Program-made: the position numbers and the translations under genes
NCBI GenBank assembly: GCA_964406665.1
Contig: CAYOSQ010000009.1
Coordinates: 6,106-70,105, forward strand
From: an uncultured Planctomycetia bacterium
GTDB taxonomy: Bacteria > Omnitrophota > Gorgyraeia > VGKH01 > JBHPFN01
DNA length: 64,000 nt
Direction: 5' to 3'
The notes under the pieces: generated by a model
Seen by the model: only the letters and a program-made list of their open reading frames with translations
Database searches by the model: none
Told to the model about the DNA's origin: nothing
Shown here: positions 1-64,000 of the stretch, piece by piece
How positions within the stretch are numbered: the first letter of the stretch is position 1
Layout of the letters: the number at the start of each line of letters is the position of its first letter

Positions 1-1118
1 CCATTGGCGCGGAAAGTGGATATTTATATGTAAGAAATGAATATCCGCTTGCAGTTAAACATTCAAGGATAGCGATTGAGCAGGCAAAAAAACTGGGGCT
101 CCTGGGTAAGAATATATTAGGGAAGAAATTTTCATTTGATATAAAGATAGCCCGAGGTGGAGGTGCATTCATTTGCGGTGAGTCAAGCGCATTAATGGCA
201 TCTTTAGAAGGAATGGTGGGAGAGCCCAAGCCCAAAGATATTCATACTACAGAAAAAGGATTTTTGGATTTACCAACAAACTTGAATAATGTTGAGACCT
301 GGGCAAATGTCCCCTCAATTATTAATAACGGTGCTTCTTGGTTTGCTTCTAAGGGTACTGCCCAGAGTAAAGGAACAAAGATTTTTGCTCTTACCGGTCA
401 AATAAGAAATACTGGTTTGGTGGAAGTTCCTATGGGAATTAGTTTACGTGAGATTATATATGATATCGGCGGAGGTTCTACTAATGGCAATAGGATAAAA
501 GCTGTTCAGACTGGCGGGCCATCCGGTGGTTGTCTGCCCGAGAAGATGTTTGATTTATCAGTAGACTTTGAAGAATTAGCCCAAGCAGGTTCAATGGTGG
601 GTTCTGGCGGCATGGTAGTAATGGATGATTCAACCTGTATGGTTGATGTAGCAAAATACTTTTTGAAATTTCTCATAGATGAATCATGTGGAAAATGCGT
701 TCCTTGTAGAGTAGGTTTAAGCAGAATGCTTGAGGTGATAAATGATATCTCCGAAGGCAGAGGCACTTTAGAGAAGCTTGAGCTTCTTGAAGATACTGCC
801 GAAACTGTGACCATAGCGTCGTTATGCGCATTGGGTAAAACTGCGCCCAATCCGGTTTTATCTACGATTAAATATTTCCGCAGTGAGTACGAGGCGCATA
901 TAAAGGAAAGGCGTTGTCCTGCTGGAGTATGTAGGGAGCTAATTCATTATTCTATTAACGAAGAAAAATGTAAAGGTTGTACAGCTTGTTTAAAAGCATG
1001 TCCTCACGATGCTATTACCGGAGAAATTAAAAAGGTTCATAAAATTGACGAGAGCAAATGCCACAAGTGTGGTATTTGTAAAGAGGTCTGCAAATTTGAA
1101 GCCATAGAGGTGTTATAA
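1..1118 (+). CDS. NADH-binding NuoF/HndC-like flavoprotein subunit (51-kDa family) with two extra C-terminal 4Fe-4S ferredoxin motifs. The 5' end is truncated by the window edge.
   Basis: The frame is open from position 3, reading [18 protein letters not shown]...[19 protein letters not shown], so the CDS starts upstream of the window. The SLBB region and the N3-cluster motif [10 protein letters not shown] are present. The C-terminus carries [12 protein letters not shown] and [11 protein letters not shown] 4Fe-4S motifs. Confidence 0.8.
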
Positions 1119-1120
1119 AA

Positions 1121-1810
1121 ATGTCAAAATACATAACTCTTACTATCGACGGAGCAAAGGTTAAGGCACTAGAAGGAACAACAGTATTAGATGCAGCGCT
1201 TGATTACGGAATCTGTATTCCGCATTTGTGTCATATGCGGGGGATTACTCCTTTCGGAGGATGTCGATTGTGTATTGTAGAGGTTGTTAAGAATGGAAGG
1301 TCAAAAGTAACTGCTTCTTGTACACTTGAAGTAGAAGAGGGTATGGAAATCTTAGCTCATACCGAAAAGATACTTAAGGCAAGAAAAAATGTTGCAGAGA
1401 TGTTAGTCGCGGAAGCACCGAATTCGCGGGCTATCCAGGATATTGCTGTTAGATGTGGTGTTAAAAATGTAAGATATGCGTTTCGCCATAAAGAGTGTGT
1501 TTTGTGCGGGCGTTGCGTGAGAGTTTGCGATGAACTTTGGCGGTCTAAATCTTTAGGATTTGTCGGCCGTGGCAATGAGCGCCACGTAAGATTGCCGTTT
1601 GACAAAAGACCGGAGTTTTGCAAACAATGCAATAATTGCATAGATGCTTGTCCTATGACGATTACTCCTTGTCCTGGTCCTATGAAAGAGGGCGAAGAAG
1701 CCCTTTGTGGTTTATGTGAATCACAGCTATCTATGGCCAAGGAAATTGAGGATAGTTGTGTAGATTGTAGGCTAGGAGAAGGATTTAATTGCGTTAAAAA
1801 GACCTCTTAA
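1121..1810 (+). CDS. Fe-S protein resembling the NuoG/HndD N-terminus (2Fe-2S plus His-ligated and classical 4Fe-4S clusters)
   Basis: It starts 3 nt after the previous stop, so the two are likely coupled. The N-terminus has a 2Fe-2S fold (ITLTIDG...CH...GGCRLC). HKECVLCGRCVRVC and CKQCNNCIDACP motifs follow. Confidence 0.7.
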   Translation: MSKYITLTIDGAKVKALEGTTVLDAALDYGICIPHLCHMRGITPFGGCRLCIVEVVKNGRSKVTASCTLEVEEGMEILAHTEKILKARKNVAEMLVAEAPNSRAIQDIAVRCGVKNVRYAFRHKECVLCGRCVRVCDELWRSKSLGFVGRGNERHVRLPFDKRPEFCKQCNNCIDACPMTITPCPGPMKEGEEALCGLCESQLSMAKEIEDSCVDCRLGEGFNCVKKTS

Positions 1811-1931
1811 AAAATCTTGACAAAAATTATAATAGTAGTTATAATTTAAACAAATTCTACAGTGTTGTATTTTAAGATTGAACAAAGGCGTTCTTAGTCA
1901 AGGACGTCTTTTGTTTTAGTTTGAGGTTAGA

Positions 1932-2070
1932 CCCGCACCTTTTTGGTATCCAAGGGGATGCTAAAAAGGTGATAAAAAAGTAGATAGATAAAAGGTGCGG
2001 GATTAATTCGCACAAGTGATTTACATCGCTTTCAGCTCAGTAAATCATGTGCTCATTAAATGGAGGAAAA
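1932..2070 (+). promoter_or_regulatory. Structured 5' leader (copy A of a shared nitrogen-gene leader motif). A GC hairpin with two alternative 3' partners is followed by a second hairpin that ends at the RBS.
   Basis: CCCGCACCTTTT (1932-1943) can pair with AAAAGGTG (~1964-1971) or with AAAAGGTGCGGG (1990-2001). The second hairpin is gcacaaGTGATTTAC (2010-2024) pairing with GTAAATCATgtgc (2040-2052). It is followed directly by tcattaaaTGGAGG and the ATG at 2071. Copy B lies at 8377-8540. Confidence 0.5.
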
Positions 2071-3657
2071 ATGAATCTGCAAAGACCAAATGCAAATGAT
2101 GTAACACAGACAGCGAATCGATCCAGGAATATTGCTCCTACTTCAGGACTTTGTACTCGCTGTATCGATGGTTGTCGCGGTAACTGTGAAGTATTCAAAG
2201 CTAGTTTTCGTGGCCGAGAGGTAATTTATCCAGGGCCGTTTGGAGAAATAACTGCCGGAGGAGATAAAGATTATCCGGTTGATTATTCGCATCTTAATAT
2301 TTTAGGTTATGCTATGGGAGCAAAGGGACTTCCTAAAGGAGTTAAAGGTGATCCTGATACTGCTATATTTCCTAAAGTAGATACTGAGACTGAATATGGT
2401 TGGAAAGATAAAGTAAAAATGGCAATTCCTGCATTTACCGGCGCTTTAGGTTCTACTGAAATCGCTAGAAAGAACTGGGAACATTTTGCCATCGGTGCTG
2501 CTATTTCGGGCGTAACGCTTGTCTGCGGAGAGAATGTCTGTGGTATAGATCCTGCATTAGAATTGGATTCTAAGGGAATGATTAAAAAAGCACCTGATAT
2601 GGATAGAAGGATTGAGACCTACCGTAAGTTTCACCAAGGATACGGAGAAATTCTTGTTCAGATGAATGTTGAAGATACTAGGCTTGGTGTTGCTGAGTAT
2701 GTTAGTAAAAAGCATAAGCTAAAGACTATCGAGCTTAAGTGGGGCCAAGGAGCAAAATGTATCGGAGGAGAAATTAAAGTTAAATCTTTAGAGAGAGCGT
2801 TGGAACTCAAAAAACGCGGATACATTGTAACACCTGATCCTACGCTTAAATCAGTTAAGCAGGCGTATAAGGCAGGAGCAATTAAAGAGTTCGAACGTCA
2901 TTCTCGCCTAGGGTTTGTTACTGAGGAAGATTTCTTCAAGGAAATTAAGCGTTTAAGAAATTTAGGTTTTGAGCGCATTACATTAAAGACCGGCGCCTAT
3001 CCTATGAGAGAATTGGCAATGGCGATTAAGTGGAGTGCTGAAGCTAAGATCGACCTTCTAACCATTGACGGTGCTCCGGGTGGAACAGGCATGAGTCCAT
3101 GGCGCATGATGGAAGAATGGGGACTTCCTACGTTCTATCTTCAGTCTTTAACTCATGAAATCTGTGAGAAGCTATCCAAAAAAGGTGTGAAGCTTCCTGA
3201 TATTGCTATTGCAGGAGGATTTTCTACCGAGGATCATATCTTCAAAGTATTATCAATGGGTGCTCCATATGTTAAATCTGTATGTATGGGGAGAGCCTTT
3301 ATGATTCCTGGTATGGTTGGTAAGAATATTGGATACTGGATTGAAGGAAAAGATCTTCCTAATACAGTTTCTCGTTTTGGTAAAAAACCAGAAGAGATCT
3401 TTGTTTGTTACAAAGAGCTTGAAGAGAAATACGGTAAGAGAATAAAAGAGATTCCTTTAGGTGCTATAGGAATTTATAGTTTCTCTCAGAAGTTAAGAGT
3501 AGGTCTGCAGCAGTTAATGGCAGGAACGAGAAACTTTAGTCTTCCGTCTATTTCTCGTAAAGATGTTGCCTGTCTTACCCAAGAGGCAGCTAAGATCTCT
3601 GGCATTCCTTATATTATGGATGCATATCGAGAAGAAGCAAATAAGGTATTGAAGTAA
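2071..3657 (+). CDS. Glutamate synthase family protein (archaeal-type GltB domain 2, FMN/Fe-S catalytic domain, COG0069-like)
   Basis: The N-terminal Cys cluster CTRCIDGCRGNCEV is followed by a GltB FMN-domain-like sequence. I prefer the ATG at 2071, which has a GGAGG RBS, over the track start at 2047, which lies inside the leader hairpin. Confidence 0.7.
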   Translation: MNLQRPNANDVTQTANRSRNIAPTSGLCTRCIDGCRGNCEVFKASFRGREVIYPGPFGEITAGGDKDYPVDYSHLNILGYAMGAKGLPKGVKGDPDTAIFPKVDTETEYGWKDKVKMAIPAFTGALGSTEIARKNWEHFAIGAAISGVTLVCGENVCGIDPALELDSKGMIKKAPDMDRRIETYRKFHQGYGEILVQMNVEDTRLGVAEYVSKKHKLKTIELKWGQGAKCIGGEIKVKSLERALELKKRGYIVTPDPTLKSVKQAYKAGAIKEFERHSRLGFVTEEDFFKEIKRLRNLGFERITLKTGAYPMRELAMAIKWSAEAKIDLLTIDGAPGGTGMSPWRMMEEWGLPTFYLQSLTHEICEKLSKKGVKLPDIAIAGGFSTEDHIFKVLSMGAPYVKSVCMGRAFMIPGMVGKNIGYWIEGKDLPNTVSRFGKKPEEIFVCYKELEEKYGKRIKEIPLGAIGIYSFSQKLRVGLQQLMAGTRNFSLPSISRKDVACLTQEAAKISGIPYIMDAYREEANKVLK

Positions 3658-3690
3658 GAAAAGACAAGAAGAAATTCTTGTGTGGTTTAT

Positions 3691-3730
3691 AAAAGCGGCG
3701 TCCGCCAAAATGGCAGACGCCGCTTTAATT
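3691..3730. terminator. Bidirectional Rho-independent terminator between convergent genes
   Basis: The sequence is aaaaGCGGCGTCcGCCaaaaTGGCaGACGCCGCtttaatt. A GC-rich stem is flanked by an A-run upstream and a T-run downstream. Confidence 0.7.
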
Positions 3731-3809
3731 TACAACCAGTCACTCGGGACTGTTAGCGATAGCAACCCTTTAGGGCTTCGCTGCCCCTCGCCTTGCTCGG
3801 GACTGCTTA

Positions 3810-5336
3810 TTAGAGTAGGGGAAGGTATTTCTTTATTTCATGCTGCGTGATCTGGATACGATATTCTTCCCATTCCCGCTTTTTGTTAAACAGAAATCTA
3901 CTGAATATATGTTCTCCTAAGGCATCTTTAACGAATGAACTTTTTTCCGTTTCAAGAATTGCCTCGAAAAGGTTTCCCGGTAGAGATGTCAGACCACGGC
4001 GCTCGCGTTCTTCCATTGCCATATTATAGATATTCGGCTCGACAGGAGCAGGGATGGCATATTTTTTCTCTATGCCTTCTAAGCCCGCTGCTAACATAAC
4101 CGCAAATGCTAAATACGGGTTGCAAGCAGGATCTGGACAACGTAGTTCTACGCGTGTTGCTTTTTCATTTCCCATGCGATACAAAGGGACTCTCAAAAGT
4201 GCAGTCCTGTTTCTCTGTGCCCAGGATGCATAAACCGGAGCTTCGTATCCTGAGACAAGTCTTTTATAAGAGTTTACCCACTGCGCAGTAAGAGAACATA
4301 TTTCACGTGCATGCTTTAATTGTCCGGCAATAAAACGCTTTGCAATAGGAGATAAGTGGTGCTTGTCTTTCTTATCAAAGAAAGCATTTTTGCTACCTTT
4401 AAACAAAGACTGATGTACGTGCATTCCTGAACCATTAACACCAAACATCGGCTTAGGCATAAAGGTAGCATAGACGCCTGCTTGCTGGGCGATTTCTTTA
4501 ATAACATATTTGGATGTAATCACATTGTCTGCAGCAGAAAGCGCATCGGAATATTTTGGATCAATCTCATGTTGAGAAGGGGCTACCTCATGATGGCTGG
4601 CTTCCATCGATACACCCATTTCTTCTAGTACCCGTATAGTCTTATTTCGAAGCGTATTGGCCAAGTCGTTGGGAATTAACTCAAAATATGAACCTTCATC
4701 AATAATCTCAGGTTTATGCGCAGACTTAAAATAGAAGTACTCAATCTCAGCGCCTACAAAAAATGTAAGACCATATTTATTCGCACGTGCCATTGCTCGT
4801 TTTAAGACGTAGCGAGGATCACCTACGTATGCACTTCTATCAGGGTTTAAGATATCGCAGAAAATGCGTGCTATAGGGTAATCACCTTTAGTCCAAGGGA
4901 GTATCTTAAAGGTAGTAGGATCGGGTTGAGCGATTATGTCGCTTTCCTCAGCTTCTGCAAAACCGGTAACTGAAGAACCATCAAAACCTTTACCATGCTC
5001 CAGAGCTTCTTTAAGTTCACCAGGGGTTATGGAAACACACTTTAAAATACCTAAAATATCCACGAACCACAGCTGAATGGTGCGAATCTTATTGTGTTCG
5101 ACCTTAGCTAGGATATCGCGTGCAATACGTTTCTTAGATGAAGTAAGCGCTGGGTTTTCAGCGCGCCTTGCTGCTTGAGATTTACGTTTAGGCAAAAGCG
5201 CATCCTTAGGGATTATGTACTGTCTGCCTGCTCGCTCAGCAGGGAGGGTGCCGTGTTTGATTTTATCGTTCACTGCTTGTCTAGAAATTCCTAAAAGCTT
5301 CGCTGCTTCTGTTGGACTTAAATATTCTTTATTCAT
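3810..5336 (-). CDS. Glutamine synthetase paralog (GSI-alpha-like catalytic domain) fused to an N-terminal excisionase/MerR-superfamily helix-turn-helix domain
   Basis: The N-terminus MNKEYLSPTEAAKLLGISRQAVNDKIKHGTLPAERAGRQYIIPKDAL is an HTH_17-type DNA-binding domain. A complete GS domain follows: DGSS, NGSGMHVHQS, NPY and SWAQRNRTALLRVP motifs, and an NIYNM adenylylation-loop-like segment. It is closely paralogous to the glnA at 8547. I prefer the start at 5336, which has an AAGGAGGT SD, over the track start at 5381. Confidence 0.8.
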   Translation of the reverse strand: MNKEYLSPTEAAKLLGISRQAVNDKIKHGTLPAERAGRQYIIPKDALLPKRKSQAARRAENPALTSSKKRIARDILAKVEHNKIRTIQLWFVDILGILKCVSITPGELKEALEHGKGFDGSSVTGFAEAEESDIIAQPDPTTFKILPWTKGDYPIARIFCDILNPDRSAYVGDPRYVLKRAMARANKYGLTFFVGAEIEYFYFKSAHKPEIIDEGSYFELIPNDLANTLRNKTIRVLEEMGVSMEASHHEVAPSQHEIDPKYSDALSAADNVITSKYVIKEIAQQAGVYATFMPKPMFGVNGSGMHVHQSLFKGSKNAFFDKKDKHHLSPIAKRFIAGQLKHAREICSLTAQWVNSYKRLVSGYEAPVYASWAQRNRTALLRVPLYRMGNEKATRVELRCPDPACNPYLAFAVMLAAGLEGIEKKYAIPAPVEPNIYNMAMEERERRGLTSLPGNLFEAILETEKSSFVKDALGEHIFSRFLFNKKREWEEYRIQITQHEIKKYLPLL

Positions 5337-5339
5337 GTC

Positions 5340-5425
5340 GTACCTCCTTGTCAATTGACAAGTATACCATAAACTTGTCATTTGTCAAGTAAAATCTTTT
5401 TTTACAAAAAAACTTGACAAAATGG
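5340..5425 (-). promoter_or_regulatory. Sigma70-type promoter overlapped by three inverted-repeat operator candidates built from TTGTCAA/TTGACAA half-sites
   Basis: Read in gene orientation the region is TTTGTCAAGT-(19)-ACTTGACAAA, then TGACAAGT-N9-ACTTGTCA, then the perfect palindrome CTTGTCAATTGACAAG just before the SD. TTGACA-16-TATACT promoter hexamers are embedded in the dyads. Confidence 0.6.
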
Positions 5426-5444
5426 CCAGATATGTTATATTTAA

Positions 5445-5501
5445 CATGACGATGGAAGTCAAAGAGGCAATGTAGCCCCAATGTAATGGGGCAATTTTTT
5501 T
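5445..5501 (+). ncRNA. Candidate short transcript (sRNA or leader) divergent from the HTH-GS promoter
   Basis: A divergent TTGACA (5413-5418)-17-TATATT promoter is followed ~55 nt later by the clean intrinsic terminator GCCCCAatgtaaTGGGGCaattttttta (5475-5501). There is no credible ORF between them. Confidence 0.25.
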
Positions 5502-5564
5502 AGACAAAGATGTCCTGATTGAGATTTAAAGAATCTCGATGAGGATTTTTTTATTTTTTTGAAC

Positions 5565-5689
5565 GAAGACGTTCTTAATGACCTAAGAAAGGTTGGAGAA
5601 CGTCTTTTTTTTAGATTGTGACACAACTTACGTAAGCGTAAACGAGACGTAAGTTGTAAGTCACAAGCAACCCCGGACAAAGTCCGGGG
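5565..5689 (+). promoter_or_regulatory. Cluster of three hairpins upstream of the amtB-associated operon. The first is terminator-like.
   Basis: AAGACGTTCT...AGAACGTCTTtttttttt lies at 5565-5612. ACAACTTACGT...ACGTAAGTTGT lies at 5623-5657. CCCCGGACaaaGTCCGGGG lies at 5671-5689. Confidence 0.4.
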
Positions 5690-5716
5690 AAGGATAAGAA
5701 TAAAAAGGAGAAAATA

Positions 5717-6514
5717 ATGAGAAGATCAAAAATAAATTTTATTGTTTTAGCAATAGTTGTTTCAGTGTTTCTTGCTCTTCCTATATATGCTGTTGAAGTA
5801 AATGATCAGGAAGTAAATATTTCTGTTTCGCAAGTTTTTGTTTCAAGATATATCTGGCGAGGGCAGGATCTTTATGCACAAAATGATGCAGCTTATCAAC
5901 CCAGTATTGATATATCTGCTCCCGGGTTTTTATTTGGGACAGATGTAGGTTTGAATATCTGGGGGTCGTTTCCGTTGTCAGATGGCCACGAAGACGGCGA
6001 AGAGCTTGATTATACCTTGAGTTTTTCCAAAGATTTCTTTGATGGCCTGGTAAGTATATCAGAGGGTTACACCTATTTTGACTATCCTAATACATCAGAT
6101 ACTGCAGATGTGAGTGAACCTTGGGTAAACATTACGCTTAATGAGATTCCTAAACTTCCAATTCCCATTTCAATGTCAGTGTTTATGGGATATGATTTTG
6201 CAGCAGCTTCAGGTGGGCCTGATGAGGGCTGGTATTATTCCTGGGGTTTTGCTGGGGATATTGATTTACCTGAGTGGGAAATCTTCCAGGAAGATCAAGT
6301 AGTCTCTTGTAGTATTACTAATTGGGGCAATGACGGTGTTGCTGACCTTAAGCCCAGCACACTTTATGCAACTGATTTTTCGTTTTCAACCTCATATGCA
6401 TTTGGTGATATTAGTGTATCTCCTAGCTTAAATTATACTATGAACCATGAGGAAGCGATCAATTCAGGGGATAGTGAAATTTGGACCGGGATAGAAATCA
6501 GTTATGTATTCTAA
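5717..6514 (+). CDS. Exported hypothetical protein, possibly an outer-membrane beta-barrel, upstream of amtB
   Basis: There is an AAGGAG RBS. The signal peptide is MRRSKINFIVLAIVVSVFLALPIYA. The protein is rich in aromatic/Gly beta-strand-like segments and ends in a C-terminal Phe (..ISYVF). Confidence 0.5.
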   Translation: MRRSKINFIVLAIVVSVFLALPIYAVEVNDQEVNISVSQVFVSRYIWRGQDLYAQNDAAYQPSIDISAPGFLFGTDVGLNIWGSFPLSDGHEDGEELDYTLSFSKDFFDGLVSISEGYTYFDYPNTSDTADVSEPWVNITLNEIPKLPIPISMSVFMGYDFAAASGGPDEGWYYSWGFAGDIDLPEWEIFQEDQVVSCSITNWGNDGVADLKPSTLYATDFSFSTSYAFGDISVSPSLNYTMNHEEAINSGDSEIWTGIEISYVF

Positions 6515-6576
6515 TAACCCCAAAGGGGTTATTGGCCCGCGAACTAATTACTAGCGGGCTTATAAAGGAGGCAACG

Positions 6577-7950
6577 ATGTTGAGACGCTTATTTAGATAT
6601 AGATTTATCAAACTTGTTTTATTAGGAATTGTGGCAGTTAGCATAATGCTGGGAACTGCTTTTGCTGATGATGCTACAGCTGAAAGTAATTCCGTAGCAA
6701 TTAATACAGTTTGGACCCTCATTGCAGCATTTCTGGTTTTCTTTATGCAGGCTGGATTTGCTATGGTTGAGACTGGTTTCACCAGGGCAAAAAACGCAGC
6801 CAATATTATGATGAAGAACTTAATGGATTTTAGTGTAGGTTCTATCGCCTATTGGCTGATTGGATTTGGAATTATGTTTGGCACATCTGCGTGGGGGCTT
6901 TTCGGTAAGGACGGGTTTTTCTTAAGCTCAGGTGATCCTTCCACCGGTGAAGGTTTATGGCAGTTTGCATTTTGGATGTTTCAGACTGTGTTTGCAGCTA
7001 CCGCTGCTACTATAGTTTCTGGTGCAATGGCAGAGAGAACAAAATTTTCTGCCTACCTTTGGTATAGTGTTTTTATAACCGCTCTTATTTATCCTGTTGT
7101 AGGTCATTGGATTTGGGGTGGTGGATGGCTTTCCGCCAAGGGAATGATTGATTTTGCTGGTTCTACAGTGGTTCATTCGGTTGGTGGCTGGGCTGCGCTT
7201 GCAGGTGCAATTTTGCTGGGTCCTCGCTTGGGTAAATATAATAAGGACGGTTCTTCTCGGGCTATCCCAGGGCACAATATTCCTTTGGCAGCTTTGGGTG
7301 TGTTTATTTTATGGTTTGGATGGTTTGGCTTTAATGCCGGAAGTACGACAGCAGGCACTAATTTAAGCATAGCTACAATAGCGGTTACAACTAACTTAGC
7401 AGCAGCAGCTGGAGCTATAGCTGCGATGTCTACTGTTTGGATTCAATTTAAGAAACCTGATACTAGTATGGCTTTAAATGGTGCTTTGGCTGGACTCGTT
7501 GCGATAACGGCTCCTTGTGCAAGCGTTTCTCCGTTGAGTGCAATTATTATAGGAGCTCTTGCTGGAGTTGTTGTTGTTTTCAGTGTTGAGTTTATCGATA
7601 AGGTACTGAAGGTTGATGATCCTGTGGGTGCTATATCGGTGCATGGTGTTTGCGGTGCCTTTGGAACATTGTGTGCTGGTCTGTTTGCAGAAGCTGCTTA
7701 TGGTGAAGCCAGCGGCGTGGGAGCAGTTAATGGTCTTTTCTTCGGCGGTGGATGGAGCCAGTTTTTAACACAGCTAACAGGTGTTGTTTCAGTATTTTTA
7801 TGGGTATTTACATCTGCATTTATTTTGTTTTTCGTAGTTAAGAAGACAGTAGGTTTGAGAGCTTCAGATGAAGAGCAACTCAAAGGGCTTGATATTAGCG
7901 AGCATGGGATGGAGTCTTATTCTGGTTTTCAAATCTTTACAAATGAATAA
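6577..7950 (+). CDS. amtB: Ammonium transporter AmtB
   Basis: The RBS AAGGAGG is followed by the ATG at 6577. It has a signal-like N-terminus and typical Amt family TM motifs (FAMVETGF, VHSVGGWAALAGAILLGPRLGKY). The track start at 6481 overlaps the upstream gene and is rejected. Confidence 0.9.
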   Translation: MLRRLFRYRFIKLVLLGIVAVSIMLGTAFADDATAESNSVAINTVWTLIAAFLVFFMQAGFAMVETGFTRAKNAANIMMKNLMDFSVGSIAYWLIGFGIMFGTSAWGLFGKDGFFLSSGDPSTGEGLWQFAFWMFQTVFAATAATIVSGAMAERTKFSAYLWYSVFITALIYPVVGHWIWGGGWLSAKGMIDFAGSTVVHSVGGWAALAGAILLGPRLGKYNKDGSSRAIPGHNIPLAALGVFILWFGWFGFNAGSTTAGTNLSIATIAVTTNLAAAAGAIAAMSTVWIQFKKPDTSMALNGALAGLVAITAPCASVSPLSAIIIGALAGVVVVFSVEFIDKVLKVDDPVGAISVHGVCGAFGTLCAGLFAEAAYGEASGVGAVNGLFFGGGWSQFLTQLTGVVSVFLWVFTSAFILFFVVKKTVGLRASDEEQLKGLDISEHGMESYSGFQIFTNE

Positions 7951-8023
7951 ATAAAGTATAATGCTTTGCTCAGGGTGTTGTAGTTCAATGCCCTGAGCAA
8001 TAAGAAAATAAAGGAGAAATAAA

Positions 8024-8365
8024 ATGAAACTAATTGTTGCGATGATACAGCCTCATAAATTGCCGGATGTAAAGAAAGCACTCTATGGTGCTGAGGTTTT
8101 TAAGATGACTGTGACAAATGCATTGGGTTGTGGCCAGCAGAGAGGTTATACTGAGACATATCGTGGTGTAGAACAAGAGGTAAATCTTCTAAAGAAGATT
8201 CGAGTCGAGGTCGCGGTCAATGATGATTTTGTTGAACCAACAATTGAGGCGGTTGTTAAAGGTGCCCGCACAGGTAATATTGGAGATGGAAAAATATTTG
8301 TATTAGATTTACCCGAATGCATACGCATAAGAACAGGGGAAAGGGGGAATGAGGCTATCGGATAG
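8024..8365 (+). CDS. glnK: Nitrogen regulatory protein P-II (GlnK/GlnB)
   Basis: The 113-aa protein is [20 protein letters not shown]...GYTETYRG..., including the T-loop (RGxE), and it immediately follows amtB. A hairpin GCTCAGGG...CCCTGAGC lies in the 73-nt spacer. Confidence 0.9.
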
Positions 8366-8376
8366 TAAATTTTCCC

Positions 8377-8540
8377 CGCCCTTTTGGTAGGGTGGGATAA
8401 AATAAAAAAGTCACCAAAAGGGCGGGATCACGTTTACGAGCAGTCAAGCAGCTCGTAAAGTGCTGCTTGTGCTGTAATTTTGCGCATATGATTTACGTCG
8501 TTTAAGGAGACTCCGTAAATCATGCGCTCATTTAAGGAGG
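8377..8540 (+). promoter_or_regulatory. Structured 5' leader (copy B of the nitrogen-gene leader motif) upstream of glnA
   Basis: The GC hairpin is CCGCCCTTTTGGT (8377-8389) pairing with ACCAAAAGGGCGG (8413-8425). Mutually exclusive hairpins follow: TTTACGAG/CTCGTAAA and AAGCAGC/GCTGCTT. The final hairpin is GCGCAtaTGATTTACG (8482-8497) pairing with CGTAAATCAtGCGC (8514-8527). It is followed by TCATTTAAGGAGG and the ATG at 8547. The sequence and architecture parallel 1932-2070. Confidence 0.5.
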
Positions 8541-8546
8541 AATAAA

Positions 8547-9884
8547 ATGGCTAAACAATTAACAAAGAAACAAAAGATTTTAAAGTTAGTAAAAGAAAAA
8601 GATGTAAAATTTATCAGGTTATGGTTTACGGATGTTCTTGGACAGGTTAAGAGTTTCTCAATTACCGATAGCGAATTGGAAAATGCGCTAGAAAGCGGCA
8701 TGGGCTTTGATGGTTCTTCAATTACAGGCTATCAGGATATTGAAGAGTCGGATATGATTGCTATGCCTGATCCTGATACCTTTGCGATTCTTCCCTGGAG
8801 GCCAAAGGAAAAGGCAGTGGCGCGTATGATCTGTGATGTGTTAACTCCTGATAGAAAGCCTTACGAAGGAGATCCGCGTTATGTATTAAAGAGAGCTTTA
8901 GAGCGGGCTAAAAAAATGGGATATGATCATTTCTACCTAGGGCCGGAGCTGGAGTTTTTCTATTTTAAAAAGGACGATGGTATTGAGATATTGGATAAGG
9001 GTGGATATTTTGATCTAACTACTCTCGATGTTGCCAGTGATCTAAGACGTGAGACTGTTTTAGCACTTGAGCAGATGGGAATTAATATTGAATATTCTCA
9101 TCACGAGGTTGCACCTTCACAGCATGAAGTAGATATGCGCTATAAAGATGCCTTGATTATGGCTGACAGCGTAATTACTTACAGGGTTGTGGTTAAAGAG
9201 ATCGCTAGTAAGTTCGGTGTGTATGCTACTTTTATGCCAAAGCCAATCTTCGGAGAGAACGGTTCAGGCATGCATGTACATCAGTCACTTTTTAAGGGAT
9301 CAAGGAATGCATTCTTTGATGTAAAGTCAAAAGACTTTTTATCAGACACAGCACGCAGATATATTGCAGGTCTCCTAAAGCATTCAAAAGAGATTTGTTC
9401 TATTTTTGCTCAGACAACTAACTCTTATAAGAGATTAGTTCCTGGATACGAGGCACCAGTTTACATTGCCTGGAGCCGTAGAAACAGAAGTGCGTTGGTC
9501 AGAGTTCCTCTGTATCATCCGGGACAAGAGAAGGCAACACGCTGTGAGTTTAGAGCCTGTGATCCGGCTTGTAATCCGTATCTTACCTTTGCCGCAATGT
9601 TACACGCTGGGTTAGATGGGATTGAAAAAGGATATAAAGTTCCTGCCCCTATGGAGCAGAATCTTTATCACTTAAGCGATACCGAGAGAAAGAAAAAAGG
9701 TATCCAGACATTGCCGGATAGCTTGGGACATGCAATTTCAATGACTGAGGAAAGTAATCTTGTAAGAAAAACATTGGGAGATCATATATTTCCTAGGTTT
9801 GTTGAGTTAAAGAAAAAAGAATGGGATGAATACAGAATTCAGGTTCCGCAGCATGAGCTTGATAAATATCTTTCTATTTTGTAA
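8547..9884 (+). CDS. glnA: Glutamine synthetase, type I-alpha-like (445 aa)
   Basis: The catalytic motifs are complete: GFDGSS, KPIFGENGSGMHVHQS, NPY and AWSRRNRSALVRVP. It has a GGAGG RBS. Confidence 0.9.
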   Translation: MAKQLTKKQKILKLVKEKDVKFIRLWFTDVLGQVKSFSITDSELENALESGMGFDGSSITGYQDIEESDMIAMPDPDTFAILPWRPKEKAVARMICDVLTPDRKPYEGDPRYVLKRALERAKKMGYDHFYLGPELEFFYFKKDDGIEILDKGGYFDLTTLDVASDLRRETVLALEQMGINIEYSHHEVAPSQHEVDMRYKDALIMADSVITYRVVVKEIASKFGVYATFMPKPIFGENGSGMHVHQSLFKGSRNAFFDVKSKDFLSDTARRYIAGLLKHSKEICSIFAQTTNSYKRLVPGYEAPVYIAWSRRNRSALVRVPLYHPGQEKATRCEFRACDPACNPYLTFAAMLHAGLDGIEKGYKVPAPMEQNLYHLSDTERKKKGIQTLPDSLGHAISMTEESNLVRKTLGDHIFPRFVELKKKEWDEYRIQVPQHELDKYLSIL

Positions 9885-9985
9885 TTGATAAGCTCGCGCT
9901 GTGGCTTTTTTAAAAAGCCACAGCGCACTAAGGATTCCTTTACAATTTTTATGCCTGATATTTAGGCGGTTAAGGATTGAGAATA

Positions 9986-10249
9986 ATGCAGAAACATGCT
10001 CAAGAAATGACCAAAGAGTTGGAATTAAAAACAGCAATTGACAATATTGATGATTTTTTCTTAAAGAGTAAGCAGAAGGAGTTGTATAAATTTATTATCG
10101 AGACAGTTGAGAAGCCGCTTATTGAAAGGACACTTGAGAGAACATATGGTAATCAGATTAAAGCAGCGAAACTTTTAGGAATAAACAGAAATACCTTGCG
10201 CGATAAGATTAAAAGGCTCAAAATAGATGTTAATAAATGGAAGCTTTAA
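9986..10249 (+). CDS. Fis-family DNA-binding protein (stand-alone Fis-type HTH)
   Basis: [46 protein letters not shown] closely parallels the C-terminal half of Fis and the NtrC HTH. I prefer the ATG at 9986, which has an AAGGA RBS. Confidence 0.65.
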
Positions 10250-10254
10250 ACCCG

Positions 10255-10384
10255 GGTTTGCCATAGTTAAAATTTTTACTGGGCAGGCAAATCCGCCCGT
10301 AGGGCCGATACGGCGCGACAAGTTGCGACTATCGGGGTTAACCCTAGCTAGAAAGCGATTTATCTCGCCTTGGCGAGATAAAAT
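10255..10384 (+). promoter_or_regulatory. gltB leader with three hairpins and a GGGTTAACCC palindrome
   Basis: GGGTTTGCC...GGCAAATCC lies at 10255-10295. CCGATA...TATCGG lies at 10306-10336. The perfect 11-bp stem TTTATCTCGCC-ttg-GGCGAGATAAA lies at 10358-10384, 17 nt before the ATG. Confidence 0.35.
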
Positions 10385-10401
10385 TTGGGTAATATAAAAC
10401 A

Positions 10402-13400
10402 ATGAATAATCATTTTCCCAAAAAACAAGGATTGTACGATCCGTGCTTCGAGCATGATGCTTGCGGCGTAGGATTTATTTGCAATATCAAAGGCAATAAG
10501 TCTAACGAGATCGTCAATCAGGGTTTGAATATTTTAAAAAGATTAGCCCACCGCGGAGCTGTGGGAGCAGATCCTGAAACCGGTGATGGCGCAGGAATCT
10601 TAATTCAAACGCCGCATGCATTTTTCCAAAAAATTGCGCAACGTGAAGGAATTACTTTACCTGATGAAGGCTCATATGGAACTGGATTAATATTTTTACC
10701 CCCTGATAAAAAAGAGCGTGAGTTCTGTAAAGATGTATTCAAAAAGACAATTGAACAAGATGATCATACACTTCTTGGTTGGCGCAAGGTTCCAGTTGAT
10801 GATTCCTGTATCGGAAAGACTGCCAAAGCTACACAGCCAGTGATCGAGCAAATATTCATTAAGAAAAATGAGGCATTCAAAGAACAGCTTGCCTTTGAGC
10901 GCAGGCTCTATGTAATCAGAAGAATTGTTGAAAACACAATCAGTGCTTCAGATTTAAAACAAAAATCTTACTTTTATATTACAAATATTTCTTCGCGTAC
11001 ATTTTTGTATAAGGGTCTGCTTATGACCAATCAACTTGAGGATTTCTTTGTTGATCTTAAAGATAAAGATTTAAAGAGTGCTTTGTGCCTGGTGCACTCT
11101 CGTTATAGCACCAATACATTTCCTACCTGGGATTTATCTCAGCCGTTTCGTTTTCTAGCACACAACGGAGAGATTAATACTTTACGCGGCAACATCAATT
11201 GGATGAGGGCGAAAGAAGATTTATTATTTAGTCCTTTATTTGGAGATGATATTGAGCGGATAAAACCAATTGTAGTTCCCGGGGGAAGTGATTCTGCAAG
11301 CATTGATAACGCCTTTGAATTATTAGTGCTCTCAGGTAGATCTTTGCCTCACGTAATGATGATGCTTATTCCTTCAGCCTGGGAACAAAATCATTTGATG
11401 GATGAAAAGCAGAGAAAGTTTTATCAATATCATACTTGTTTAATGGAGCCTTGGGATGGGCCAGCTGCGATTGCATTTACTGATGGCTTGCGAATCGGCG
11501 CAGTGCTTGATAGAAACGGTCTTCGACCTGCCCGCTACATTGTCACTAAGCAAGATATGGTGGTTATGGCATCTGAGGTGGGAGTACTTGATATTAAGCC
11601 AGAAGACATTGCCTATTCTGGCAGGCTTGAGCCGGGAAAAATTTTCTTCATCGATACAAAAGAGGGTCGAATTATTGATGATAAAGAGATTAAAGATACA
11701 GTCTCAAGTCAGTGGCCTTATGATAAATGGCTTAAAGATTGTTTGATTGAGATAGAAAAATTACCTGCTCCGCAAGAAAAACAAAAACCTTCAGATGATG
11801 TTCTTACACAGTTGAAAGCCTTTGGTTATGCGCGTGAAGACCTAAGTGTTTTACTTGGACCTATGGCAGAAACCGGTCAAGAGCCAACAGGTTCAATGGG
11901 TAATGATACGCCACATGCAGTTTTGTCAAAGAGGCCGCAGCTACTTTATAGTTATTTTAAACAATTGTTTGCTCAGGTTACTAATCCTGCGATCGATCCT
12001 ATTCGGGAAGATCTGGTAATGAGTCTGGAATGTTATATGGGTTCTCGCAGGAATCTGCTTGATGAAACAGCTCAGCATTGTCATAAGGTGCGTTTAAAGC
12101 AGCCGGTTTTAACTAATAAAGAATTAGCAAAATTAAAATATATAAATGAAAGAGGTTTTAAAACCAGAACAATATCTCTACTATTTAAAGCAAAAGAAGA
12201 GAATGCATTCTCCCAAGCCCTGGAACGTATATCTAAAGAAGCTAAGGCAGCAATACAGGAAGGATGTTCTTTTGTGGTATTAAGTGACCGCGGTGTAAAC
12301 AAAGATTTTGCAGCCCTGCCAGCATTACTTGCAATTGGTACAGTGCATCAATATCTGGTTAAAGATACTTCGCGCTCCCAAATTGCAATTATTTTAGAAA
12401 GTGCAGAACCTAGAGAAGTACATCACTTTGCCGTGCTTTTTGGTTTTGGCGTAGGTTGTGTTAATCCTTATCTGGCATATGAATCTTTAGAATATCTTAT
12501 TAAAGAAAAAGATTTATCCCTTGATTTTAAAACAGCACAGAAAAATTACATCAAGGCAATAAATAAAGGGGTATTAAAGGTACTTTCAAAAATGGGAATA
12601 TCTACTTTACAGAGTTATCGCGGTGCCCAGATATTTGAAGCCTTGGGTTTAAATGATGAGATTATTGAGAAGTGTTTTAAAGGCACAGTATCGCGTATTG
12701 GCGGTGCAGGGATTGATGTCATAGAAAAAGAAACAATGCTTCGCCACCAAGAGGCGTTTCCCCTTCGGGGAAACGACGACGTGGGGTTTCTCCCCACAGG
12801 TGGGGTTTATCAGTGGAAAAGAGACGGAGAGTTTCATCTTTGGAACCCTGAGAGCATATCAGCTTTGCAGGATGCCACTAGGTTTAATGATTACCAGCTT
12901 TATAAAAAATTCGCTAGGTTTTTTAATGATCAATCAAGCCAGCCCACAACTTTGCGTAGCCTTCTGGAATTTAAGCAAACCAAACCTATTTCTATTGATA
13001 AAGTAGAGCCGGTTGAGAGTATATTCAAGCGTTTTGCTACAGGGGCAATGAGCTTTGGTTCAATCTCTCGTGGTGCACACGAGACCTTAGCCATTGCTAT
13101 GAATAGAATCGGGGGAAAATCCAATACAGGAGAAGGCGGGGAAGACCCAGAGCGTTTTAAAACATTGCCCAGTGGAGATTCTGCCCGCAGCGCTATAAAG
13201 CAGGTGGCATCCGGAAGATTCGGTGCTACAACTAATTATTTAGTAAATGCAGATGAAATTCAAATAAAGATTGCTCAGGGTGCTAAGCCCGGTGAAGGCG
13301 GCCAACTTCCCGGGCATAAGGTAAGTGAAATTATTGCCCGGACAAGACACACTACACCCGGGGTTACTTTAATTTCACCTCCGCCGCATCATGATATTTA

Positions 13401-14928
13401 TTCAATTGAAGATTTAGCCCAGCTTATCTTTGATTTAAAGAATGCCAATCCTAAAGCACGCATAAGTGTAAAGCTGGTTTCAGAAATAGGTGTGGGAACA
13501 GTTGCTGCAGGCGTGGCCAAAGGCCACGCAGACATGATTTTAATCTCTGGTGCAGACGGCGGAACAGGTGCGTCACCGAGAAGTTCTATTATGTATGCGG
13601 GCCTGCCTTGGGAATTAGGTCTTGCGGAGACTCATCAGACATTAGTTTTAAATAATTTACGTAGCCGTGTGCGTCTGCAAACCGATGGTCAGATGCGTAC
13701 CGGCCGAGATGTTGCCATCGCTGCAATTTTAGGCGCTGAGGAGTTTGGTTTTTGTACCTGTGCATTAGTTATTTCCGGATGTGTTATGTTAAGACATTGC
13801 CATCTGAATAATTGTTCTGTGGGAGTTGCCACTCAGGATGAAGTCTTAGAGAAAAGATTCAAAGGAAAGCCTGAGTACGTAGTAAATTATTTTCATTTTG
13901 TTGCCCAGGAATTAAGAGAGGTTATGGCACAGCTGGGAATAAGGCGCGTGGAAGATTTAGTGGGTAGAACAGATTTAATTAAAGTAAATCAGGAGATTGT
14001 CCCCTGGAAGGCAAAAGGGATTGATTATTCCCGGATTCTTTACAAGCCCAAAGTAGATAAGAAAGTTGGGGTTTATTGCACGCAGGCGCAGGATCACGGA
14101 ATCGAAAGTGTGTTGGATAAAAAATTAATTAAGTCTGCTAAGCCGGCGTTGGAAAAATCCCAGCCGGTAACAATTGAATCAGAAATAAAAAATAATAACC
14201 GCACCACAGGAACAATGTTAAGCGGTGAGGTTTGTAAAAAGTTTGGTGAGCAGGGCCTGCCTGAAGATACTATAAGATGTAAATTTACCGGAGTGGCTGG
14301 GCAGAGTTTTGGCGCCTGGTTGGCTAAGGGTGTGACTTTTGAACTCGAAGGTATGGCTAATGATTATATCGGAAAAGGTATCTTCGGTGGAAAGATTATT
14401 GTTTACCCCAGTTCAAAAGCCGATTATTCACCGCAGGATAATATTATTATAGGTAATACTACCTTTTACGGTGCAATAACAGGCCAGGCATATATCCGGG
14501 GATTAGCCGGAGAAAGATTTTGCATCCGTAATTCCGGATTACACGCAGTTGTTGAAGGTGTTGGCGATCACGGTTGTGAATATATGACTGGGGGCAGAGT
14601 GGTAGTATTAGGTAAAACCGGGAGGAATTTTGCCGCCGGCATGTCCGGAGGTATTGCTTATGTGTATGATACAGATAATACATTTAAAGAAAAATGCAAT
14701 ATGGGAATGGTCGAGCTAGAAGAGCTTTTGGAGGAAGATAGAGAGACAATTATTAGTTTGGTCAATAACCATTACAACTATACAAAGAGCGAAGTTGCAA
14801 AGAATGTTTTAGATAATCATACAAGCGAATTAGAAAAATTCGTCAAAGTTATGCCTATTGAATATAAGCGGGTGTTAGAAGGTTTGAAAGTGAAGAAGTC
14901 AAAATCAGATGAGGTTTCTGACGGTTAA
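10402..14928 (+). CDS. gltB: Glutamate synthase large subunit (1508 aa; GATase, FMN and GXGXG domains)
   Basis: The N-terminus CGVGFI is the Ntn amidotransferase signature. The central FMN domain and the C-terminal GXGXG domain are present along the full length. Confidence 0.95.
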   Translation: MNNHFPKKQGLYDPCFEHDACGVGFICNIKGNKSNEIVNQGLNILKRLAHRGAVGADPETGDGAGILIQTPHAFFQKIAQREGITLPDEGSYGTGLIFLPPDKKEREFCKDVFKKTIEQDDHTLLGWRKVPVDDSCIGKTAKATQPVIEQIFIKKNEAFKEQLAFERRLYVIRRIVENTISASDLKQKSYFYITNISSRTFLYKGLLMTNQLEDFFVDLKDKDLKSALCLVHSRYSTNTFPTWDLSQPFRFLAHNGEINTLRGNINWMRAKEDLLFSPLFGDDIERIKPIVVPGGSDSASIDNAFELLVLSGRSLPHVMMMLIPSAWEQNHLMDEKQRKFYQYHTCLMEPWDGPAAIAFTDGLRIGAVLDRNGLRPARYIVTKQDMVVMASEVGVLDIKPEDIAYSGRLEPGKIFFIDTKEGRIIDDKEIKDTVSSQWPYDKWLKDCLIEIEKLPAPQEKQKPSDDVLTQLKAFGYAREDLSVLLGPMAETGQEPTGSMGNDTPHAVLSKRPQLLYSYFKQLFAQVTNPAIDPIREDLVMSLECYMGSRRNLLDETAQHCHKVRLKQPVLTNKELAKLKYINERGFKTRTISLLFKAKEENAFSQALERISKEAKAAIQEGCSFVVLSDRGVNKDFAALPALLAIGTVHQYLVKDTSRSQIAIILESAEPREVHHFAVLFGFGVGCVNPYLAYESLEYLIKEKDLSLDFKTAQKNYIKAINKGVLKVLSKMGISTLQSYRGAQIFEALGLNDEIIEKCFKGTVSRIGGAGIDVIEKETMLRHQEAFPLRGNDDVGFLPTGGVYQWKRDGEFHLWNPESISALQDATRFNDYQLYKKFARFFNDQSSQPTTLRSLLEFKQTKPISIDKVEPVESIFKRFATGAMSFGSISRGAHETLAIAMNRIGGKSNTGEGGEDPERFKTLPSGDSARSAIKQVASGRFGATTNYLVNADEIQIKIAQGAKPGEGGQLPGHKVSEIIARTRHTTPGVTLISPPPHHDIYSIEDLAQLIFDLKNANPKARISVKLVSEIGVGTVAAGVAKGHADMILISGADGGTGASPRSSIMYAGLPWELGLAETHQTLVLNNLRSRVRLQTDGQMRTGRDVAIAAILGAEEFGFCTCALVISGCVMLRHCHLNNCSVGVATQDEVLEKRFKGKPEYVVNYFHFVAQELREVMAQLGIRRVEDLVGRTDLIKVNQEIVPWKAKGIDYSRILYKPKVDKKVGVYCTQAQDHGIESVLDKKLIKSAKPALEKSQPVTIESEIKNNNRTTGTMLSGEVCKKFGEQGLPEDTIRCKFTGVAGQSFGAWLAKGVTFELEGMANDYIGKGIFGGKIIVYPSSKADYSPQDNIIIGNTTFYGAITGQAYIRGLAGERFCIRNSGLHAVVEGVGDHGCEYMTGGRVVVLGKTGRNFAAGMSGGIAYVYDTDNTFKEKCNMGMVELEELLEEDRETIISLVNNHYNYTKSEVAKNVLDNHTSELEKFVKVMPIEYKRVLEGLKVKKSKSDEVSDG

Positions 14929-14939
14929 GGGAATGAACA

Positions 14940-16367
14940 ATGGCTGATCCTAGAGGTTTCCTAAAATTTAAAAGAAAAAAATCTGCCTACCGTCCTGTAA
15001 AAGAACGTGTGGCTGATTATAAAGAAGCCAGTATTCTGCGCCTTGAAGATAGTTCTAAAGAACAGGCCTCACGCTGTATGGATTGCGGTACGCCATTTTG
15101 CCATTGGGGCTGTCCTATCGGTAACCATATCCCCGAGTGGAATAACCTTATGTTTCAGGGAAAGTGGGAAAAGGCATTTCAGCTGCTTGATGCTACAAAT
15201 AATATGCCGGAGATTACCGGCAGGCTTTGCCCTGCATTGTGTGAATATGCCTGTGTCTTAGGAATTAATGATGATGCTATAACCATAAGAGAAAATGAGC
15301 TCGATGTTATTGAGCTTGCATTTAAACATGGTTTGATTAAACCCAGGCCGCCGAAGCAACGTACAGGCAAACGTGTTGCAGTTGTAGGTTCTGGGCCGGC
15401 AGGATTATCTTGTGCAGCCCAGCTTAACAAAGCCGGACACAATGTTGTTGTATTTGAGAAGTCTGCCAAAGTCGGCGGAATTTTGAGATACGGCATTCCT
15501 GATTTTAAACTGGATAAAAAAATAATCGATAGGCGTCTTAAGCTTTGGCAGAAAGAAGGCATTGAATTCAAGACTTCTGTTGAGGTAGGCGAAGATTATC
15601 CTAGCAAAAAACTCTTAGATGAATTTGATGCTGTGTGTTTAACAGGTGGCAGTTCTGTGCCACGAGATCTTAATATCGAGGGAAGGGAATTAGCCGGCAT
15701 TCATTTTGCTATGGATTATTTGGTTCAATCAAACCAACGCGTGGCAGGTGAAAAGATCCCTAAGGATAATCTTATTGATGCCCAGGATAAAAAAGTTGTG
15801 ATTATCGGCGGTGGAGATACGGGCGCAGATTGTGTGGGGACTGCCAATAGGCAGGGTGCCAGCAAGATAGTGCAACTTGAAGTATTGCCTAAGCCGCCAG
15901 TCGATCGCACGGATGATTTCCCTTGGCCAACATACCCAATGTTGCTTAAAACCTCTACTTCACATGAAGAAGGCGCAGATAGACAATGGAGTATTCTGAC
16001 TAAGAAGTTTTCCGGTGAGGGTGTTAAGGTTGAAAAACTTCATTGTATTCAAGTTGAGTTTGGGCCAGAAAAGGATGCACACAATCGCCCTATTATGAAA
16101 GAGGTAAAGGGCAGTGAGTTTGAGATTGAGGCAGACTTAGTTATTCTGGCAGTTGGATTTATTCATCCCCAACATGGAGGCCTGCTTAATCAGCTTGGGT
16201 TAGAGTTTGATGTTAGGGGTAATGTAAAGACAGACGAAGATTTTCAAACTTCCAAAAAGAAAATCTTCTGTGCAGGAGATATGAGAAGAGGCCAATCACT
16301 TATTGTTTGGGCGGTGTATGAAGGCCGCGAGGCTGCTAGGGCGATAGATGGTTATCTCAGCAAGTAG
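14940..16367 (+). CDS. gltD: Glutamate synthase small subunit (NADPH-dependent)
   Basis: Two Cys clusters are present (CMDCGTPFC, CPALCEYAC). Two Rossmann folds are present (VAVVGSGPAGLSCA, VVIIGGGDTGADC). Confidence 0.9.
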   Translation: MADPRGFLKFKRKKSAYRPVKERVADYKEASILRLEDSSKEQASRCMDCGTPFCHWGCPIGNHIPEWNNLMFQGKWEKAFQLLDATNNMPEITGRLCPALCEYACVLGINDDAITIRENELDVIELAFKHGLIKPRPPKQRTGKRVAVVGSGPAGLSCAAQLNKAGHNVVVFEKSAKVGGILRYGIPDFKLDKKIIDRRLKLWQKEGIEFKTSVEVGEDYPSKKLLDEFDAVCLTGGSSVPRDLNIEGRELAGIHFAMDYLVQSNQRVAGEKIPKDNLIDAQDKKVVIIGGGDTGADCVGTANRQGASKIVQLEVLPKPPVDRTDDFPWPTYPMLLKTSTSHEEGADRQWSILTKKFSGEGVKVEKLHCIQVEFGPEKDAHNRPIMKEVKGSEFEIEADLVILAVGFIHPQHGGLLNQLGLEFDVRGNVKTDEDFQTSKKKIFCAGDMRRGQSLIVWAVYEGREAARAIDGYLSK

Positions 16368-16395
16368 GTGAAGCGTGAGAGTCAGTCGATTCAAT

Positions 16396-16430
16396 AGCCC
16401 GCTAAACTGTATTGTTTAGCGGGCTTTCTT
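16396..16430 (+). terminator. Rho-independent terminator after gltD
   Basis: The sequence is AGCCCGCTAAACtgtattGTTTAGCGGGCTttctt. Confidence 0.7.
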
Positions 16431-16536
16431 ATTGAATTGACAGTCCTCGCGCAACCTTAAATAGAGAAGGTGCGAGGGTTTGACAAAGGCAGAATTTAGA
16501 GTTAAGATAGGGGTTACTTGCCTATTAGAGGAAACT

Positions 16537-16911
16537 ATGAATAAAGCCCTATCATTTCTAAAAACAGTCCTTGATAAGTTAATTTATCTTATAAGAGCGC
16601 TAGCTGGCGCTGCAGCGATTCTTGCCATTATTTTTGGAGCTTTTGCATTTAGCGATAATGAATATAAAACAGGTGCATTGCAAATATTGGTTGGAGCGCT
16701 TTTGTTTTTATTTTTCTCAGGCAATATCCGTAAGCCTATGTACTTATTGGTTATGTTGGTTATGATGGTTGTATTAGTTGCTGCCTACTATGTCGACATA
16801 TATTTTGTCGGCAAGGACGGAACAACGTTGCTTATACTATTAGTCGCCCTACCGCTGTTTACGTTTTTGACAGTGAAGAAAATAGATAGGCATTATAAAA
16901 ATGGCTGTTAA
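16537..16911 (+). CDS. Small integral membrane protein (hypothetical)
   Basis: It has three or four hydrophobic helices. I prefer the ATG at 16537. The track's TTG at 16480 is actually a TTGACA -35-like hexamer. Confidence 0.45.
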   Translation: MNKALSFLKTVLDKLIYLIRALAGAAAILAIIFGAFAFSDNEYKTGALQILVGALLFLFFSGNIRKPMYLLVMLVMMVVLVAAYYVDIYFVGKDGTTLLILLVALPLFTFLTVKKIDRHYKNGC

Positions 16912-16959
16912 TTCTAATTGTATTGCCTCGACTAGTAGATATAACATTTATCAATTTGC

Positions 16960-16990
16960 TTGACAAATGATATAACATATGTTATATATT
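16960..16990 (+). promoter_or_regulatory. Promoter with an embedded 18-bp perfect palindrome (candidate operator for the HTH-Fic protein)
   Basis: TTGACA (16960-16965) is followed by a 17-nt spacer and TATATA. ATATAACATATGTTATAT (16970-16987) lies in the spacer/-10 region. An extra half-site GATATAACAT lies at 16938-16947. Confidence 0.5.
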
Positions 16991-17002
16991 ATATAGATAA
17001 AT

Positions 17003-17929
17003 ATGGGAAACTATATAAGACAAATTAAACAGATCAAAGAGAAAACCGGCTGGACTCAAGGTCAATTAGCTGATGAGCTGGGCGTTTCTTTTGCTACTAT
17101 TAATCGTTGGCTCAATAAACACGCAAAGCCGCAGCCTTCACGCCTTAAATTAATTACAAGAATATTCCAGGATATGGTGGGGATTCAGCCTGTCCCGCAA
17201 AAGGAATTAGAGCGGCTTATTAAGAATATTGAATCTTTAAAGAAGAAGTTTAAAGATATAAGAAAATGTATCGTTGGAGATCAAGACCTTCTTGGTGATT
17301 TTTTAATCGAGCTTACCTATAATAGCAATGCCATTGAAGGTAGCCGTATGAGCAAGGCTAATACCAAGGCCATAATTCAGGATAAATCCCTGATTAAAGA
17401 TAGAACCCTTATTGAGCATCTGGAGGTAAAAAATCACGAATCAGTTTTAAGAAAAGTATTAACCGGCGAGATTAAAGGTCCTATTGCAGAAAGCCTTATT
17501 CTTAAGATGCATGCTCAGCTTATGCAGGGAATAATTGCTGATGCTGGATCATATCGCAAAAACTGGATTAAGATTACTGGAGTAGATTTGGTCTTGCCAG
17601 CTCCTGAAGATATAAAAGAAGAAATGGCTGACTTTTTTAAAAAGATAAATAGGCCAGCTGGTGATTCTTTGCAACATATTGCTAGGATGCATTATGAATT
17701 TGAGGCTATCCATCCATTTTCTGACGGAAACGGGAGGTTAGGCAGGCTGATTATAACTATTATGTTGCTGGATAAAAACTTTGCACCGGCAATAGTAAAG
17801 ATAGAAGACAGAAGCCGCTACTATGAAGTTTTGGATTATGCCAATAGAAAAGAAGGTACTTATTTAGTTAAGTTTATTCTTGAAAGTGTCTTGTCAGGAT
17901 TTAGATTGTTAAAATTGCGACAGCCGTAG
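17003..17929 (+). CDS. Fic-family protein with an N-terminal XRE-type HTH
   Basis: The HTH is GWTQGQLADELGVSFATINRWLN. The Fic motif is HPFSDGNGRLGRL. Confidence 0.85.
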   Translation: MGNYIRQIKQIKEKTGWTQGQLADELGVSFATINRWLNKHAKPQPSRLKLITRIFQDMVGIQPVPQKELERLIKNIESLKKKFKDIRKCIVGDQDLLGDFLIELTYNSNAIEGSRMSKANTKAIIQDKSLIKDRTLIEHLEVKNHESVLRKVLTGEIKGPIAESLILKMHAQLMQGIIADAGSYRKNWIKITGVDLVLPAPEDIKEEMADFFKKINRPAGDSLQHIARMHYEFEAIHPFSDGNGRLGRLIITIMLLDKNFAPAIVKIEDRSRYYEVLDYANRKEGTYLVKFILESVLSGFRLLKLRQP

Positions 17930-18214
17930 ATAATTTTTACTATAAAGAAGGTGGATGGGTGGTATAGGGGGAAGGGCGCATAAATTGCAAATGTAGATGT
18001 ATCTTCTAAAATCTCTATACCATGTGATGTGGCTAATACTTAAAAAAAGTACAATATATTGTATTCTTCTACTTGACAAATAAGAGAATTTGTTGTAAGA
18101 TTAACACTCATCATAGAAGCAAACCCCACGTTATCATTAGCAACACCGTATTTATTTACTGCAATTATATTATTATTTCATATCAAGTTATAAGCTTTCA
18201 AAAGGAGATCATGT

Positions 18215-19000
18215 ATGGACAAGACATGCTTAGTTTATATTCACGGCGTACAGCCGGATTTGAAGACGGAAGCTCGTGGTTATTCTAAGGAGTTTCATAA
18301 AAAGATATTAGAAGAGCTGCAGAGGTTAGGCAAGGATGTATCTAAGGTAAGGCGTTTCGAAGTAAGTTGGTCGAATATTACTATTGGATTTAAAAGAAAA
18401 TTAGCGCAGTTACAATTTGATGCAAATCCTGAATTAGGATTTAAAAGAAGACAAGGTTTTCTAAGCGGCGCTTTGCGTAATTTTATTTATCCGGCAGTTA
18501 TTGATATTCTTTTTTATGTAAAAAACAAAGGTAGCGCTAATGCACCGGGTGAAATGGTAATTTTAGAGAGACTTCATAATGCTGTAAAGAAAGCAAAGGC
18601 TAAAGGGTTTAAGAAAGTTGTTATCTTTGCACATTCCTTAGGCACTGTCGCAGCTTATGATTATGTATTCCGTTTTCGGGAAAAATACGCCTTTCCAAAA
18701 AATCTGGAATTAACCGCCTTGGTTACGTTCGGTAGCCCGATATCGCTTTTTGCATCCGGTATGGGGCATCCTATGTCTAGCAAAATCAAGCGACCGAAAA
18801 ACGTCAAGAAATGGTTAAATCTTTGGGATCCGCATGATGGTGTGTCCGGAAGGTGCGAACCACATTTTCCCAAAAATTTTGCTAAAGGATTTTTAAAAGA
18901 TGTGCTAGTTGATACTGGCTTAACTCCCCTAAGAGCTCATCAACGCTATTGGAGTCATAAAAGAGTAATTCGAAAAATGGCAGAGGAGTTAGCGAGGTAG
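18215..19000 (+). CDS. Alpha/beta-hydrolase-fold protein (lipase/esterase-like, DUF676/PGAP1-like architecture)
   Basis: The N-terminus VYIHG is present. The nucleophile elbow is FAHSLGT (GxSxG). The downstream sequence FGSPI is present. An AAAGGAG RBS precedes it. Confidence 0.6.
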   Translation: MDKTCLVYIHGVQPDLKTEARGYSKEFHKKILEELQRLGKDVSKVRRFEVSWSNITIGFKRKLAQLQFDANPELGFKRRQGFLSGALRNFIYPAVIDILFYVKNKGSANAPGEMVILERLHNAVKKAKAKGFKKVVIFAHSLGTVAAYDYVFRFREKYAFPKNLELTALVTFGSPISLFASGMGHPMSSKIKRPKNVKKWLNLWDPHDGVSGRCEPHFPKNFAKGFLKDVLVDTGLTPLRAHQRYWSHKRVIRKMAEELAR

Positions 19001-19019
19001 AGAGAAAGAAGGTAAGTAC

Positions 19020-19871
19020 ATGGAAAACAGCGATAAACAGAAAGAGCAGATAGAAAATGAAATTAATAAGGCATTGCAATCTGGTGTCGGTCCAAAAGCT
19101 GCTAGAATAGCTTTGGCATTTTTAAGCGGTTTAGTTCCTGGAGTAGGAGGAGTTTTTGGTGCTGGAGCAGGGGCGTGGTCAGAATCAGAGCAGGAGAGAA
19201 TCAATAAAATATTCGCCTCTTGGTTAAAGCTTCAAGAAGATGAGATAAAAGAGATTGGTATTACGTTAATGGAAGTTATGATGCGAATTGATAAAGATGA
19301 TGAAAGAATTCAAGAAAGAATACAAAGCCCAGAATATTTGAAATTAATAAAGAAATGCTTCAGGGATTGGAGTGCGGCAGAAAGTGAAGAAAAAAGAATT
19401 CTAATTAGAAATCTTCTATGTAATGCCGCAGGCGGAGAGAAAATATGTGGGGATGACATTATTCGGATGTTCATTGAATGGATAGGCCGTTATACAGAGA
19501 AGCATTTCTTGATTGTAAAGGAAATATATAAAAATGAAGGTATAACTAGGTTAGGAATATGGCAGAACTTATATGGTGAACCAGAAAGGGAAGATTCTCC
19601 AGAGGCTGATTTGTATAAAACGCTGATGCATGATTTAAGTGTCGGACATGTAATAAGGCAACATAGAGATAAAGACTACATGGGAAATTTCTTGAAGAAA
19701 GCAAAACAGAGAAGTTCGGGCTCTAGAATGAAATCAGCATTTGATGATGAGGAAGAGTATGAATTGACAGGGCTAGGTAAATGGTTTATTCATTATACTA
19801 TGAACGAGATGATTCCTCGCATAACTAATAATGAGCAGCCTTCGAATGAAAAAAAGGAGGAAAATAATTGA
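19020..19871 (+). CDS. Hypothetical protein with an N-terminal Gly-zipper-like hydrophobic segment
   Basis: AARIALAFLSGLVPGVGGVFGAGAGAW is followed by a charged, helical remainder. No family was recognised. It starts 20 nt after the hydrolase gene. Confidence 0.5.
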   Translation: MENSDKQKEQIENEINKALQSGVGPKAARIALAFLSGLVPGVGGVFGAGAGAWSESEQERINKIFASWLKLQEDEIKEIGITLMEVMMRIDKDDERIQERIQSPEYLKLIKKCFRDWSAAESEEKRILIRNLLCNAAGGEKICGDDIIRMFIEWIGRYTEKHFLIVKEIYKNEGITRLGIWQNLYGEPEREDSPEADLYKTLMHDLSVGHVIRQHRDKDYMGNFLKKAKQRSSGSRMKSAFDDEEEYELTGLGKWFIHYTMNEMIPRITNNEQPSNEKKEENN

Positions 19872-20569
19872 CTAGAAAAGTTATACTCAAATCACAAGCT
19901 AACCAAGTCCTTGAGATAATTAAAAAATTTGGTTTAATTCCTGCAGAGTTTAAATGGTTTGAAAAAACAACCAAGCTTAATAGTACAAAGGACGTTGTTT
20001 CTTCGCTTGTGCATTTACCAACGGGATACTATTTTTTGTTTGAATATGATAGAGATGGAAAACATTGGTCTGAGTATTCGCCTGGGGGATCTGTAGCTGT
20101 GGTAACATTAAAATACACTGCAAGCTGGGGAGTGCAATTAGGTAATGTTATAGATTGGGCTCAGTCGTTAAAACGTGAAGTTGAATCTCCAAATTTGTGG
20201 GATGCGATATCTCAGGAAAGGCGGATACTGGAGGTTGTCAATGAACCAATTTTTTATAATGAGCTCTTTAATGTTGAAGAGCAGAAAAAGATAAATGCAA
20301 ATTTAGAAGAAATAAAACAATACTTATTAACGACGACGGATTTATCTAAAGAGCAAGTTCAATTAGTAGATAAGCAGTTTGATTATTTTAAGAATTCTTT
20401 GCAAAGGATTGGGCGAAAAGATTGGTTAATGATGTTTACTGGATTTTTAGTTAGCAAAATTCTTACACTTGGGTTACAATCTGATACTGCTAAAGAATTA
20501 TTTAGATTTACTTCAAATGCTTTAAGTTGGCTGATTGCAAAAGCTGATACTTTACATTTAGGAGGGTAA
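19868..20569 (+). CDS. Hypothetical protein, translationally coupled to the upstream gene
   Basis: TTGA start/stop overlap with 19020..19871. No recognisable motifs. Confidence 0.45.
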   Translation: MTRKVILKSQANQVLEIIKKFGLIPAEFKWFEKTTKLNSTKDVVSSLVHLPTGYYFLFEYDRDGKHWSEYSPGGSVAVVTLKYTASWGVQLGNVIDWAQSLKREVESPNLWDAISQERRILEVVNEPIFYNELFNVEEQKKINANLEEIKQYLLTTTDLSKEQVQLVDKQFDYFKNSLQRIGRKDWLMMFTGFLVSKILTLGLQSDTAKELFRFTSNALSWLIAKADTLHLGG

Positions 20570-20615
20570 AAGATAGAATTCCGGATAGAAAACTAAGAAG
20601 CAAAGCTAAGCAAAG

Positions 20616-20761
20616 CTTAGGACCGGTTCTCGTTAAGTATTTATCATATAAAGAGTTTTGAATAAATCCCTGAAGGGACGGCTTCGCTCGGTGTCACTTA
20701 AGGAACATTTTAGTAGCAAGTTAATGGTATGGTAGTAGTTAGATAGATCCGGTCCTTTAAG
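20616..20761. repeat. Imperfect inverted repeat pair flanking ~115 bp (MITE-like or large hairpin) at the distal end of the accessory operon
   Basis: CTTAGGACCGGTTCT (20616-20630) is matched in reverse by AGATCCGGTCCTTTAAG (20745-20761), with 11 of 12 core positions complementary. Confidence 0.35.
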
Positions 20762-20817
20762 TTTTTGCTTTAAGTTTTTATGTGCTTGAAGGTCAAAGAA
20801 AGAAGGAGAAATTTATT

Positions 20818-21399
20818 ATGAGAAAAATATTGTTTTTATTGTCAGTAATTATAATTTTGGTTTTGTCGCATGGCATTGCGCACGCTCAGAGATCTGCGAC
20901 CAATGACGATATGTGGCATCAAAACTTAATTGAAGATTATAAAAAAAGTTTGGTTAACGCCACTACGTGGGATAAGTGGCAAGGTTTTGCCTTTCTAGTA
21001 CAGCCTGAACTTTTTGAAGAAGCAACTCCTGAGGTATTGGCCTTGTTGGATGACCCGGATTTTGAGAATGTCATTTACATATATTTAAGAGAGCTAACCC
21101 AGTCGCAAGAAATACCGTTAGGAGAAAAGAAAGCGGTTATCCTTCGTGCACTAGATGCCTATGAACAAGATATCTTGTCACAAACACCCGAGGCGCTGAT
21201 AGATGAATGGCATACCATATATAAAGACAAAGGTGTCGACAGTCAAATGGGACGTATTACAACAATTTTCTATATTAGAAGTGATGCTGATGCGTTTAAG
21301 CCACTCGTGGAAGAATCGCAAACTATTCCTGAATTTAGCGAAGCTGCTAATGAAATCTTGAGCGGATGGGATGCGTTAACGGAGCATATGAAGCGTTGA
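20818..21399 (+). CDS. Exported hypothetical protein
   Basis: There is an AAGGAG RBS. The signal peptide is MRKILFLLSVIIILVLSHGIAHA. The upstream extension to 20782 is rejected. Confidence 0.5.
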   Translation: MRKILFLLSVIIILVLSHGIAHAQRSATNDDMWHQNLIEDYKKSLVNATTWDKWQGFAFLVQPELFEEATPEVLALLDDPDFENVIYIYLRELTQSQEIPLGEKKAVILRALDAYEQDILSQTPEALIDEWHTIYKDKGVDSQMGRITTIFYIRSDADAFKPLVEESQTIPEFSEAANEILSGWDALTEHMKR

Positions 21400-21416
21400 G
21401 CCCTAATTGAATTACA

Positions 21417-21613
21417 GAATTCCGGGGACACACCCACGAGTGCTGCTCACTAAAGTTCGCAAGCTCGGGTACGTACTCTGTAGGAAACACCAGCTCACGA
21501 TGTTCGCTGGTGCGACGAGGCCTTTGGCCTCGAACGAAGCTAGGAAATCAATCGTCGGGTATGTACTCTGTGATTGATAAAGGGGGCGCGGTCCGATTAG
21601 GGCCGCGCCCCCT
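21417..21613 (+). repeat. Composite intergenic structured repeat (family modules 1 and 2 plus a GC-rich hairpin)
   Basis: GAATTCCGGGGACAC is a half-palindrome. Module 1 is CACCCaCGAGTGCTGCTCACTAAAGTTCGCAAGCTCGGGTACGTACTCTGT (21431-21481). Module 2 is AACACCAGC..GCTGGTGCGaCGAGGCCtttGGCCTCGAACGAAG..AATCAATCG (21486-21553). A GGGGGCGCGG...CCGCGCCCCC hairpin lies at 21581-21613. Near-identical modules occur at 30184-30241 and 31456-31595. Confidence 0.7.
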
Positions 21614-21786
21614 GATTGTTTTCCTACGGTTTCGGCGAACAAGCCGTAATTATAAACTGACACGGAAGCTGAAGTTAGCAAGGGAATAATATTAATAAAG
21701 ACTAAATTTATAATATGTTTGCTTTAAAAAAATCAAATGATAGAATATTCTTTAGAGGGATGTTTTGAAATAGGGGAGATAGAAAT

Positions 21787-22158
21787 ATGTCAAAGAAAAA
21801 AATACTGGTTGTTGATGATGACGTTGCTATCGTAAAGATAATGAGTTTTCAGCTGAAGAAAAAAGGATACGATGTTATTACTGCCTCAAACGGTAGAAGC
21901 TGTATAAGAAAAGCAGCTAAAGAAAAACCAGACCTAATTCTTTTAGATATTCTTATGCCGAAGCTAAACGGTTTTGAAATCTGTAGCTTACTGAAGAAAG
22001 ATAAGAAAACAAAGGAAATTCCGGTTATTATGCTTACAGCCCTGGCAGAGGAAAAAGACTTATCAAGCGGTTTGATGGAAGGCGCAGTCTGTTTTATAAG
22101 CAAGCCGTTTAGCTACAATGATTTATTGCAGGAGGTTAAGATAACATTAGGCAAATGA
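21787..22158 (+). CDS. Response regulator, receiver domain only (CheY-like)
   Basis: It reads KILVVDDD...DLILLDILMP...KP, with the Asp pocket and conserved Lys. Confidence 0.85.
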   Translation: MSKKKILVVDDDVAIVKIMSFQLKKKGYDVITASNGRSCIRKAAKEKPDLILLDILMPKLNGFEICSLLKKDKKTKEIPVIMLTALAEEKDLSSGLMEGAVCFISKPFSYNDLLQEVKITLGK

Positions 22159-22248
22159 TAACGAGGGTTTTAATAATATTTTTTCCTTGTAATTCCGGTT
22201 AATGTTTTGTTATAGCGGAAACAATAAAAGTTATAAAGGAGGAGTGAA

Positions 22249-24138
22249 ATGAAAAGATGCGTTTTTGCCGTGGGAATTACTATTTTGCTGATTTTAGGGT
22301 TTGGTTTCGAGCTCGGGGCCGATGAACCTGTTGAAGCCGGCGATGAAGATATTTTTTTTATGGAGATACCCATGGTAGTGGCTTCTTCTAAACGAGAACA
22401 GCTTATTACTGAGACTGCCTCCAGCGTAATGGTGGTTACGGCCGAAGACATCAAGCAGTCAGGGGCTATCAATCTTGGTGATGTTTTGCGTTCAGTTGCG
22501 GGGGTTGATATAAGAGAAGCTCATGCAAGTCAACACGTTATAGGTATCAGAGGTTTTGCCGATACCGCTCACGTGTTGGTTACGATAGACGGAAATAATG
22601 TTTTTATGTATCATGCCAACCATATTTTTCTCGACTGGGCCCCGATAGATTTAGAAGAGGTTGATCGTATTGAAATTATCAAAGGTCCGGGAGCGATATT
22701 CTACGGCGGCAGTGCTTTTAGCGGCGTAATTAATATTATAACTAAAACTCCCCGGCAGCTTGAAGGGACTCAGGTAAATGTAGCCGGTGGTCATAAAAGT
22801 ACGATTCGCAGCAATGTTATTCATGCCGGAGTGCAGGGTAACTGGGAGTATAGTGTCTCAGGAGGTCATCGCGAGGCTGAAGAATGGGAAAAGCCGAAAA
22901 TGGCACAAACGAAAGAATATTTCTCTGTTGATTTTTTCTCCGGAAGGGCGGTTTATAACATTGATGATGAATCTTCCATTTCATTAACGGCACGACATTC
23001 TGAGGCGAAGAACGTAATTTCTCGTGTATGTAATCCCGATACAACTTTGATTTCGCTACGCTATGATAGGCCTGATTTTTGGGCCAGATTTTTTTACAAT
23101 AATCACCAAAAGACTTTCTGGAATGATTTTCATGGCGTGGATGATTCTAATTATGAGCTTGAACTTTTTCGTACCTTAAAATGGGGAAAAAATATTACGT
23201 CTTTCGGTGGATACTTAAAACATACTGCTTGGGAAGTGGCAGCGCTTGCGGATAGGCCGGCCTATAGCGTAGTCAAAGGTACTCGGGAAGTTCATGACGT
23301 GGAAGATTACGCTTTAAACATTGAAAATGAGTACCGCTTTAACGACCAGCTTATCTTTTCTTTGGGTGGTCGGTGTGAGTATTATTCTCACCTGGATTTT
23401 CTCGGCTTAGGAAGAGGCAGTGTTATTTATAAGCCTGTTGATGATCAGAGTATCCGCTTTACTATCGCTAACGGCTATTACATACCTTCTTTGTTTCAGC
23501 ACACCAACCAAGGAACTGCTTATCCTTTTGCCCTCGGTGATTCTTCTGTAGAGGAAGAAAAGATTATTTCTTATGAGCTGGCATATTATAATCAACTGAC
23601 CAAGAAACTGAAGTTGAACGCCGCAATATTTTACAATGACTATCAGGACTTGATTGATAATACACAGTCCGGCCCGATGAAAAACGTTGCTGATGGCTAT
23701 CAATATGGAGGAGAACTAGGCTTAGATTTTATTGTGACAGATTGGCTGACTGGATTTGCTAATTACGCCTATCAGAATATTCACAGGCAGGATTTTGATA
23801 ATATGCATGTTGACCCGGAACATAAGGTTAATTGCGGTTTAAGGAGCAAATTTGGCAAGTGGTCAACAAACTTTATTTTTCATTACGTAGATTCATACCA
23901 TGAGATTTACCTGACGTCTAATCCTGTATTCGGTTTAGTTTCACCGGGACCCTCAAAGGTGAAGGCATATACTACTGTTGAAGCCCGCATAGCTTACGCC
24001 CCTACGGATAATCTTGAGCTGGCAATAGCCGCCTATAATTTGTTTAACGACAGTCATTATGAATCCAATACAGACGATTATCATACGGCAGATGAAATTG
24101 GGCGTAGGATAACAGGGAGTATATCATATAAGTTTTAA
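22249..24138 (+). CDS. TonB-dependent outer-membrane receptor
   Basis: It has a signal peptide, a plug domain (MVVTAEDIKQSG, IEIIKGP) and a beta-barrel with a C-terminal ..SISYKF. Confidence 0.85.
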   Translation: MKRCVFAVGITILLILGFGFELGADEPVEAGDEDIFFMEIPMVVASSKREQLITETASSVMVVTAEDIKQSGAINLGDVLRSVAGVDIREAHASQHVIGIRGFADTAHVLVTIDGNNVFMYHANHIFLDWAPIDLEEVDRIEIIKGPGAIFYGGSAFSGVINIITKTPRQLEGTQVNVAGGHKSTIRSNVIHAGVQGNWEYSVSGGHREAEEWEKPKMAQTKEYFSVDFFSGRAVYNIDDESSISLTARHSEAKNVISRVCNPDTTLISLRYDRPDFWARFFYNNHQKTFWNDFHGVDDSNYELELFRTLKWGKNITSFGGYLKHTAWEVAALADRPAYSVVKGTREVHDVEDYALNIENEYRFNDQLIFSLGGRCEYYSHLDFLGLGRGSVIYKPVDDQSIRFTIANGYYIPSLFQHTNQGTAYPFALGDSSVEEEKIISYELAYYNQLTKKLKLNAAIFYNDYQDLIDNTQSGPMKNVADGYQYGGELGLDFIVTDWLTGFANYAYQNIHRQDFDNMHVDPEHKVNCGLRSKFGKWSTNFIFHYVDSYHEIYLTSNPVFGLVSPGPSKVKAYTTVEARIAYAPTDNLELAIAAYNLFNDSHYESNTDDYHTADEIGRRITGSISYKF

Positions 24139-24231
24139 ATAAGTTAATTAAAGCTATGGTTGGTTCTGCTATATTGTTATATAAAAGATAGTCGCGTAGA
24201 TGTATTAAATTCAGGTGTTTAAAGGAAAAAT

Positions 24232-25143
24232 ATGATGAAAAAGGTTTTAATTTGTTTTATTTCAGCTTTTTTTATTTCTTCTTCTGTTTATCCGGGAGAA
24301 AGTAAGAATATTGTCGTTGTAAAAAGCCGGAAGTCTGCTCCTTACAACCTTGCTTTGAGTGGATTTAAGAAATATTTGAAGAAAGAACAAGTTGACGTCC
24401 ATATTATAGAATACAAGCTTAAAGGAAAGGAAGATGTATCAGAGATAAACAAGATAGTTAAGAAAAATAATCCAGCACTTTTTTTCAGCATAGGAACCCC
24501 TGCAACCAGGATTATTCAGGGGAAAGAGTTCAACAACATTCCTGTAGTGTTTGCTATGATACTGGATCCAGAAAAAAACAAGATTAATCCTCCGGGCGTG
24601 TCGATGCATATTCCTTTGAAGATGAAGCTTAAGGAAATTAAGAGGTTTTTCCCCGATGTGAAAAAAATCGGATTGATTTGTTCTTCGTCTGCTGATTTTA
24701 AGGAAGCATCGCGATTGGCGGTAGAATTTGGTCTTGAAGCTATCGGAAAGAAGATAAATTCGAAAAAGGAATTTCCTCAAGCGCTTAAAAACTTATCAGG
24801 TAGAATAGATTGTTTTTTAATGTTTCCTGATTCAAACGTTTATTTTCCCGAATCTGTTGAGTATCTGTTGGTTGAGAGTTTAAGAAAAGGATTTCCGGTT
24901 GTGGGCCTTTCTTCAATTTACACTAAGGCCGGGGCTTTGATTTCTTTAGAGTGCGATTATGAAGATTTAGGTGCGCAGGCAGGAGAGATCGCTTTGGAGA
25001 TACTCTCAGGAAATGTACCAAAAGCAGAATTTGTGAATCCGCGAAAAACAAATTATTCTTTAAATCTTATAGTTGCGAAAAGGCTAGGAGTTGATTTTTC
25101 TTCTACGGCTATAGCGGAGGCGAAGCGTATTTTTAGAAATTAA
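24232..25143 (+). CDS. Periplasmic substrate-binding protein (ABC-type, PF04392-like) associated with the sensor kinase
   Basis: It has a signal peptide and an SBP-like fold. Its stop overlaps the kinase start (ATGA). Confidence 0.6.
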
Positions 25144-28100
25144 TGAAAATTAACATATCGAAAAAAATTATACTGCTATTTGTTTTTTTTGTTTCTGTTT
25201 TAGGGGCGTCTTTCGGCGCCTATTTTCTTAATCAGCAAAAAGAGAATATGCTCTTGGATTTTGATAAGAGGGCGCAGGTTTTGCTTAGTAGCTTAACTAT
25301 CAGTAGCGAGTACCCGGTTCTAATTGAGGATATCGAGGTTTTAGATAAACTAGGCAGCCAAGCCTTAGATCTGGAAGACGTTATTTACTGCGAAATAACG
25401 GATAATGAAAATAATTTTCTCTTTCGGGGAGGATTAAAAGAAGAGCAATATATTAGGGAGCATGAAAGCAGCATCTTAACTGAGAAGATCTTAGGGGATG
25501 ATGGCGAGGATTTTATTTTAGGCATGGGGGAAACTCAAGTTGAAGAAATCGGTAAGGTAAAGTTAATCTTTACGCTTGGTAATTTGATGGCAAGATTAAA
25601 CACAGTAAAGAAAGCTTTAATTATATTGGTTATAGCTAGTATTTTGTTTGCTGTTGTGTTTATTAGTTTATTGGTTTATTTTGTTTTGAGTCGGCCTGTA
25701 GGCAAATTGTTAAAAGGAATAAAAAGAGTTGCGGAAGGCGATTTTGGCTTTAAGGTTATCGTTAAAACTGAAGATGAAGTTGGCCAGCTTGCTAGTTCTT
25801 TCAATAAAATGGCCGAAGAGATAGAGCGTCGGGTTTTGGAATCAGAGGCTATTAATGAAGACCTAATTCGAGAGGTTTCTGAGCGCAGAAAGTCAGAAGA
25901 ACATTTAGAAAAAGCGCAGGAAGCGTTAAAAACAAGTGAAGAAAAGTTTATGAATACTTTTTATAATTCAGTTGATGCGAGTTTGTTGATTAACGAAAAT
26001 AGATTTGTAGATTGTAATGATGCAGCAGTAGAAATGCTTCGATATTCAGAAAAGAAAAGACTGCTTTCTGTCCATCCATCGCAGTTGTCTCCGGAAAGGC
26101 AGCCGGACGGACAGCTATCTTCAAAAAAAGCAGATGAAATGATTCGAGTCGGCTTTAAAAAGGGTTTTCATCGGTTTGAGTGGGTTCATCGTAGGGCCAA
26201 TGGCGAGGATTTTATTGCAGAAGTAACCCTGACGTCAATACCTCTTCATGGAAAGAATATGCTTCATACTTCATGGAAAGATCTTACTGTTTATAAAGAA
26301 GCAGAGGAACGTTTAATACAAGCGTACAAAACAACAAAGATTATTCTTGAGAAGTTGCCTTTTGGTGTTATTGTCGTAGGAAAAGATAAGAGGATACGTC
26401 AGATAAATGAAGCTGCAAAGAAGATGATTGGGATAGGCGCAGGTGAAAGTAGAGACGTTATTGGTAAGATGTGCCACAATTTTATTTGTCCCGCTAAAGA
26501 GGACAACTGCCCTGTATTAGATTTAGGCGGGAGGATAGATACGTCAGAGCAGACACTGCTTACTGTTAAGGGGGAACGAGTTCCCGTATTAAAAACTGTA
26601 CTGCCGATTGTTCTTGAGGAAGAAGATGTTTTGCTGGAGGCTTTTGTTGATATAAAGGATTTAAAAGTAGCGCAGGACGCACTTAGGCACGCCAAGGAAC
26701 AGGCAGAGGTTGCCAATAAAGCGAAAAGCGAATTTTTAGCCAGGATGTCTCATGAAATCCGTACCCCGCTAAACGCTGTTATAGGTTTCTCTGAACTCTT
26801 GGGGGATACCTCGCTTGATTTTGTGCAGAAGGATTATGTCACTACTGTGCGCGACAGCGGAGAAATGTTGCTTGCTTTGATAAATGACATACTTGATATT
26901 TCGAAGATTGAAGCTGGGGAAATGCAGCTTGAGAGTGTGGATTTTGACCTAGAATATTTAATAAGGAATGTAATCAAGATAAACTCTCCGAGGATCAAGG
27001 GTAAAAACGTAGAAATCTTCTGCGATTATGATGATGATTTACCTCGAAGTTTTGACAGTGATCCTACTAGAATAAGACAGGTGGTTTCTAATCTTTTGAG
27101 CAACGCCATCAAATTTACCGAAGCGGGGGAAATAGACATAACGGTAGCTTTGCAAGAGCCGCAATCTTCAGATTCACAGAATAATATTCGCTTAATGAGA
27201 ATTTCAGTAAAGGACACAGGAATCGGTATCCCTGAAGAAAAACAGCAAAGTGTTTTTGACGCGTTTGAACAAGCTGATATGTCCACAACAAGGAGGTTCG
27301 GGGGGACTGGATTAGGGCTTGCAATTTCAAAGGCTATCGTAGAAATGATGAAAGGAAAAATCTGGGTTGAGTCAGAGTCGGGCAAAGGAAGCGAATTTAT
27401 CTTCACCCTTAAACTTAAAGAAGTTCCCTCTGCTATAGAGCAAGAAATATTTCCTGTTAAATTAGAACAGCTTAAAGACAAAAAAGTAGTAATCGTTGAT
27501 GATAACGAGCATGCGCGCAACCTAATGGAGCGTTATTGTAAGCAGATACAGATGAATGTGCTATACGTGGCGGCTTCCGCTAAGGAGATTTTGGATTGGC
27601 TATCTCAACAGTCTGAAATACCCGAGCTTGTTTTAAGCGATATTATGATGCCTGAGATGAGCGGACACGAGCTAGCTAAAAGCATCAGGAAAAGAAAACG
27701 GTTAAAAGGTATAAAAGTAATTGCCATAACTTCTGACACAAGGCCCGGAGCGGCAAAGGAAACCAAGGATTCCGGATTCGATGCTTATCTGCCAAAGCCA
27801 ATTAAAAAGTCTGATTTTATCAGGACCATACAAACAACCTTAGGGGATAAACGTCAAAAAGGTCAGATTATTACCCGCCATATGTCGGAAGAATTATCCT
27901 GCAAGGGATTAAGGGTTCTTATAGTAGAGGATAATATAGTAAATCAGAAACTTCTGCGAGTGTTGCTTAAAAATATTGGTTGCGAGACAGACATAGCCTC
28001 TAATGGTCAGGTAGCTGTAGATAAGGTGAAAATACGCAAATATGATTTAGTGCTAATGGATTTACAGATGCCTGTTATGGGGGGTATAGAAGCTACAGAA

Positions 28101-28298
28101 TATATTCGTAATAAATTAAAAAAGGAAGTTCCAATTGTAGCCCTGACAGCTGCCGCGATGAAAGAGGACCAGACAAAGAGTATGGCGGCCGGAATGAACG
28201 ACTACATTACAAAGCCGGTTGTACCGAAGAAATTGAAGGAAAAGATTATCCAATGGGGAACATTAGGCAATATGGAAAAAGGAAAAAATAATGATTAG
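25143..28298 (+). CDS. Hybrid sensor histidine kinase with TM/HAMP, PAS, HisKA, HATPase and two receiver domains
   Basis: The H-box is [18 protein letters not shown]. The N, G1 and G2 boxes are NAIKFT, DTGIGI and GGTGLGL. The two REC domains are VVIVDD... and VLIVEDN...LMDLQMP. Confidence 0.9.
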
Positions 28299-28617
28299 AA
28301 TAGATAAAAAGAAAGCTTTGAGCGAGCTCGGCATCCCTGAGGAGATGTATGATGAGCTTCTGGGTGATTTTATTACACAGACAGAAGTATCAGTTAAGCA
28401 ACTTGAGGAGCTTGTACCCACAGATAATTTTGAAGAAATAAGGAAGGCGGCTCATTTTATCAAAGGCTCGGCGGGGAATCTGAGGATAGAAGAAATTCAC
28501 ATTTTGGCTAAAGAGATAGAATTCGCCAGTAAAGAGAACAGGGATAAAAAAGCTATAGAGGTTGATGTCGCTAGACTGAGAATATTGTTTGAAGAGTTGA
28601 AGAAAATCGTACTGTGA
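28291..28617 (+). CDS. Hpt (histidine phosphotransfer) domain protein
   Basis: [16 protein letters not shown] is an HxxKG phosphotransfer motif. It overlaps the kinase stop. Confidence 0.75.
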
Positions 28618-28778
28618 TTTTCTTCAACATAAGGATAAATCCTGATATTATACTGATAGAAAAAACTCTGATACCTGCAGTGTTATCGGCAAAGTTATCA
28701 GCGAAAGATGAGTAAACCTGTTGATATCAAGAGATTGCTAAAAGCGATCAATAACTTTATTTAAGTATTGGAGAGAAT

Positions 28779-29555
28779 ATGGATGATAAAAAAACAATTT
28801 TAGTAGTTGATGACGCTTCGGATGTTCGAAAGTTGCTTAAGTTTCATTTAGAGAATAAAGGTTACCAGGTGATTGAGGCGCAGGATGGAGAGGAAGGCTT
28901 GCAGATGATCCATGAATCGCGACCGGACTTAGTCATTTTAGACATTAATATGCCGAAAATGAGCGGTATTGAGGTATATAAGAAGTTATCCGTAGGAACG
29001 GATAGGCCTATTTTTCCGGTTTTAGTCTTAACGGTGCGTGAAGAATTAGGATGCTTATTTAAGGATTTAGATGTTGATGGATTTGTGACAAAGCCATTTG
29101 AGATTGAAGTCATCCTCAATAACATTGATGCTATAATGGAAAAAAGATATGGGGTCGTCGCAGAAGAAAAGCCCAAGAAAACAAGTGGCCCTAAAAAAAT
29201 CTTGATAATTGAAAATGATTCGGATGCCTTCGACAAGATAGTTATTGCGTTTTTAAACGCCGGTTTTTTGGTGAATTCAGCAAGGAGCGGTATGGATGCC
29301 ATCGAGAAAATAATGGTAGATTTACCTGATTTGATAGTGGTTAAATTAGGCCTTTCTGATTTATCGGGAGATTTGCTTGTTGCGAAATTAAAACAGATGC
29401 CGAAAACAATGGATATTCCTGTTGTTTTATATACGCCCTACAGCAGTAGTTTAGACCATGTTGTGGTTGATAAGATATGTGAAAAAATAAATATAAAACT
29501 GGTTAAATCTGATAGCCCTGATGTCCTTTTGAAAAAGGCAGAAGAGGTATTATAA
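28779..29555 (+). CDS. Response regulator with tandem receiver-like domains
   Basis: The first REC domain is ILVVDDASD...LVILDINMP. The second is divergent (ILIIENDSD...IVVKLGLSD). Confidence 0.75.
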   Translation: MDDKKTILVVDDASDVRKLLKFHLENKGYQVIEAQDGEEGLQMIHESRPDLVILDINMPKMSGIEVYKKLSVGTDRPIFPVLVLTVREELGCLFKDLDVDGFVTKPFEIEVILNNIDAIMEKRYGVVAEEKPKKTSGPKKILIIENDSDAFDKIVIAFLNAGFLVNSARSGMDAIEKIMVDLPDLIVVKLGLSDLSGDLLVAKLKQMPKTMDIPVVLYTPYSSSLDHVVVDKICEKINIKLVKSDSPDVLLKKAEEVL

Positions 29556-29583
29556 CAACAATAAACTTAAGGAGAATATTCTT

Positions 29584-29958
29584 ATGGAAGGCAGAAACAT
29601 TTTAGCGGTTGATGATGACGAGGTTATTTTAAAATTAATAGAAAACGACTTGCAGAAAGCCGGATTTACAGTAATTAAAGCTAAAGGCGGCAAAGAGGCA
29701 ATTGAGCTAATGGGAAGAAAGCGGCCTGATTTGATACTGCTTGATATTGATATACCGGAAATGTCTGGCCCAGAAATTGAGCAGATATTAAGAGATGATC
29801 CAGATACAAAAAAAATACCGATTATATATCTTACCGAAATAATGACAAAAGAAGAAGAAAAAAAAGAATTCGGACATGCCTCTGGCGGGAATCTGTTTAT
29901 TGCAAAGCCATATGATCCTAAGAAATTATTAGAGCTGGTTAAGAAATATACAGAGTAA
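29584..29958 (+). CDS. Response regulator, receiver domain only
   Basis: It reads ILAVDDDE...LILLDIDIPEMSG...AKP. Confidence 0.85.
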   Translation: MEGRNILAVDDDEVILKLIENDLQKAGFTVIKAKGGKEAIELMGRKRPDLILLDIDIPEMSGPEIEQILRDDPDTKKIPIIYLTEIMTKEEEKKEFGHASGGNLFIAKPYDPKKLLELVKKYTE

Positions 29959-30121
29959 TTAGTTATTTTATGCCTAAATAGTTGCCTTATTAGTAAGTGT
30001 TAACAACAAATAAATTATAGACGTTGTAGGCAATTCGGAAGATAAATGTAGGTTCCTGGAAATTTCAAAACGTAGTAGTAGTTTTCAAAAAGTATTATGC
30101 TATAACGAAATTTGTACAATA

Positions 30122-30459
30122 GGTACGTGTCCCCGGAATTCCGGGGACACGTACCTAATTTCAACTACGTAGTTGAAATTAAAAAGTACGTACACCCTTC
30201 GAGTGCTGCTCACTAAAGTTCGCAAGCTCGGGTACGTACTTTGAGGAATACACCCTACACTTCACTTAAGATATAGACTAGTGAGTGTTGTGGCCAGGAT
30301 GTAAATAATGGGCCACTAACGGGTGCGATTAAGGAAGGCACCTGCACAACAGGTGCGATTAATTCCAGCTGACTTATGTTCCTTGGCGTCCATAAGTCAG
30401 GGAATTAATCGAAGGTACACCCTCGTTTCACATCGGGTGCGTCGAGGCCGAAGGCCTCG
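30122..30459 (+). repeat. Dense array of palindromes and structured repeat modules (modules 1 and 3, a long bipartite hairpin, and a TCGAGGCC-gaa-GGCCTCGA hairpin) ending at the RBS
   Basis: A 34-bp perfect palindrome GGTACGTGTCCCCGGAATTCCGGGGACACGTACC lies at 30122-30155. ATTTCAACTACGTAGTTGAAAT lies at 30158-30179. Module 1 lies at 30184-30241 and module 3 at 30250-30327. The hairpin GATTAATTCC..CTGACTTATG...CATAAGTCAG..GGAATTAATC lies at 30357-30410. A short hairpin lies at 30441-30459. Confidence 0.7.
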
Positions 30460-30478
30460 AGCGGAAAGGAGAAAGAAC

Positions 30479-31444
30479 ATGGCGCAAAAAGAGATTACTG
30501 CAAGTGCATTAAATCCAAATGAGTTTATTGAGAGTATGGGCAAGCAGATTTCCGAGACAGTCAAAGACGGATGTGCGATCAACGCGCTTTCCGGTGGGGT
30601 GGATTCTTCAGCAGTTACCTTGCTCGGACACAAGGCATTGGGCAACAGGTTAAAGACTTATTTTATTGATAACGGTCTCATGCGCAGCAAAGAACCAAAA
30701 AGTATTGCTTTAGCATTTAAGAAGTTAGGGGTTAAGGTTGAGATTTTAGATGCTCAGGATGCGTTTTTCAGCGCTTTAAAAGGCATCACTGATCCCGAGC
30801 AGAAAAGAGAAGCGATTACCCAAACGTTTTACAAAGATATATTCGGTAAGCTGGTAAGAGAAAGCGGTGCGAAGTTTCTCCTGCAGGGGACAATCCTTAC
30901 TGACGTGGATGAGACTAAAGCCGGTATCAAAAGGCAGCATAATGTATTTGAACAGTTAGGTATTGATCCTCAGGAGGCATTTGGGTATAAGATTATCGAG
31001 CCGTTAGTGCAGATGCGTAAAGACGGCGTGCGTAAACTGGGCGAAGCATTAGGGTTGCCGAAGTCACTTTTTAAAAGGATTCCGTTTCCCGGTCCTGCGC
31101 TATCCGCGCGTGTTATCGGAGAAGCTACGCCTGAGCGCATTGAAATCGTACGGCAGGCAACAGTCATCACCGAAAAGATGCTTTCCTATGCTAAGGCATT
31201 TCAGTATATGGCGATTTTACACGAAGACAGGGTTACCGGCATGCGTGATAACAAAAGGGATTTTGGCATGCAGATTGAGATTAGATGTTGGGATAGTGTG
31301 GATGCACGTCAGGCTACGCCTACAAAAATACCCTTTAAGCGGCTGCGCGCGCTGGCTGATAAAATCACCGCTGAAGTACCGGGTGTAGTGAGTGTTACTT
31401 ATAACATAACCACAAAACCACCTTCAACAATTGAGGCGGTGTAG
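30479..31444 (+). CDS. guaA: GMP synthase ATP-pyrophosphatase subunit (GuaA C-terminal domain as a stand-alone protein, archaeal GuaAB-like)
   Basis: The PP-loop is ALSGGVDSSAVTLL. The dimerisation/C-terminal region is ...PFPGPALSARVIGE...SVTYNITTKPPSTIEAV, which parallels GuaA. There is no glutamine amidotransferase domain. The ATG at 30479 has a GGAAAGGAG RBS. The track extension to 30323 runs across the repeats and is rejected. Confidence 0.8.
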   Translation: MAQKEITASALNPNEFIESMGKQISETVKDGCAINALSGGVDSSAVTLLGHKALGNRLKTYFIDNGLMRSKEPKSIALAFKKLGVKVEILDAQDAFFSALKGITDPEQKREAITQTFYKDIFGKLVRESGAKFLLQGTILTDVDETKAGIKRQHNVFEQLGIDPQEAFGYKIIEPLVQMRKDGVRKLGEALGLPKSLFKRIPFPGPALSARVIGEATPERIEIVRQATVITEKMLSYAKAFQYMAILHEDRVTGMRDNKRDFGMQIEIRCWDSVDARQATPTKIPFKRLRALADKITAEVPGVVSVTYNITTKPPSTIEAV

Positions 31445-31455
31445 TAGAATTCTAA

Positions 31456-31595
31456 AAGTACGTACACCCTTCGAGTGCTGCTCACTAAAGTTCGCAAGCT
31501 CGAGTACGTACTCTGTGGAAACACCAGCTTGCTGAGAAGCGCTCGCTGGTGCGTCGAGGCCTTTGGCCTCGAACGAAGTCAGAAAATCAATCGAT
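31456..31595 (+). repeat. Structured repeat modules 1 and 2
   Basis: Module 1 is AAAGTACGTACACCCTTCGAGTGCTGCTCACTAAAGTTCGCAAGCTCGAGTACGTACTCTGT. Module 2 is AACACCAGC..GCTGGTGCGTCGAGGCCtttGGCCTCGAACGAAG..AAATCAATCG. Both are near-identical to 21431-21553. Confidence 0.7.
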
Positions 31596-31614
31596 AATAA
31601 TCAAAAGGAGAAAA

Positions 31615-32796
31615 ATGAATAATAGTTCCTGGTTTTCTCAAATTTCTTTTAAGCAACGGATTTGGTTGTTCGCAACTGTGGCAGGAATGCTTGCGATTAC
31701 AATCCTGGGGATTTTTCTAAGCTCATCAAGCAAGCCAGGGGAATCAATTGAATTCAACATTAATATGTCTATCCAGGACATTGCTCCCAAAATTGGAGTT
31801 ACAGGTAAAGGCCTTGCCCGTGAACTTGAATTACCGATTGATATTTCCAAGAGAAAACCTCTCAATTTATTAAAGATAACAAACGAAGAACTTCATCATG
31901 CTGTTGAACATATTCTTTCTCATCGCGATAGCATACTCAAATATTATATTTACGCGGCATTGGTATTGTTTGGTCTTGTATTTCTTACCAAACTAGGACG
32001 GCCAGATGGATCAGATATCAAGCACAGACATAAGTGGTATCCTCGAACACCCTACATTGTTTCTCTGTTGTTTTCTGTAGCAGTAGCTGGATTCATTCTT
32101 GGCAAGTCGCCTAATCCCATGGAGGGGGCAGTCAAAGTATTCAAATCAATGGTAGGACTTTATCCTGACCCGATGGTTAAAGCAATCGCTTTCGGTTTTT
32201 TCATTATACTTGCTGTTATTGGAAATAAAATGATCTGTGGTTGGGCCTGTCCTTTTGGTGCTTTGCAAGAACTTATTTATAGCATACCAATTTTGAAAAA
32301 AATCAAAAAAGAGAAACTTCCATTTGTATTCATAAACACAATCCGCACCTGTCTTTTTATCGCGATGCTTCTTTTCCTGTTTGGAGTTATTGGGGGACGC
32401 AGGGGATTTGTGATTTACCACTATATTAATCCTTTTAACCTATTTAATTTTGATTTTGAAACATTCAGTATCCTGTTGACAGTAATCATTGTTTTGTTGG
32501 TATCATTTGCTGTCTACCGCCCATTTTGTCAGTTAGTTTGTCCTTTTGGATTTATCTCATGGATAGCTGAGCGATTCAGCATTTTTCGTGTTCGCATTGA
32601 TAAAGAAAAGTGCACCCAATGTGGTGCTTGCATAAAGGCATGTCCTCTGGAAGCCGCAGAGGGTCTGGTTAACGGTAAAAAGATGCCGGCAGATTGTTTT
32701 AGTTGTGCGCGCTGCTTGAATGTTTGTCCAGTTGACGCCATTCAATATACAGCTTCTTCAAAAAAAGTAAAACAAGTTTCTGTAGTTGATAAATAA
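31615..32796 (+). CDS. Membrane-bound polyferredoxin (NapH/MauN/FixG-like 4Fe-4S protein)
   Basis: There are multiple TM helices. The motifs are CGWACPFGALQE, CQLVCPFGF, CTQCGACIKACP and CARCLNVCPVDAI. The ATG at 31615 has an AAAAGGAG RBS. Confidence 0.7.
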   Translation: MNNSSWFSQISFKQRIWLFATVAGMLAITILGIFLSSSSKPGESIEFNINMSIQDIAPKIGVTGKGLARELELPIDISKRKPLNLLKITNEELHHAVEHILSHRDSILKYYIYAALVLFGLVFLTKLGRPDGSDIKHRHKWYPRTPYIVSLLFSVAVAGFILGKSPNPMEGAVKVFKSMVGLYPDPMVKAIAFGFFIILAVIGNKMICGWACPFGALQELIYSIPILKKIKKEKLPFVFINTIRTCLFIAMLLFLFGVIGGRRGFVIYHYINPFNLFNFDFETFSILLTVIIVLLVSFAVYRPFCQLVCPFGFISWIAERFSIFRVRIDKEKCTQCGACIKACPLEAAEGLVNGKKMPADCFSCARCLNVCPVDAIQYTASSKKVKQVSVVDK

Positions 32797-32824
32797 TAAG
32801 GAACTCAAGCGAGGGAGGAAAAAC

Positions 32825-33016
32825 ATGGGAAAAGCAGAAGGTGTATGTAAGATGGATGGATGTGAAGGGGCTTGGTATTTTCTAGGGATAATTGGCGCGG
32901 TAGTGTATTACATTTCAACCGCAACGAGCTTTTGGATTGGCGTGTTAGGATTTCTAAAAGCCCTTGTCTGGCCAGCATTCCTCGTCTTCGAAGTACTCAA
33001 ATTTGTGGGGGCGTAA
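32825..33016 (+). CDS. Small membrane protein (about 63 aa), hypothetical
   Basis: A GAGGGAGG RBS precedes it. Two hydrophobic helices follow a Cys-containing N-terminus (MGKAEGVCKMDGCEG). Confidence 0.4.
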   Translation: MGKAEGVCKMDGCEGAWYFLGIIGAVVYYISTATSFWIGVLGFLKALVWPAFLVFEVLKFVGA

Positions 33017-33104
33017 CACCCTACACTTAAGATATAGACTAGTGAGTGTTGTGGCTAAAATGTAAGTAAGCCACTAACGGGTGCGTCGAGGCCGAAGGCC
33101 TCGA
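33016..33104 (+). repeat. Structured repeat module 3 plus a TCGAGGCC-gaa-GGCCTCGA hairpin, ending at the RBS
   Basis: AACACCCTACACTTAAGATATAGACTAGTGAGTGTTGTGGCTaaaatgtaagtaAGCCACTAACGGGTGCG then TCGAGGCCGAAGGCCTCGA. The inner stem is GTGGCT/AGCCAC here and GTGGCC/GGCCAC at 30290-30316, a compensatory change. Confidence 0.65.
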
Positions 33105-33129
33105 GCGAAAAAAAAGGAGTCGTAATAAA

Positions 33130-34128
33130 TTGAAAAAAGGAAATAGAATTGTATGTTTTTCTTTGTTGGTTAGTATCACTCTATATGCATCCGAGGTTTA
33201 TGCTAAAGGAAAATTATTGGACAGGATAAGAGATAGGATAGAGAAAAAGCGCAGCCAGTGTACAGGTCTTAAAGAAGACAGGGAAAGAATGCCGGGGGAT
33301 TATGATTATTCTCTTAAGCATAATGGGAAGAAGAGAACCTACAAACTGCATGTCCCTCGGTCTTATAGCGGCCGGCCCACCGCTCTTATTTTGGCTTTTC
33401 ACGGAGGCATGGGCTCTGCAGAAGTTATGTCAAAATATTATGGCCTGAGAGAAAAATCAGATAGGCAAGGTTTTATAGTTGCGTTTCCAAATGGGGCAAG
33501 CAGATTGCCAACAGGAAAATTTGCCACCTGGAACGCAGGCAACTGCTGTGGTTATGCTGTTGAGAGTCAGAGCGATGACGTTGGTTTTATAAAAGCGGTT
33601 ATTGATGATATCAAAAACAAGGTAAACGTTAATAAGGTATTTGCAACCGGAATGTCCAACGGGGGTATGTTGTCATATCGCCTTGCTTGTGATATGTCTG
33701 ATACATTCTCTGCGATTGCCGCTATTTCAGGAACAGATAATTATGATGAATGTAATCCGACAAAGCCAATATCAATTATGCACATTCATTCTTTGCAAGA
33801 TTCGCATGTGCTTTATAAAGGGGGCTGTGGTCCTGATTGTCTCGTAGGGGGTGAGACTGAGTTTGTTTCAGTACCTAAGACTATTGCTAAATGGGTTAAT
33901 ATAAACCAGTGCAACAAAAGTCCTAGAAGAGTGTTTCAGAATGAGAATGCTTTTTGTGATGAGTATTCAGGCTGTAAAAGTAATGTGACTGTAAAAGTTT
34001 GTACAACAAGAGATGGTGGGCATTCTTGGGCTGGGGCAAAAAAAGTGCCAAATCCTCTTGAAAAAAATTCCCCTTCACAATCAATAAATGCAACAGACGA
34101 AATCTGGAAGTTCTTTAAGAATCAATAA
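33130..34128 (+). CDS. Secreted esterase of the PHB-depolymerase/LpqC family
   Basis: It has a TTG start with an AAGGAG RBS and a signal peptide. The motifs are LILAFHGGMGS, AFPNG and GMSNGG (nucleophile elbow). Confidence 0.65.
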   Translation: MKKGNRIVCFSLLVSITLYASEVYAKGKLLDRIRDRIEKKRSQCTGLKEDRERMPGDYDYSLKHNGKKRTYKLHVPRSYSGRPTALILAFHGGMGSAEVMSKYYGLREKSDRQGFIVAFPNGASRLPTGKFATWNAGNCCGYAVESQSDDVGFIKAVIDDIKNKVNVNKVFATGMSNGGMLSYRLACDMSDTFSAIAAISGTDNYDECNPTKPISIMHIHSLQDSHVLYKGGCGPDCLVGGETEFVSVPKTIAKWVNINQCNKSPRRVFQNENAFCDEYSGCKSNVTVKVCTTRDGGHSWAGAKKVPNPLEKNSPSQSINATDEIWKFFKNQ

Positions 34129-34165
34129 AGAAATCTTGGGCTGGTTCATCCAGAATATGTAAAAG

Positions 34166-34197
34166 AAAAGTACGTACTCGAGTACGTACTTTTTTTA
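34166..34197. terminator. Bidirectional terminator formed by a 28-bp perfect palindrome with a GTACGTAC core
   Basis: AAAAGTACGTACTCGAGTACGTACTTTT is followed by TTT. It sits between convergent genes. Confidence 0.7.
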
Positions 34198-34240
34198 TTC
34201 TAATGCATCTGCTCGCCGAGCTATGCTCGTCTCGCGGTGC

Positions 34241-34323
34241 GATTGATTCCAGCTAATTTATGTCAGCGACAGCAGCTAGTTATTATTCAAAAACGTCGCA
34301 GCCATAAGCTAGGGAATCAATCG
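34241..34323. repeat. Long hairpin repeat related to 30357-30410, overlapping the 3' end of the minus-strand gene
   Basis: GATTGATTCC..AGCTAATTTATG...CATAAGCTAG..GGAATCAATC. The outer stem shows a compensatory A/T to G/C change relative to GATTAATTCC/GGAATTAATC. Confidence 0.5.
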
Positions 34324-35120
34324 AGATGCGGTTCTAAACTGCGCATTTTATCAATGGTAATTTCTGGAACTTCGTAGGTGCCGTCTCCAGGCACAGGCGG
34401 GTATTGAATAAAGTATTCCTTAACTAGCTCGTCATAAGTTTTATAAGCTTGTGTATATAGTTTTAATCCTGCTAAGGCATCTCCTAAGATATCGAGTCCT
34501 AGCAGAGAATGTTTATCAATTGCCAATACTGAATCTGCAATTTTTTTTGCCTCTGCAAAATTACCTCTTATTAAAGCGTAACGGCCGTTTTTAACCAGGT
34601 GATTTATTTCATTGTCCCTCCGAGCATTTGCTATAACTGGTAAGTTCAGAGAGTTACTTTCGGCATTATCAATCGTTGCGGATAAGGAATAGTTGTCGGG
34701 CTTAAGTTTTGCAGTTTCCTGGGGTGTAATATAGAACACATGTTCAATAGCATTGACCTCATCAAGGATAACTTTATTTTCTGTGACCGCAGTTGCTTGG
34801 ACATCGATTTTAACAATATTGTCCTGGCTGTCGCGTAAGGTAAACTTTATACCTTTTATCCAGGATTCTTTATTAGTGCCTAACTGGGTGTGAATAATTT
34901 TTTTATCTTCATTGCCGTAGGCAATATTTTGATAGTAAGCATTCATTGCATCAGGATTAGAGAGGATAAGAAAAATAATTATTGGTTCACCGGGCTGAAA
35001 GCCTTTAGCATTTATTGCTACATCATAGTAAATTACGGTTTTCAAATTGGCAGCGTAAGCTGAATTGATTGATAACAATAAAAGCCCGATTAAAAGAAAT
35101 AAGATTATTTTTTTCATCAT
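34317..35120 (-). CDS. Secreted hypothetical protein, translationally coupled to the upstream metalloprotease gene
   Basis: The signal peptide is MMKKIILFLLIGLLLLSINSAYA. There is an ATGA overlap with 35117..37237. Confidence 0.55.
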   Translation of the reverse strand: MMKKIILFLLIGLLLLSINSAYAANLKTVIYYDVAINAKGFQPGEPIIIFLILSNPDAMNAYYQNIAYGNEDKKIIHTQLGTNKESWIKGIKFTLRDSQDNIVKIDVQATAVTENKVILDEVNAIEHVFYITPQETAKLKPDNYSLSATIDNAESNSLNLPVIANARRDNEINHLVKNGRYALIRGNFAEAKKIADSVLAIDKHSLLGLDILGDALAGLKLYTQAYKTYDELVKEYFIQYPPVPGDGTYEVPEITIDKMRSLEPHLD

Positions 35121-37237
35121 TTGTCATTTACCCTCATTTGCCCCAGACAGTTACCTCTGTTGGCGTTTCCGCCGACTAAGCCGCCACTATTATATCCAGT
35201 ACCGGTTGAAAAAGTACAGAAAGCTGCTCCATCAGGATCTCTGGGCCAGCAGCCAAACATCCCTGCGTCAGAAAAAACTTCAAAGAAACGACAGTATTTC
35301 ATAACACAGTTTACATCTCCGCTTTGTTGAGATCCTTTAGGGTGGAATCTAAAATCATGAGGAAGTCTGTGTCCGCAAAGGTATAGAGGAGGTGATCCTG
35401 TCCAATATCTATAAGATGTCCTTATTGCAGCAGAGGCTCTGTTGTTGTAAGCAGCGCTGCTTTCAGGGGAATAGATCGTAGTTTTTGCCCAGGGTGCTTC
35501 TCCGTGATGCCAGACGCAAGTAGAGTGGCCCAGTTCGTGAGCAGCTATGCGTGGTGTCCAGTGATTTAATACTGTGGCAGTAACATTTATCGGCGGTCCC
35601 ATAATGCCTTCGTTGATTCTCATTTGCATTGAGCGGCCACCTATGTTTGTTGGGATTTCGCCGGAATTCATTTTCAGAATAAGACCGTGTTGGGCTCCGG
35701 TTGTGGCATGACCTCTATTAGGATTTCCCACTCTGCGTCTTAATTCATTATTTGCTACTAAATGGCACATTATGCCTGATGTAGGGTAATGCCCGATACC
35801 CCTGCCGGTTCTGTCATTTATTAACAGATCCTTGAAGTCTGTATGGAATCTGGTCTGAGAACCTTGTACAAAAAAGCCTCGATACTCTTCGTAGTTTGAG
35901 TATCCGTCACCATCATGGCCGTCTAAATTGGGGGTGTTATCATTATCATTTGTAGCTGGTGCACCATTTTTATCCTGAGGGGCTGAATCAGCAATTTTAT
36001 TATTGTTATCATCAAGAGGAATCGAGACTGGTCCGTTGGGAGCGATATCTTCACAACCCTCGGCACTTGCTTTAATAAATCCGAAAGAGCCATAGTCATT
36101 GCTGGTAACTGTAACAGTTGCAGTAGTGGTTAATCTTTGAGTTTCAGCAGTTGTATAGAAACTTCCTCGCCCACCGCCTAAAAGAAATCCCGGCATAGGT
36201 TCATTAAAATGAAGATCAGGCTTGGTCTGAAAACCTTTGTTAAGGCAAACACCTTTTTCATTAGAAACACGGCTTAAATCAAATTTTATTCTACGTGGCG
36301 GACCTGGATATACCCAGCCTTGTCCGCCGACCCATCTATAGGTTCTTGCAGTAAATCTAACCATATTATTTTCTTCTGGTAACCAAGCAGCAGGACATTT
36401 AGTTATATCTATGCCAATACGAAAAACTTCAGGCGGAGGTGTTACGTCTGGTTCTTCAGGTGGAGTTGGTTCTGGGCCAGGATCAACCGGATCTTCTGGA
36501 GGAGCTGGTGGGACAGGTGGCGTTGGTTCTGGCTCTGGTTCGGGTTCTGGTGTAGGCTCAGGCTCAGGCTCGGGTTCTGGTTCAGGTTCAGGAGTTGGAG
36601 CAGGAGCGGGAGCAGGCGCAGGCTCAGGTTGTTCATCACAAGGTTTAACTTTAAAATTAGAGATTGAAACACTGTATAGCCGAGGCATCTTCCCTGAATT
36701 AACATCATCACAACAGGCTCGAACATCTTCAACTATAAGATGTCTTTCTCTGGGGTCAGTTGATTTGACAGTAATTCTAATACAGCGGCCAAGATCGCCG
36801 CTAAAAGTATGACTGGAGTAAGGTGGGATTATCACGGTTTGCCTGCCGGCATCTGAAGTTATGGTTACTTCTAAATTACGCCTTCTCTCCCAGCGGTTTT
36901 GAATGGTGATGTTTTCGAATTCGCAACAATCACTTTCAGGAGGCGCAACTGAGGGATATTCTGGCCGGGAATTATCAATAATAATTACCGGCGGAGCACC
37001 CAAATGATGTTTTTCGGTAGTTGTGCCAATAGGAAGATTCTCTGTTCCAAAAGTGAAAGGTGATTCGCCAGTAGTAGTGGCTGGAGTTGAATCAGGTGTG
37101 CTTGCTGGCGGTGGCGAAGAGCCATGTTCCTCAGAACAGCTTGCAAAAGTATTAACAGTATAAGATATAAATAGGAAGCTAAAAAGAAAGAGACAGGAGA
37201 AAACTTTTTTGAAATGAGGTTTTAATATACTTTTCAC
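35117..37237 (-). CDS. Lipoprotein with a metzincin-like zinc-metalloprotease motif, a Cys-flanked N-domain and a (PE)n/PAPAP linker
   Basis: A signal plus lipobox-like ..TFASC is present. A CC...CC-bracketed domain follows. The linker is PEPAPAPAPAPTPEPEPEPEPEPEPTPEPEPEPEP. A thrombospondin-type-3-like Asp-rich segment is NDNDNTPNLDGHDGDGYSNYEEY. HELGHSTCVWH fits HExxHxxxxxH. Confidence 0.6.
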   Translation of the reverse strand: MKSILKPHFKKVFSCLFLFSFLFISYTVNTFASCSEEHGSSPPPASTPDSTPATTTGESPFTFGTENLPIGTTTEKHHLGAPPVIIIDNSRPEYPSVAPPESDCCEFENITIQNRWERRRNLEVTITSDAGRQTVIIPPYSSHTFSGDLGRCIRITVKSTDPRERHLIVEDVRACCDDVNSGKMPRLYSVSISNFKVKPCDEQPEPAPAPAPAPTPEPEPEPEPEPEPTPEPEPEPEPTPPVPPAPPEDPVDPGPEPTPPEEPDVTPPPEVFRIGIDITKCPAAWLPEENNMVRFTARTYRWVGGQGWVYPGPPRRIKFDLSRVSNEKGVCLNKGFQTKPDLHFNEPMPGFLLGGGRGSFYTTAETQRLTTTATVTVTSNDYGSFGFIKASAEGCEDIAPNGPVSIPLDDNNNKIADSAPQDKNGAPATNDNDNTPNLDGHDGDGYSNYEEYRGFFVQGSQTRFHTDFKDLLINDRTGRGIGHYPTSGIMCHLVANNELRRRVGNPNRGHATTGAQHGLILKMNSGEIPTNIGGRSMQMRINEGIMGPPINVTATVLNHWTPRIAAHELGHSTCVWHHGEAPWAKTTIYSPESSAAYNNRASAAIRTSYRYWTGSPPLYLCGHRLPHDFRFHPKGSQQSGDVNCVMKYCRFFEVFSDAGMFGCWPRDPDGAAFCTFSTGTGYNSGGLVGGNANRGNCLGQMRVNDK

Positions 37238-37480
37238 AATAATAATATTGAGAGATAATTAGGTAAGCTGTATTTTACTATTGTCTTATGAGCTTGTCAA
37301 GAGGGCTTGTTAGTTGGGCTGTTCGTTAACGGCTTTTGACTACGCCCCGCAAAAAGCGCGGGATTGCTCCCTAAGATAAATCTTAGGGAGACTATAGTGA
37401 CTACAGTCTTTCTAAAGCTTGCTTTAGGAAGCCCTAAAGAATTGGGCTTTACCCTAATAGTTCCCTGTGGGACGTAGTTT

Positions 37481-37511
37481 CAAGAGTACGTACCTTAAGT
37501 ACGTACTCTTG
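37481..37511. repeat. Perfect 13-bp-stem palindrome with a GTACGTAC core
   Basis: The sequence is CAAGAGTACGTACcttaaGTACGTACTCTTG. Confidence 0.6.
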
Positions 37512-37559
37512 AATAATAGTTATATACTTCTTTCCTTAATAGTGCTATTATGGGCTATT

Positions 37560-38768
37560 ATGACACAAGTAAACAATTCTTTTTACGGCTTGGGGATTGC
37601 CCCAAAAATACTCGATATACTGGATCGGATGAAGTTTACTGTTCCTACACCGATTCAGCATAAAGCCATCCCTATTGTTATAGAAGACAAAGATATTATA
37701 GGAGTTGCACAGACAGGTACTGGTAAAACACTTGCTTTTGCTGTGCCTATTATTCAGCGCCTTTCCCAGAAAGAAGGTCGTGCGTTGATTCTTGTACCTA
37801 CCAGAGAACTTGCTATTCAGGTAAATGAGGAGTTTGCCAAGATTGCCCCGTCGTTTGGCATAAAGACAGCTGTTATTGTAGGTGGGGTGTCCATAAATCT
37901 GCAGTTAAGAGCATTAAGCAAAAACCCGCGCATTCTAGTGGCTACTCCCGGACGGCTTGTAGATCATATGAAGCGACGCACAATTGTTTTAAATGATGTG
38001 AATGTTTTGGTTTTGGATGAGGCGGATCGTATGCTGGATATGGGATTTCTGCCGGATATCGAAAGAATTATTAGATGTGTTCCCAAAAACAGACAGACTA
38101 TGCTTTTTTCAGCAACTATACCGGGAGCGATTGTAAGAATTGCATCCGCGCACATGAGGCTCCCCATTCATATTGAGGTTGCTCCTTCGGGAACTACTGC
38201 AGAAAACATTATTCAGGAAGTATTTATTGTTAAGAGAAGTTCAAAGCGCAGACTTTTAATTAAGCTGTTAGATAAATATCACGGCCCGGTACTTATCTTT
38301 TCCCGGACAAAAATAGGAGCTAAAAAGATTGCCCGCGGCTTACAGGAAATGCACCGCAGGGCTGCTGAGATTCACTCCAACCGTTCTCTGGGCCAGAGAA
38401 AAGAGGCCTTGAATGGTTTTAAATCAGGAAAGTATAAGATACTTGTTGCCACTGATATTGCTGCCAGGGGTATTGATGTTACAGGTATAGAGCTTGTTAT
38501 AAATTATGATCTTCCTGATGAAACTGAGAATTATGTACATCGCATTGGGCGCACAGGCCGCGCAGGACACGAAGGCCGCGCCATATCTTTTGCCACACCT
38601 GAACAGGGCAGGGATGTTAAAAACATTGAAAAACTTATTAAGACTGCCTTACAAATAGTAGAACATCCTGAATTCCCTAAAGAGGAATTTCAAGAAGGGT
38701 CAAAAAAAATCCAGACTTTTAAACCGCGCAAGAGAAATCGAAGAAGACGCAGGAGACCACGGAAGTAG
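37560..38768 (+). CDS. DEAD-box ATP-dependent RNA helicase
   Basis: The Q-motif is F..LGIAPKILDIL..MKFTVPTPIQ. The helicase motifs are AQTGTGKT, PTREL, DEAD, SAT, ARGID and HRIGRTGRAG. It has an Arg-rich tail. I prefer the ATG at 37560; the track's GTG at 37467 runs across the palindrome. Confidence 0.85.
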   Translation: MTQVNNSFYGLGIAPKILDILDRMKFTVPTPIQHKAIPIVIEDKDIIGVAQTGTGKTLAFAVPIIQRLSQKEGRALILVPTRELAIQVNEEFAKIAPSFGIKTAVIVGGVSINLQLRALSKNPRILVATPGRLVDHMKRRTIVLNDVNVLVLDEADRMLDMGFLPDIERIIRCVPKNRQTMLFSATIPGAIVRIASAHMRLPIHIEVAPSGTTAENIIQEVFIVKRSSKRRLLIKLLDKYHGPVLIFSRTKIGAKKIARGLQEMHRRAAEIHSNRSLGQRKEALNGFKSGKYKILVATDIAARGIDVTGIELVINYDLPDETENYVHRIGRTGRAGHEGRAISFATPEQGRDVKNIEKLIKTALQIVEHPEFPKEEFQEGSKKIQTFKPRKRNRRRRRRPRK

Positions 38769-38957
38769 ACACCTCAAGCATCGGCACTTGATTCACACCT
38801 AACTTCATAACTTACAATAATTAATAAAGACAATTTTGATGTTAATCATAAGAGTTTATTCTATGTTTTTAGTTTTACAGTACTTGGTTTAGGGTGTAAA
38901 ATAGTTGCTATCGCTTTAGTCATCGAGCGACAGCAAGCTGGACCACAAAGGAGTGGC

Positions 38958-40010
38958 ATGGCTAGATTCTTCAATCTTATCAAAGTAGCTTTTCGTAGAA
39001 TAATTTTCCTCCTGATATTTTTTCTTCTGTTTTTTCTTATGCTGGAGGCAGCGACACGCCTCTATTTTTTCATTAAAAACAAGATAAATCCTCCCATGAT
39101 GACGTTTTCTGAATCATTAGGCTGGCAGACCAAGGCAAAATCGTACAAAAAAGGTAACCTAAAATGTTACGGCCCGGTAATCGTCACCACAACAGAATAC
39201 GGCTTCCGCGTTTTTGGCGATGTGAATACCGATAAGACTAAAATCTTGGTTCTGGGAGATTCATATACTTTTGGGAATGTTGTTTCAGACGGCGATCTCT
39301 ATTATGATCATTTAAAGAGGCTTAATAATTCGATAGAAATATTTGCCTATGGCTGCGGTGGATACGGGACATTGCAAGAATACATGATTCTTGATAAATA
39401 TTTTGATGAGATTAAGCCTGATATTATCCTCTGGCAATTTAGTGACGGAGATTTTATTAACAATGACCATGAGTTGGAATCGAGCAGCATAATCAATAAT
39501 CATATGCAGAGGCCCTATTATATTGATGGAAAAATAAAATTGCTCTATCCGACTCCGATTAAAGGAGTGTCCTACCATATTTTTTATAATTCGCATTTCT
39601 TACGTTGGCTTAATATTAAATTAAGTCTTATAAAAGCCGTACTAGAAAATACTTTAGAATATGATTTAAATATTGATAGTTCTGATTTCCAACGGGCAAA
39701 GCGCACGACCTCTTTGATTATGGGATTAGTGAGACAGCGAGTAGGCGCAATACCAATTGTTGCCTTTTCCGTAGATGAAATTGGGGTGGGCCAGGGTGTT
39801 TTTAAAGAAATCTGCAAGGAGCACAATATTATTTTTGTATCACAGCTAAACGAAGTATTAAATAAGTTGAAGCTAAGTGGTCAGAAGATAGATTGTTCGC
39901 CCGGAGATAAACATTGGAATAAGTATGGTCATTATTTTGCCGGTAGGCTGCTTTTGGAATATTTAGAAAAAAGTAACCTGGTTGAGAAGAGAAGACCACT
40001 GTTTCCCTAA
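38958..40010 (+). CDS. SGNH/GDSL-family hydrolase with an N-terminal membrane anchor
   Basis: It has a TM helix, then LVLGDSYTFG (the GDS block), then ...DGDF. Confidence 0.55.
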   Translation: MARFFNLIKVAFRRIIFLLIFFLLFFLMLEAATRLYFFIKNKINPPMMTFSESLGWQTKAKSYKKGNLKCYGPVIVTTTEYGFRVFGDVNTDKTKILVLGDSYTFGNVVSDGDLYYDHLKRLNNSIEIFAYGCGGYGTLQEYMILDKYFDEIKPDIILWQFSDGDFINNDHELESSSIINNHMQRPYYIDGKIKLLYPTPIKGVSYHIFYNSHFLRWLNIKLSLIKAVLENTLEYDLNIDSSDFQRAKRTTSLIMGLVRQRVGAIPIVAFSVDEIGVGQGVFKEICKEHNIIFVSQLNEVLNKLKLSGQKIDCSPGDKHWNKYGHYFAGRLLLEYLEKSNLVEKRRPLFP

Positions 40011-40260
40011 GGCAATTTTTTATAAGATTCTGCACCTGATTCATTGATTCTTGCAATCTACGACTTATGTTCTGCGGCTTACATAACTGCTGATAAATTA
40101 CTTTCCTGGGTAAAAATTATTTTAAATTCCTGTTGCATTGAGAAACAAAAGGTGTATAATACTTTAAAAACAGCGGAAGAAGAAATTGATCAGTTACTTA
40201 TACGAAACATATTTAGACAGCTTGAAAAAGAGCTGTCTTTTCTCTTTTTAAGGAGTGATA

Positions 40261-40425
40261 ATGACTAAATTAAGTATGAATGTAAGCATAAGGAAGGTTC
40301 CTGAGAACCCAAATATGTTTGAATTTACTATTGCCACACCGGTTTTAAGGTCACAATTTCGTCTGCCCAGACCACTGGTGAATAAATTAAGAATATTGAT
40401 GGAGAAGGCTTTAGTCAGCAAGTAG
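40261..40425 (+). CDS. Small hypothetical protein (54 aa), not in the track
   Basis: An AAGGAG RBS lies 7 nt upstream of the ATG. It encodes MTKLSMNVSIRKVPENPNMFEFTIATPVLRSQFRLPRPLVNKLRILMEKALVSK and ends 15 nt before the transporter gene. Confidence 0.3.
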   Translation: MTKLSMNVSIRKVPENPNMFEFTIATPVLRSQFRLPRPLVNKLRILMEKALVSK

Positions 40426-40439
40426 AATAAAATTTAATT

Positions 40440-41837
40440 ATGGATAGCAAACATATACCTCAGAAAAGTGTTGCTATAACAATATCAACGATATTGATTG
40501 CTGTATTAGGCGGGCATTTCGGCCTTAACTTCAATCAGATAATCGCATTAGTGGCATTTTCACTTTCAATTTTAGGAACACTTCTTTTCTGGCAGTTCCG
40601 CTTAAGCTTTGCATTCTTGGGTGCGAGTTTGGTTCTGCTTACCCGTGTTACAACCTTAGATAATTTTATTCACCATTCATCAATGGAGATTATTCTCTTT
40701 TTAATTGGAATGATGATAATCGTGGGATTCTTAAAAGAGATTGGGGTGTTTTCCTGGTTTTTACAGCGCGCATTAGTTATGAAGGAAATCAGTGCGAAGA
40801 AATTTTTAGTGTCTTTAGTCTTTTCTTCCGCAATACTTGCCTGTATTATTGATGAAGTTTCCTCAATCTTAATTGTGGTTATGATAATTTTCGAATTTTG
40901 TGACTACTTTGAAATCAACCCCATTCCCTACATCTTAGCAGCGGTACTTGCAACAAATGTGGGTTCTGCCGGAACAGTAATCGGCAACCCTATTGGTTTG
41001 ATGATTGCAGCTAAGGCGCATTTGACTTTTGAAGATTTTATTAAGTATGCATTTCCGCTAATGTTTATGTCTTTATTTGTGGTTAGTGGGTTGCTTTTGG
41101 TGATTTTTAGAAAACACTTACAAGAGCTGGATGAGAAAATGAAAGAGTTCGGCCCAAATGAATTTTTAGTGCGCTTATTGTCAATTCCTCCGGAGAAAAA
41201 CGTAAAGATTGGATTTGTAATCTTTGGCGTTACCTTAGGATTGATAGGTTTTCATCACCGCCTGGAACTTCTCTTAGGGCTTGAAACTAACACAATTTTA
41301 CTTATCGCACCTATGCTTGCCTCGGCGGTTATTATGGTCTGGCGCAGACACAAAGCCAGAGAATATGTTGAAAAGGATGTAGAGTGGTCAACGCTTTTAT
41401 TTTTTATGTTTCTCTTTGCTCAGGCAGGAGTTTTGGCTGATCACGGAGTAGCAGAAATATTTGCTAAGAAGCTTTTGCTGCTGGTATCCCATAATCAGAA
41501 TTTGCTGGTTAGCACAATTTTATTCGGCGGGGCAGTAGTTTCCAGTGCTTTGGATAATGTTGTTGTAGTTGTTGGCTCCATTCCAATATTGCACAGCTTG
41601 GAAGCTATTACACATTCGAACGGTATACTTTGGTGGGCTTTGTTATTTGCAGCTTGTTTTGGCGGCAACATAACAGTAATTGGTTCTACGGCAAATCTTA
41701 TTGCTTTAGGTACACTTGAGAAGCAGAAGAATACGACTATTAGTTTTTTATATTGGTTCAAGATTGGTGCAATAGTTGGTTTGGCGACACTGGTTTTTGT
41801 TTGGGCAGCATTAATATTAATTCCGTATTATAATTAA
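40440..41837 (+). CDS. ArsB/NhaD-superfamily anion or Na+/H+ permease
   Basis: It has about 12 TM helices with a duplicated-half architecture and a central charged loop. Confidence 0.55.
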   Translation: MDSKHIPQKSVAITISTILIAVLGGHFGLNFNQIIALVAFSLSILGTLLFWQFRLSFAFLGASLVLLTRVTTLDNFIHHSSMEIILFLIGMMIIVGFLKEIGVFSWFLQRALVMKEISAKKFLVSLVFSSAILACIIDEVSSILIVVMIIFEFCDYFEINPIPYILAAVLATNVGSAGTVIGNPIGLMIAAKAHLTFEDFIKYAFPLMFMSLFVVSGLLLVIFRKHLQELDEKMKEFGPNEFLVRLLSIPPEKNVKIGFVIFGVTLGLIGFHHRLELLLGLETNTILLIAPMLASAVIMVWRRHKAREYVEKDVEWSTLLFFMFLFAQAGVLADHGVAEIFAKKLLLLVSHNQNLLVSTILFGGAVVSSALDNVVVVVGSIPILHSLEAITHSNGILWWALLFAACFGGNITVIGSTANLIALGTLEKQKNTTISFLYWFKIGAIVGLATLVFVWAALILIPYYN

Positions 41838-41914
41838 ATTTTGTTCTATATGTCTTGACTTGTTGTCGAGTTTAGTTATAATAGCTGAAAATATCCTCAC
41901 CTAGATTTTAAACT

Positions 41915-43030
41915 ATGAAGTTGAAAGCAAAGATCGTACTTGAAGACGGAAGAATTTTTAAAGGTTTTTCTTTTGGTGCAACAGGAGAAAGCAAGGGCGA
42001 AGTAGTCTTCAATACTAGTCTCACCGGATATCAAGAAATCCTCACAGATCCATCCTATAAAAGTCAAATAGTCACAATGACTTATCCCTTAATCGGAAAC
42101 TATGGCGTTAATTTAGAAGATGTAGAATCAGCCAAGCCATTTGTGGAAGGTTTTGTAGTTAAAGAGCACAGTCATATTGTTAGCAACTGGCGTTCTCAAA
42201 AAAGCTTAAGCGCTTATCTTAAAGAAAATAATATTATTGGCATTGAAGGCGTTGATACCAGGGCATTAACTAGGCATATCAGGCTGCAGGGTGCAATGAG
42301 GGCAGTGATGTCTACTGAAGATTTGGATGATAAAAGTTTGATTGAGAAGGCAAAGGCCTTTCCCGGATTAGTTGGGGTGGATACAGTAAAAGAAGTAGTT
42401 TGCAAAAAAAGTTATTGTTGGAATCATTCAGAGTTTGGTAAGGGTAGGACAAAGAAGAGAAATAAATTCAAGGTAGTTGTTCTTGATTGCGGGGTTAAGT
42501 TTAATATCTTACGCCATTTGCAGGATTTACTGTGTGAAGTTATTGTTATGCCGGCGAATTCAACTTACGAATCAATTATGAAAGAAAAGCCAAGCGGTAT
42601 GATGTTATCCAATGGCCCCGGAGACCCTGCGGCAGTACCGTATGTTGTAAAAACTGTAAAGAAGCTTTTGGGCAAATTCCCGATTTTTGGAATTTGCCTA
42701 GGACATCAAATGCTGGGTTTGGCCTTAGGTGGGAAGACCTATAAGTTAAAGTTCGGCCACCACGGAGGAAACCAGCCGGTTAAGGATCTTAAAACAGGTA
42801 AGATTGCTATCACAGTCCAAAACCACGGGTTCTGTGTAGATATAGATTCTTTAAGCAAAGATGTAGAGGTTACTCATATTAATTTAAATGATAATACCTT
42901 AGAAGGTATTCGTCATAAAAAGCTGCCGGTATTTTCTGTGCAGTATCACCCGGAAGCAGGCCCCGGGCCACACGATGCAACATATTTGTTTAACACGTTT
43001 GTAGATTTAATGAAAAAGCACAAAAAATAG
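41915..43030 (+). CDS. carA: Carbamoyl-phosphate synthase small (glutamine amidotransferase) subunit
   Basis: The GATase triad region is GICLGHQ ... HPE. Confidence 0.9.
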
Positions 43031-43032
43031 AA

Positions 43033-46000
43033 ATGCCTAAGAGAACAGACATACATAAAATTTTAATTATCGGATCAGGTCCAATAGTAATTAGCCAGGC
43101 CTGTGAGTTTGATTACTCCGGTACTCAAGCCTGCAAGGCTTTACGTGAAGAAGGCTTTGAAGTTATTCTGGTTAATTCTAACCCGGCAACAATTATGACA
43201 GACCCGGAAACTGCTGATGCAACTTATATCGAGCCGATTACTCCAGAAGTTGTGGAGAAAATTATCGAGAAAGAACGCCCTGATGCTTTGCTTCCAACCT
43301 TAGGTGGTCAAACAGGTCTTAATACTGCAATGAAGATTGTAGAAAATGGCGTTTTGGAAAAATACAATGTTAAGATGCTCGGTGCGAATTATGACGTAAT
43401 CAAAAAGGCTGAAGACAGAGATGATTTCAAAAAGGCAATGCTTAAGATTGGTTTAGATTTACCTAAAAGTGCTTTAGCCTATAACATGGATGAGGCCCGA
43501 GCTGCTTTAAAAGAAATCGGCTTGCCTGTAATTATCCGGCCCAGTTTTACTTTAGGTGGAACGGGTGGTGGAATCACAACTACAGAAGAAGAGTTTGAGA
43601 AAATAGCCGCGCTGGGCTTAAAGAACAGTATGATCAGCGAAGTTCTAGTTGAAGAATCTATCGTCGGCTGGAAAGAGTATGAGCTTGAAGTAATGCGTGA
43701 TAGAAAAGACAATGTAGTAATTGTCTGTTCCATTGAAAACTTTGATGCAATGGGAATTCATACAGGAGATTCAATTACAGTAGCTCCGGCACAAACCTTA
43801 ACTGACCGGGAATATCAAAAAATGCGTAATGCAGCACTTGAAATTATCCGGGAGATCGGAGTGGAGACTGGAGGTTCCAATATACAGTTTGCAGTTGATC
43901 CTAAAACGGGGAGAATGGTTGTAATTGAGATGAATCCCAGAGTTTCTAGAAGTTCTGCTTTAGCCAGTAAGGCTACAGGATTTCCTATTGCAAAATTTGC
44001 TGCTAAACTTGCCGTGGGTTATACCTTAGATGAAATTCAAAACGATATTACAAAAGAGACACCGGCATCTTTTGAGCCGAGCATTGATTATTGTGTGGTG
44101 AAAATCCCCCGGTTTACTTTTGAGAAGTTTCCTGAGGCAAAAGATATTTTAGGTATTTCCATGAAATCAGTCGGCGAAACAATGGCAATTGGTAGAACTT
44201 TTAAAGAGGCTTTGCAGAAGGGATTGCGCGGTTTAGAAATCGGCCATATAGGATTAGATAATAAATTGGATTTTTCCCAAGTCCCAGATGAAAAAATCAG
44301 GCTTAGACTGAAAGAACCTAATGCCTCAAGAATATTCTATATTAAATATGCTATTCAGAAAGGCTACCGCTTAGAAGAAATATTAAATCTTACCGGGATA
44401 GATCCTTGGTTCATTGAAAATATTCGACAGATAGTGTTGTTAGAAGATGAATTGAAAAGAGAATTTGCCGAGAATAAAAAATTAAGCGTTGAATCTTTAA
44501 GAGAAGCTAAGCAGTGCGGTTTTAGTGATAAGCAGATCGCACAGATAATTAATTCTGATGAATTATCAGTCAGGGCTTTAAGAAAAAAACAGGGGATAGA
44601 GGCAACTTATAAACTGGTTGATACCTGTGCTGCAGAATTTGAGGCATATACGCCTTATTATTATTCTACTTATGAGACAGAAAATGAGACCAGGCCCTCA
44701 GATAAAAAGAAAATAATGATTTTAGGTGGGGGGCCAAACAGAATAGGTCAGGGAATAGAGTTTGATTATTGCTGCTGTCATGCATCTTTTGCACTTAAAG
44801 AGTTAGATTTTGAAACTATTATGGTTAACTCCAATCCGGAGACAGTTTCTACGGATTATGACACATCGGATAAATTATATTTTGAGCCGCTTACATTTGA
44901 AGACGTAATGAATATTATTGATAAAGAAAAACCAGACGGAGTTATTGTTCAGTTTGGCGGACAAACCCCGCTGAACTTGGCTCAGCAGTTAGAAAAGGCT
45001 GGTGCACCAATAATAGGTACTAGTGTAAAATCAATTGATATGGCTGAGAACAGAGATAAGTTTTCTCGGGTTGTTAAAAAATTAAAGATTTATCAGCCAG
45101 ATAATGGTTCAGCAAAATCTGAGGAAGAGGCCAAGAAAATTGCTCGCAAGATTGGCTATCCGATATTAGTCAGGCCTTCTTATGTCTTAGGCGGAAGAGC
45201 AATGCGCATTGTTTATACCGAAGGCGAATTGGAAACGTTTATCCACGAAGCACAAGAAGCTTCTGAGGAACATCCTATTCTTATTGATAAGTTTTTAGAA
45301 GATGCGGTTGAAGTGGATGTAGATGCTGTTTCAGATGGCAAGAAAACAATTATTGGCGGGATAATGGAACATATTGAAGGAGCGGGAATTCACTCTGGAG
45401 ATTCTGCCTGTGTATTACCCCCGCATACTTTAAGTGATGAAATTATAGAGAAAATTAGAAATCATACTTATGCATTATCCCGAGAACTTAAAGTTAAAGG
45501 TTTATTGAATATTCAGTTTGCTGTTAAGGGTGATGATGTTTATGTTTTAGAGGTTAACCCCCGGGCTTCCAGAACAGCTCCTTTTGTGAGCAAGGCTACA
45601 GATGTTCCTTTGGCTAAGATTGCGGCAAAAGTAATGGCGGGAAAATCTCTGGAATCTTTAGGAATTATAAAAGAAAAAGAAGTCTCTCATGTATCTGTTA
45701 AAGAATCAGTATTGCCATTTTCCAGATTTTCCGGCGTAGATATAATTTTAGGGCCGGAGATGAAATCTACGGGAGAAGTTATGGGAGTGGATAATTCTTT
45801 TGGAATGGCATTTTATAAAGCACAGGTGGCTGCCGGACAGATGTTGCCGGATAAGGGCAAAATATTTATAAGTGTAAAAAATGACGATAAGAGAGATATT
45901 ATTTTTATCGCGAAGAAACTTTTTGATTTAGGGTTTGAGATTGTATCCACTAAGGGAACTTCTAAGGTGCTTCAGTCAAACAGTATTGAAACAACCACTG

Positions 46001-46257
46001 TGGGTAAGATTGGTGAAGGCAAAGAAAGTATTCTAGACCTTTTAAAAAGAGATGAAATAAAACTCATTATCAATACTCCATCAGGTCGGCGTGGTCAATC
46101 GGATATGCGTCCGATAAGAAGCTTGGCTGTTTTACACGGGGTACCCAGCATTACCACTATTCAGGGAGCCCAGGCTGCGGTTAATGGAATTGAAGCTATG
46201 ACCAAAGGAGATTTCAAGGTTAAATCGATTCAGGAATTTGCACAGGCTAGTCTTTAA
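43033..46257 (+). CDS. carB: Carbamoyl-phosphate synthase large subunit, copy 1 (1074 aa)
   Basis: There are two ATP-grasp halves, an oligomerisation domain and an MGS-like C-terminus. The N-terminus is [25 protein letters not shown]. Confidence 0.9.
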
Positions 46258-46290
46258 ATTTTTTAAATCATTTTAAATAAGGAGAGGTAA

Positions 46291-49200
46291 ATGCCAAGAA
46301 GAGACGACATCCATAAAATATTAATTATTGGTTCAGGTCCAATCATTATTGGACAAGCTTGTGAGTTTGATTATTCTGGAACTCAAGCCTGCAGGGCATT
46401 AAAAGAAGAAGGCTATGAAGTAGTTCTGGTTAATTCAAATCCTGCAACCATTATGACAGATCCAGAAACGGCTGATAAAACATATATTGAACCTCTTACA
46501 GTGGAAAGCATAGAAAAGATTATTGCTAAGGAAAAGCCTGATGGCTTACTTCCGAATTTAGGTGGACAAACAGGATTGAATTTAACTTCAAGTCTTCATA
46601 AAGCCGGAATACTTAAAAAATATAATGTTGAGATTATTGGCGTTAAAGCAGATGCCATTGAACGCGGGGAAGACCGCATTGCGTTTAAAGAAGCAATGAA
46701 TAAGCTTAGTATAGAGATGCCTAGATCTGAGCCGTCTCATTCTGTAGAAGAAGCCGAAGCTATTGCTGAGCGCATAGGGTTTCCTGTTGTATTAAGACCT
46801 GCTTATACTATGGGTGGTACCGGCGGAGGGATAGCTTATAATGTTGAGGAGTTAAGAGTTATTGTTGCCCGAGGGCTTGCGGTAAGTTTAGTGCATCAAG
46901 TATTGGTTGAAGAATCGGTTACTGGCTGGGAAGAGCTTGAGCTTGAAGTTGTAAGGGATGAAAAAAATCAGAAGATCACGGTTTGCTTTATTGAAAATAT
47001 TGATGCGATGGGTGTACACACCGGAGATAGTTTTTGCTCAGCTCCGATGCTTACAGTCCCGGAACCATTACAAAAACGTATGCAGGAATATTCTTATAAA
47101 ATTGTCGATGCTATTGGTGTAGTGGGGGGAACCAATATTCAATTTGCCCATAATTTAGAAGATGACAGGTTGGTAGTTATTGAAATCAATCCTAGAACAT
47201 CACGCTCTTCAGCGCTGGCATCTAAGGCTACAGGTTTTCCTATTGCGAGAATTTCCACAAAGTTGGCAGCAGGTAGAACAATGGATGAAATTCCCTATTG
47301 GAAAGAAGGGACCTTAGAAAAATACGAGCCCAGCGGAGATTATGTAGTAATTAAATTTGCCAGATGGGCATTTGAAAAATTCCCTCAGGCAAAAGATATT
47401 TTAGGTACTCAGATGAGAGCTGTGGGGGAAGTAATGAGCATTGGTAAGACCTTCAAAGAGTCATTTCATAAAGCGATTCGCTCTTTGGAAACAAAGCGCT
47501 ACGGCTTAGGCTGGGTAAAAAACTTCAGAGATCTTTCTCTTGATGAGCTGAAGAAAAAATTAGCTCATCCATCTAGCGAGCGAATATTTTTGCTTTATGA
47601 GGCACTGCGTAAAGGTGCAGACATAGAAGATATGTATAAATTAACCTATATCGGCAGATGGTTTATCAATGAGATAAAAGAATTGGCTGAATATGAAAAT
47701 GAGATGCTCAAATGTGATTGGAATACCCTTTCTGATAAAATGTTGACCAAGGCAAAAGAATGGGGTTTTTCTGATAGATATTTAGCTAAGCTGTTTGATG
47801 TGAAAGAAAAAGAAGTGAGAGTTAGAAGAATTGCGATTGGTAAGCACGGCCGATTTGAAGCAGTGCCGGTAAGTGGCGTAGAAAATGCAGCTTATTATTA
47901 TTCTACTTATATTGGGGAAGATGTAGTTCCGGTATCTCAAAATAAAAAGATAATGATTTTAGGCGGTGGCCCTAACAGGATTGGCCAGGGTATTGAATTT
48001 GATTATACTTGTGTTCATGCTGCCTTTGCATTAAGAGAAGAAGGATTTGAATCCATAATGGTTAATTGTAATCCTGAAACAGTCTCAACTGATTACGATA
48101 CATCGAATAAACTTTATTTTGAACCTTTGACTGTTGAAGACGTATTAACTATTTATGAGAAAGAAAAACCTGAGGGGGTTATTGTTCAGTTTGGTGGTCA
48201 GACACCATTGAATATTGCTCAGGAATTAAAAGAAAATGGTGTGAAGATTTTGGGAACTTCACCTGAGAGTATACATTTAGCAGAAGACAGGGAACGTTTT
48301 CGCGATAAGATGATCGCATTAAATATTCCTCAGCCGGAAAGTGGTACTGCCAGAACTTTGGACGAGGCTTTAGAGATCGGTAAGAGAATCGGATATCCTT
48401 TAATGGTTAGACCTTCTTTTGTTCTTGGTGGACGAGGCATGGAAATTATTTACGAAGAAGAATCCCTAAAGCATTATGCTCTTGAGGCAATTCAGGTGAG
48501 CCCTGAACATCCTATGCTTATTGATAGATTTTTAGAGCAGGCCATTGAGGCAGAAGTAGATGCTTTATGCGATGGAGAAAATACTTATGTTGCTGCGATA
48601 ATGGAACACATTGAGCTGGCGGGTGTTCACTCAGGTGATTCTGCATGTGCAATTCCCACAAGGACGATTCCAGAGAAGCATCTTAAGACAATTAAAGAAT
48701 ATACCAAAAAGATTGCAAAAGAATTGAAGGTAGTTGGTTTGACGAATATCCAATATGCAATATGTGATGATAAGGTATATATTCTTGAAGCAAATCCTCG
48801 GGCTTCCCGAACTGTTCCGGTGGTTTCTAAGATGCGGGGTATTCCTATAGCTCATATAGCTACTCAGCTGATGTTGGGTAAAAAACTCAAGGATTTTCCA
48901 ATACTCAAAGACCAAAAATTAACTTATTTTGGTGTTAAGGAAGCAGTATTTCCTTTTAATATGTTTCCAGAAGTAGATCCTCTCTTAGGGCCTGAGATGA
49001 AGGCAACCGGAGAGGTTATGGGTATTGCGGATTCTTTTGGTATGGCATTTTATAAGGCCGAAGCAGCAGCAGGTTTGGAACTTCCTTTAAAGGGAAGTGT
49101 GCTTTTAACCGTTGCGGATAAGGATAAAACTCAGCTGTTAAAAATTGCTAAAAGGATTATTAAATTAGGTTTTAATATTTTGTCAACTGAAGGTACGAAT

Positions 49201-49494
49201 AAATTGCTAAAAGAAAATAAAATAGAATCTGATTTAATCAAGAAGTTACACGAAGGAAGACCCAATATTCTTGATACGATTAAGAATAAGGGAATAAATA
49301 TGATTATCAATACTCCTATTGGAAAAAATAGCAAATTCGATGATAGCTATATACGCATAGCTGCAATTCAACATAAGATTCCCTACATTACAACTTTAGC
49401 AGCTGCTCAGGCAAGTATTGAAGGCATCGAGGCTGCTAAGAAAAAAGCAGTAGTTCCTGTTTCGCTTCAGGATTATTACAAGAACAAAAAATAA
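46291..49494 (+). CDS. carB: Carbamoyl-phosphate synthase large subunit, copy 2 (1067 aa), tandem paralog
   Basis: It has the same full-length architecture. The N-terminus [62 protein letters not shown] is nearly identical to copy 1, and the rest diverges. Confidence 0.85.
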
Positions 49495-49517
49495 ATTTCA
49501 AAAAAGAGGAATTGATT

Positions 49518-51035
49518 ATGGTAAAAAAAGTTGGCTTTGATAATGAAAAATATTTAAAAGAACAGACCGCTGCAATTTTAGAGAGAACTGAAATGTATGG
49601 CAATAAGCTGTATCTCGAATTCGGCGGGAAACTCCTTTTTGATTATCACGCTTCTCGAGTATTACCAGGGTTTGATCCCAACGTTAAGATGCGCCTACTG
49701 CAGAAACTTAAAGATAAAGCAGATATTATTCTTTGTATCTATGCAGGTGATATCGAGAGACGAAAAGTAAGAGCTGATTTTGGCATTACCTATGATGTCG
49801 ATGCCTTAAAACTGATAGATGATTTAAAAGAATGGGGTTTAAGTATTCGTGCGGTGGTAATAACTCGCTTCGACAATCAACCTGCGGCTAAAATATTCAA
49901 AAATAAGTTAGAGCGTCGAAAAATCAAAGTTTATACGCATAAGTTTACTAAGGGATACCCTTCTGATATAGATACCATCGTAAGCGATGAAGGTTATGGA
50001 ACAAATGCATATATTGAAACGAAAAAACCCTTGGTTGTGGTTACTGCACCAGGGCCGGGAAGTGGAAAGTTGGCAACCTGTCTTTCGCAGCTTTATCATG
50101 ATTACAAAAAAGGTAATAAGTCCGGATATTCTAAATTTGAGACTTTTCCAATTTGGAATATACCTTTAAAGCATCCAGTTAATATCGCTTATGAGGCAGC
50201 AACCGCAGATTTAAGGGATTTCAATCTTATTGATCCATTTCATTTAGAAACTTACGGTGAGACGGCAATTAATTATAACCGAGATGTGGAAGTATTTCCT
50301 GTATTAAAAAGAATACTTGAGAAGATAACTGGGGCAGAATCTGATTTTCAGTCTCCTACTGATATGGGTTGTAATAGAGCAGGTTTCGGCATTATTGATG
50401 ATGATGCAGTAAAAGTGGCAGCGAGACAAGAAATAATCAGACGTTATTTTAGATACAGCTGTGAGTATGTTCTTGGTTTTGTAGATAAGGAAACTGTGGA
50501 AAGAGTTGAGCTTATTATGGAACAGATAGGTATGAAACCGAAGGACAGGGTTGTTGTTGATCATGCCAAAAAGGCAGCTGCAGAAGCTCAAAAGAAAGGC
50601 ACGGGTAACGAAGGGATATATTGCGGTGCTGCTATAGAGCTTCGTGATGGTTCTATAGTTACTGGTAAGAATTCTCCGCTTATGCACGCAACCCCAAGTT
50701 TAATTATAAATGCAATAAAGGTGTTAGCAGAAATCCCAGACAAAATACATTTATTGTCACCGGCAATAATACAATCAATCGGTAAGCTTAAAAAAACCAT
50801 GTCGAAGAAGACAGTGGTAAGCTTAGATTTAGAAGAAGCCCTTATAGCATTGAGCATAAGCGCAGCTACCAATCCAACATCGAAGTTGGCTATGGAAAAA
50901 CTGCAGGAGTTACAAGGTTGCGAAGTTCATGTAACTCATATTCCTACCCCTGGCGACGAGGCCGGATTAAGGAAGTTGGGAGTTAATTTGACCAGCGAAC
51001 CTGATTTTTCTAGTAGTAATCTTTTTGTAGCGTAA
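49518..51035 (+). CDS. DUF1846 / UPF0371 family protein
   Basis: FDNEKYL...[25 protein letters not shown]...[15 protein letters not shown]...[22 protein letters not shown] matches the family along its full length. Confidence 0.7.
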
Positions 51036-51054
51036 AATATAATATAAGAGGTGA

Positions 51055-52668
<1,614 letters not shown>

Positions 52669-52710
52669 TCTTTCCTTCGACCCCTGAGAAGACTTATTAT
52701 AAAATTATCT

Positions 52711-54114
52711 ATGTTTAAAAAAATCATAAACAAGATTTTGTCTTGGCGAAAAAAAGAAGTTGTCAACGGACCAATACTTCCCACTATTTTCCAACTAGCT
52801 TTCCCTCTAATGATCAGTTCTGCATTACACACTACCCAAAGCCTTGTAGATATGTTTTGGGTTGGCCGTCTTGGTTCTGCACCTATTGCTGCCGTCGGAA
52901 TAAGCGGAACAATAATCATGATATTGATAACGCTGATCTTTGGCGTATCTTCAGGAACCGTTGCCTTAGTTTCGCAGAATATTGGTGCGAAGAAACATTC
53001 TCAAGCCGGTCAAGTTGCTATGCATTCTTTACTATTGGCTGCTTTAGGGTCTCTTGTTGTTGCAATAATCGGAATTATATTCGCCAAGAAACTTCTTCTG
53101 ATTTTAGGTGCAAGTGAAGAAGTTGTTACAGTAGGAACAAGTTATCTTAGAATAATTCTTTCCGGTGGGATGATAATGTTTGTATTGTTTTTATCGAACT
53201 CTATACTTTTAGGTTCCGGCGATATGATTATTCCGATGATAGTAATGGTTATTGCAAATATTCTTAATATTGTGTTAGATCCTTTATTTATTTTTGGTAT
53301 TGGTTTTCCTAAGATGGGTACAGCTGGAGCTGCTTTAGCCTCTGTGATATCGCAATTTATTTCTTGTTGTATTGTGCTTTTTGTTTTGTTTAAAGGATAT
53401 TCTAATGTACGTATTCGTCTTTCTGAATTTTCATTTCAACCGAAGATCATAGTTGAAACATTAAAGATAGGCATACCTAGTTCTTTGCAGATGTTTTTTA
53501 GAAGTACTATGATGATAGTAATAATGTCTATCGTTGCAGGTTTTGGTACGTTTGCCTTGGCTGCTTATAGCATAGGGCTTAGGGTGCAGATGGTTATATT
53601 GATGCCTTCATTTGCTTTAGGGTCAACTGCGGCAACATTAGTTGGTCAGAATATCGGGGCAAGGCAGTTTAGAAAAGCACAAAAAAGTGCACTTGCCTCA
53701 GTTAGCCTGGATTTAATTTTTATGATTGTTTTAGGCATTTTATTCTTTGTATTTGCCGAGAACATAATTAGTTTCTTCGATAAAACTCCTGAGGTTATTG
53801 CCATAGGAAAAACTTATTTTAGAATAACCGCATTATTCTATAGCTTTATTGCATTCGGTGTTGTGCTTAATCGTGCGTTGGTGGGTGCCGGAGATACAGT
53901 TGTTCCTATGATTATTACTTTTGTTTCTCTCTGGGTAGTGCAAATCCCGCTTGCAATCTATTTATCAAAGCATACTGCTTTGGGTCTAAATGGTGTGTGG
54001 TGGGCTGTAGTTGTTTCCTATATTGCAAACGGATTGTGCATCTTGTTATGGTTTTTAACTGGCCATTGGAAAAAGAAGCATTTAGCTAAAGAAGACTTAA
54101 GCATTGTAAAGTGA
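52711..54114 (+). CDS. MATE-family efflux transporter
   Basis: It has 12 TM helices and a duplicated 6+6 layout typical of MATE/NorM. Confidence 0.7.
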   Translation: MFKKIINKILSWRKKEVVNGPILPTIFQLAFPLMISSALHTTQSLVDMFWVGRLGSAPIAAVGISGTIIMILITLIFGVSSGTVALVSQNIGAKKHSQAGQVAMHSLLLAALGSLVVAIIGIIFAKKLLLILGASEEVVTVGTSYLRIILSGGMIMFVLFLSNSILLGSGDMIIPMIVMVIANILNIVLDPLFIFGIGFPKMGTAGAALASVISQFISCCIVLFVLFKGYSNVRIRLSEFSFQPKIIVETLKIGIPSSLQMFFRSTMMIVIMSIVAGFGTFALAAYSIGLRVQMVILMPSFALGSTAATLVGQNIGARQFRKAQKSALASVSLDLIFMIVLGILFFVFAENIISFFDKTPEVIAIGKTYFRITALFYSFIAFGVVLNRALVGAGDTVVPMIITFVSLWVVQIPLAIYLSKHTALGLNGVWWAVVVSYIANGLCILLWFLTGHWKKKHLAKEDLSIVK

Positions 54115-54115
54115 A

Positions 54116-54334
54116 ATGATAGTAAGTGTAAAAGTTATAGCCAATGCAAAAAAAGAAATGGTTAAAGAAGAAGCAGGGGTTTTAAAGGCATATGTTAAGG
54201 TACCGGCAGTCGAGGGAAAAGCTAATAAAGCACTTATTGAATTATTATCAAAGCATTTTAAAGTTAGCAAGAAATCAATTTCTATCCAAAGAGGAAGTAA
54301 ATCCCGCCAGAAAACAATCTCAATAATATATTAA
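54116..54334 (+). CDS. DUF167 (YggU/UPF0235) family small protein
   Basis: It is a 72-aa protein: VKVIANAKKE...VKVPAVEGKANKALIELLSKHFKV. Confidence 0.6.
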   Translation: MIVSVKVIANAKKEMVKEEAGVLKAYVKVPAVEGKANKALIELLSKHFKVSKKSISIQRGSKSRQKTISIIY

Positions 54335-54371
54335 AGATATTCTTGAAAACAATTGACAATAATATAAGCTA

Positions 54372-54398
54372 GTGTTACGATTATTGATATCGTAACAC
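54372..54398 (+). promoter_or_regulatory. Dyad-symmetric operator candidate (10-bp inverted repeats, 7-bp spacer) in the nikR promoter
   Basis: GTGTTACGAT-tattgat-ATCGTAACAC ends 9 nt before the nikR ATG. TTGACA lies at 54353-54358 upstream. Confidence 0.5.
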
Positions 54399-54407
54399 CA
54401 TGAAATT

Positions 54408-54821
54408 ATGAAAAAACTAACACGATTTAGCATATCTTTAGAGCAGGACTTATTAAATAAGTTTGATAATCTTATAAAACAAGAAAAGTATTCCAATCGT
54501 TCTGAAGCCTTCCGGGATTTGATTAGAGATAAGTTGGTTAAATCTGACTGGCACAAAGGAAAAAAGGTTGCCGGGGCCATAACTCTTATTTATGATCATC
54601 ACAGAAGAGAATTAATACATAAATTGATGGAAATACAGCATGATTTTCAAGAATTAGTTGTTTCTACTCAGCACATACACTTAGATCATCATAATTGTTT
54701 TGAAATAATCGCTGTAAAAGGAAATGCTCGTGACGTTAAGAAATTAAGTGATAGCCTAAAATCTGTTAAAGGTGTAAAGCATGCTGCATTAAGTATGTCC
54801 AGCACGGGTAAAGATATATAA
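54408..54821 (+). CDS. nikR: Nickel-responsive regulator NikR (RHH plus ACT-like metal-binding domain)
   Basis: The N-terminal ribbon-helix-helix is TRFSISLEQDLLNKFDNLIKQEKYSNRSEAFRDLIR. The C-terminal His/Cys metal site is IYDHH...STQHIHLDHHNCFEII. Confidence 0.8.
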   Translation: MKKLTRFSISLEQDLLNKFDNLIKQEKYSNRSEAFRDLIRDKLVKSDWHKGKKVAGAITLIYDHHRRELIHKLMEIQHDFQELVVSTQHIHLDHHNCFEIIAVKGNARDVKKLSDSLKSVKGVKHAALSMSSTGKDI

Positions 54822-54875
54822 TTTTAAATATAATCCGAATAAAATAATAACCATTAAAACTGCAACGCAACCGAA

Positions 54876-55034
54876 ATGAAAAATATTGAGAACAAAAAAA
54901 ACAAATTGTCAGCAGCCTTAGAAGAAATAAATAAATCAATTAAGCAAGTAAACTTTGGAGAAGTAGTGGTAACAATTCATAATGCTAAAGTAGTGCAGGT
55001 TGAAAAGAGAGAGAAGAAAAGATTTGATAAGTAA
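54876..55034 (+). CDS. DUF2292 (YezD-like) small protein, 52 aa, not in the track
   Basis: MKNIENKK...VNFGEVVVTIHNAKVVQVEKREKKRF matches the DUF2292 signature (FGxVxIxxxxGKVVQIE..EK.R). The RBS is weak. A hairpin plus T-run follows at ~55035-55070. Confidence 0.45.
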   Translation: MKNIENKKNKLSAALEEINKSIKQVNFGEVVVTIHNAKVVQVEKREKKRFDK

Positions 55035-55120
55035 GAGCTACTACACAAGTAGAGCTAAATTTTAAAATTATATCAAGCCGACTGGACCACCAGAGGGATA
55101 GAATCTAAGGAGGTGGAGGC

Positions 55121-56407
55121 ATGGATCAAGTCCAGTCAGCAGGGAAAAGATTAAAATTACCTATTTTATTAACGGTTTTTTTAACTTTTTTGGGTATTTT
55201 GGGAGCTGCAGGTATTTCTTGTGCAGATGATGATGTGATAATGACTGAAATAAATGCACTTAAATCTCGTATTGCCCAGCTTGAAAACAAGTTAGCTGCG
55301 CAGGATAAAGAAGTGACAGGAATTCAGGAAAAAAGTATACTTCCTAGTATTGATGGTCTTACTATTGGCGCAGGTGCAACATTTGTTTTACAGGGCACTA
55401 ACAATGCTAACGGTGATGATCTCTCAGCAAATAGCGAGGATGTAATTGATCCAAGCTATTCAGTAGATATAACATTAACAAAAGAGTTTGAAAATGGAAC
55501 TGCCTTTATTGCTACAGAAGCAGGAGGGGGTGCTGGAGTCGATGATGAGCTTGCTGTTTTTAGCGCAGTAAATGCTGATGCAACCGGTGGAGATTCAAAC
55601 ATAGCTGTTACAGAAGCATGGTACCAGCACAATCTAGATCCTCTAACTGTTACTTTTGGTAAAATTGCTGCGGATGCTTTTATGGATGCCAATGAGTATG
55701 CAAATGATGAAACAACTCAGTTCTTAGGTTCAGAATTTAAACACTCATCAACCATAGAATTCCCTGACAATTCTGCAGGTTTCTTTTTCGGCTTAGCTCT
55801 TTCGGATATGTTCACCGCAGAGGCAATTATAATGGATGGAAATGCTGACTGGGAAGATATGTTTGAAGATACCTTTTATGGTGGACAACTTACAATTAGT
55901 CCTAGAATTGCCGGAAGACCAGGTAACTATCGTGTATTTGGATGGGGTAGTGGTCGTGATCACACTAAATGGAATGATTCATCAGTAGTTCAAAAAAGCT
56001 CTTATGGCTTTGGTTTAAGTGCGGATCAAGAGCTTACTGATATTATTGGTGTGTTTGCTCGCTACGCCTGGCAGAATCCTGAAGTTTACTTAAACGGTGA
56101 AAGTTTTTCACTTGAGCATTCATACAGTTTGGGAACGCAGATAGCCGGCGAACCCTGGGGAAGATCTGATGATGTTTTAGGAATTGCATTCGGTCAAATC
56201 TTTCCGTCAGGAGACTATAAAGATGCCGGCAGCAATTTAAATGCTGATGCCGAAGGACATGTTGAACTTTATTACAGCTATAAATGTAATGATCATTTAA
56301 CAGTAAGTCCTGATGTTCAGGTTATTATGAATCCTTACGGCGGCGATGCTACAAACGGAGATAATACTATTGTCGTAGGAGGCATAAGAGCACAGGTTGA
56401 TTTTTAG
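55121..56407 (+). CDS. Putative outer-membrane porin with an N-terminal coiled coil, within the nickel-uptake cluster
   Basis: It has a GGAGGTGGAGG RBS and a signal peptide. A coiled-coil segment (INALKSRIAQLENKLAAQDKE) is followed by Gly/aromatic-rich beta-strand periodicity. The C-terminus is ..AQVDF. Confidence 0.55.
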   Translation: MDQVQSAGKRLKLPILLTVFLTFLGILGAAGISCADDDVIMTEINALKSRIAQLENKLAAQDKEVTGIQEKSILPSIDGLTIGAGATFVLQGTNNANGDDLSANSEDVIDPSYSVDITLTKEFENGTAFIATEAGGGAGVDDELAVFSAVNADATGGDSNIAVTEAWYQHNLDPLTVTFGKIAADAFMDANEYANDETTQFLGSEFKHSSTIEFPDNSAGFFFGLALSDMFTAEAIIMDGNADWEDMFEDTFYGGQLTISPRIAGRPGNYRVFGWGSGRDHTKWNDSSVVQKSSYGFGLSADQELTDIIGVFARYAWQNPEVYLNGESFSLEHSYSLGTQIAGEPWGRSDDVLGIAFGQIFPSGDYKDAGSNLNADAEGHVELYYSYKCNDHLTVSPDVQVIMNPYGGDATNGDNTIVVGGIRAQVDF

Positions 56408-56434
56408 ATAGATGATTATAAGGAGAAAAAAATA

Positions 56435-57070
56435 ATGCATATTCCAGATGGTTTTTTAACAGCAAATACATGGATACCGACTTGGCTAATGTCTATAGGG
56501 GGATTGGGATATTGTTTGAAGCAAGCCGGTAGATTATTAAAAGATAGAATGATACCGCTCATGGGAGTTATGGCTGCATTTATCTTTGCAGCACAAATGT
56601 TAAACTTTCCTGTAATGGGTGGGACATCAGGTCATTTATTAGGAGGGGTTCTAGCAGCGGTGTTGCTGGGGCCATATGCAGGTGCAATTGTTATTGCTAT
56701 TGTTTTGACAGTCCAGTGTATTATTTTTCAAGATGGAGGGCTTACTGCACTTGGTGCGAATATTTTTAATATGTCTTTCATAGGTGCAATAGGCGGCTAT
56801 ATGCTTTATAGCTTAATAAGGAAAGCAATTAATGGCAAAAGAGGCATAATGATCGCTTCAGCAGTGGCTGCGTGGATTTCAGTGGTTGCAGCATCAGCTG
56901 TTTGCGCTTTTGAGTTAGCTTTTTCGGGTACTTCACCACTTAGGGTTGCTCTTCCTGCAATGGTAGGAGTGCATGTTTTGATAGGTATCGGTGAAGCAAT
57001 AATCACTTGTTTGGTTATTGGTTTCGTATTAGAAGCACGTCCTGATTTGATTTATGGGGAGGATAAATAA
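56435..57070 (+). CDS. cbiM: ECF-type Ni/Co transporter substrate-specific component CbiM/NikM
   Basis: The hallmark N-terminus is MHIPDGFL. There are about 5-6 TM helices. Confidence 0.85.
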   Translation: MHIPDGFLTANTWIPTWLMSIGGLGYCLKQAGRLLKDRMIPLMGVMAAFIFAAQMLNFPVMGGTSGHLLGGVLAAVLLGPYAGAIVIAIVLTVQCIIFQDGGLTALGANIFNMSFIGAIGGYMLYSLIRKAINGKRGIMIASAVAAWISVVAASAVCAFELAFSGTSPLRVALPAMVGVHVLIGIGEAIITCLVIGFVLEARPDLIYGEDK

Positions 57071-57072
57071 CT

Positions 57073-57366
57073 ATGAATAAGAAAGAAATACTTTTTGGTT
57101 TGACTGTTGCTTTATTTTTAGCCTTGCTTATTTCACCGTTTGCTTCATCGTGGCCAGATGGGTTGGAAAAAGTTGCAGAAGATAAAGGTTTTTTGGAATT
57201 AGGTGAAGTTGAGCCAATATTGTCTTCGCCTATTCCTGATTATCAATGGCCGGGATTAAACAACGAGGGATTTGCTACCGCGTCCGCAGGTTTAGCCGGG
57301 GTGTTAATTACATTTGGTGTGGTTTATGGTGTAGTGGGACTACTTAAAAAGCCTAAAACTCTATGA
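57073..57366 (+). CDS. PDGLE-domain small membrane protein (CbiN/NikL-like auxiliary component)
   Basis: It reads ...ISPFASSWPDGLEKVAEDKGF, with an N-terminal and a C-terminal TM helix. Confidence 0.6.
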   Translation: MNKKEILFGLTVALFLALLISPFASSWPDGLEKVAEDKGFLELGEVEPILSSPIPDYQWPGLNNEGFATASAGLAGVLITFGVVYGVVGLLKKPKTL

Positions 57367-58133
57367 GACATTCTTATCTAGACCACTATTGTGATATTGA
57401 TAGTGTGATTCATCGGATTGACCCGAGAATCAAGTTAATAAGTTTGCTCGGGTCAATCCTTTTTGTAATTCTTACTCCAGCTAATTCATTTATAGCTTTT
57501 GCGTTCTATGGCGTAGTTATTAGTTTGCTTTTAATTGTTTCAAAAATACCCGTAGGTTTTATTTTAAAACGGTCTTTGGTAATTATTCCTTTTGTTGTAG
57601 CGATTGCTTTATTTATTCCTTTTTTTAAACAGGGACAAATTGTTGGCAGATTTTACTTTGGAACGTTTCCAATTACAATAACATATGAAGGTTTAATGAT
57701 ATTTTGGAATATTATAGCAAAAGCGTATTTATCAATTCTATGTATGATTTTACTTTCAGTTACAACAAAATTTAGTGATTTACTTAAGGCAATGGAGAAT
57801 TTAAAATTGCCTAGAATAATCGTTATGATAATGTCATTTATGTATCGTTATATTTTTGTAATTATTGATGAACTTATGAGCATGAAGAGGGCAATGGATA
57901 GTCGTGCATCAGTTATAAAAAGGCATTCTCAGATAAAAGTGCTTGCTCGATTAATCGGAGTTCTTTTTGTACGTAGTTATGAGAGAGCCGAAAGGGTGTA
58001 TGCGGCTATGTGTTCGAGGGGATTCAGCGGAAAAATAGTTACGCTTAAAAGTAATTCGGTCAGTAAATTTGATATCTGCTTTCTTATTTGTTTATTTTTT
58101 GTTTTTGCTTTAATACGTTTTAACCTTATCTAA
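57363..58133 (+). CDS. cbiQ: ECF transporter transmembrane (T) component CbiQ
   Basis: It shows the hydrophobic 5-TM pattern typical of CbiQ/EcfT. Its ATGA start overlaps the previous gene. Confidence 0.7.
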   Translation: MRHSYLDHYCDIDSVIHRIDPRIKLISLLGSILFVILTPANSFIAFAFYGVVISLLLIVSKIPVGFILKRSLVIIPFVVAIALFIPFFKQGQIVGRFYFGTFPITITYEGLMIFWNIIAKAYLSILCMILLSVTTKFSDLLKAMENLKLPRIIVMIMSFMYRYIFVIIDELMSMKRAMDSRASVIKRHSQIKVLARLIGVLFVRSYERAERVYAAMCSRGFSGKIVTLKSNSVSKFDICFLICLFFVFALIRFNLI

Positions 58134-58142
58134 AATAATTAT

Positions 58143-58907
58143 ATGAATAAAGAAATTGTTAAAGTCTATTCACTCAATTACGGTTATCCAGATGGTACCA
58201 TAGCCCTTTCAAATATTAATTTGGATATCTATCAAGGTGAGTCTGTTGCTATCATTGGTCCTAACGGCGCAGGGAAATCTACATTTTTGTTGCATCTTAA
58301 CGGAGTTTTACCGGAGTCATTTTCTTCTGAGAGCAATATAGTTGTTGATGATATAGAAGTAAATAGAGAAAATTTACCTGAAATTCGCAAAAAAGTAGGA
58401 TTGGTATTTCAGAATCCGGATGATCAATTATTTAATCCAACCGTATTTGAAGATATCGCATTCGGCCCGCTTAATCTAGGATATCCTAGCAAAGAAATAC
58501 AGCGGCGGGTAACTGTTGCATTAGAAAAAGTAGGGATGTATGGTTTCGAAAAGAAGCTTTCTCATCATCTTAGTTTTGGTGAAAAAAAGAGAATTTCTTT
58601 GGCCACAGTACTTTCTCTAGATCCAAAAGTTATTGCTTTAGATGAGCCGACTAGTAATTTAGATCCGAAAAGCAGAAGAGAGTTCTTGAATTTGCTTAAT
58701 CAAATGTCCACTACAAAGATTATTGCTACTCACGATCTTGAAGCTGTAGTTGAGACGTGTCAGAAAGTTGTAATATTAGATAAAGGAAAGATTTGTGCTG
58801 CAGGAGAAACCAGGGAAATCCTTTTAGACAAAGAACTTCTTGAAGTTCATGGATTAGAAGTGCCATATAGCCTAAGAGAAGTTTCTGTAGATATTATCTC
58901 ATCTTAA
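58143..58907 (+). CDS. cbiO: ECF transporter ATPase CbiO
   Basis: Walker A is GPNGAGKST. The signature is LSFGEKKR. Walker B is IALDEPT and the H-loop is ATHD. Confidence 0.85.
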   Translation: MNKEIVKVYSLNYGYPDGTIALSNINLDIYQGESVAIIGPNGAGKSTFLLHLNGVLPESFSSESNIVVDDIEVNRENLPEIRKKVGLVFQNPDDQLFNPTVFEDIAFGPLNLGYPSKEIQRRVTVALEKVGMYGFEKKLSHHLSFGEKKRISLATVLSLDPKVIALDEPTSNLDPKSRREFLNLLNQMSTTKIIATHDLEAVVETCQKVVILDKGKICAAGETREILLDKELLEVHGLEVPYSLREVSVDIISS

Positions 58908-58956
58908 AACAGTCATTAATTAGACAGACAAAATAATATTTGATATAATACATTTC

Positions 58957-59751
58957 ATGACTTTTTTAAATAAAAAGATAAAAATGAAACGACTTCTGAT
59001 AATAATAACTACAATTATAGTTTTTTCCATCTCGGCTTTTTTAATTTCTACTCCTAGGTTATATACAGTTCCTATTTTAACTTATCATCATATCGATGAC
59101 GAAGAACACAGGGATAGCCCGGCTGTAAGCATTGAAAACTTTTCCTGGCAGATGGAGTTTATCCAGGAGAGAGAATATAATGTAATTTCTTTAGACGAGT
59201 TAGTTGTGGGGATAAAAACTAATAAGAGGTTTCCTTTCAAAACTGTTGTGATTACCTTTGATGATGGTTATAAGAATTTTTATACGAATGCGTTTCCGGT
59301 TTTAAAAAAATATAATTTTCCTGTAACTATTTTTATCGGTTCTAAAACAGTAGGTAAGCAATTTATGACCTGGGGAGAGATTTATGAAATAAGGGACTGG
59401 GGGGCTGATTTTGGCTCTCACGGAGTTCTCCAGGCATATTTGCCGATAGAAAACGAAATAGTCTTACATAAAGAAATATTCTTAAGTAAAGAGACGTTAG
59501 AAAGTAAGTTGGAAAAAGAGATAAGATATTTCTGCTATCCCTTAGGTGGTTTTAATAATAGGATAAAACATTTGGTTAAATTAGCAGGGTACAGAGGTGC
59601 CTGCACGACAAATAGAGGATCTAATAGATTCAACCGCGATGTATATAGTCTGCAAAGAATTAAGCCTACCAACAAAGATACATCAGCAACGTTCTGGATG
59701 AAGTTATCTGGTCTTTATAACTTATTTAGAAGTCAGCGTGAACCTTATTAA
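58957..59751 (+). CDS. Polysaccharide deacetylase (NodB-homology) with an N-terminal membrane anchor
   Basis: Motifs TFDDGYKNFY and HG are present. The start may instead be the downstream ATG at 58984 (MKRLLIII). Confidence 0.65.
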   Translation: MTFLNKKIKMKRLLIIITTIIVFSISAFLISTPRLYTVPILTYHHIDDEEHRDSPAVSIENFSWQMEFIQEREYNVISLDELVVGIKTNKRFPFKTVVITFDDGYKNFYTNAFPVLKKYNFPVTIFIGSKTVGKQFMTWGEIYEIRDWGADFGSHGVLQAYLPIENEIVLHKEIFLSKETLESKLEKEIRYFCYPLGGFNNRIKHLVKLAGYRGACTTNRGSNRFNRDVYSLQRIKPTNKDTSATFWMKLSGLYNLFRSQREPY

Positions 59752-59752
59752 T

Positions 59753-60889
59753 TTAAATAAAATTGATGATGGTTTCTGCGGCTCGCTTTGTTGCGCCGGG
59801 TTTACCTAGATAATTCTCTAGTTTTTCCAGCTCACTTTTCATTTCGATTATTTTTTTTGGACTCAAGAGAAGATTGAGGGCTTCTTCAGCAATTTTCTTA
59901 GCCGTTACATCGTTCTGGATTAATTCAGGAACAATCTTTTTTCTGGCCACAACATTTACTAATCCAATAAAAGGAAGTCGAACAAGCATCTTTGCAATTA
60001 ACCAGGTTAAGAAAGATACTTTGTATATTATTATTAATGGTTTTTTTAATATTGCAATTTCTAGCGTTGCGGTTCCCGAAGCGCTTATAGCTAGATCAGA
60101 GGCGTTGATTCCATTGTAAGTATTTTCTCGACAGATTCTAATAGGTAGATTATAGCCAGAGGTATATTTTTTAATTGATTCATCATTCAATGAATGAGAT
60201 TGCAGGATGATAAATTGAGAGTTATTAATTTTGTCATGGATTATTTTTGCAGCTTCCAGCATTTCGGGCAAGAGAGATTTTATTTCTCTTTCTCTGGATC
60301 CGGGAAGAAGGCTTACAGTAACATTTTTTTCTGCTAGTCCAATTTCATTTAAGAATTGTTTCCTATCTTGAGAAATAGAAACAATATCTAGTAGAGGATG
60401 TCCTACGAAAGCAGCTTCAACATCGTGGCGACCATAGAGCTCTTCTTCGAACTTAAAAAGAACGATCATTCTATCTACGCATTTCTTAATAAGTTTTATT
60501 CTGTTTTTGCCCCAAGCCCAGACCTGCGGACTAATATAATAAATAACACGAATATTTCTTTTTTTTAATTCTTTGGCAAGTCTTAGGTTAAACCCCGGAT
60601 AATCAATAAGAATGACTGCATCAGGTTTTTCTTTGTCAATTTCAAGAAGAAAGTCTTTAAAGATTTTTTTAAACTTACTTAGGTTTTTCAATACTTCAGA
60701 AAAACCTACAACAGCCAGATCAACAATGTTATAGGTTATTCTTACTCCGGCTTCCTGCATTTTTTTTCCGCCTAAACCAAAAAACTCTATATCAGGAGAT
60801 ATTTCTTTTATTGCTTCAATTAAGTGTGCTGCGTGTAAATCGCTGGAGGCTTCTCCGGCGACGATCGCAAGTTTTTTTATCTTTTCCAT
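59753..60889 (-). CDS. lpxB: Lipid-A-disaccharide synthase
   Basis: It is a GT19 family member. The N-terminus is KLAIVAGEASSDLHAAHLIEAIK and it is 378 aa. Confidence 0.85.
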   Translation of the reverse strand: MEKIKKLAIVAGEASSDLHAAHLIEAIKEISPDIEFFGLGGKKMQEAGVRITYNIVDLAVVGFSEVLKNLSKFKKIFKDFLLEIDKEKPDAVILIDYPGFNLRLAKELKKRNIRVIYYISPQVWAWGKNRIKLIKKCVDRMIVLFKFEEELYGRHDVEAAFVGHPLLDIVSISQDRKQFLNEIGLAEKNVTVSLLPGSREREIKSLLPEMLEAAKIIHDKINNSQFIILQSHSLNDESIKKYTSGYNLPIRICRENTYNGINASDLAISASGTATLEIAILKKPLIIIYKVSFLTWLIAKMLVRLPFIGLVNVVARKKIVPELIQNDVTAKKIAEEALNLLLSPKKIIEMKSELEKLENYLGKPGATKRAAETIINFI

Positions 60890-61800
60890 ATTTTTTGTTC
60901 GATTCTTATGGCAAGAGCTAGGGCGCTGGTTGCTTCTTCTCCGGAAACTATTGGTTTTTTATTATTGGTAATACAATCCAGAAAAGATTCTAATTCTTGT
61001 TTTAGGGATTCTTCACGTTCAATAGGAAGGGAGTTTTTCGCAATTTGCTTGCCATCTTTTTTATACATGAAGGCTTCTTGCTTTACGTAATCTAAAGAAA
61101 TATAGGTATCTTTTAAAAACAGCCTGATCTTTCTCATGGCCTCAGGAGAGACTCTGCTGGCAGTAAGGTTGCAGACGCAGCCGTTTTTAAAGGAAAGCCT
61201 AGCGTTAGCGATATCTTCGCGGTTAGTTAATATGTTTACACCAACGGCCTGTAAATCTTTTAAGCTGGACTTTGTTAAACCTAAAACGATATCAATATCA
61301 TGTATCATAAGATCTAGCACAACGCCGATATCAGTGGATCTACCGGAGAAAGGGCTTAAGCGGTGGCATTCTATGAAGCGTGCATCTGATGCAATATCTT
61401 TAATTGCTTGAAATGCAGAATTGAATCTTTCTATATGACCAACTTGCAATACTAAGCGTTGTTTTTTGCTTAAGCTTGTGAGTTTTTTTGCTTCTTTTAT
61501 TGTGGAAGTAATAGGTTTTTCTATTAAGCAGTGTATTTTTTTGGAGAGAAAATAGTGGGCGACTTCATAATGAAGTTTTGTGGGCACACATATGCTTACC
61601 GCATCAATGGTTTCTAAGGGTATCTTCTTATAATCAAGGTAAGGTTGTGCGCTAAACTCTTTGGCTACAACATCAACTTTTTCCTGCGAACAATCACAAA
61701 CTGCAACAAGCTTAGAATGCTCTTTAATTGCGGCATAAACCTTAGCATGTTTAGAACCCAGGTGTCCTGTTCCGATTACGGCTAAATTGATTTTTTGCAT
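60877..61800 (-). CDS. Gfo/Idh/MocA-family NAD-dependent oxidoreductase, possibly GnnA-like (UDP-GlcNAc 3-dehydrogenase) given the lpxB linkage
   Basis: The Rossmann N-terminus is INLAVIGTGHLGSKH. The EKP motif is present. It overlaps the lpxB start. Confidence 0.55.
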   Translation of the reverse strand: MQKINLAVIGTGHLGSKHAKVYAAIKEHSKLVAVCDCSQEKVDVVAKEFSAQPYLDYKKIPLETIDAVSICVPTKLHYEVAHYFLSKKIHCLIEKPITSTIKEAKKLTSLSKKQRLVLQVGHIERFNSAFQAIKDIASDARFIECHRLSPFSGRSTDIGVVLDLMIHDIDIVLGLTKSSLKDLQAVGVNILTNREDIANARLSFKNGCVCNLTASRVSPEAMRKIRLFLKDTYISLDYVKQEAFMYKKDGKQIAKNSLPIEREESLKQELESFLDCITNNKKPIVSGEEATSALALAIRIEQKIWKR

Positions 61801-61866
61801 AGGTTAAATATAACAAATAACTCGACAAAAGTCAATTAAGATGCTAATATATCCGCTTAAATAGCC

Positions 61867-63663
61867 ATGAAAGACTATCTTAAAATACTTAAATTTCTCA
61901 AGCCACACAGAATGCTTTTTATCCCGGCAGTAGTATGCATGGGATTTTCTGCGTTGTTTGATGGTGTAACAATTACAATGATTGCACCTCTTTCCGACAG
62001 GGTGTTAAGCGACGGAAAGATTATTATTCCGTTTAATAATTTACCTCCATTTTTAGCTTCGCTGGTAGACAAAACTAATAATCTTCCTAGACCAGAGCTA
62101 TTGAATTATATTGCTTTTACAATTTTGGCGTTGTTTTTATTGAAAGGATTTTTCTTCTTCTGGCAGTCATATCTTATGTCTAATATAGGACAGAGGGCTG
62201 TTCGGGATATGAGACTTAGATTATATCAAAAATTCCAAGATTTATCCCTAGATTATTATAGCAAGAAACGCAGCGGAGAACTTATTTCAAGAATTACAAA
62301 CGATGTTATGCTTGTGGAAAATGCTGTATCATACGGAGTTACGGATCTTATCTATCAAACTCTGCAAGTAGCATTTTTTACTTTTTTGATTTTCTTCATC
62401 CATTGGAAGTTTGCCTTTATTTCTTTTATACTTTTTCCCTTAGTTGCCGGACCTATGGTTACAATTGGAAGGATGCTTAAGAAGTTGGCAAGAAGTTCTC
62501 AAGAAAAAATGGCAGATATTAATTCGTTGCTATTTGAGACAATCTCCGGTGTGCGCATTGTAAAGGCATTTTGTATGGAAGAATATGAAACTAAAAGATT
62601 TGCAGATCACAATAAAGATTTTTACAAGATTAATATGAAGTCAATCCGTAGGAATTTGATCTTAAGCCCTCTAACAGAGTTTATCGGAGCTGCCTGCGGA
62701 ATAACGATTTTCTTTTTAGGAGTACGCAATGTAATTGATGGATCTATTTCTTTTGGTACGTTTGGTTTATTTTTGGGTGGTTTGTTTTCATTAATCAGAC
62801 CTTGCAAGAAACTCTCAGGTGTAAATGCGATCATTCAAAAGGCAATATCTGCCAGTGAGAGAATACATGATGTACTAGAGACAGAATCCAGCATTAAAGA
62901 GAAAAAAGATGCAGCAACAATATCAGGAATTAACAAGACTATAGAATTCAAAGATGTCTGGTTTCGCTATGAAGAAGATACGGCAGATGTTTTAAAAGAT
63001 ATAAATATTAAGATAAAAGCCGGGGAGCTAATTGCTATTGTTGGCCCGACGGGAGCAGGTAAGTCAACTCTGGTTAATCTTATCCCTAGGTTTTATGATG
63101 TGACTAAGGGAAGAATTTCAATTGACGGAGTTAATCTAAAAGATATGAATACCAAATCGTTGCGTTCTTTGATAGCAGTGGTTACTCAAGAGACGATTTT
63201 ATTTAATGATACTGTTAAAGCAAATATTTCTTATGGAAGTGGCGATGTTAAAGATGATTTGATTAAAAATGCAGCAGAAATGGCTTTTGCTCATAATTTT
63301 ATTATGAAAATGCCAAAAGATTACAATACGATAGTTGGAGATAGAGGATTTAAGCTTTCAGGAGGAGAGAAGCAAAGATTGACCATTGCTCGAGCAATCT
63401 TGAAAAATCCCCCTATTTTGATTCTTGATGAGGCGACTTCACAGCTTGATTCTGAATCAGAGCGCTATGTGCAAGAAGCCCTAGACCGTTTAGTGCAAAA
63501 TAGAACAGTTTTTTGTATTGCCCACAGACTTTCTACTATCCGCAAAGCAGATAGAATTATTGTTTTAGATGATGGAAACATCGTTGATATTGGAAAACAC
63601 GAAGATTTGCTCTCCAAAAGTGGTCTTTATAAGCGACTTTATGAGACACAATTCAAAATGTAA
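61867..63663 (+). CDS. msbA: Lipid A export ABC transporter (MsbA-like fused permease/ATPase)
   Basis: There are six TM helices followed by an NBD. Walker A is GPTGAGKST, the signature is LSGGEKQR and Walker B is ILILDEATS. Confidence 0.8.
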   Translation: MKDYLKILKFLKPHRMLFIPAVVCMGFSALFDGVTITMIAPLSDRVLSDGKIIIPFNNLPPFLASLVDKTNNLPRPELLNYIAFTILALFLLKGFFFFWQSYLMSNIGQRAVRDMRLRLYQKFQDLSLDYYSKKRSGELISRITNDVMLVENAVSYGVTDLIYQTLQVAFFTFLIFFIHWKFAFISFILFPLVAGPMVTIGRMLKKLARSSQEKMADINSLLFETISGVRIVKAFCMEEYETKRFADHNKDFYKINMKSIRRNLILSPLTEFIGAACGITIFFLGVRNVIDGSISFGTFGLFLGGLFSLIRPCKKLSGVNAIIQKAISASERIHDVLETESSIKEKKDAATISGINKTIEFKDVWFRYEEDTADVLKDINIKIKAGELIAIVGPTGAGKSTLVNLIPRFYDVTKGRISIDGVNLKDMNTKSLRSLIAVVTQETILFNDTVKANISYGSGDVKDDLIKNAAEMAFAHNFIMKMPKDYNTIVGDRGFKLSGGEKQRLTIARAILKNPPILILDEATSQLDSESERYVQEALDRLVQNRTVFCIAHRLSTIRKADRIIVLDDGNIVDIGKHEDLLSKSGLYKRLYETQFKM

Positions 63664-63795
63664 AATCCAATAAAAAAACTTGCAAAAACAACTAGTTTTG
63701 ATATACTAAACTGCATTATCGAAATAATGCAACAAAAACTAACCATTTTAAGCAAAAAAAGCATAGTTTTAAACTAGGCACAATGAGGAGGAAGC

Positions 63796-64000
63796 ATGAC
63801 GGATGAATTAATTAAGCAGTTGCTTGAAGCTGGAGTGCATTTTGGGCATCAAGCCAAAAGATGGAATCCCAAGATGGAAAGATTTATTTTCGGCGAAAGA
63901 AAGGGAATTTATATAATTGACCTCGAAAAAAGCGTCGTATTTCTTAATGAAGCCAGGGATTTCTTAAAAGAATTAGCTTCTAAGGGAAAAACAGTACTTT
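63796..64000 (+). CDS. rpsB: 30S ribosomal protein S2 (3'-partial)
   Basis: An RBS GAGGAGG is present. The N-terminus is [34 protein letters not shown]-16-TATACT promoter and a leader hairpin TGCATTAT..ATAATGCA lie upstream. Confidence 0.9.

Follow-up and report, generated by a model that had tools for sequence, protein, structure and literature searches.

The leaders of a GltB-like gene and of glnA each contain one copy of a modular hairpin element that is dispersed at gene boundaries, and we are highly confident that this element belongs to a generic family and does not sense nitrogen. An initial annotation of the window (by which we mean the whole 64-kb stretch of DNA analysed here) had interpreted the two leaders as a shared riboswitch or attenuator responsive to glutamine or nitrogen. 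As the family to which both copies belong flanks many unrelated genes, the element is probably a general mRNA module rather than a glutamine sensor. Taking family assignment and mechanism together, a generic gene-boundary RNA module is on balance the explanation that we consider probable; its mechanistic part, an effect on RNA stability or processing, is put forward more tentatively.

Copy A lies in the leader of the GltB-like gene, which encodes a 528-aa protein with a Glu_synthase domain. Upstream of it are a sigma-70-type promoter (TTGACA-17-TATAAT, 1817-1845, + strand), which matches the consensus at 12 of 12 positions and lies outside the element, and an ANTAR-target-like attenuator (1858-1918, + strand) located by terminator scanning and folding. 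The element itself begins with H1, a long GC-rich hairpin formed by CCCGCACCUUUU and AAAAGGUGCGGG (1932-2001, + strand; folding energy -28.2 kcal/mol, z -6.4). Its outer stem pairs 1932-1943 with 1990-2001, and an inner hairpin (1936-1951/1956-1971, spanning 1936-1971) can form as an alternative. The rod-like hairpin H2 (2003-2059, + strand) scores 66.1 bits with our covariance model R1, and folding returns the same structure: P0 (2003-2007/2055-2059), a UC/UC loop, P1 (2010-2014/2048-2052), a 2-nt bulge, P2 (2017-2024/2040-2047), an internal loop and, last, a short P3. The base of H2 lies 3 nt from the start of the Shine-Dalgarno sequence (SD), GGAGG at 2062-2066, which precedes the ATG at 2071-2073 on the same strand.

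The glnA leader is organised in a similar way. Folding places the H1 of copy B, a 14-bp GC-rich hairpin, at 8375-8388/8413-8426 (8375-8426, + strand), beginning 10 nt past the stop codon of glnB (P-II) and with a U-tract on neither strand. Between H1 and H2, and in this copy only, folding predicts an extra hairpin of ~48 nt with a CAAGCAGC/GCUGCUUG core (8441-8474, + strand), with which a UUUACGAGC/GCUCGUAAA helix competes as an alternative. H2 (8475-8534, + strand; 65.9 bits with R1, in line with its fold) comprises P0 (8475-8479/8530-8534, with one U-U mismatch), P1 (8482-8486/8523-8527) followed by a UA bulge, P2 (8489-8497/8513-8521) followed by a UC/UC loop, and P3 (GUUU/AGAC). The SD AAGGAGG (8534-8540) and the glnA start codon (8547-8549) complete the leader on the + strand.

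Both copies are thus found where the initial annotation had placed them, each consisting of a GC-rich hairpin and then an H2 that ends just before the SD, and the conserved, covarying structure that it saw ending at the SD of both genes is upheld by covariation across the family. With covariance model R1, for which metagenomic copies unrelated to the window served as the source, copies A and B score ~66 bits each (E ~1e-14). Two occurrences of the hairpin pattern TGATTTAC..GTAAATCA were found where 0.01 were expected, and the 18-mer GTAAATCATGYGCTCATT is likewise present twice, with 0.2 expected. The change from GCACA/TGTGC to GCGCA/TGCGC between the copies proved genuinely compensatory, with family-wide counts at this pair of AU 29, GC 18 and CG 1. 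Other details required correction. The two leaders do share sequence blocks, but their architectures are not identical, because copy B has the extra hairpin at 8441-8474. The 3' arm ACCAAAAGG, given as a common block, is present in copy B but absent from copy A, while the alternative partners proposed for H1 exist in copy A but neither in copy B nor in the family.

Family copies were gathered by a metagenome scan combined with model R1, which yielded ~67 copies of H2. Judged from these sequences, the H2 family is widespread at the edges of unrelated genes in bacteria that appear Omnitrophota-like, most of the contigs being without assigned taxonomy. H2 is an unbranched rod composed of P0, a UC/UC loop, P1, a 2-3-nt bulge, P2, a second UC/UC loop and a variable P3, with no junction, pseudoknot or ligand-pocket features. 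Sequence is strongly conserved across genomes in P1, P2, the bulge and the loop nucleotides. In alignment A3, nine of the 14 pairs show changes on both sides and 94% of the cells are paired, and the covariation score is 0.486, compared with 0.162 after shuffling and at most 0.096 with slid partners. The P0 flanks, which lay outside what the search pattern imposed, covary as well (AU 24, UA 12, CG 8).

The full element has the form H2'-H1-H2, in which two ~60-nt rods stand inverted around a variable, GC-rich central hairpin; H1 is this variable central module. Locus L071 carries the full form and L007 the H2'-H1 form, and copies A and B represent the H1-H2 form; half elements of either kind are common. 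Minus/plus pairs of H2 were seen in L121, L146, L149, L171, L180, L181 and L187, whereas the window copies A and B are single-armed. In L141, four same-sense copies occur within 12 kb, their stems differing by compensatory changes and their flanks and SD being identical. Copy density ranges from 2-4 per 64 kb in the window to this 4 per 12 kb, and the conserved arms are separated by anything from 8 to 45 nt. In the sequence sampled (the window and the metagenomic loci), the element is palindromic and extragenic.

Searches against known families returned nothing for the element when Rfam was run at gathering score on the 64-kb window and 20 element-bearing loci, and nothing above noise emerged when both leaders were scanned permissively against Rfam. 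One freshwater-2 match at 27.6 bits was rejected as an SD/hairpin artefact. An exact regular expression for H2 found no match in 80 related loci, in which divergent copies were detected by the covariance model alone, and the papers searched contained no relevant account of the motif and nothing specific on Omnitrophota repeats. Several structural readings were considered and set aside. H1 has a U-tract on neither strand in which an intrinsic terminator could end; the UGA after the bulge lies in Watson-Crick pairs, which argues against reading H2 as a kink-turn or box C/D-like motif; and the supposedly conserved small ORF starting from the AUG in AUGAUUUAC stops at variable positions and has GUG in copy A. 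An integron attC-like site was likewise discarded, the flanks being conserved housekeeping operons and no GTTRRRY core being found.

The outer end of H2 lies either 2-8 nt from an SD or start codon or at the stop codon or terminator of a unit on the opposite strand. In 24 copies an SD and AUG follow 18-29 nt past the basal stem, in six an AUG follows at 7-10 nt with no SD, and in ~16 the stop codon of a convergent gene falls 1-9 nt from the basal stem. The adjoining genes, taken from an unbiased metagenome sample, are unrelated to each other: they encode rubredoxin, a class-IV aminotransferase, IlvC, RNase PH, PlsX, CspA, DnaB, L22 (rplV), NadA and BirA, and the element is also found downstream of dnaK. 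Across the family we found no consistent association with nitrogen-metabolism genes, and in the closest Omnitrophota genomes the orthologous GltB-like and glnA leaders are without the element. Contigs encoding the P-II protein came from the same population only, at 99.7% identity or more, and provided no informative variation.

The dnaK 3' end offers an orthologous site at which selection can be assessed. Between L107 and L125 the element is 88.7% identical, compared with 47.2% at third codon positions, and the two copies differ by compensatory changes at two base pairs; because of this excess conservation we conclude that the element is under purifying selection. The copies in 5' UTRs contain 107 G-U pairs on the sense strand and 54 on the antisense strand, which may be taken as a hint of action at the RNA level, although the asymmetry is missing from the copies at 3' ends and base composition could account for it.

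Two further, weak members of the family were detected in the window with the R1 filters switched off. The third (5609-5689, - strand; 27.6 bits, E 9e-5, and folds) lies in the leader of an operon of a 265-aa protein gene, amtB and glnB. It consists of an inverted H2 (5609-5674) with the P2 allele CAACUUAC/GUAAGUUG, which is also present in the L141 copies, and of an H1-like hairpin CCCCGGAC..GUCCGGGG at 5671-5689 that is followed by an SD. The fourth (30355-30414, + strand; 23.2 bits, E 0.0014) bears out a kinship with 30321-30365 that had been suspected earlier, as a weak member of the family among clustered long hairpins that precede a GMP-synthase-like gene (ATG at 30480). Three of the four window members are located in the nitrogen-assimilation cluster, which counts against a purely generic role.

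The copy A gene and the amtB operon are probably placed under nitrogen control by separate, upstream ANTAR-type attenuators, to judge from the architecture of these. ANTAR-target RNAs (Ramesh et al. 2012, PMC3369931) are defined by two short hairpins with A1/G4 hexaloops, of which the second overlaps a terminator, and both leaders conform to this arrangement, the second hairpin providing the 5' base of the terminator. In the attenuator at 1858-1918, the first hairpin is TAC-AGUGUU-GUA (1858-1869), with a stem of just 3 bp, and the second is GAAC-AAAGGC-GUUC (1880-1893), the 3' half of which doubles as the 5' strand of the stem (1884-1911) of an intrinsic terminator whose U-run extends to 1918. 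The amtB-operon leader carries tandem attenuators (5475-5612, + strand; terminator scan and folds) in which the first hairpin, GCCCC-AAUGUAAU-GGGGC (5475-5492), precedes GAC-AAAGAU-GUC (5503-5514) and GAAC-GAAGAC-GUUC (5561-5574), each of which has its own terminator, the U-runs reaching ~5560 and 5612, respectively. The combination of second hairpin and terminator occurs ~55 times in Omnitrophota loci, and first hairpins with A1/G4 loops are enriched (30 of 54, compared with 11.7 in shuffled sequences). A sigma-54 promoter (GGCAC..GTGC) within the first hairpin was rejected, the GG-GC spacing being wrong and the stems covarying without keeping GG/GC.

Like known ANTAR-target antiterminators (PMC3369931), those at 1858-1918 and in the amtB leader are sited upstream of P-II/Amt and glutamate-synthase-type genes. 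A tblastn search of the 64-kb window returned no ANTAR-domain regulator; in many Omnitrophota relatives, Pfam identifies a GAF-ANTAR gene directly upstream of the orthologous GltB-like gene. In the copy A leader, the attenuator at 1858-1918 is likely to be what actually responds to nitrogen. H1 and H2 differ from such RNAs: their stems are long, they lack A..G.. hexaloops and no terminator overlaps them. In L071 and L136, the copies of the element come after ANTAR-type terminators, so there may be a lineage-specific link between the element and nitrogen-regulated leaders. We take one of the genes beyond these terminators to be GS-like and the other, from its recognised N-terminus, to be CTP-synthase-like.

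To account for these observations we propose that the element would be co-transcribed with its neighbours and have a general effect on the RNA by forming a stable end or an intercistronic structure. Its probable partner would be a conserved protein or nuclease acting in trans, and it would set mRNA processing and stability, with the ribosome-binding site (RBS) presented free at the base of the helix; glutamine or nitrogen sensing would play no part. Phage T7 RNase III hairpins and 5' stabilisers of the ompA/aprE type resemble H2 in their helix of ~22-25 bp with conserved internal loops, and in a position that is intercistronic or immediately upstream of the RBS, with the SD free at the base. 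The likeness is one of geometry only, and the sequence conservation of H2 exceeds what RNase III needs.

A different view, which we regard as unlikely, is that the element is a selfish, REP- or MITE-like mobile palindrome that spreads in the intergenic spacers of compact genomes and has no host function, its contact with gene boundaries being due to short spacers and to ends that by chance contain stop codons or an SD. The dispersal of several copies per contig is in keeping with this, as are the inverted terminal hairpins of full elements (the H2'/H2 ends, TGAGC...GCTCA in L071, are terminal inverted repeats of the kind expected of MITEs), the truncated and tandem copies in L118, L119 and L151, the absence of the element from orthologous sites in the closest relatives, an H1 that is similar inside one genome but different between genomes, and reverse-strand stop codons in two frames at the outer end. 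Against it stand the conservation of the orthologous dnaK-3' copies far above synonymous sites, with compensatory changes, the retention of P1, P2 and the loops across genomes, and the tight spacing to the AUG (18-24 nt). No consistent target-site duplication flanks the ends of the copies inspected, an unsystematic look noticed no linked transposase, and viral contigs contained no match to the element.

Known repeats of this kind invite the same comparison. REP/BIME elements, which protect upstream mRNA from 3' exonucleases, are dispersed, imperfect palindromes of enterobacteria and pseudomonads (REPINs) in extragenic or intercistronic positions, used in either orientation and often as inverted pairs, and they are co-transcribed, as we propose for the present element. 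H2 differs from them in being longer (~60 nt, with four helices), in a sequence conserved between genomes rather than species-specific, and in an outer end positioned precisely at an SD, a start codon or a stop codon. REPs, as described in one account (PMC3733652), carry a GTAG/CGTC tag; the conserved ends of H2 carry none, and its flanks are UUCG and CUCA. Correia (NEMIS) and ERIC/IRU elements are similar in their size (100-250 nt), inverted ends, long hairpins, gene-adjacent position and co-transcription, the last again being proposed for our element. They can also carry promoter hexamers, and their cutting by RNase III or RNase E alters mRNA stability. The present element departs from them in that neither a TA nor any other target duplication was seen, its ends are autonomous hairpins and not mutually pairing arms, half elements are common, and an orthologous copy is under strong purifying selection.

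It is rather improbable that H2 is a translational operator, bound beside the SD or start codon by a global RNA-binding regulator that controls initiation of many genes. The helices, bulge and internal loops are conserved in sequence as such a site would be, the distance to the SD and AUG is fixed, and the helix directly adjoins some start codons that have no SD. However, the hairpin also occurs in the opposite orientation at the 3' ends of genes and after terminators, where initiation is not at stake, and no candidate protein was found.

We consider a site acting at the DNA level, in which the inverted repeats form a cruciform or a protein-binding palindrome (for a nucleoid protein, a recombinase or a promoter module), to be highly unlikely. 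The palindromic arms and the use of either orientation would fit, as would the promoter-like hexamers in the H1 type CCCTTGACAT...ATGTCAAGGG (L121, L171) and the TTGACA-N17-TAAAAT of some H1 types. The variation in arm spacing from 8 to 45 nt excludes a fixed dimer operator and also led us to reject H2 as a sigma-70 promoter (TTTACA-17-AATCAT), while the tolerance of G-U pairs in the stems and the placement relative to SD/AUG and stop codons point to the transcript.

A glutamine- or nitrogen-responsive riboswitch or attenuator formed by H1 and H2 and common to the GltB-like gene and glnA is barely credible: the setting of both strong copies and the weak third in nitrogen-assimilation leaders, the conserved structure and the two alternative pairings in the H1 of copy A spoke for it, but the alternative pairing is not conserved, no U-tract or terminator follows H1 or H2, the SD lies outside the helix, H2 shows no ligand-pocket features and neither the three-way junction nor the pseudoknot of glutamine riboswitches, which it resembles only in the gene context of two window copies, neither leader matches the Rfam glnA or Downstream-peptide (glutamine-II) models even at E<=10, housekeeping genes and gene 3' ends are flanked by the family and orthologous nitrogen leaders are without it, and a covariance-model scan, a kind of check proposed in the initial annotation, assigned both copies to a generic intergenic family, an outcome which that annotation had itself named as counting against its reading.

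Returning to the gene-boundary module, a more specific and quite speculative version of it, which we hold to be improbable, is that H2 serves as the hairpin recognised by a hitherto undescribed 'punctuation' system of Omnitrophota-like bacteria, in which a sequence-specific RNA-binding protein or endonuclease marks the boundaries of cistrons. The base of the helix would then incorporate stop codons, terminators and SDs, and even start codons that have no SD, and polycistronic transcripts would be cut or capped into units with hairpin-protected ends, including near-leaderless mRNAs such as those of dnaB, rplV, nadA and birA.

This work eliminates a false candidate glutamine riboswitch and brings to light a structured element, absent from Rfam 15, that combines strong covariation, purifying selection and a gene-boundary position. 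For annotation, masking with model R1 avoids mistaking such hairpins for gene-specific regulators. The probable site of nitrogen control moves to ANTAR-type attenuators, which would extend this regulatory logic to an uncultivated phylum. Should the element prove to have a dedicated factor and a role in mRNA processing or stability, it could serve as a compact natural 'insulator plus RBS' part, and it would help to explain how polycistronic mRNAs are organised in small-genome bacteria.

The two hairpins described in the initial annotation, the GC-rich H1 and the roughly 60-nt H2, are present in both nitrogen-gene leaders. In copy A, the leader of the Glu_synthase-domain (GltB-like) gene, the H1 stem is formed by 1932-1943 and 1990-2001, an inner hairpin at 1936-1971 is an alternative to it, and H2 (2003-2059) precedes the SD (2062-2066) and the ATG (2071). 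In copy B, the glnA leader, H1 (8375-8426) and H2 (8475-8534) are separated by a previously unrecorded hairpin (8441-8474); the SD occupies 8534-8540, and the ATG is at 8547. The likeness of the two leaders far exceeds chance. With 0.01 and 0.2 occurrences expected, respectively, the H2 hairpin pattern and an 18-mer on its 3' side are each present twice, and the proposed compensatory pair (GCACA/UGUGC vs GCGCA/UGCGC) is real.

Searching metagenomes for the two H2 arms gave 114 stretches, of which about 50 also have common flanks beyond the imposed arms and a GC-rich hairpin upstream; the others are unrelated CRISPR-like repeats and coding regions. The family consensus reads ...GGG(A/U)U(A/U)AAUUCGC(R)C NNA UGAUUUAC on the 5' side and, after a variable hairpin, GUAAAUCAUG(Y)GC UCAUU(N)AA on the 3' side. 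A covariance model of H2 (R1), built from 49 copies, gives each window copy 66 bits, detects divergent copies in labelled Omnitrophota MAGs (loci L071 and L007) and adds further copies on metagenomic contigs, for a total of about 67 good copies; the viral contigs scanned contained none.

H2 is an unbranched rod. A 2x2 UC/UC loop separates P0 (5-6 bp) from P1 (4-5 bp), a 5'-strand bulge of 2-3 nt comes before P2 (8-9 bp), and P2 leads, usually through a second UC/UC loop, to a variable P3 with its loop. Its covariation is strong. In a 33-sequence alignment (A3), both-sided changes occur in 9 of 14 pairs (for example CG 18/GC 11/AU 3; AU 17/CG 10/GC 5; UA 19/CG 11/GC 3). Paired cells make up 94%, and the covariation score of 0.486 compares with 0.162 in shuffles and with no more than 0.096 when partners are slid, in an alignment that is fitted to the model and hence biased toward structure. 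The P0 flanks, which lay outside both the search pattern and the first model structure, also covary (AU 24, UA 12, CG 8 at one pair), with a score reached by none of 500 shuffles. Four same-sense copies within one contig (L141) show compensatory differences in P1 and P2, while AAAUUCG and CUCAUUUAAAGGAG are invariant.

The complete unit, as found in L071, runs from a terminator U-run through an inverted H2 (H2'), H1 (CCCAGCACUAAUUUU...AAAAUUAGUGCUGGG) and H2 to the SD and AUG. The window copies have the H1-H2 form, L007 carries H2'-H1 between amtB and glnB, and minus/plus match pairs spaced 30-260 nt are common. An SD and AUG lie 18-29 nt beyond the basal stem in 24 of the 67 copies (19 and 20 nt in the window), and an AUG without SD lies 7-10 nt beyond it in 6. 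About 16 copies embed the stop codon of an opposite-strand gene 1-9 nt from the basal stem, the hairpin starting at the stop codon in that gene's sense, and further copies adjoin a terminator U-run. SD-less starts 2-5 nt beyond the H2 helix were noted at DnaB, BirA, ExeA-like ATPase, ribosomal protein L22 and NadA genes (L166, L180 at 5381, L181, L182, L102, L121); in L182 the element lies between an ORF taken by eye as S19 and the L22 gene, which it immediately precedes. A recurrent H1 type, CCCTTGACAT...ATGTCAAGGG (L121, L171, L149, L093, L124, L145, L181), in some copies contains TTGACA-N17-TAAAAT, and such an H1 may double as a promoter, with transcription beginning right at H2. In L119, about 50 nt separate a c-di-GMP-I riboswitch (5673-5755, 71 bits) from a tandem of two H2 copies on the opposite strand.

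At an orthologous site compared between L107 and L125, where the element follows a 630-aa DnaK-like gene, the 115-nt non-coding stretch (H2'-H1 and terminator) is 88.7% identical, against 75.5% for the gene, 47.2% for its third codon positions and 86.5% for the protein. Two pairs have changed on both sides, from A-U to G-C in H1 and from C-G to U-A in P3. Given this identity relative to third codon positions and the two both-sided changes, the L107/L125 element is not a decaying insertion. The spacing of the conserved arms, which ranges from 8 to 45 nt, is ill-suited to a dimeric operator. G-U pairs number 107 in sense versus 54 in antisense among gene-preceding copies, with base composition uncontrolled, and 3'-end copies show no such bias. 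In every class, the reverse complement of H2 exceeds H2 in stability by about 3.2 kcal/mol; by our reading the UC/UC loops there turn into tandem GA/GA, so this difference is intrinsic to the motif and no sign of selection.

Run without filters, R1 picks up two further, weak members in the window. One is an inverted H2 at 5609-5674 (27.6 bits), after which come an H1-like hairpin and the amtB-operon SD; the other, at 30355-30414 (23.2 bits), sits among clustered long hairpins that precede a GMP-synthase-like gene. Of the four window members, three thus fall in the nitrogen cluster, a pattern not upheld in the unbiased sample. A Pfam scan of ten downstream genes identified rubredoxin, class-IV aminotransferase, ketol-acid reductoisomerase, RNase PH, PlsX, cold-shock protein, DnaB, ribosomal protein L22, NadA and BirA, and on three contigs the element directly follows a gene whose 630-aa product we take, from its typical N-terminus and not from Pfam, to be DnaK. 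Relatives lack the element at both window sites. L001, L004 and L005, the closest genomes, have about 35 nt between the upstream Fe-S gene and the Glu_synthase-domain gene, other relatives' leaders of that gene hold a promoter and terminator without H2, and the glnB-glnA spacers of L003, L033 and L034 (GlnA 83-84% identical) are roughly 10-90 nt long, without H1 or H2. A glutamine riboswitch is very unlikely. Rfam gave no family at its gathering score on the window, and permissive scans of both leaders gave no credible family and listed no glutamine-riboswitch model. A weak freshwater-2 match was rejected, as it rests on the SD and unrelated hairpins. Separately, five or six hairpins of very high stability (z -10) cluster at 30100-30440, ahead of the GMP-synthase-like gene; a perfect palindrome based on AGTACGTAC recurs in at least three places (30100-30440, 34163-34196, 37479-37513), in what looks like another intergenic palindrome family.

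Around the two leaders lie genes for two Fe-S subunits (195-1810), the Glu_synthase-domain gene (2071-3657), an HTH_17-glutamine-synthetase fusion (3810-5381, minus strand), a 265-aa protein without Pfam family (5717-6514), amtB (6481-7950), P-II (8024-8365), glnA (8547-9884), a small 90-aa Fis-type HTH_8 protein (9977-10249) between glnA and gltB, and gltB and gltD (10402-16367). The closest relatives of the 528-aa Glu_synthase-domain protein are from Candidatus Omnitrophota MAGs (88-75% identity), and several JGI and ENA metagenomes hold contigs of the same population (≥99.7% identity), in which the 265-aa protein gene opening the amtB-glnB operon is conserved. The 150-nt gltB leader (10250-10400) is GC-rich and apparently structured, with neither an Rfam match nor an ANTAR-type motif. 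In the promoter/5'UTR region of the fusion gene (5347-5390), a perfect 16-bp palindrome, CTTGTCAATTGACAAG, lies at 5347-5362 and further TTGTCA repeats overlap the -35, which suggests an autoregulated GS-type transcription factor.

Between a perfect promoter (1817-1845) and H1 of copy A lies a separate two-hairpin/terminator unit: a small hairpin, TAC-AGUGUU-GUA (1858-1869), a second, GAAC-AAAGGC-GUUC (1880-1893), and an intrinsic terminator (1884-1911, U-run to 1918) whose 5' strand overlaps the second hairpin. The amtB leader (5475-5612) has one first hairpin and then two second hairpin-terminator units. The motif [GA]A[CA]-loop-GU[CU] plus terminator occurs about 55 times in Omnitrophota loci (the window and L001-L071), and an upstream hairpin whose 6-7-nt loop has A1 and G4 accompanies 30 of 54, against 11.7 +/- 2.9 in shuffles. 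Members of this family, often arranged in tandem, combine a first hairpin with loop A..G..., a second reading GRAC-AAAGGC-GUYC, and an intrinsic terminator that overlaps the second. In L136 (minus strand, ~1847-2000 in that orientation) and L071 (11640-11975), H2'-H1(-H2), an SD and a gene come straight after an ANTAR-type terminator. The gene is presumably CTP-synthase-like from its N-terminus in L136 and is GS-like in L071; this order matches copy A and the amtB leader. The palindrome TGCCTAAAAATTAGGCA, which may be a transcription-factor site, recurs in GltB-like gene leaders and near ANTAR-type elements of other Omnitrophota (L007 9964, L008 3399 and 3772; by eye in L003, L016, L021 and L023), with a degenerate version at ~29970 in the window. 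Many Omnitrophota relatives encode a GAF-ANTAR protein (domains by Pfam) directly upstream of the orthologous GltB-like gene; none is encoded within the 64-kb window. The units at 1858-1918 and in the amtB leader share the defined architecture of ANTAR targets; such targets are reported to precede genes for P-II, the ammonium transporter, glutamine synthetase and glutamate synthase (PMC3369931).

Overall, H1/H2 is a real, conserved, structured and generic element; what it is, and its lack of nitrogen specificity, are shown. The evidence best fits a gene-boundary hairpin module transcribed together with the genes beside it. Judging from REP, Correia/ERIC and RNase III-site hairpins, this module would probably act, via a conserved trans factor, on mRNA ends, on processing and on how the RBS is presented. 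Possible but less likely are a purely selfish repeat, a translational operator and a site acting at the DNA level. Nitrogen control of the copy A gene and of the amtB operon probably sits in the ANTAR-type units and not in H1/H2.

Follow-up and report, generated by a model that had tools for sequence, protein, structure and literature searches.

An intact type I-alpha glutamine synthetase (GS) and a DNA-binding domain are joined in one polypeptide encoded in the window, i.e., the whole 64-kb stretch of DNA analyzed here. We consider it probable (about three chances in four) that this protein is a bifunctional "trigger enzyme", an active I-alpha GS with a tethered winged helix that represses its own gene, the GS oligomer giving multivalency. 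Palindromes matching such a role lie over its own promoter, and therefore the enzyme most likely shuts off expression of the gene that encodes it. An earlier note, made from the sequence of the window, had proposed that a GS is fused here to a helix-turn-helix (HTH) domain. The fusion proved to be genuine and conserved, both parts being found by HMM searches above curated cut-offs. The author of that note knew of no GS with a fused DNA-binding domain, and we also found no description of a natural fusion of this kind in the literature searched.

The coding sequence occupies positions 3810–5336 of the minus strand and encodes 508 amino acids plus a stop codon, its translation containing no internal stops. 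Translation starts at the ATG at 5336–5334, with the Shine-Dalgarno sequence GGAGG at 5347–5343, read directly from the minus strand 6 nt before the ATG; the ATG of the longest open reading frame, at 5381, was rejected in favor of this start. An HTH_17/excisionase-type winged helix (residues 1–47; 5196–5336, minus strand) is followed by a linker (residues ~48–74; 5115–5195, minus strand) and a complete type I-alpha GS (residues 75–508; 3813–5114, minus strand). Pfam detected HTH_17 (PF12728) at residues 5–47 with 37.8 bits (cut-off 27), Gln-synt_N (PF03951) at residues 84–165 with 88 bits and Gln-synt_C (PF00120) at residues 172–504 with 419.5 bits. The NCBIfam models gave 498.8 bits for GlnA (TIGR00653; cut-off 429.15) and 40.2 bits for the "excise" domain (TIGR01764; cut-off 28.8). 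The DNA-binding domain of about 75 residues postulated at the N-terminus is thus present, but its folded part comprises only ~47 residues, the remaining ~27 belonging to the linker.

At least 120 protein clusters (70–100% identity), drawn from NCBI, JGI, ENA and Logan and belonging mostly to Candidatus Omnitrophota, match the fusion over its full length, and in 111 of them the precomputed domain set is HTH_17 plus GS. An identical fusion protein was found on nine contigs from several JGI and ENA samples, and in a neighbor-joining tree the fused proteins form one monophyletic clade. With this survey of GS homologs and their phylogeny, the possibility that the fusion is an artefact of assembly, frameshift or gene calling, which the earlier note had itself raised, becomes negligible: the same architecture recurs end to end in independent clusters, and a conserved Shine-Dalgarno sequence and ATG immediately precede the HTH. 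What an artefact of this sort looks like is exemplified by a GAF-ANTAR-GS reading frame at locus L021. It was rejected as a second regulator-GS family, since its best 120 homologs are all unfused GS of ~443 residues and NCBI calls the gene itself as 443 residues, and we ascribe it to a single case of read-through or of a stop codon being lost. Likewise, N-terminal extensions of Actinomycetota GS, revealed by tblastn matches beginning at residues 43–57, turned out to be short in-frame non-HTH sequences. A search of a representative library with residues 1–83 yielded tandem HTH_17 arrays and short stand-alone proteins and no further fusions of ~500 residues; it is therefore silent on the breadth of the architecture beyond the Omnitrophota clade.

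The earlier assignment of the N-terminus to the excisionase/MerR superfamily was borne out by structure prediction. In a separate AlphaFold2 model (pLDDT 87) this domain is a MerR/excisionase-like winged helix with the topology b-a-a-b-b. The best PDB matches in Foldseek were Xis, BldC, RacA, NmlR and SoxR (TM 0.7–0.8), with the Pukovnik Xis as the top fold match, TM values of 0.78–0.81 for Xis and BldC, and probabilities of 0.95–1.0 for NmlR, SoxR and other MerR-family HTH domains; BirA and RbkR were among the weaker fold matches. By sequence, HTH_17 was the only HTH family found, no MerR match being obtained in Pfam at E < 0.1. The coiled-coil dimerization helix of MerR proteins is also absent, as are an effector domain and the GS-binding C-tail of GlnR and TnrA: a disordered, variable linker and then the GS come after the HTH. 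Among 26 fused orthologs R19, Q20, A21, G37, Y40, I41 and I42 are invariant. The recognition helix (approximately residues 19–28, SRQAVNDKIKH, within 5196–5336 of the minus strand) and the wing are thus preserved, whereas the linker differs in both length and sequence. It varies from 17 to 34 residues, is mostly basic, and is rich in Lys and Arg in the protein from the window. The full-length AlphaFold2 model, built with 26 close orthologs as input, has a pLDDT of 47, falling below 50 at residues 49–65, and only its HTH part was trusted; contacts between HTH and GS therefore cannot be read from it.

The protein shares 60% identity with the canonical GlnA of the same window. Its closest solved relatives are M. 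mazei GlnA1 structures (8tfb, 8ufj, 8s59; E about 1e-141), and B. subtilis GS (4lnf) is among the other I-alpha relatives. The 15 best solved relatives align end to end, and the identifiable ones among them (M. mazei, B. subtilis and methanogen GS) are I-alpha enzymes; the I-beta structures 2gls and 1f1h align over the C-terminal part only. In addition, the adenylylation motif K-[LIVM]-x5-[LIVMA]-D-[RK]-[DN]-[LI]-Y is lacking, the sequence at its place reading KKYAIPAPVEPNIY. Residues D119, S122, E197, E199, E250, E257, H306, H308, R359, E365, R377, R382, E397 and R399 are invariant in the 26 fused orthologs, and in the alignment with M. mazei GlnA1 the metal ligands coincide. The metal ligands and substrate residues expected of such an enzyme are, in S. 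typhimurium numbering, E129/E131/E212/E220/H269/E357, D50', S53', R321, E327, R339, R344 and R359. The description of the protein as a GSI-alpha-like enzyme with intact catalytic motifs can accordingly be retained, and judging by these residues the fused GS is apparently active.

The two sensing features best known from GS I-alpha are missing. The arginine of glutamine feedback inhibition, typical of Bacillus-type I-alpha GS (R62 in B. subtilis, R66 in M. mazei), is replaced by Glu128 in all fused proteins checked and in their unfused sisters; this position matters for regulation rather than for catalysis. Furthermore, four of the seven residues forming the 2-oxoglutarate site of M. mazei GlnA1 are replaced in the fused GS, while the canonical GlnA445 of the same window retains all seven. 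T86, Q88, C100, T149 and N231 of the fused protein stand at the positions of GlnA1 F24, R26, S38, R87 and R173, and E128 at that of R66. The loss of the feedback arginine weakens a simple analogy with Bacillus, and, together with the changes in the 2-oxoglutarate site, it leaves metabolite gating without an identified structural basis.

The upstream repeats are best described as two 16-bp dyads of the form CTTKACA-AN-TGTMAAG (7-2-7). Operator O2, the perfect dyad CTTGTCAATTGACAAG at 5347–5362, overlaps the -10 box (last two nucleotides), the predicted +1 (around 5354–5356) and the Shine-Dalgarno sequence (first base); a perfect 16-mer over +1 and the Shine-Dalgarno sequence had already been noted here. 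Operator O1 at 5374–5389 is the dyad CTTGTCATTTGTCAAG (CTTGACAAATGACAAG on the coding strand; ACTTGACAAnTGTAAAG in orthologs) and includes the -35 hexamer, with which it is partly confounded. The two are the sole dyad matches in the 64-kb window. A promoter scan predicts the -35 hexamer TTGACA at 5383–5388 and, after a 16-nt spacer, the extended -10 element TGgTATACT at 5361–5369 (11/12 matches with TG; conserved in orthologs), both on the minus strand; by this sequence the promoter is near-consensus and TG-extended. Three overlapping inverted repeats had previously been described here. The repeats exist, but they are better read as two full operators plus one isolated half-site, ACTTGACAA, at 5412–5420. 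The spacer given as 19 nt measures 21 nt, and the repeat with a 9-nt spacer is merely made up of the inner halves of two adjacent 7-2-7 dyads 27 bp apart. MerR-type operators lie inside an over-long -35/-10 spacer of 19–20 bp and activate by DNA distortion; such a placement was not found at this promoter, where the spacer is 16 nt and the dyads cover the -35 and the -10/+1 regions. Kinship with the TnrA/GlnR pentamers TGTNA/TNACA was considered and judged weak, given the everted orientation, the 2-nt spacing and the use of TGACA in the window.

Of 18 distinct fused loci (69–91% protein identity), 17 carry the dual operator at corresponding places in the promoter, although their intergenic sequences and gene contexts differ; one fused ortholog (L011), with only 146 nt of upstream sequence covered, showed no operator. 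In 253 kb from 16 fused loci there were 30 dyad matches with at most one mismatch, against a mean of 0.85 in shuffled sequence. All 30 lay upstream of the fusion gene, at no more than 280 bp from it, and the rest of these 253 kb gave no match. The operators are positioned relative to the -35 and -10 boxes rather than the start codon, the 5' UTR varying from ~20 to more than 100 nt. The O1–O2 spacing falls into two classes, 26–28 bp and, in L002, L006 and L007, 21 bp, so that operator phasing is not uniform, and three loci (L081–L083) contain a third operator 130–147 bp upstream. In the unfused sister GS genes (L013–L017) the operator is absent, and no HTH_17 reading frame lies nearby. Operator and fused gene strictly co-occur. 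This phylogenetic footprinting, while in silico, strongly backs the autoregulation suggested earlier and points to the dyads as cognate operators overlapping the fusion gene's own promoter. It should be mentioned that covariation between recognition helix and half-site (window-type NDK versus the common IER) was looked for and rejected: since L089, which has the NDK helix, carries one operator of the TGTAAAG type and one of the TGACAAG type, there is no clean correspondence.

It can be hypothesized that self-repression proceeds as follows. The winged helix, lacking a dimerization module of its own, would be held on a flexible tether of 17–34 residues, and GS rings, in the presumed assembly, would have the N-terminal domains projecting from their two outer faces. 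Such an arrangement is compatible with the behavior of a GS bearing MBP at its N-terminus, which still assembles into dodecamers flanked on either outer face by a ring of MBP (PMC4971460). Neighboring pairs of domains would then fill the two halves of each 7-2-7 dyad, the GS oligomer supplying the avidity that we infer for DNA binding by the N-terminal domain. As O1 contains the -35 box and O2 extends from the -10 end across +1, their occupancy would exclude RNA polymerase, and the enzyme would therefore repress its own synthesis. The third upstream operator in some relatives suggests DNA looping by the multivalent oligomer.

Several other readings of the same data have to be weighed against this one. 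The dyads might be bound by another transcription factor, the fused HTH serving elsewhere, for example in RacA-like nucleoid or pole tethering or in an excisionase-like architecture. Although HTH_17 domains do occur in excisionases and architectural proteins such as Xis, BldC and RacA, we regard this as very improbable: operator and HTH co-occur across gene contexts and are both missing from the sister clade, no integrase or mobile-element genes were found around the fusion gene in the window, L081–L083 or L088–L090, and the window contains no strong HTH_17 candidate elsewhere, the only other match being a weak one (E 2.6e-4) to a Fis-type HTH_8 reading frame at 9974–10246. A somewhat better case, still an unlikely one, can be made for a global nitrogen regulator, in which the GS would be mainly a sensor, the HTH would answer to glutamine or ATP and control a larger set of genes (amtB, glnA, gltB and others), and catalysis would be left to the canonical GlnA. 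The canonical glnA does lie ~3 kb away in the window, as previously stated, at 8547–9884, and in three genomes, those of the window, L088 and L089, a second, canonical GS is located within 3–10 kb of the fusion. A divergent promoter on the plus strand, predicted by the promoter scan (TTGACA at 5414–5419, TATATT at 5436–5441), leads towards amtB-glnB-glnA-gltBD, and in the window and in L089, where both promoter and half-site are conserved, the half-site overlaps its -35 box; Rfam gave no family at the gathering threshold for the structured divergent leader or elsewhere in the window. B. subtilis GS offers a precedent as the sensor for GlnR and TnrA (PMC9249791). However, ACTTGACAA cannot be told statistically from an ordinary -35 box plus flanks, and its role as an operator is uncertain. 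Apart from the fusion gene itself, no gene of the 64-kb window (amtB, glnB, glnA and gltB included) was found to be preceded by a full operator, and the same holds for ~230 kb of related loci; the earlier note had suggested looking for further sites near amtB, glnA and gltB. In addition, the feedback arginine and the 2-oxoglutarate site are missing, and in L081–L083 and L090 the fusion gene is flanked by lpxB and housekeeping genes, nitrogen genes being absent from the surroundings. The proposal that this copy is primarily regulatory thus finds no support: its operators are confined to its own promoter in the sequence covered, its catalytic residues are all strictly conserved, and its context in several genomes is a housekeeping one.

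Accepting that the enzyme probably represses its own gene, one can ask what sets the level of repression. A possible, though tentative, answer is plain set-point feedback, with the HTH-GS acting on its strong promoter through concentration alone and so holding constant the amount of a GS paralog that is not regulated allosterically. It agrees with the loss of the known allosteric and feedback residues in the clade before or at the fusion, with the restriction of operators to the gene's own promoter, with a near-consensus promoter that would need damping, and with the housekeeping context in several relatives. On the other side, in the characterized enzyme–repressor fusions PutA, BirA and NadR the ligand state governs DNA binding, a domain tethered to so large an allosteric machine could easily become coupled to it, and the sequence leaves room for ligand control via the active site. 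Tuning of repression by the catalytic or ligand state of the GS, for example by substrate or product occupancy, is the most speculative part of our reading, and its odds against plain concentration feedback are roughly even. In its fullest form, which we put forward with no great confidence, a ligand-gated 12-valent GS ring would itself be the repressor: six tethered winged helices per face would clamp O1 and O2 and, where there is a distal O3, loop the DNA, the catalytic state (turnover or product occupancy) and not the lost 2-oxoglutarate or feedback-arginine sites would determine operator occupancy, and the divergent amtB-glnB-glnA-gltBD promoter would be damped via the half-site in genomes like that of the window. 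If this were true, the ring would represent a one-component nitrogen sensor-effector made from a central assimilation enzyme, and a covalent counterpart of the GS–GlnR/TnrA system.

GS is a textbook case of an elaborately regulated enzyme, and in Firmicutes it also acts as a chaperone for GlnR and TnrA. That circuit could take no simpler form than a natural covalent GS-repressor, and such a protein would directly test the GS ring as an oligomerization scaffold for weakly dimerizing winged helices. To our knowledge, gene regulation in Omnitrophota is largely uncharacterized; the protein, operator and promoter together would provide a concrete, experimentally tractable regulatory element for these uncultured bacteria. 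As a compact, self-contained promoter-operator-repressor module, it is also a candidate part for synthetic biology.

The fusion can be compared with several known systems. With BldC, Xis and RacA the N-terminal domain shares the winged-helix fold and the lack of a MerR coiled-coil helix, and with excisionases also the HTH_17/TIGR01764 signature, but no integrase or mobile element is found nearby. BldC and Xis form cooperative head-to-tail filaments on direct repeats, in contrast to the dyad-symmetric sites described here, and multimerization of the domain is presumably supplied by the fused GS. The best sequence match among solved GS structures, M. mazei GlnA1, whose assembly into dodecamers is triggered by 2-oxoglutarate (PMC11957540), has the same I-alpha architecture and catalytic residues as the fused GS. 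In B. subtilis, feedback-inhibited GS I-alpha acts in trans on the MerR-like winged-helix repressors GlnR and TnrA (PMC9249791). Both there and here a small winged helix of the MerR/excisionase fold, with a weak or absent dimer interface of its own, is linked to a GS I-alpha oligomer, palindromic operators cover the promoter of a GS gene, and the outcome, predicted in our case, is repression of GS synthesis. The two differ in that the link is covalent and N-terminal here, whereas in B. subtilis the C-terminal tail of the regulator docks into the GS pore; the domain belongs to HTH_17 and not to MerR in Pfam; the operator is the 7-2-7 dyad CTTKACA-AN-TGTMAAG instead of TGTNA-N7-TNACA; the residue corresponding to R62 is Glu in the fused clade; and no wider regulon was detected in the window or the ~230 kb of related loci.

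Trigger enzymes include PutA (an RHH domain with proline dehydrogenase), BirA (a winged HTH with biotin ligase), NadR and the archaeal RbkR (a winged HTH with riboflavin kinase), and the literature searched contained no GS among enzymes joined to DNA-binding domains. As in these proteins, an intact metabolic enzyme and an N-terminal DNA-binding domain form one polypeptide, the operators lie over the promoter of the protein's own gene or operon, and regulation, as predicted here, is negative and autogenous. One difference is in size: PutA, BirA, NadR and RbkR are monomers or dimers, whereas the fused GS presumably forms a 12-mer ring, which would therefore carry up to 12 DNA-binding domains on one particle and be the first large-ring enzyme among the few enzyme–repressor fusions such as PutA, BirA and NadR.

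The minus-strand open reading frame ending at 3810 could start as far upstream as 5381. We place the true start of the fusion gene at ATG 5336-5334, because GGAGG precedes it at 5347-5343 and all orthologs begin there, with the N-terminus M-x-x-E/D-Y-L-S/T-P-T. The 508-aa product contains three Pfam domains, HTH_17 (residues 5-47; 37.8 bits, cut-off 27), Gln-synt_N (residues 84-165) and Gln-synt_C (residues 172-504), and matches the NCBIfam GlnA equivalog TIGR00653 (498.8 bits, cut-off 429.15) and the 'excisionase family DNA-binding' domain TIGR01764 (40.2 bits, cut-off 28.8). These scores bear out the earlier note, which described a glutamine synthetase (GS) with an N-terminal HTH_17-type domain; the database label is merely 'glutamine synthetase beta-grasp domain-containing protein'.

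The fusion proved genuine rather than an artefact. In a search of 5.8 billion protein clusters, at least 120 matched the fused protein with 70-100% identity and 99-100% coverage; the precomputed set PF12728 + PF03951 + PF00120 was present in 111 of them, and every named cluster among the matches listed was Candidatus Omnitrophota or Omnitrophica. The identical 508-aa protein was read on nine contigs from several JGI and ENA samples. Full-length fused orthologs were revealed at 12 loci of species-representative genomes (L001-L012), and the GS genes next in similarity (L013-L017, at 68-74% identity) are unfused and begin at residue ~64-70. In a neighbor-joining tree of the GS core all fused proteins form one clade with these unfused genes as sisters, which fits a single acquisition of the HTH domain. 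Within the fused family no variation is seen in the recognition helix and wing (R19, Q20, A21, G37, Y40-I42), and the linker has 17 to 34 residues, no conserved sequence and a usually positive net charge.

A second apparent fusion (698 aa; L021, 26-2119), in which a GAF-ANTAR open reading frame continues in frame without a stop into a 443-aa GS, was rejected: since no homolog is fused and NCBI likewise calls the gene unfused, the probable cause is loss of the stop codon or an error in sequencing. It is noteworthy that the GAF-ANTAR regulator gene there directly abuts glnA.

AF2 modelling of the full-length protein gave a poor result (pLDDT 47, shallow alignment) except for residues 1-47, which were confident. 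A separate model of residues 1-52 (pLDDT 87) has the topology beta-alpha-alpha-beta-beta, and its best PDB matches (TM 0.7-0.8, Foldseek probability about 1.0) are mycobacteriophage Pukovnik Xis, Streptomyces BldC, RacA, the MerR proteins NmlR and SoxR, and the RdfS excisionase. The predicted structure thus supplies the expected DNA-binding fold, a MerR/excisionase-type winged helix that lacks its own dimerisation helix. The closest HTH relatives outside the fusion, found by representative-library search (P0121-P0149), are proteins of about 160-710 aa with 3-8 tandem HTH_17 domains, e.g., P0121 with 7-8 copies in 563 aa.

The nearest solved structures of the GS core are GS I-alpha enzymes, among them M. 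mazei GlnA1 (8tfb, 8ufj, 8s59; E about 1e-141), 7tfa and others, and B. subtilis GS (4lnf). Across 26 aligned orthologs no metal or substrate residue varies, so the catalytic motifs are intact, as first supposed; the GS core appears to be a functional enzyme that is unusual at its regulatory sites. We mapped these sites from M. mazei GlnA1, where 2-oxoglutarate (2-OG) is bound by F24, R26, S38, R87, R172', R173' and S189' and the glutamine-feedback arginine is R66, equal to Bs R62 (PMC11957540). The fused protein has T86, Q88, C100, T149, R230, N231 and S247 at the 2-OG positions and E128 at the arginine position. All fused orthologs checked show these Q, C, E and N changes, and at these positions the unfused sisters are substituted too. 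By its residues, therefore, the fused clade is a catalytically intact GS paralog with neither of the two best-understood I-alpha sensing sites. The canonical GlnA of the window (GlnA445; 8547-9884, plus strand), 60% identical to the fused protein, keeps all seven 2-OG residues (F22, R24, S36, R85, R167, R168, S184) and has Asp where the feedback arginine is expected; this bacterial GS is therefore predicted to be activated by 2-OG in the archaeal manner.

A promoter scan (11/12) placed TTGACA at 5388-5383 and, after a 16-nt spacer, TGgTATACT at 5369-5361. Three inverted repeats had been proposed here; what stands is two 16-bp dyads 27 bp apart at the gene's own promoter, plus one half-site, ACTTGACAA (5412-5420). 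The dyad O1, CTTGACAAATGACAAG in the coding-strand reading (5374-5389), therefore contains the -35 box, and O2, CTTGTCAATTGACAAG (5347-5362), covers the final two -10 bases and the predicted +1 and extends to the SD. The cross-locus comparison is, at the level of sequence, decisive. The arrangement is common to 17 of 18 distinct fused loci (named as carrying it are the window, L001-L010, L012, L081-L083 and L088-L090), despite differing intergenic sequence, 5'UTR length and gene neighbourhood. In each, ACTTGACAAnTGTAAAG lies over the -35 box, and in all except L012 a second dyad lies just after or over the -10 box. L011, with just 146 nt of upstream sequence, is the only fused locus without the motif. 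A position matrix of 30 sites gave the 7-2-7 dyad (A)CTT[G/T]ACA-A-N-TGT[A/C]AAG. In 253 kb from 16 fused loci, all 30 matches with at most one mismatch lie no more than 280 bp upstream of the fusion gene and none elsewhere, against a mean of 0.85 in block shuffles. The unfused sister genes have neither the dyad nor an HTH_17 ORF nearby. L081-L083 carry a third full operator-like dyad 130-147 bp upstream of O1, within the lpxB 3' end (L081 5732, L082 5812, L083 5797). L081 also has an extra perfect palindrome of other spacing, ACTTGACAT-CTTTG-ATGTCAAGT, just before the SD (~5956-5982).

The strong sigma-70-type promoter, the dyads over its -35 box and +1 and their strict co-occurrence with the fused DNA-binding domain support negative autoregulation, the first half of the original proposal. 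The fused protein (HTH-GS) would bind both dyads and lower its own synthesis. Since the HTH domain lacks a dimer interface, pairing and avidity of the winged helices would most obviously come from the GS oligomer. In an engineered construct with MBP fused to the N-terminus of GS, dodecamers still assemble and carry rings of MBP on both outer faces (PMC4971460), so twelve tethered winged helices per particle are sterically plausible; the distal operators suggest DNA looping. Feedback-inhibited GS activates GlnR in Bacillus (PMC9249791), a precedent that argues for metabolite-responsive binding. The absence of both the feedback arginine and the 2-OG site points to the active site as the place through which any sensing would have to run. 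Alternatively, self-repression may be plain set-point feedback for an otherwise unregulated GS paralog.

A primarily regulatory copy controlling amtB, glnA and gltB is not upheld: no full operator was found at other genes in the window or related loci. The fusion gene lies in a nitrogen-assimilation cluster in the window, L088 and L089; in L081-L083 and L090 its surroundings are a housekeeping region with lpxB. Divergent from it in the window are genes for an unknown 265-aa protein, amtB, PII, canonical 445-aa glnA, a 90-aa Fis-type HTH_8 protein, gltB and gltD. The one possible link to them is the half-site 5412-5420, which coincides with the -35 box of the divergent promoter, kept in L089, and is indistinguishable from any ordinary -35 box.

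This divergent promoter is near-consensus (TTGACA-16-TATATT with TG; within 5414-5716, plus strand) and is separated from the unknown-amtB-glnB-glnA-gltBD genes by a 269-nt, extremely structured leader (MFE -98.6 kcal/mol, z = -11.2) without an Rfam match. Several of its five hairpins are followed by U-runs (e.g., 5475-5492 + U7; 5566-5606 + U8), and L089 shares its first ~55 nt, with AGAGGCAATGTAGCCC and the first terminator-like hairpin among them; the leader may act as an attenuator or in antitermination, or be a small RNA. The HTH_8 gene (9977-10249, plus strand), between canonical glnA and gltB, has the same arrangement in L088 (77 aa) and L089 (87 aa) and is a candidate dedicated regulator of the cluster. 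Convergent with the fusion gene (195-3657, plus strand) are genes for NuoF-like Fe-S and 2Fe-2S/4Fe-4S proteins, then a 536-aa protein with the Glu_synthase FMN domain only; this set may be an unusual small glutamate synthase. In L013 a 76% identical relative of the 536-aa protein (3594-5183) is encoded immediately after the unfused sister GS. In L088, a 1.26-Mb Omnitrophota contig, the second GS beside the fusion gene (19474-20985, 503 aa) looks like I-beta type, unlike the I-alpha-like 445-aa GlnA of the window, and the partner GS therefore differs between genomes.

A full-text literature search, including PMC9249791 and the January 2025 review PMC11800386, found no naturally occurring GS to which a DNA-binding domain is fused, in agreement with the earlier note. 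HTH-GS is not a member of the MerR family: the MerR signature and the coiled coil are missing, the promoter spacer is 16 nt, and the operators cover the -35 box and +1; nor is it functionally an excisionase, since mobile-element context is absent. In function it is similar to the enzyme-repressor fusions PutA, BirA, NadR and RbkR, and in concept it is a covalent version of GS-GlnR/TnrA.

Follow-up and report, generated by a model that had tools for sequence, protein, structure and literature searches.

A candidate Abi-alpha-like gene near an HTH-Fic gene in a small accessory islet

The stretch from 17.0 to 20.6 kb of the window (the whole 64,000-nucleotide stretch of DNA that was analyzed) is best explained as a mosaic of independent accessory genes rather than a multi-gene system, a reading to which we assign a probability of about 0.6 and under which the protein encoded at 19020 would act like the single-gene abortive-infection protein Abi-alpha. 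An earlier note, made from the sequence without database searches, had grouped an alpha/beta-hydrolase, a protein with a membrane segment, and a third protein into one candidate toxin or phage-defence module next to an HTH-Fic gene. The accessory nature of these genes was borne out. The single three-gene module was not, as the trio is syntenic only within its own population. The three genes would be packed head-to-tail there by happenstance, and they travel separately. On our best reading, the stretch is a small accessory or defence islet that would combine a class II HTH-Fic protein with an Abi-alpha-like single-gene candidate. The 19020 gene is the member of the trio that merits attention, in its own right and not as part of a new multi-gene system.

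Gene layout, composition, and the HTH-Fic gene

Four open reading frames lie on the + strand: the HTH-Fic gene (17003-17929, 308 aa), the hydrolase gene (18215-19000, 261 aa), the 19020 gene (19020-19871, 283 aa), and the 19868 gene (19868-20569, 233 aa, with a TTG start). The list of open reading frames supports the proposal that the three genes downstream of Fic are real and tightly packed. The 4-nt TTGA overlap between 19020 and 19868 is seen directly in the sequence, and there is a spacer between the hydrolase gene and 19020, but it measures 19 nt instead of 20 nt. This spacing and overlap would permit a functional coupling that may have evolved locally in the window. As the earlier note had anticipated, none of the three downstream proteins has a match above the curated thresholds of Pfam, NCBIfam, or PADLOC, and a search of PHROGs returned no match below an E value of 0.01.

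The same stretch had been described as markedly AT-richer than its surroundings, which the composition of the genes did not bear out. Compared with the 46 open reading frames of the window (mean GC, 0.386; sd, 0.031), the z-scores of the Fic, hydrolase, 19020, and 19868 genes are small for both GC (-0.37, +0.15, -0.63, and -1.60) and GC3 (+0.42, +0.09, -0.44, and -1.60). AT-richness is thus marginal, and the trio is largely indistinguishable from the rest of the window. GC dips to 0.35-0.37 in 1-kb windows, partly because two spacers are AT-rich, and this dip is equalled or surpassed elsewhere in the window (e.g., 54-64 kb). The stretch bears no mark of an insertion such as a tRNA, an integrase, or direct repeats on its flanks.

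The gene at 17003 is, as proposed, a Fic gene with a palindrome of its own. Its product carries Fic (76.9 bits; cutoff, 24) and HTH_3 (41.1 bits) domains in Pfam, has FICD as its best solved relative (3.5e-21), and matches the PADLOC single-gene Fic defence candidates PDC-S04 (5e-41) and SoFic (6e-33). The motifs HPFSDGNGRLGR and SNAIEG in the translation represent the catalytic HPFxDGNGRxxR and inhibitory SxxxEG that it has in common with FICD-type class II Fic AMP-transferases, and by its sequence the protein is of this class II, FICD-like, auto-inhibited type. Unlike PDC-S04, SoFic, and FICD, it has an XRE-type HTH at the N-terminus. Against the SoFic equivalog of NCBIfam it scores 47.8 bits, far under the cutoff of 550, and a role in defence is putative. 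A perfect 18-bp palindrome, ATATAACATATGTTATAT (16970-16987), separates a TTGACA (16961) from the Fic start codon and occurs once in the window, with 0.01 chance matches expected. It is likely an operator through which the HTH of the Fic protein would regulate its own gene. Another perfect palindrome (14 bp; TACAATATATTGTA; 18049-18062, + strand) lies in the 285-nt spacer ahead of the hydrolase gene and is followed on its 3' side by a promoter-like TTGACA-17-TAAGAT (18073-18101, + strand). Because promoter-like sites in the window are no commoner than in shuffled sequence, this site is a candidate promoter, and a single transcript for the trio, suggested by gene spacing, is no better than plausible.

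Distribution of the three gene families

The families to which the trio belongs are of unequal size, with 1,248 homologues of 19020 (E ≤ 1e-3), 22 proteins in the hydrolase family, and 5 in the 19868 family. We detected the trio together with Fic solely in near-identical contigs that belong to its own population; the arrangement is stable there in at least 7 contigs, which come from several samples. Outside that population, we gathered 66 loci with a 19020 homologue (5 metagenome loci, 60 further genome loci, and the closest homologue). Searches with the window proteins (tblastn) recovered the 19020 homologue in all 66 loci and a hydrolase or 19868 homologue within ~10 kb in none of them. One further JGI place and three IMG/VR loci were judged by their gene lists, which contained no hydrolase-like or 19868-like open reading frame. 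No 19020 homologue was found near hydrolase homologues elsewhere, and 8 further metagenome loci of 19868 homologues held neither a 19020 homologue nor other neighbouring genes of the window. The closest homologue of 19020 (72%, L096) is without the hydrolase, and the closest homologue of the hydrolase (66%, L094) is without 19020. The functional tie once suggested between a lipase-like hydrolase and a protein with a membrane segment is without comparative support.

By sequence comparison, 19020 is a member of a family that is large, unannotated, and spread across phyla, and it is the sole element of the trio that is widely distributed. The gene (~270 aa) is usually stand-alone and is horizontally spread. 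Its homologues form 700 clusters at 50% identity. Among the best 120 of the 1,248, with the window's own protein set aside, identity is 57-72%. Homologues at 61 genome loci represent at least 11 phyla, including CPR, across which identity is 41-72%. Their hosts are uncultured Planctomycetota, Acidobacteriota, CPR, Omnitrophota, and others. The 19020 protein itself has no significant match in Pfam, NCBIfam, PADLOC, or PHROGs; a collection of 72,556 plasmids contained no homologue, and records of cultured phages yielded one weak match.

By raw counts, many of the genes around 19020 homologues are associated with defence. Individual loci carry a type I restriction-modification (R-M) system with an integrase; BrxB/BrxC with SNF2 (BREX); GmrSD with a SocA_Panacea toxin-antitoxin, a resolvase, and type I R-M; or AAA_15/21. 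Direct neighbours include PDC-S54 (6), HEPN (2), REase_I, UzuA, PDC-S19, methyltransferases, and recombinases. Homologues also occur on three prophage-like contigs of IMG/VR, and a distant one adjoins a TIR gene on a gut phage contig. Housekeeping genes are also among the neighbours, for example ribonucleotide reductase, ribosomal protein S6, and GH92. An abortive-infection flavour, which the earlier note had seen in the hydrolase together with 19020, is backed for 19020 by neighbours of the type I R-M, BREX, GmrSD, HEPN, PDC-S54, recombinase, and prophage-end kinds, and also by the collinear, sub-threshold Abi_alpha matches of its relatives described below.

The 19020 protein, Abi-alpha, and alternative readings

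The structure model of 19020 (pLDDT, 85.4 overall) runs from an N-terminal glycine-rich segment through a helical body to a C-terminal winged helix. The glycine-zipper-like segment noted earlier, LAFLSGLVPGVGGVFGAGAGAW, is present in the translation. Residues 27-53 (19098-19178, + strand) make up a glycine-rich hydrophobic segment with G37xxxG41, G43xxxG47xxxG51, and a central P40. Across the family, A33, L35, P40, W53, and S54 are invariant, while G43 and G44 are almost invariant. The 19-residue Kyte-Doolittle mean is 1.85 (family median, 1.63), a borderline value for a transmembrane helix; in 82% of 56 family members, the maximum falls within residues 1-60. This segment may serve for membrane insertion or oligomerisation, and because the pLDDT there is ~50, we only infer insertion. 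The winged-helix domain (residues 145-262; 19452-19805, + strand) is modelled with a pLDDT of 94-98 over most of its length. With Foldseek, it retrieved only MarR/PadR folds (E ≥ 0.19), and no structural match to the full-length protein was found.

Abi-alpha is a 272-aa single-gene Abi protein that causes premature lysis (PMC6356687) by a mechanism that was still unknown in 2025 (10.1101/2025.10.23.684294). It corresponds to EF2833 of prophage 6 in Enterococcus faecalis V583 and to the Pfam family Abi_alpha (PF14337, formerly DUF4393). Like 19020, it is a stand-alone gene product of ~270-285 aa that is mostly helical, and both it and the 19020 family are located at prophage or defence-island sites. 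Relatives of 19020 give near full-length, collinear matches to the Pfam profile, all of them under its cutoff of 29 bits. The best is P0057, whose residues 91-256 align with positions 15-193 of 196 (25.2 bits), followed by P0119 (21.4 bits), P0038 (21.0 bits), and an open reading frame at L093 (19.2 bits). Ten of 25 close family members have a match at E ≤ 1, whereas the window protein has none at that threshold. An hhalign comparison of the 19020 family with eight bona fide phage Abi_alpha proteins was collinear over 214 columns (P = 0.008; probability, 4.9%) and aligned EEKR..RNLL.NAA with e..iR.mFA.LiA, FidWId.Y.E.HF with sFVEIIKQmSP.DA, and YeLTeLG.qF with I.it.fGk.F; against the phiNM1 protein alone, the probability was 0.8%. 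The two groups also differ. The bona fide Abi_alpha proteins that we found come from Firmicutes and Moraxella phages, in contrast to the uncultured hosts of the 19020 family, and the conserved glycine-rich N-terminus of that family (IP..GG....WSE) was not seen in phiNM1-type Abi_alpha proteins.

If 19020 does act like Abi-alpha, its helical body and winged helix would keep the protein inactive and would sense a phage-derived cue, whether nucleic acid or protein. The glycine-rich segment would then insert into the cytoplasmic membrane, or oligomerise there, so that membrane integrity would collapse or lysis would come prematurely, before phage progeny mature. Insertion, sensing, and the abortive-infection outcome are all parts of a proposed model.

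We weighed this reading against three others. One is that the family forms a two-gene module, in which 19020 would be a common effector or adaptor and an exchangeable adjacent partner (PDC-S54 N-domain, HEPN, and the like) the sensor, with 19868 as the local partner. A PDC-S54 protein, a recurrent neighbour in full-length or N-half form, directly adjoins 6 of ~55 homologues; five of these six carry only the N-half of the profile, at gaps of -8 to +10 nt. HEPN proteins directly adjoin two further homologues, many other same-strand neighbours lie within 0-100 nt, and 19020 and 19868 overlap by 4 nt in the window. However, the neighbours are mostly unrelated to one another (311 neighbouring open reading frames gave just 17 small clusters), the partner lies upstream at some loci and downstream at others, and at least 7 loci have the gene flanked on both sides by opposite-strand neighbours. 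PDC-S54 is absent from the window, its N-domain is unrelated to 19868 (hhalign probability, 0.8%), and the 8 loci with 19868 homologues all lack a 19020 homologue. We consider this arrangement unlikely. Slightly less likely is that the trio is a recently assembled, lineage-specific defence or toxin module in one operon, with the hydrolase as phospholipase effector, 19020 as membrane partner, and 19868 as regulator or immunity factor. The shared strand, the tight spacing, the separate promoter-like site and palindrome upstream of the hydrolase, and the stable gene order within the population are all consistent with such a module. So is the position of the closest hydrolase homologue between an AAA_14/DUF4143 ATPase and a SIR2-like open reading frame, which suggests that the hydrolase family may also frequent defence-type neighbourhoods. 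Yet no two of the three families were found to co-occur outside the population, and other hydrolase homologues adjoin either alpha-amylase and squalene-synthase genes or a DEAD helicase. Many genomes have 19020 as a monocistronic gene, and neither the hydrolase nor 19868 has a PADLOC match.

The last alternative, which we also regard as improbable, is that the 19020 family is not immune in function and instead supplies a winged-helix regulator tethered to the membrane, or else a maintenance or exclusion factor that belongs to mobile elements, its presence in variable islands being due only to riding on integrative elements. Structural likeness, which is confident only for DNA-binding winged helices of the MarR, PadR, and TubR types, points that way, as do the recombinase, resolvase, and integrase genes near homologues. 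At ~60%, identity across phyla is well above what is usual among defence genes and could reflect a different, more constrained role. Very high sequence conservation across phyla is commoner in core functions of mobile elements than in fast-evolving immune sensors. On the other side, no consistent mobile-element backbone surrounds the homologues, the family is absent from the plasmid collection, neither an integrase nor a tRNA nor repeats lie close to the window copy, and defence genes dominate the neighbourhoods over conjugation or replication genes (in raw counts).

The hydrolase, the 19868 protein, and the distal hairpin

The YIHG start described for the hydrolase is present, but its elbow reads AHSLG (F-A-H-S-L-G-T) and not GHSLG. 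Across the hydrolase family, whose named representatives are Omnitrophota MAGs, H140, S141, D205, D208, and H242 are invariant, from which a Ser141-Asp205/208-His242 triad with an HG oxyanion motif is predicted. The elbow, the HG motif, and the conserved Asp and His are the features that it has in common with DDHD/PA-PLA1 and DUF676 serine lipases. Matches to DDHD (19.8 bits), DUF676 (18.8 bits), Lipase_3, and LCAT are weak and all under threshold, and among PDB profiles the DDHD domain of PITPNM1/Nir2 matches best (E = 0.06). Unlike the DDHD/DUF676 lipases, it is a stand-alone bacterial protein from a small family without a conserved gene neighbourhood. The protein is best described as a lineage-restricted Ser-Asp-His alpha/beta-hydrolase that is faintly DDHD/lipase-like.

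The 19868 protein is, as far as its homologues indicate, a rare stand-alone orphan that also occurs alone elsewhere. Its TTG start is supported because the homologues begin at the same residue and an AGGAGG lies 8 nt upstream. The alignment of the five homologues has conserved LKSQANQV, LKREVESPDLW, and GRKDW motifs, and the C-terminal helix is weakly hydrophobic (best Kyte-Doolittle mean, 1.36).

The inverted repeat said to bound the stretch distally (20616/20761) exists only as two imperfectly matched arms with an indel, and a repeat search of the window did not return it; because both arms lie past the last gene, the pair does not bracket the stretch. It belongs to an imperfect long inverted repeat (20598-20785, + strand) in the spacer past the last gene, with a T-rich tract at its end. 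This hairpin is single copy in the window and has no match in Rfam. Its arms pair in RNAfold (MFE, -54.6 kcal/mol; z = -1.97), 7 of 200 shuffles fold equally well, and it could be a terminator or functionless.

Gene order and synteny of the 17-20.6 kb stretch

Downstream of gltB-gltD (10402-16367) lie four co-oriented ORFs, which we refer to by product or by start position in the window: an HTH-Fic gene (17003-17929), an alpha/beta-hydrolase gene (18215-19000; 261 aa), the 19020 gene (19020-19871; 283 aa), and the 19868 gene (19868-20569; 233 aa, TTG start). Direct reading of the sequence gave a spacer of 285 nt between the Fic and hydrolase genes and one of 19 nt between the hydrolase and 19020 genes, and the reported TTGA overlap of the 19020 and 19868 genes is present. 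The TTG start is credible because homologues of the 19868 protein start at the matching position and an AGGAGG precedes the codon by 8 nt. In the earlier note, the last three genes had been proposed as a toxin or phage-defense module of proteins without family assignment. The lack of assignment was borne out, with only sub-threshold matches in Pfam, NCBIfam, PADLOC, and PHROGs, and PDB sequence-profile searches with all three families gave nothing significant.

To characterize the contexts of 19020 homologues, we used five long metagenome or MAG contigs, 61 GTDB species-representative loci, and three IMG/VR contigs. In tblastn searches with the hydrolase and 19868 proteins, neither was found in any of 66 loci carrying a 19020 homologue (0/66; flanks of up to 10 kb), and no hydrolase-like or 19868-like ORF appeared among the genes listed for one further JGI place and for the three IMG/VR loci. 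Apart from the 19020 gene itself, the sole window gene with a relative in the 66 loci was the Fic gene. One Omnitrophota MAG contig (L038; 1901-2728 and 7817-8665) carries relatives of both the 19020 protein (58% identity) and the window Fic protein (37% identity), with about 5 kb between them, making this the only other locus that pairs relatives of two of the four genes. Two small unrelated ORFs stand upstream of the closest 19020 homologue (L096; 72% identity). Neither a 19020 nor a 19868 homologue was found near the hydrolase homologues of loci L018, L019/L020, and L094, and the other window genes were absent from all eight loci with a 19868 homologue. Only near-identical contigs belonging to the same population yielded the full Fic-hydrolase-19020-19868 order.

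A single conserved module is contradicted by this pattern, since the earlier note had itself named genes that are never syntenic elsewhere as evidence against its proposal. Because homologues of each gene were found without the others, the three genes have separate histories and a local juxtaposition. Our preferred reading of the stretch is a small mosaic islet of accessory genes and not a novel three-gene system. Within it, the HTH-Fic gene and the Abi-alpha-like 19020 gene are best read as the members of defense-candidate type, and the hydrolase and 19868 proteins are minor orphans. With the three-gene system dissolved, effort on a combination found in one population is saved.

Composition added little. 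GC content in 1-kb windows was 0.35 to 0.37 at the islet versus about 0.39 overall, and equal or greater AT-richness is seen at several places elsewhere in the window. Relative to the 46 ORFs of the window, z-scores for the Fic, hydrolase, 19020, and 19868 genes were -0.37, +0.15, -0.63, and -1.60 for GC and +0.42, +0.09, -0.44, and -1.60 for GC3. The description of the stretch as markedly AT-richer than its surroundings did not hold, with per-gene GC z-scores of only -1.60 to +0.15. We discarded composition as an argument for foreign origin; because the per-gene deviations are small (within about 1 SD, save -1.6 for the 19868 gene), composition provides no real evidence of it, with the last gene perhaps excepted. 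A search of the window for tRNA genes, an integrase, and direct repeats flanking the islet found none.

The 19020 family and its probable relation to Abi-alpha

We identified 1,248 homologues of the 19020 protein at E ≤ 1e-3, the best 120 of which (the window's own protein excluded) are 57 to 72% identical. They form 700 clusters at 50% identity, including 391 at E ≤ 1e-10. All are named "hypothetical" in the source, and the family is absent from the curated models of Pfam, NCBIfam, PADLOC, and PHROGs. Every genome locus came from a MAG (61/61), with 41 to 69% identity to the window protein. The family spans at least 11 phyla with striking conservation, and has loci in Planctomycetota, Verrucomicrobiota, Elusimicrobiota, Acidobacteriota, Chloroflexota, Bacteroidota/Ignavibacteriota, Bdellovibrionota, Binatota, Omnitrophota, Gammaproteobacteria, and CPR bacteria (Saccharibacteria, Doudnabacteria, Parcubacteria, and Minisyncoccia). 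Because the nearest relatives fall outside the presumed phylum of the window, horizontal spread is implied. There were no homologues in 72,556 plasmids and one weak match, the L093 homologue described below, in 50,697 phage records. No member from a cultured organism was found, and the family is so far confined to uncultured bacteria.

Family members are 260 to 300 aa long. Among 25 close members, mean column identity is 65%, and both an N-terminal segment (A..L....P..GG.......WSE) and an invariant block (FRDWSAAESEEKR..RNLL.NAA) are conserved. A first model of the protein, based on 25 close homologues (pLDDT 61), was replaced by an AlphaFold2 model based on an alignment of 56 more diverse sequences (A4; mean pLDDT 85.4, pTM 0.77). 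The latter predicts a helix at residues 2-20, a glycine-rich hydrophobic segment at 22-53 with low confidence (pLDDT about 50), a long helix at 55-89, a helical bundle at 95-138 that bears the invariant block, and a winged-helix domain at 145-262 (pLDDT 94-98). For the hydrophobic segment, the 19-residue Kyte-Doolittle mean is 1.85 (family median, 1.63), and 82% of family members have their hydrophobicity maximum among the first 60 residues. The motifs G37xxxG41 and G43xxxG47xxxG51 are arranged around a conserved Pro40, with P40, G43, and G44 conserved. As a candidate glycine zipper, the segment has the motif but is only about 25 residues long, with a central proline and a pLDDT of about 50. 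Given its hydrophobicity and the GxxxG motifs around Pro40, the segment is plausibly membrane-active, as a borderline case.

Abi-alpha is EF2833, a single-gene, prophage-borne abortive-infection protein of 272 aa that causes premature lysis (PMC6356687). Its phenotype (premature lysis and loss of plaquing) is known for EF2833 only (PMC6356687), and the mechanism was still called unknown in 2025 (10.1101/2025.10.23.684294). The window protein itself did not match the Pfam Abi_alpha profile (PF14337; gathering score, 29 bits) at E ≤ 1, a threshold at which 10 of the 25 close members did. In several relatives the matches are collinear over nearly the whole model. For one of them, P0057, residues 91-256 align to positions 15-193 of 196 with 25.2 bits, and scores of 21.4 bits for P0119, 21.0 bits for P0038, and 19.2 bits for an ORF on the gut phage contig L093 were also under the 29-bit cutoff. 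For comparison, a bona fide member in phage phiNM1 (8828-9685) scored 153.6 bits; the phiNM1 ORF at 1402-2334, considered as the DUF4393 protein, is not one. Using hhalign, we compared A4 with a set of eight phage Abi_alpha proteins (the phiNM1 protein and seven phage homologues). The alignment covers 214 collinear columns (P = 0.008; probability, 4.9%) and pairs the conserved motifs of both families, and the probability against the phiNM1 protein alone was 0.8%. Attempts to bridge to annotated Abi_alpha proteins through phage records did not succeed: P0057 gave one weak phage match and zero plasmids, and the L093 ORF recovered itself alone. Matches of family members to TerB, DHH_CID, and C19orf12 were short and weak, and we set them aside. 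We regard the 19020 family as a likely candidate for the Abi-alpha superfamily. This new family is well delimited and very widely distributed, and it would be a variant or sister of an Abi family whose mechanism is unsolved.

The company of 19020 homologues is typical of variable defense or mobile regions. Individual homologues are accompanied by a type I restriction-modification (R-M) system and an integrase; by BrxB/BrxC and an SNF2 helicase; by GmrSD, a SocA_Panacea toxin-antitoxin pair, a resolvase, and type I R-M; or by AAA_15/21. Three occur in prophage-like IMG/VR contigs. A distant homologue on L093 (MT836525.1; hhalign probability, 93.6%; 75-938 on the minus strand) is divergent from an adjoining gene with a TIR domain (TIR_2, 5e-22; 1423-2136 on the plus strand). 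A raw tally of the 109 direct neighbors includes recombinases, resolvases, REase_I, methyltransferases, UzuA, PDC-S19, HEPN, and PDC-S54, along with some housekeeping genes. Neighbors, taken from a crude longest-ORF caller so that some small ones may be spurious, are almost never the same: 311 neighboring ORFs yielded only 17 small clusters. In at least seven loci the genes on either side both run on the opposite strand, so the 19020 gene can work as a single unit. Like Abi-alpha, family members are products of a solitary gene, are about 270 aa long, and are found in prophage or defense-island settings.

Six direct neighbors matched the PADLOC candidate PDC-S54 (L003, 5355-6008; L040, 9351-9995; L068, 9413-9982; L073, 9406-9975; L031, 10827-11450; and L001, 6862-8106). 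One of these is full length (414 aa, 1e-132), and the other five correspond to the N-half of the profile (189 to 217 aa), either upstream or downstream of the 19020 homologue with gaps of -8 to +10 nt. Two more direct neighbors are HEPN proteins. These neighbors hint at modular pairing with the 19020 family, and there may be a two-gene variant in which a 19020-type protein takes the place of the C-terminal, nuclease-like half of PDC-S54.

Proposed action of the 19020 protein

We propose that the 19020 protein acts in an Abi-alpha-like mode, each step being suggested by anatomy, context, and one characterized relative. The protein would be constitutively present in a latent state. A phage cue would be detected by its winged helix and helical body, after which the glycine-rich segment at its N-terminus would target the membrane, with depolarization, holin-like mistiming, or lysis as the outcome. 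A bolder and less likely reading, to which we give a probability of roughly 0.3, concerns the whole family. It holds that these proteins would be a previously undescribed anti-phage effector, encoded by a single gene and very widespread among uncultured bacteria, CPR/Patescibacteria included, and forming a deep sister branch of Abi-alpha, in which a winged-helix sensor controls an N-terminal glycine-zipper membrane disruptor. Partners would be exchangeable, one being the PDC-S54 N-domain, with the 19020-type protein standing in for the C-terminal nuclease-like half of PDC-S54, and the overlap with the 19868 gene would be another such pairing.

Abi-alpha has so far been tested in Enterococcus only, and most of its known relatives come from Gram-positive prophages. 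If the 19020 family is related to it, a mechanistically unsolved defense protein would extend to environmental and CPR bacteria. The family is a clean candidate and a solid lead for defense-gene discovery. The motifs IP..GG....WSE and FRDWSAAESEEKR..RNLL.NAA, together with the winged helix, offer handles on Abi-alpha-type action, and the recurrent pairing with the PDC-S54 N-half hints at modular exchange of sensors and effectors.

Other components of the islet

The Fic gene is of an already known kind. Its product exceeded the Pfam cutoff for Fic (76.9 bits; cutoff, 24), carries an HTH_3 domain (41.1 bits), and has as its closest solved relatives AMP-transferases of the FICD type (3.5e-21). 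We defined class II Fic proteins by a Pfam match above cutoff together with HxFx(D/E)GNGRxxR and (S/T)xxxE(G/N) in the same chain, and the translation contains the catalytic HPFSDGNGRLGR and the inhibitory SNAIEG in one chain. Because both motifs are present, the protein is a class II auto-inhibited Fic. In PADLOC it matched the candidate PDC-S04 (5e-41) and SoFic (6e-33), the 47.8 bits against SoFic (NCBIfam NF046030) being under the equivalog cutoff of 550 bits. A perfect 18-bp palindrome, ATATAACATATGTTATAT, occupies 16970-16987, with a TTGACA on one side and the Fic start codon on the other, and occurs once in the window; it is likely an autoregulatory operator of the HTH-Fic protein. In the Fic-hydrolase spacer, a perfect 14-bp palindrome, TACAATATATTGTA (18049-18062), directly precedes a promoter-like TTGACA-17-TAAGAT that extends to 18101. 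Because this palindrome is unlike the Fic operator, a second regulator may act at 18049-18101.

The peptide motifs previously quoted were found in the translations, with the exception of the hydrolase elbow, which reads AHSLG and not GHSLG. The hydrolase has 22 homologues among 5.8 billion clusters, and the few named ones are mostly from Omnitrophota MAGs. In an alignment of 17 sequences, H140, S141, D205, D208, and H242 never vary and H10-G11 almost never do, which provides the small-x-Ser-x-Gly elbow, conserved Asp and His, and HG oxyanion motif of alpha/beta-hydrolases and fits a working Ser-Asp-His enzyme. Pfam scores did not reach gathering cutoffs for DDHD (19.8; cutoff, 28.3) or DUF676 (18.8; cutoff, 20.3). 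Other sub-threshold matches included Lipase_3 and LCAT, the Nir2 DDHD domain gave an E value of 0.06, and DDHD (PF02862) appears in the source's precomputed Pfam column for seven homologues, weak where marked. The protein is probably an esterase or phospholipase with a role of its own. In this organism it may still work jointly with the 19020 protein, but the comparison of loci lends that no support. Hydrolase homologues adjoin a DEAD helicase gene (L018) and alpha-amylase and squalene-synthase genes (L019/L020). The closest one (L094; 66% identity) lies between an AAA_14/DUF4143 ATPase gene and a putative SIR2-like ORF (523-1779, 2024-2812, and 2930-3670), the latter opening with MKRVFILGAGASADL and SIR2-like by appearance alone. 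Given these flanks, the hydrolase family may also frequent defense-type neighborhoods.

For the 19868 protein, we found five homologues and eight further metagenome loci, with conserved motifs present, and a search of Pfam, NCBIfam, PADLOC, and PDB profiles returned no family or structural assignment. PDC-S54 was considered and rejected as its identity: PADLOC gave no match at E ≤ 1, hhalign to the N-domain proteins gave a probability of 0.8%, and the 19868 protein is unrelated to that domain. In one locus (L085), a 19868 homologue (5887-6588) is followed by an HNH endonuclease gene (6782-7660; Pfam HNH, 3.3e-9), a hint that this orphan perhaps also occurs in conflict-type regions.

Rfam yielded no usable match, whether the whole window was scanned at gathering thresholds or 16.3-21.9 kb at E ≤ 1. 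The distal inverted-repeat pair is an imperfect hairpin that is statistically weak (z = -1.97); it does not bracket the genes, and given the Rfam scans it is not a known RNA. Farther downstream is a non-coding stretch of about 380 nt (21400-21786), which may be a small RNA or leader in view of the absent Rfam match. It contains a 17-nt direct repeat, TCGGGTA(C/T)GTACTCTGT, at 21465 and 21555, and a strong 14-bp GC-rich hairpin terminator at 21581-21613.

Follow-up and report, generated by a model that had tools for sequence, protein, structure and literature searches.

A stack of hairpin-forming repeat modules upstream of a guaA-like gene in an uncultured Omnitrophota bacterium includes a relative of a wider two-hairpin element

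What is the ~340-base spacer that precedes a guaA-like gene in the genome of an uncultured Omnitrophota bacterium, and where do its many palindromes come from? The original prediction, made on the 64,000-nt stretch of DNA analysed here (the window), held that at least six structured units are stacked in this spacer and recur elsewhere in the window, and all six were indeed found in place and recur where claimed. The spacer is a genuine stack of hairpin-forming repeat modules. At least one of these derives from an apparently undescribed hairpin element, which we call H1-H2. Its first hairpin, H1, is GC-rich, varies between copies and follows the type CCCGCACC..GGTGCGGG. The second, H2, is conserved, measures ~70 nt and includes an internal loop and a bulge; its 3' foot normally touches AAGGAGG and a start codon. 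Below, family 1 denotes the local modules of the source genome and the H2 superfamily the wider Omnitrophota set.

The modules of the spacer all lie on the + strand. The first is P38 (30120-30157; halves TAGGTACGTGTCCCCGGAA and TTCCGGGGACACGTACCTA), a perfect palindrome of 38 bp of which the 34 bp reported originally are the core, and half of it recurs at 21417-21431. It is followed by P26 (30156-30181; halves TAATTTCAACTAC and GTAGTTGAAATTA), which occurs once in the window and is perfect over 26 bp rather than 22. In M1 (30183-30242), the 11-nt arms AAAGTACGTAC and GTACGTACTTT enclose a structured insert of 38 nt. M3 (30250-30327) consists of an H1-type frame, (A)CACCC..GGGTGCG, holding two inner hairpins (ACACT-T-CACT/AGTGAGTGT and GTGGCC/GGCCAC), and has a 5-nt tandem duplication (CACTT) relative to its copy at 33016. 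Next comes a small H1-type hairpin, GCACCTG-CACAA-CAGGTGC(G) (30338-30357), whose terminal GGTGCG precedes ATTAATTC as in canonical H1-H2 elements. The unit described originally as a bipartite hairpin (30356-30416) is followed by a Shine-Dalgarno (SD) relic, CGAAGG. The stack closes with another H1-type hairpin, ACACCC-TCGTTTCACATC-GGGTGCG (30417-30441), and the terminal hairpin H3, TCGAGGCC-GAA-GGCCTCGA (30442-30460). H3 lies 5 nt upstream of the SD of the guaA-like gene (AAGGAG, 30466-30471; start codon at 30479), close to the ribosome-binding site (RBS) as had been proposed. When folded as RNA, the spacer (30110-30485) gave -158 kcal/mol against -104 +/- 5 in shuffles (z = -10.1).

Neither an assembly artefact nor chance accounts for this structure. 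The spacer region is 99.9-100% identical across 11 contigs from independent JGI and ENA assemblies of uncultured Candidatus Omnitrophota, which rules out the former. The core GTACGTAC occurs 9 times against 0.13 expected, a count reached in 0 of 100 shuffles, and together with the fold z-score of the spacer this excludes the latter. All copies of GTACGTAC lie in spacers, between 21.4 and 37.5 kb of the window, and three module-bearing spacers have fold z-scores of -10.1, -4.8 and -5.6. Altogether, six spacers between unrelated genes carry modules (M1, H1, H3, M3, H2-like) in differing combinations, and every copy has the same, + strand orientation. Consistent with this, 9 of the 22 sense-strand occurrences of GGTGCG fall in spacers, which make up 9% of the window (p = 8e-5), while its complement occurs once in window spacers. 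A protein search for spurious ORFs annotated over the modules, with their concatenated six-frame translation as query, gave no match at E <= 10. A scan of the window for sigma-70 promoters returned 42 sites where 43 would be expected. The idea that GTAC ties the modules to restriction-modification was rejected, since the window shows no avoidance of this tetranucleotide (ratio 0.89).

Among the other copies of the modules, A and C are composites. Copy A (21417-21554, +), in the 3' region of gene 20782-21399, runs from half of P38 (GAATTCCGGGGACAC, 21417-21431) through the M1 insert and its 3' arm, an H1 hairpin (ACACCAGC..GCTGGTGCG) and H3 with a TTT loop to the tail GAAATCAATCG; it is followed by a hairpin at 21545-21578 and a terminator-like hairpin at 21581-21613. 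Copy C (31454-31593, +), between the guaA-like gene and a Fer4 gene, has the order M1, H1, H3 (TTT loop) and tail AAAATCAATCG, and shares 87% identity with copy A across 131 nt. Module 1 had been placed at three sites: the copy at 31454-31512 is 98% identical to that of the spacer, and the one at 21437-21477 matches it at every one of 41 nt but is without the 5' arm, the half of P38 standing in its place. Copy D (33016-33107, +) combines M3 with a GAA-loop H3 identical to that of the spacer (33086-33104) and adjoins the RBS of the esterase gene 33130-34128. The H3 hairpins at 30442 and 33086 sit 5 nt and 12 nt upstream of two SDs; of the TTT-loop variants, also as predicted, the one at 31554-31572 is ~28 nt upstream of an RBS and the one at 21516-21533 has none nearby. 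In copy E (34236-34323, +), GGTGCG precedes the bipartite hairpin, the loop of which holds an additional 28-nt hairpin; the 3' arm shares nucleotides with the stop codon (34317-34319) of a minus-strand gene.

Two further hairpins have GTACGTAC in the stem, in line with the original description of the core in a terminator and in a palindrome. One is a palindrome between convergent genes (34163-34196; AAGAAAAGTACGTACTC and GAGTACGTACTTTTTTT), 35 nt 3' of the stop codon of gene 33130-34128. With its stem of 12-17 bp, an upstream A-run and seven T's downstream, it makes, in form, a convincing bidirectional intrinsic (rho-independent) terminator, and Rfam matches to Thr_leader and MicC at 34.1 kb reflect this hairpin only. 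The other (37479-37513) has 15-bp arms and a 5-nt loop and is part of the multi-hairpin leader of a DEAD-box helicase gene.

Are the stems themselves maintained? M3 and its copy at 33016-33088 are ~89% identical and differ by the predicted compensatory change, GTGGCC/GGCCAC against GTGGCT/AGCCAC. Likewise, comparison of the bipartite hairpin (30356-30411) with its homolog at 34238-34323 confirmed the change from CGATTAATTCC/GGAATTAATCG to CGATTGATTCC/GGAATCAATCG, and uncovered a second one in the inner stem (G-C to A-T) in addition to one wobble and one break. Counted on curated alignments of family 1, 37 stem pairs contain 3 compensatory doubles, a single wobble and a single break. Simulation gave P = 1.4e-4 for this, which supports the earlier claim of compensation. 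These counts replaced automatic ones from MAFFT pairwise alignments, since MAFFT misplaced indels and so hid the compensation in M3.

A model (R1) was built from 33 H2 copies. It matched 30356-30416 with 29.5 bits (E = 5e-4) on the + strand and 13.2 bits on the - strand. The window contains two canonical H1-H2 elements. The first (1926-2067, +; 71.3 bits), CCCGCACC..GGTGCGGG followed by ATTAATTC-GCACAAGTGATTTAC..GTAAATCATGTGC-TCATTAAAT-GGAGG, adjoins the SD of a GltB-like gene (ATG at 2071), and the second (8375-8542, +; 67.2 bits) that of glnA (ATG at 8547). The junction GGTGCG(GG)ATTAATTC is common to the spacer and the canonical copy (1994-2010). Together, the bipartite hairpin and the preceding CACC..GGTGCG hairpin make up a decayed H1-H2 copy, in which the bipartite part represents the widespread pre-SD hairpin H2. 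The homology that these comparisons support covers the bipartite hairpin, and H3, M1 and P38 lie outside it. A near-palindromic hairpin with an H2 core (AACTTACG..CGTAAGTT) at 5621-5661, inside a structured spacer (5382-5716), is a weak relative of H2 (22.2 bits, E = 0.018).

H2 itself is widespread in the Omnitrophota. A 21-base H2 pattern hit 44 metagenome loci where ~2 were expected; the SD adjacency of these copies is partly by construction, as the pattern itself prescribed the SD junction along with most of the 3' arm, and copies found by the model alone include both SD-linked and SD-less ones. In all, 76 copies were found in ~290 kb, and two contigs carry roughly one copy per 2-3 kb. The genes downstream are diverse housekeeping genes (among them rpsF, rpsH, rpoA, rplS, rpmE, glnA, ilvE and tpiA), and H2 also occurs inside operons (rpsH, rpoA), including those for ribosomal proteins. 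Covariation is strong: 16 of 20 base pairs have changed on both sides, and 93.9% of cells are paired, which none of 500 shuffles matched. G.U pairs (22 cells) are no commoner than A.C mismatches (20 cells), so there is no signature of sense-strand RNA over DNA as the selected molecule. In other Omnitrophota contigs H2 forms tandem arrays and 15 head-to-head doublets, whose copies flank H1 and lie 21-259 nt apart; inverted doublets were seen neither for the two canonical H2 copies of the window nor among its family-1 modules. Hairpins nested in a loop, as in copy E, are also found in H2 of L075. That the H2 loop (CUCC) pairs with the SD as a pseudoknot was rejected by reasoning, for want of a linker across the 20-bp stem. 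H1 was also rejected as a promoter: TTGACA is found in one H1 subtype only, and P1 covaries, so that its 5' arm seems to be under selection for pairing, as would suit a transcribed arm and equally a DNA hairpin.

The contiguous sequence surveyed in the source genome amounts to 83 kb, including 8.9 kb gained upstream through the second gene of the window; the other contigs stop near window position 200. Within these 83 kb all family-1 copies fall in 16 kb (21.4-37.5 kb), and M1, M3, P38 and H3 were found nowhere else in the sequences searched. In a genome collection from which the source genome is absent, the H3 pattern GGTGCGNCGAGGCCNNNGGCCTCG gave 43 single matches, none of them in an Omnitrophota record; the ones that were checked came from genomes of high GC. 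With a 22-mer from the M1 insert, a metagenome collection that is likewise without the source contigs gave no match, and viral-contig scans gave none for M1 and none for H2. The label "genome-specific" therefore fits M1, M3, P38 and H3 but not the bipartite and CACC..GGTGCG hairpins, which belong to a superfamily present in many Omnitrophota. Originally, confinement to a short stretch had been taken to point to a local segmental duplication; within the 83 kb the copies are so confined, but the genes flanking the module spacers are unrelated, which rules such a duplication out. The modules demonstrably move independently of their flanking genes. The REP/MITE-like reading made originally finds partial support here.

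We put it at slightly better than even that a BIME/REPIN-like mosaic of hairpin modules, amplified locally and built on H1-H2, makes up the spacer and is co-transcribed as mRNA structure. The H1-H2 core would have undergone duplication and nesting and would have recombined with hairpins specific to the lineage (M1 and further GTACGTAC-stem hairpins, M3, P38, P26, H3). Copying would have acted on the DNA, through short-range recombination, gene conversion or some hairpin-specific enzyme, and not by classical transposition; no enzyme able to copy the modules was found in the window. The modules would be transcribed together with the flanking genes and may serve as a terminator (34163-34196), as protective or processing structures at 3' ends and between cistrons (copies A, C and E), or as a stable platform that keeps the adjacent SD single-stranded (H3 at 30442 and 33086, H2 at 2000 and 8472). 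A hairpin next to the SD does leave the SD unpaired. Translational control by the modules, as suggested in the original prediction, is conjecture.

A broader reading, possible though below even odds in our estimate, is that H1-H2 is phylum-wide in the Omnitrophota with its 3' foot docked on the SD of a large share of genes, and that the guaA stack is its local diversification by nesting and recombination. Such an element could be a repeat that targets or supplies RBSs, or else a general cassette for mRNA processing or translation initiation that multiplies in REPIN-like fashion.

It seems unlikely to us that the modules are neutral debris without a role in RNA or DNA, hairpins that a rearranged accessory region would have generated and homogenised through local duplication, gene conversion and quasi-palindrome correction, in which the template switches from arm to arm. 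The clustering of family 1 in 16 of 83 kb agrees with this, as do the 87-100% identity among its copies, loops included, and the active slippage evident in the 5-nt tandem duplication and the loop insertions. Equal frequencies of G.U and A.C are expected of a DNA-level process. The guaA-like gene, moreover, is relocated relative to its relatives and bracketed by direct M1 copies. However, the related H2 covaries heavily and has been kept directly 5' of ilvE in two contigs despite an identity of only 63% between their IlvE proteins, H3 stands at a short distance before two SDs, and the hairpin at 34163 has the full form of a terminator.

We are equally doubtful that the modules are selfish or commensal single-stranded-DNA hairpin repeats of the REP/REPIN-RAYT or IS200/IS605-PATE type, copied by a Y1 (HUH) transposase encoded elsewhere, with only incidental effects on RNA. 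The head-to-head doublets and tandem arrays of H2 resemble REPINs and BIMEs, and its density in some genomes is high (6 copies in 9.9 kb of L107). Covarying pairs are Watson-Crick throughout, G.U being in no excess, and the fixed orientation of the modules goes with genes and a GC skew that all point the same way across the window. Against this, no Y1 transposase turned up in the 83 kb examined, family 1 is clustered rather than scattered, and a fixed docking of H2 on the SDs of housekeeping genes is no property of REPs.

Classical MITEs, that is non-autonomous elements with GTACGTAC arms as terminal inverted repeats mobilised in trans by an IS transposase, were suggested originally and are very improbable. 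M1 does have 11-nt inverted arms around its 38-nt insert, and its copies lie between unrelated genes. No target-site duplication, cognate IS or transposase was found in the window, though: the M1 flanks show no direct repeats (TTAA and GAGG at 30183/30242, TCTA and CTGT at 31454/31512), searches of the window turned up no transposase, Y1_Tnp or integrase domain, and neither a transposase nor a related autonomous IS was seen in the 83 kb, which include its flanks. In addition, copy A lacks one arm, and the arms are the stem of a hairpin that also exists insert-free (34163, 37479). Integron attC sites were rejected as well, as the modules have no RYYYAAC/GTTRRRY core sites and no integrase domain turned up in the window.

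A gene-specific leader of the guaA-like gene (riboswitch, attenuator or thermometer) is hardly credible, even though a long and very stable structure lies directly 5' of the gene and a leader of ~365 nt could begin from the extended -10-like TGCTATAAC (30098-30106): the orthologues of the two nearest relatives (L054 and L055; 82% and 80% protein identity) stand in a different gene context behind unrelated, module-free spacers of 14 nt and 180 nt, which largely refutes it, the same modules adjoin unrelated genes, and there is no Rfam match.

Indeed, Rfam 15 gave no match in the window at gathering thresholds and only chance-level ones at E <= 10 or E <= 1; at the canonical H2 loci it returned one tRNA and two sub-threshold matches elsewhere in those loci. 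Freshwater-2 RNA (RF02980) is a cis-regulatory-type metagenomic motif that, like H2, lies upstream of genes. It was rejected as an identity for H2: it scored 27.6 bits (E = 0.41) at 8449-8549 against a gathering score of 49.9, and 15 other loci with canonical H2 copies gave no match at E <= 0.1. Literature searches for GTACGTAC, the 3' end of H2 and Omnitrophota repeats, hairpins or Shine-Dalgarno sequences found no description of the element.

Which known repeats, then, do the modules resemble? REP/BIME sequences of Enterobacteria and Pseudomonas are short imperfect palindromes in transcribed extragenic DNA that can stabilise mRNA 3' ends or terminate transcription; they are often kept at the same intergenic site across species and have a cognate RAYT (Y1 transposase) and a conserved GTAG 5' of the hairpin. 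The modules likewise are extragenic, co-oriented palindromes arranged as mosaics of several types with fixed relative orientation, and the H2 superfamily shares the inverted doublets and tandem arrays of REPINs. The units here are, however, far longer and composite (H2 with its ~70 nt, internal loop and bulge); a conserved GTAG was not seen beside them, the 83 kb yielded no RAYT, the downstream H2 copy is docked directly on the SD, and family 1 is restricted to 16 kb. BOX of Streptococcus pneumoniae (boxA-B-C), ERIC/IRU, Correia (NEMIS) and RUP are modular or long palindromic intergenic repeats that are co-transcribed, form stable hairpins and alter mRNA processing, stability or expression, Correia elements being substrates of RNase III. 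The modules share this modular or palindromic build and the stable hairpins. They have no sequence relationship to these families and lack the TA duplication and 26-bp terminal inverted repeats of Correia elements, and those families in turn do not feature nested hairpin-in-loop insertions or SD docking. Finally, the ~20-bp interrupted hairpin right before a strong SD is shared by H2 with the intercistronic RNase III sites of phage T7 and with Gram-positive 5' stabilisers (STAB-SD, aprE/ermC leaders). By analogy of form, the geometry of H2 is what would be expected if cleavage left the hairpin upstream and a short leader downstream, or if the hairpin protected the 5' end; those systems, unlike H2, are not multi-copy repeats with inverted partners.

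The REP, BIME, BOX and Correia repeat families are known from a few cultured lineages, and the Omnitrophota are a phylum of uncultured, often ultra-small bacteria for which we found no intergenic repeat family described in the literature. The spacer upstream of the guaA-like gene shows mosaic building in this group, with hairpins set inside loops, exchanges of arms and direct copies on either side of genes, and it revealed a strongly covarying element fixed against the RBS of unrelated housekeeping genes. If H1-H2 is a mobile element that targets the RBS, this would be a new insertion specificity; if it controls mRNA ends or ribosome loading, it would constitute a lineage-wide layer of gene expression.

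Reading the sequence from 29900 to 30700 alongside a repeat finder bore out every one of the six or more structured units that the original prediction had placed in the spacer upstream of the guaA-like gene. They are a perfect 38-bp palindrome, P38 (30120-30157); a perfect 26-bp palindrome, P26 (30156-30181); the composite module M1 (30183-30242), with 11-nt arms AAAGTACGTAC and GTACGTACTTT on either side of a 38-nt insert; a second composite module, M3 (30250-30327); a small hairpin GCACCTG-CACAA-CAGGTGC (30338-30356); a two-tier 'bipartite' hairpin (30356-30411); a hairpin ACACCC..GGGTGCG (30417-30441); and the terminal hairpin H3, TCGAGGCC-GAA-GGCCTCGA (30442-30460), with AAGGAG 5 nt downstream and the ATG at 30479. 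The folding energy of this stack is -158 kcal/mol, giving z = -10.1 relative to dinucleotide shuffles. It is not an assembly artefact, since the locus is 99.9-100% identical across 11 contigs from independent JGI and ENA assemblies. The predicted homologues were present at other sites, with one correction: near 21431 the insert and 3' arm of M1 are found (21437-21477), but the 5' arm is absent and half of P38 stands there instead. GTACGTAC occurs 9 times (0.13 expected), always in spacers. A GTACGTAC-GAT-GTACGTAC hairpin also lies in a spacer of contig L054 (12170-12195), from a relative in another genus, and this hairpin type may thus be older than the window's lineage.

A sensitive all-vs-all comparison of the window's spacers linked six of them, at 21.4, 30.1, 31.4, 33.0, 34.2 and 37.5 kb. 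As their flanking genes are unrelated and the intergenic modules alone were copied, these modules (family 1) form a family rather than a segmental duplication. In the sequence read they are clustered: all copies lie in one 16-kb stretch of 83 kb, for which random placement of six spacers gives a probability of ~1e-3 by our simple estimate, and none is found in the 10 kb added downstream of the window or the 8.9 kb added upstream. H3, searched alone, was not found elsewhere among 185,579 species-representative genomes, nor was M1, searched alone, in the JGI metagenome collection (itself without the source samples). Viral contigs yielded no M1, 266 kb from other Omnitrophota contigs yielded no M1, M3, H3 or P38, and a six-frame translation of the modules used as protein query gave no match. 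Within the material searched, M1, M3, H3 and P38 are on present evidence lineage-specific and clustered. The direct-repeat families D1, D2, D4 and D10 of the window stem from tandem complete carbamoyl-phosphate synthase large-subunit genes after carA (43033-46257 and 46291-49494), and D5 from the long (PE)n/(TPEPEPEP) low-complexity tract of a 706-aa exported protein (35117-37237, minus strand) that carries a HELGH zinc-protease-like motif and has no Pfam match.

The product of the gene downstream of the stack is a 321-aa PP-loop ATPase that has a GMP_synt_C domain but lacks an amidotransferase domain; its homologues are annotated Candidatus Omnitrophota. In its closest non-identical relatives (82% and 80% identity) the gene sits in a neighbourhood that differs from the window's and is conserved between the two, and the upstream spacers (14 nt and 180 nt) are devoid of family-1 modules. 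The stack is therefore not a conserved leader of the guaA-like gene. Rfam 15 gave 0 matches in the window at gathering thresholds, the remainder being at chance level. Direct M1 copies, 98% identical, flank the gene on both sides (30183-30242 and 31454-31512); this bracketing and the different neighbourhood in the relatives suggest that the gene was relocated by recombination at the repeats.

To assess base pairing within family 1, hand-curated alignments of copy B (the stack) with copies D (33.0 kb) and E (34.2 kb) were used, covering 37 base pairs. Three are compensatory doubles: the stem GTGGCC/GGCCAC has become GTGGCT/AGCCAC, a pair of the outer bipartite stem has gone from A-T to G-C, and one of the inner stem from G-C to A-T. 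The remaining pair changes are one wobble and one break. When the same eight substitutions were placed randomly, at least three compensatory doubles arose with P = 1.4e-4, giving the predicted covariation statistical support and indicating that pairing has been maintained. Indels in these copies are confined to loops: copy B has 5 nt (CACTT) duplicated in tandem, and the copy E loop holds an additional 28-nt hairpin. The wobble and the break are mirror-image between strands and so carry no information on strand or on RNA versus DNA selection.

Structured spacers also occur outside the 21-38 kb stretch (1811-2070, 3658-3809, 5382-5716, 7951-8023, 8366-8546 and 16368-16479). The multi-hairpin spacers of the first 38 kb, including 37238-37559, have z of -4.6 to -10.6; spacers past 38 kb are unremarkable (z above -1). 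A common two-hairpin unit, H1-H2, is found at 1926-2067 and 8375-8542, ending in ..GCTCATTnAA(T)GGAGG with the start codon just after. It occurs twice in L054 with compensatory differences (GATTTAC/GTAAATC vs GACTTAC/GTAAGTC), and a 21-base pattern tolerating those differences matched 44 metagenome loci, where ~2 were expected by chance. The consensus of the second hairpin, H2, in a 33-copy alignment is GGTTCAATTCGCGCAAACGAYTTACG-loop-CGTAARTCGTGCGCTCATTGAAGGAGG. Covariation is seen in each of the 4 pairs for which the pattern did not fix the 3' base (UA/CG/AU; GC/AU/CG/UA; UA/CG; UA/CG), and the alignment score was reached by 0/500 shuffles. A covariance model built from these copies, R1, retrieved 76 H2 copies in ~290 kb (window 2000-2067 and 8472-8542; L054 11878-11946, 17267-17334 and 19753-19820; loci L065-L108). 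In the 76-copy alignment fitted to R1, both sides changed in 16 of 20 pairs, 93.9% of cells are paired, and the observed value on every measure was unreached in 500 shuffles (0/500). H2-bearing contigs are Omnitrophota wherever the sources give names. The H1-H2 element has no Rfam 15 family and no description in the literature searched; a weak match to freshwater-2 (E = 0.41) was not reproduced on canonical copies in 15 other loci, and that identity was rejected. Several H1 types are conserved across genomes, namely CCCGCACC-TTTT..AAAA-GGTGCGGG, CCCCGCCCTTTTGG..CCAAAAGGGCGGGG, CCCTTGACA..TGTCAAGGG and CCCCACACCAATTGGTGTGGGG (examples: window 1926-2003 and 8375-8426; L067 847-930; L108 about 1200-1250; L099). 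A small hairpin GCGCAACCTT..AAGGTGCG with sense-strand GGTGCG, at 16440-16479 immediately 5' of the gene 16480-16911, may be a minimal H1-type unit. Window 1-16400 (with L109) holds a nitrogen-assimilation cluster comprising a GltB-domain protein, two glnA, amt, P-II, a 1508-aa GltB and a GltD-like protein. Canonical H1-H2 leaders precede two genes of the cluster, and there are TTGACA-N17-TATAAT promoters close to consensus at about 1817-1846 and about 5413-5441.

With filters off, R1 matches the bipartite hairpin of the stack (30356-30416) on the + strand at 29.5 bits (E = 5e-4) and on the - strand at 13.2 bits. The alignment pairs off AUUAAUUC, UGACUUA-G, UCC-UAAGUCA and AUUAAU, with GAAGG as a relic at the SD position. 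The preceding hairpin has its terminal GGTGCG joined straight to ATTAATTC, a junction that recurs, as GGTGCGGG-ATTAATTC, in the canonical copy at 1994-2010 and in L067. Sense-strand GGTGCG falls in spacers, 9% of the sequence, in 9 of 22 cases (p = 8e-5); its complement has no spacer enrichment in the window. The common junction and this enrichment identify the frame (A)CACCn..nGGTGCG of family 1 as the H1 of the wider element; its inner stem varies with complementarity kept (AGC/GCT, C/G, TG/CA). As read from sequence, the stack is built partly on the phylum-wide H1-H2 unit, in the form of H1 frames and a decayed H2. Its order is P38, P26, M1, H1 bearing two M3 hairpins, small H1, decayed H2, H1, H3, SD, and H3 holds the SD-adjacent place that H2 has in canonical copies.

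About 52 of the 76 H2 copies adjoin AGGAGG and a start codon; ~20 do not, and these are mostly upstream partners. Fifteen head-to-head doublets consist of an inverted copy, H1 and a forward copy at a spacing of 21-259 nt, the forward copy carrying the SD (L107 2960-3270 and 3640-3920; also L081, L082, L100, L102, L105 and L108). Tandem arrays occur in L078 and L095, and hairpins can be nested in H2 loops (L075). All this is behaviour of REP/BIME/REPIN-type repeats. The downstream genes are diverse and mainly housekeeping, which rules out a riboswitch; most were assigned from N-terminal sequences, and they are gltB-like, glnA, panC, rubredoxin, spoVG, rpsF, rpsH, rpoA, rplS, rpmE, an ATP-synthase c/K-like subunit, ribH, tpiA, ilvE, parB and pyrR. 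Two contigs with IlvE proteins just 63% identical both have H2 directly 5' of ilvE, and H2 also lies directly 5' of rpsH and rpoA, genes normally inside ribosomal-protein operons; such placement suggests long retention or function of H2. In the 76-copy alignment, G.U pairs and A.C mismatches are about equally frequent (22 and 20 cells), so the usual signature of sense-strand RNA selection is missing. Such parity is unusual for structured RNA, and H2 is possibly selected as a DNA-level hairpin.

Modular hairpins have thus been copied independently of genes, with one orientation kept and pairing conserved. The copying was probably short-range, by recombination, gene conversion or a hairpin-specific enzyme, given that copies are clustered, near-identical direct M1 copies bracket the guaA-like gene and arms are swapped between modules. 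The modules would be transcribed together with neighbouring genes. Hairpin 34163-34196 has a complete terminator form. Copies A (~21.4 kb), C (31.4 kb) and E, which follow stop codons, may protect or define mRNA 3' ends in the manner of REPs and T7 RNase III sites. The 3' arm of copy E (34313-34323) overlaps the last codons and stop (34317-34319) of the minus-strand gene 34317-35120, so that the repeat supplies its ORF end. H3 and H2 would put a stable helix directly 5' of an SD that is left unpaired; the helix might shield the SD from structures further upstream, stack on the SD:anti-SD helix or serve as the mark of a processing site.

The REP/MITE-like reading is supported in part, as a structured intergenic repeat mosaic with conserved pairing. 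As no transposase or RAYT is present in the 83 kb and no target-site duplication was found at the modules, we do not file them as MITEs or REPs proper, and regard them as a BIME/REPIN-like intergenic hairpin mosaic. No such mosaic is described for Omnitrophota in the literature searched, and unlike in BIMEs and REPINs, the conserved core here is docked on the ribosome-binding site. To a repeat specialist the family-1 repeats are ordinary, but an SD-docked, strongly covarying, multi-copy element such as H1-H2 is not.
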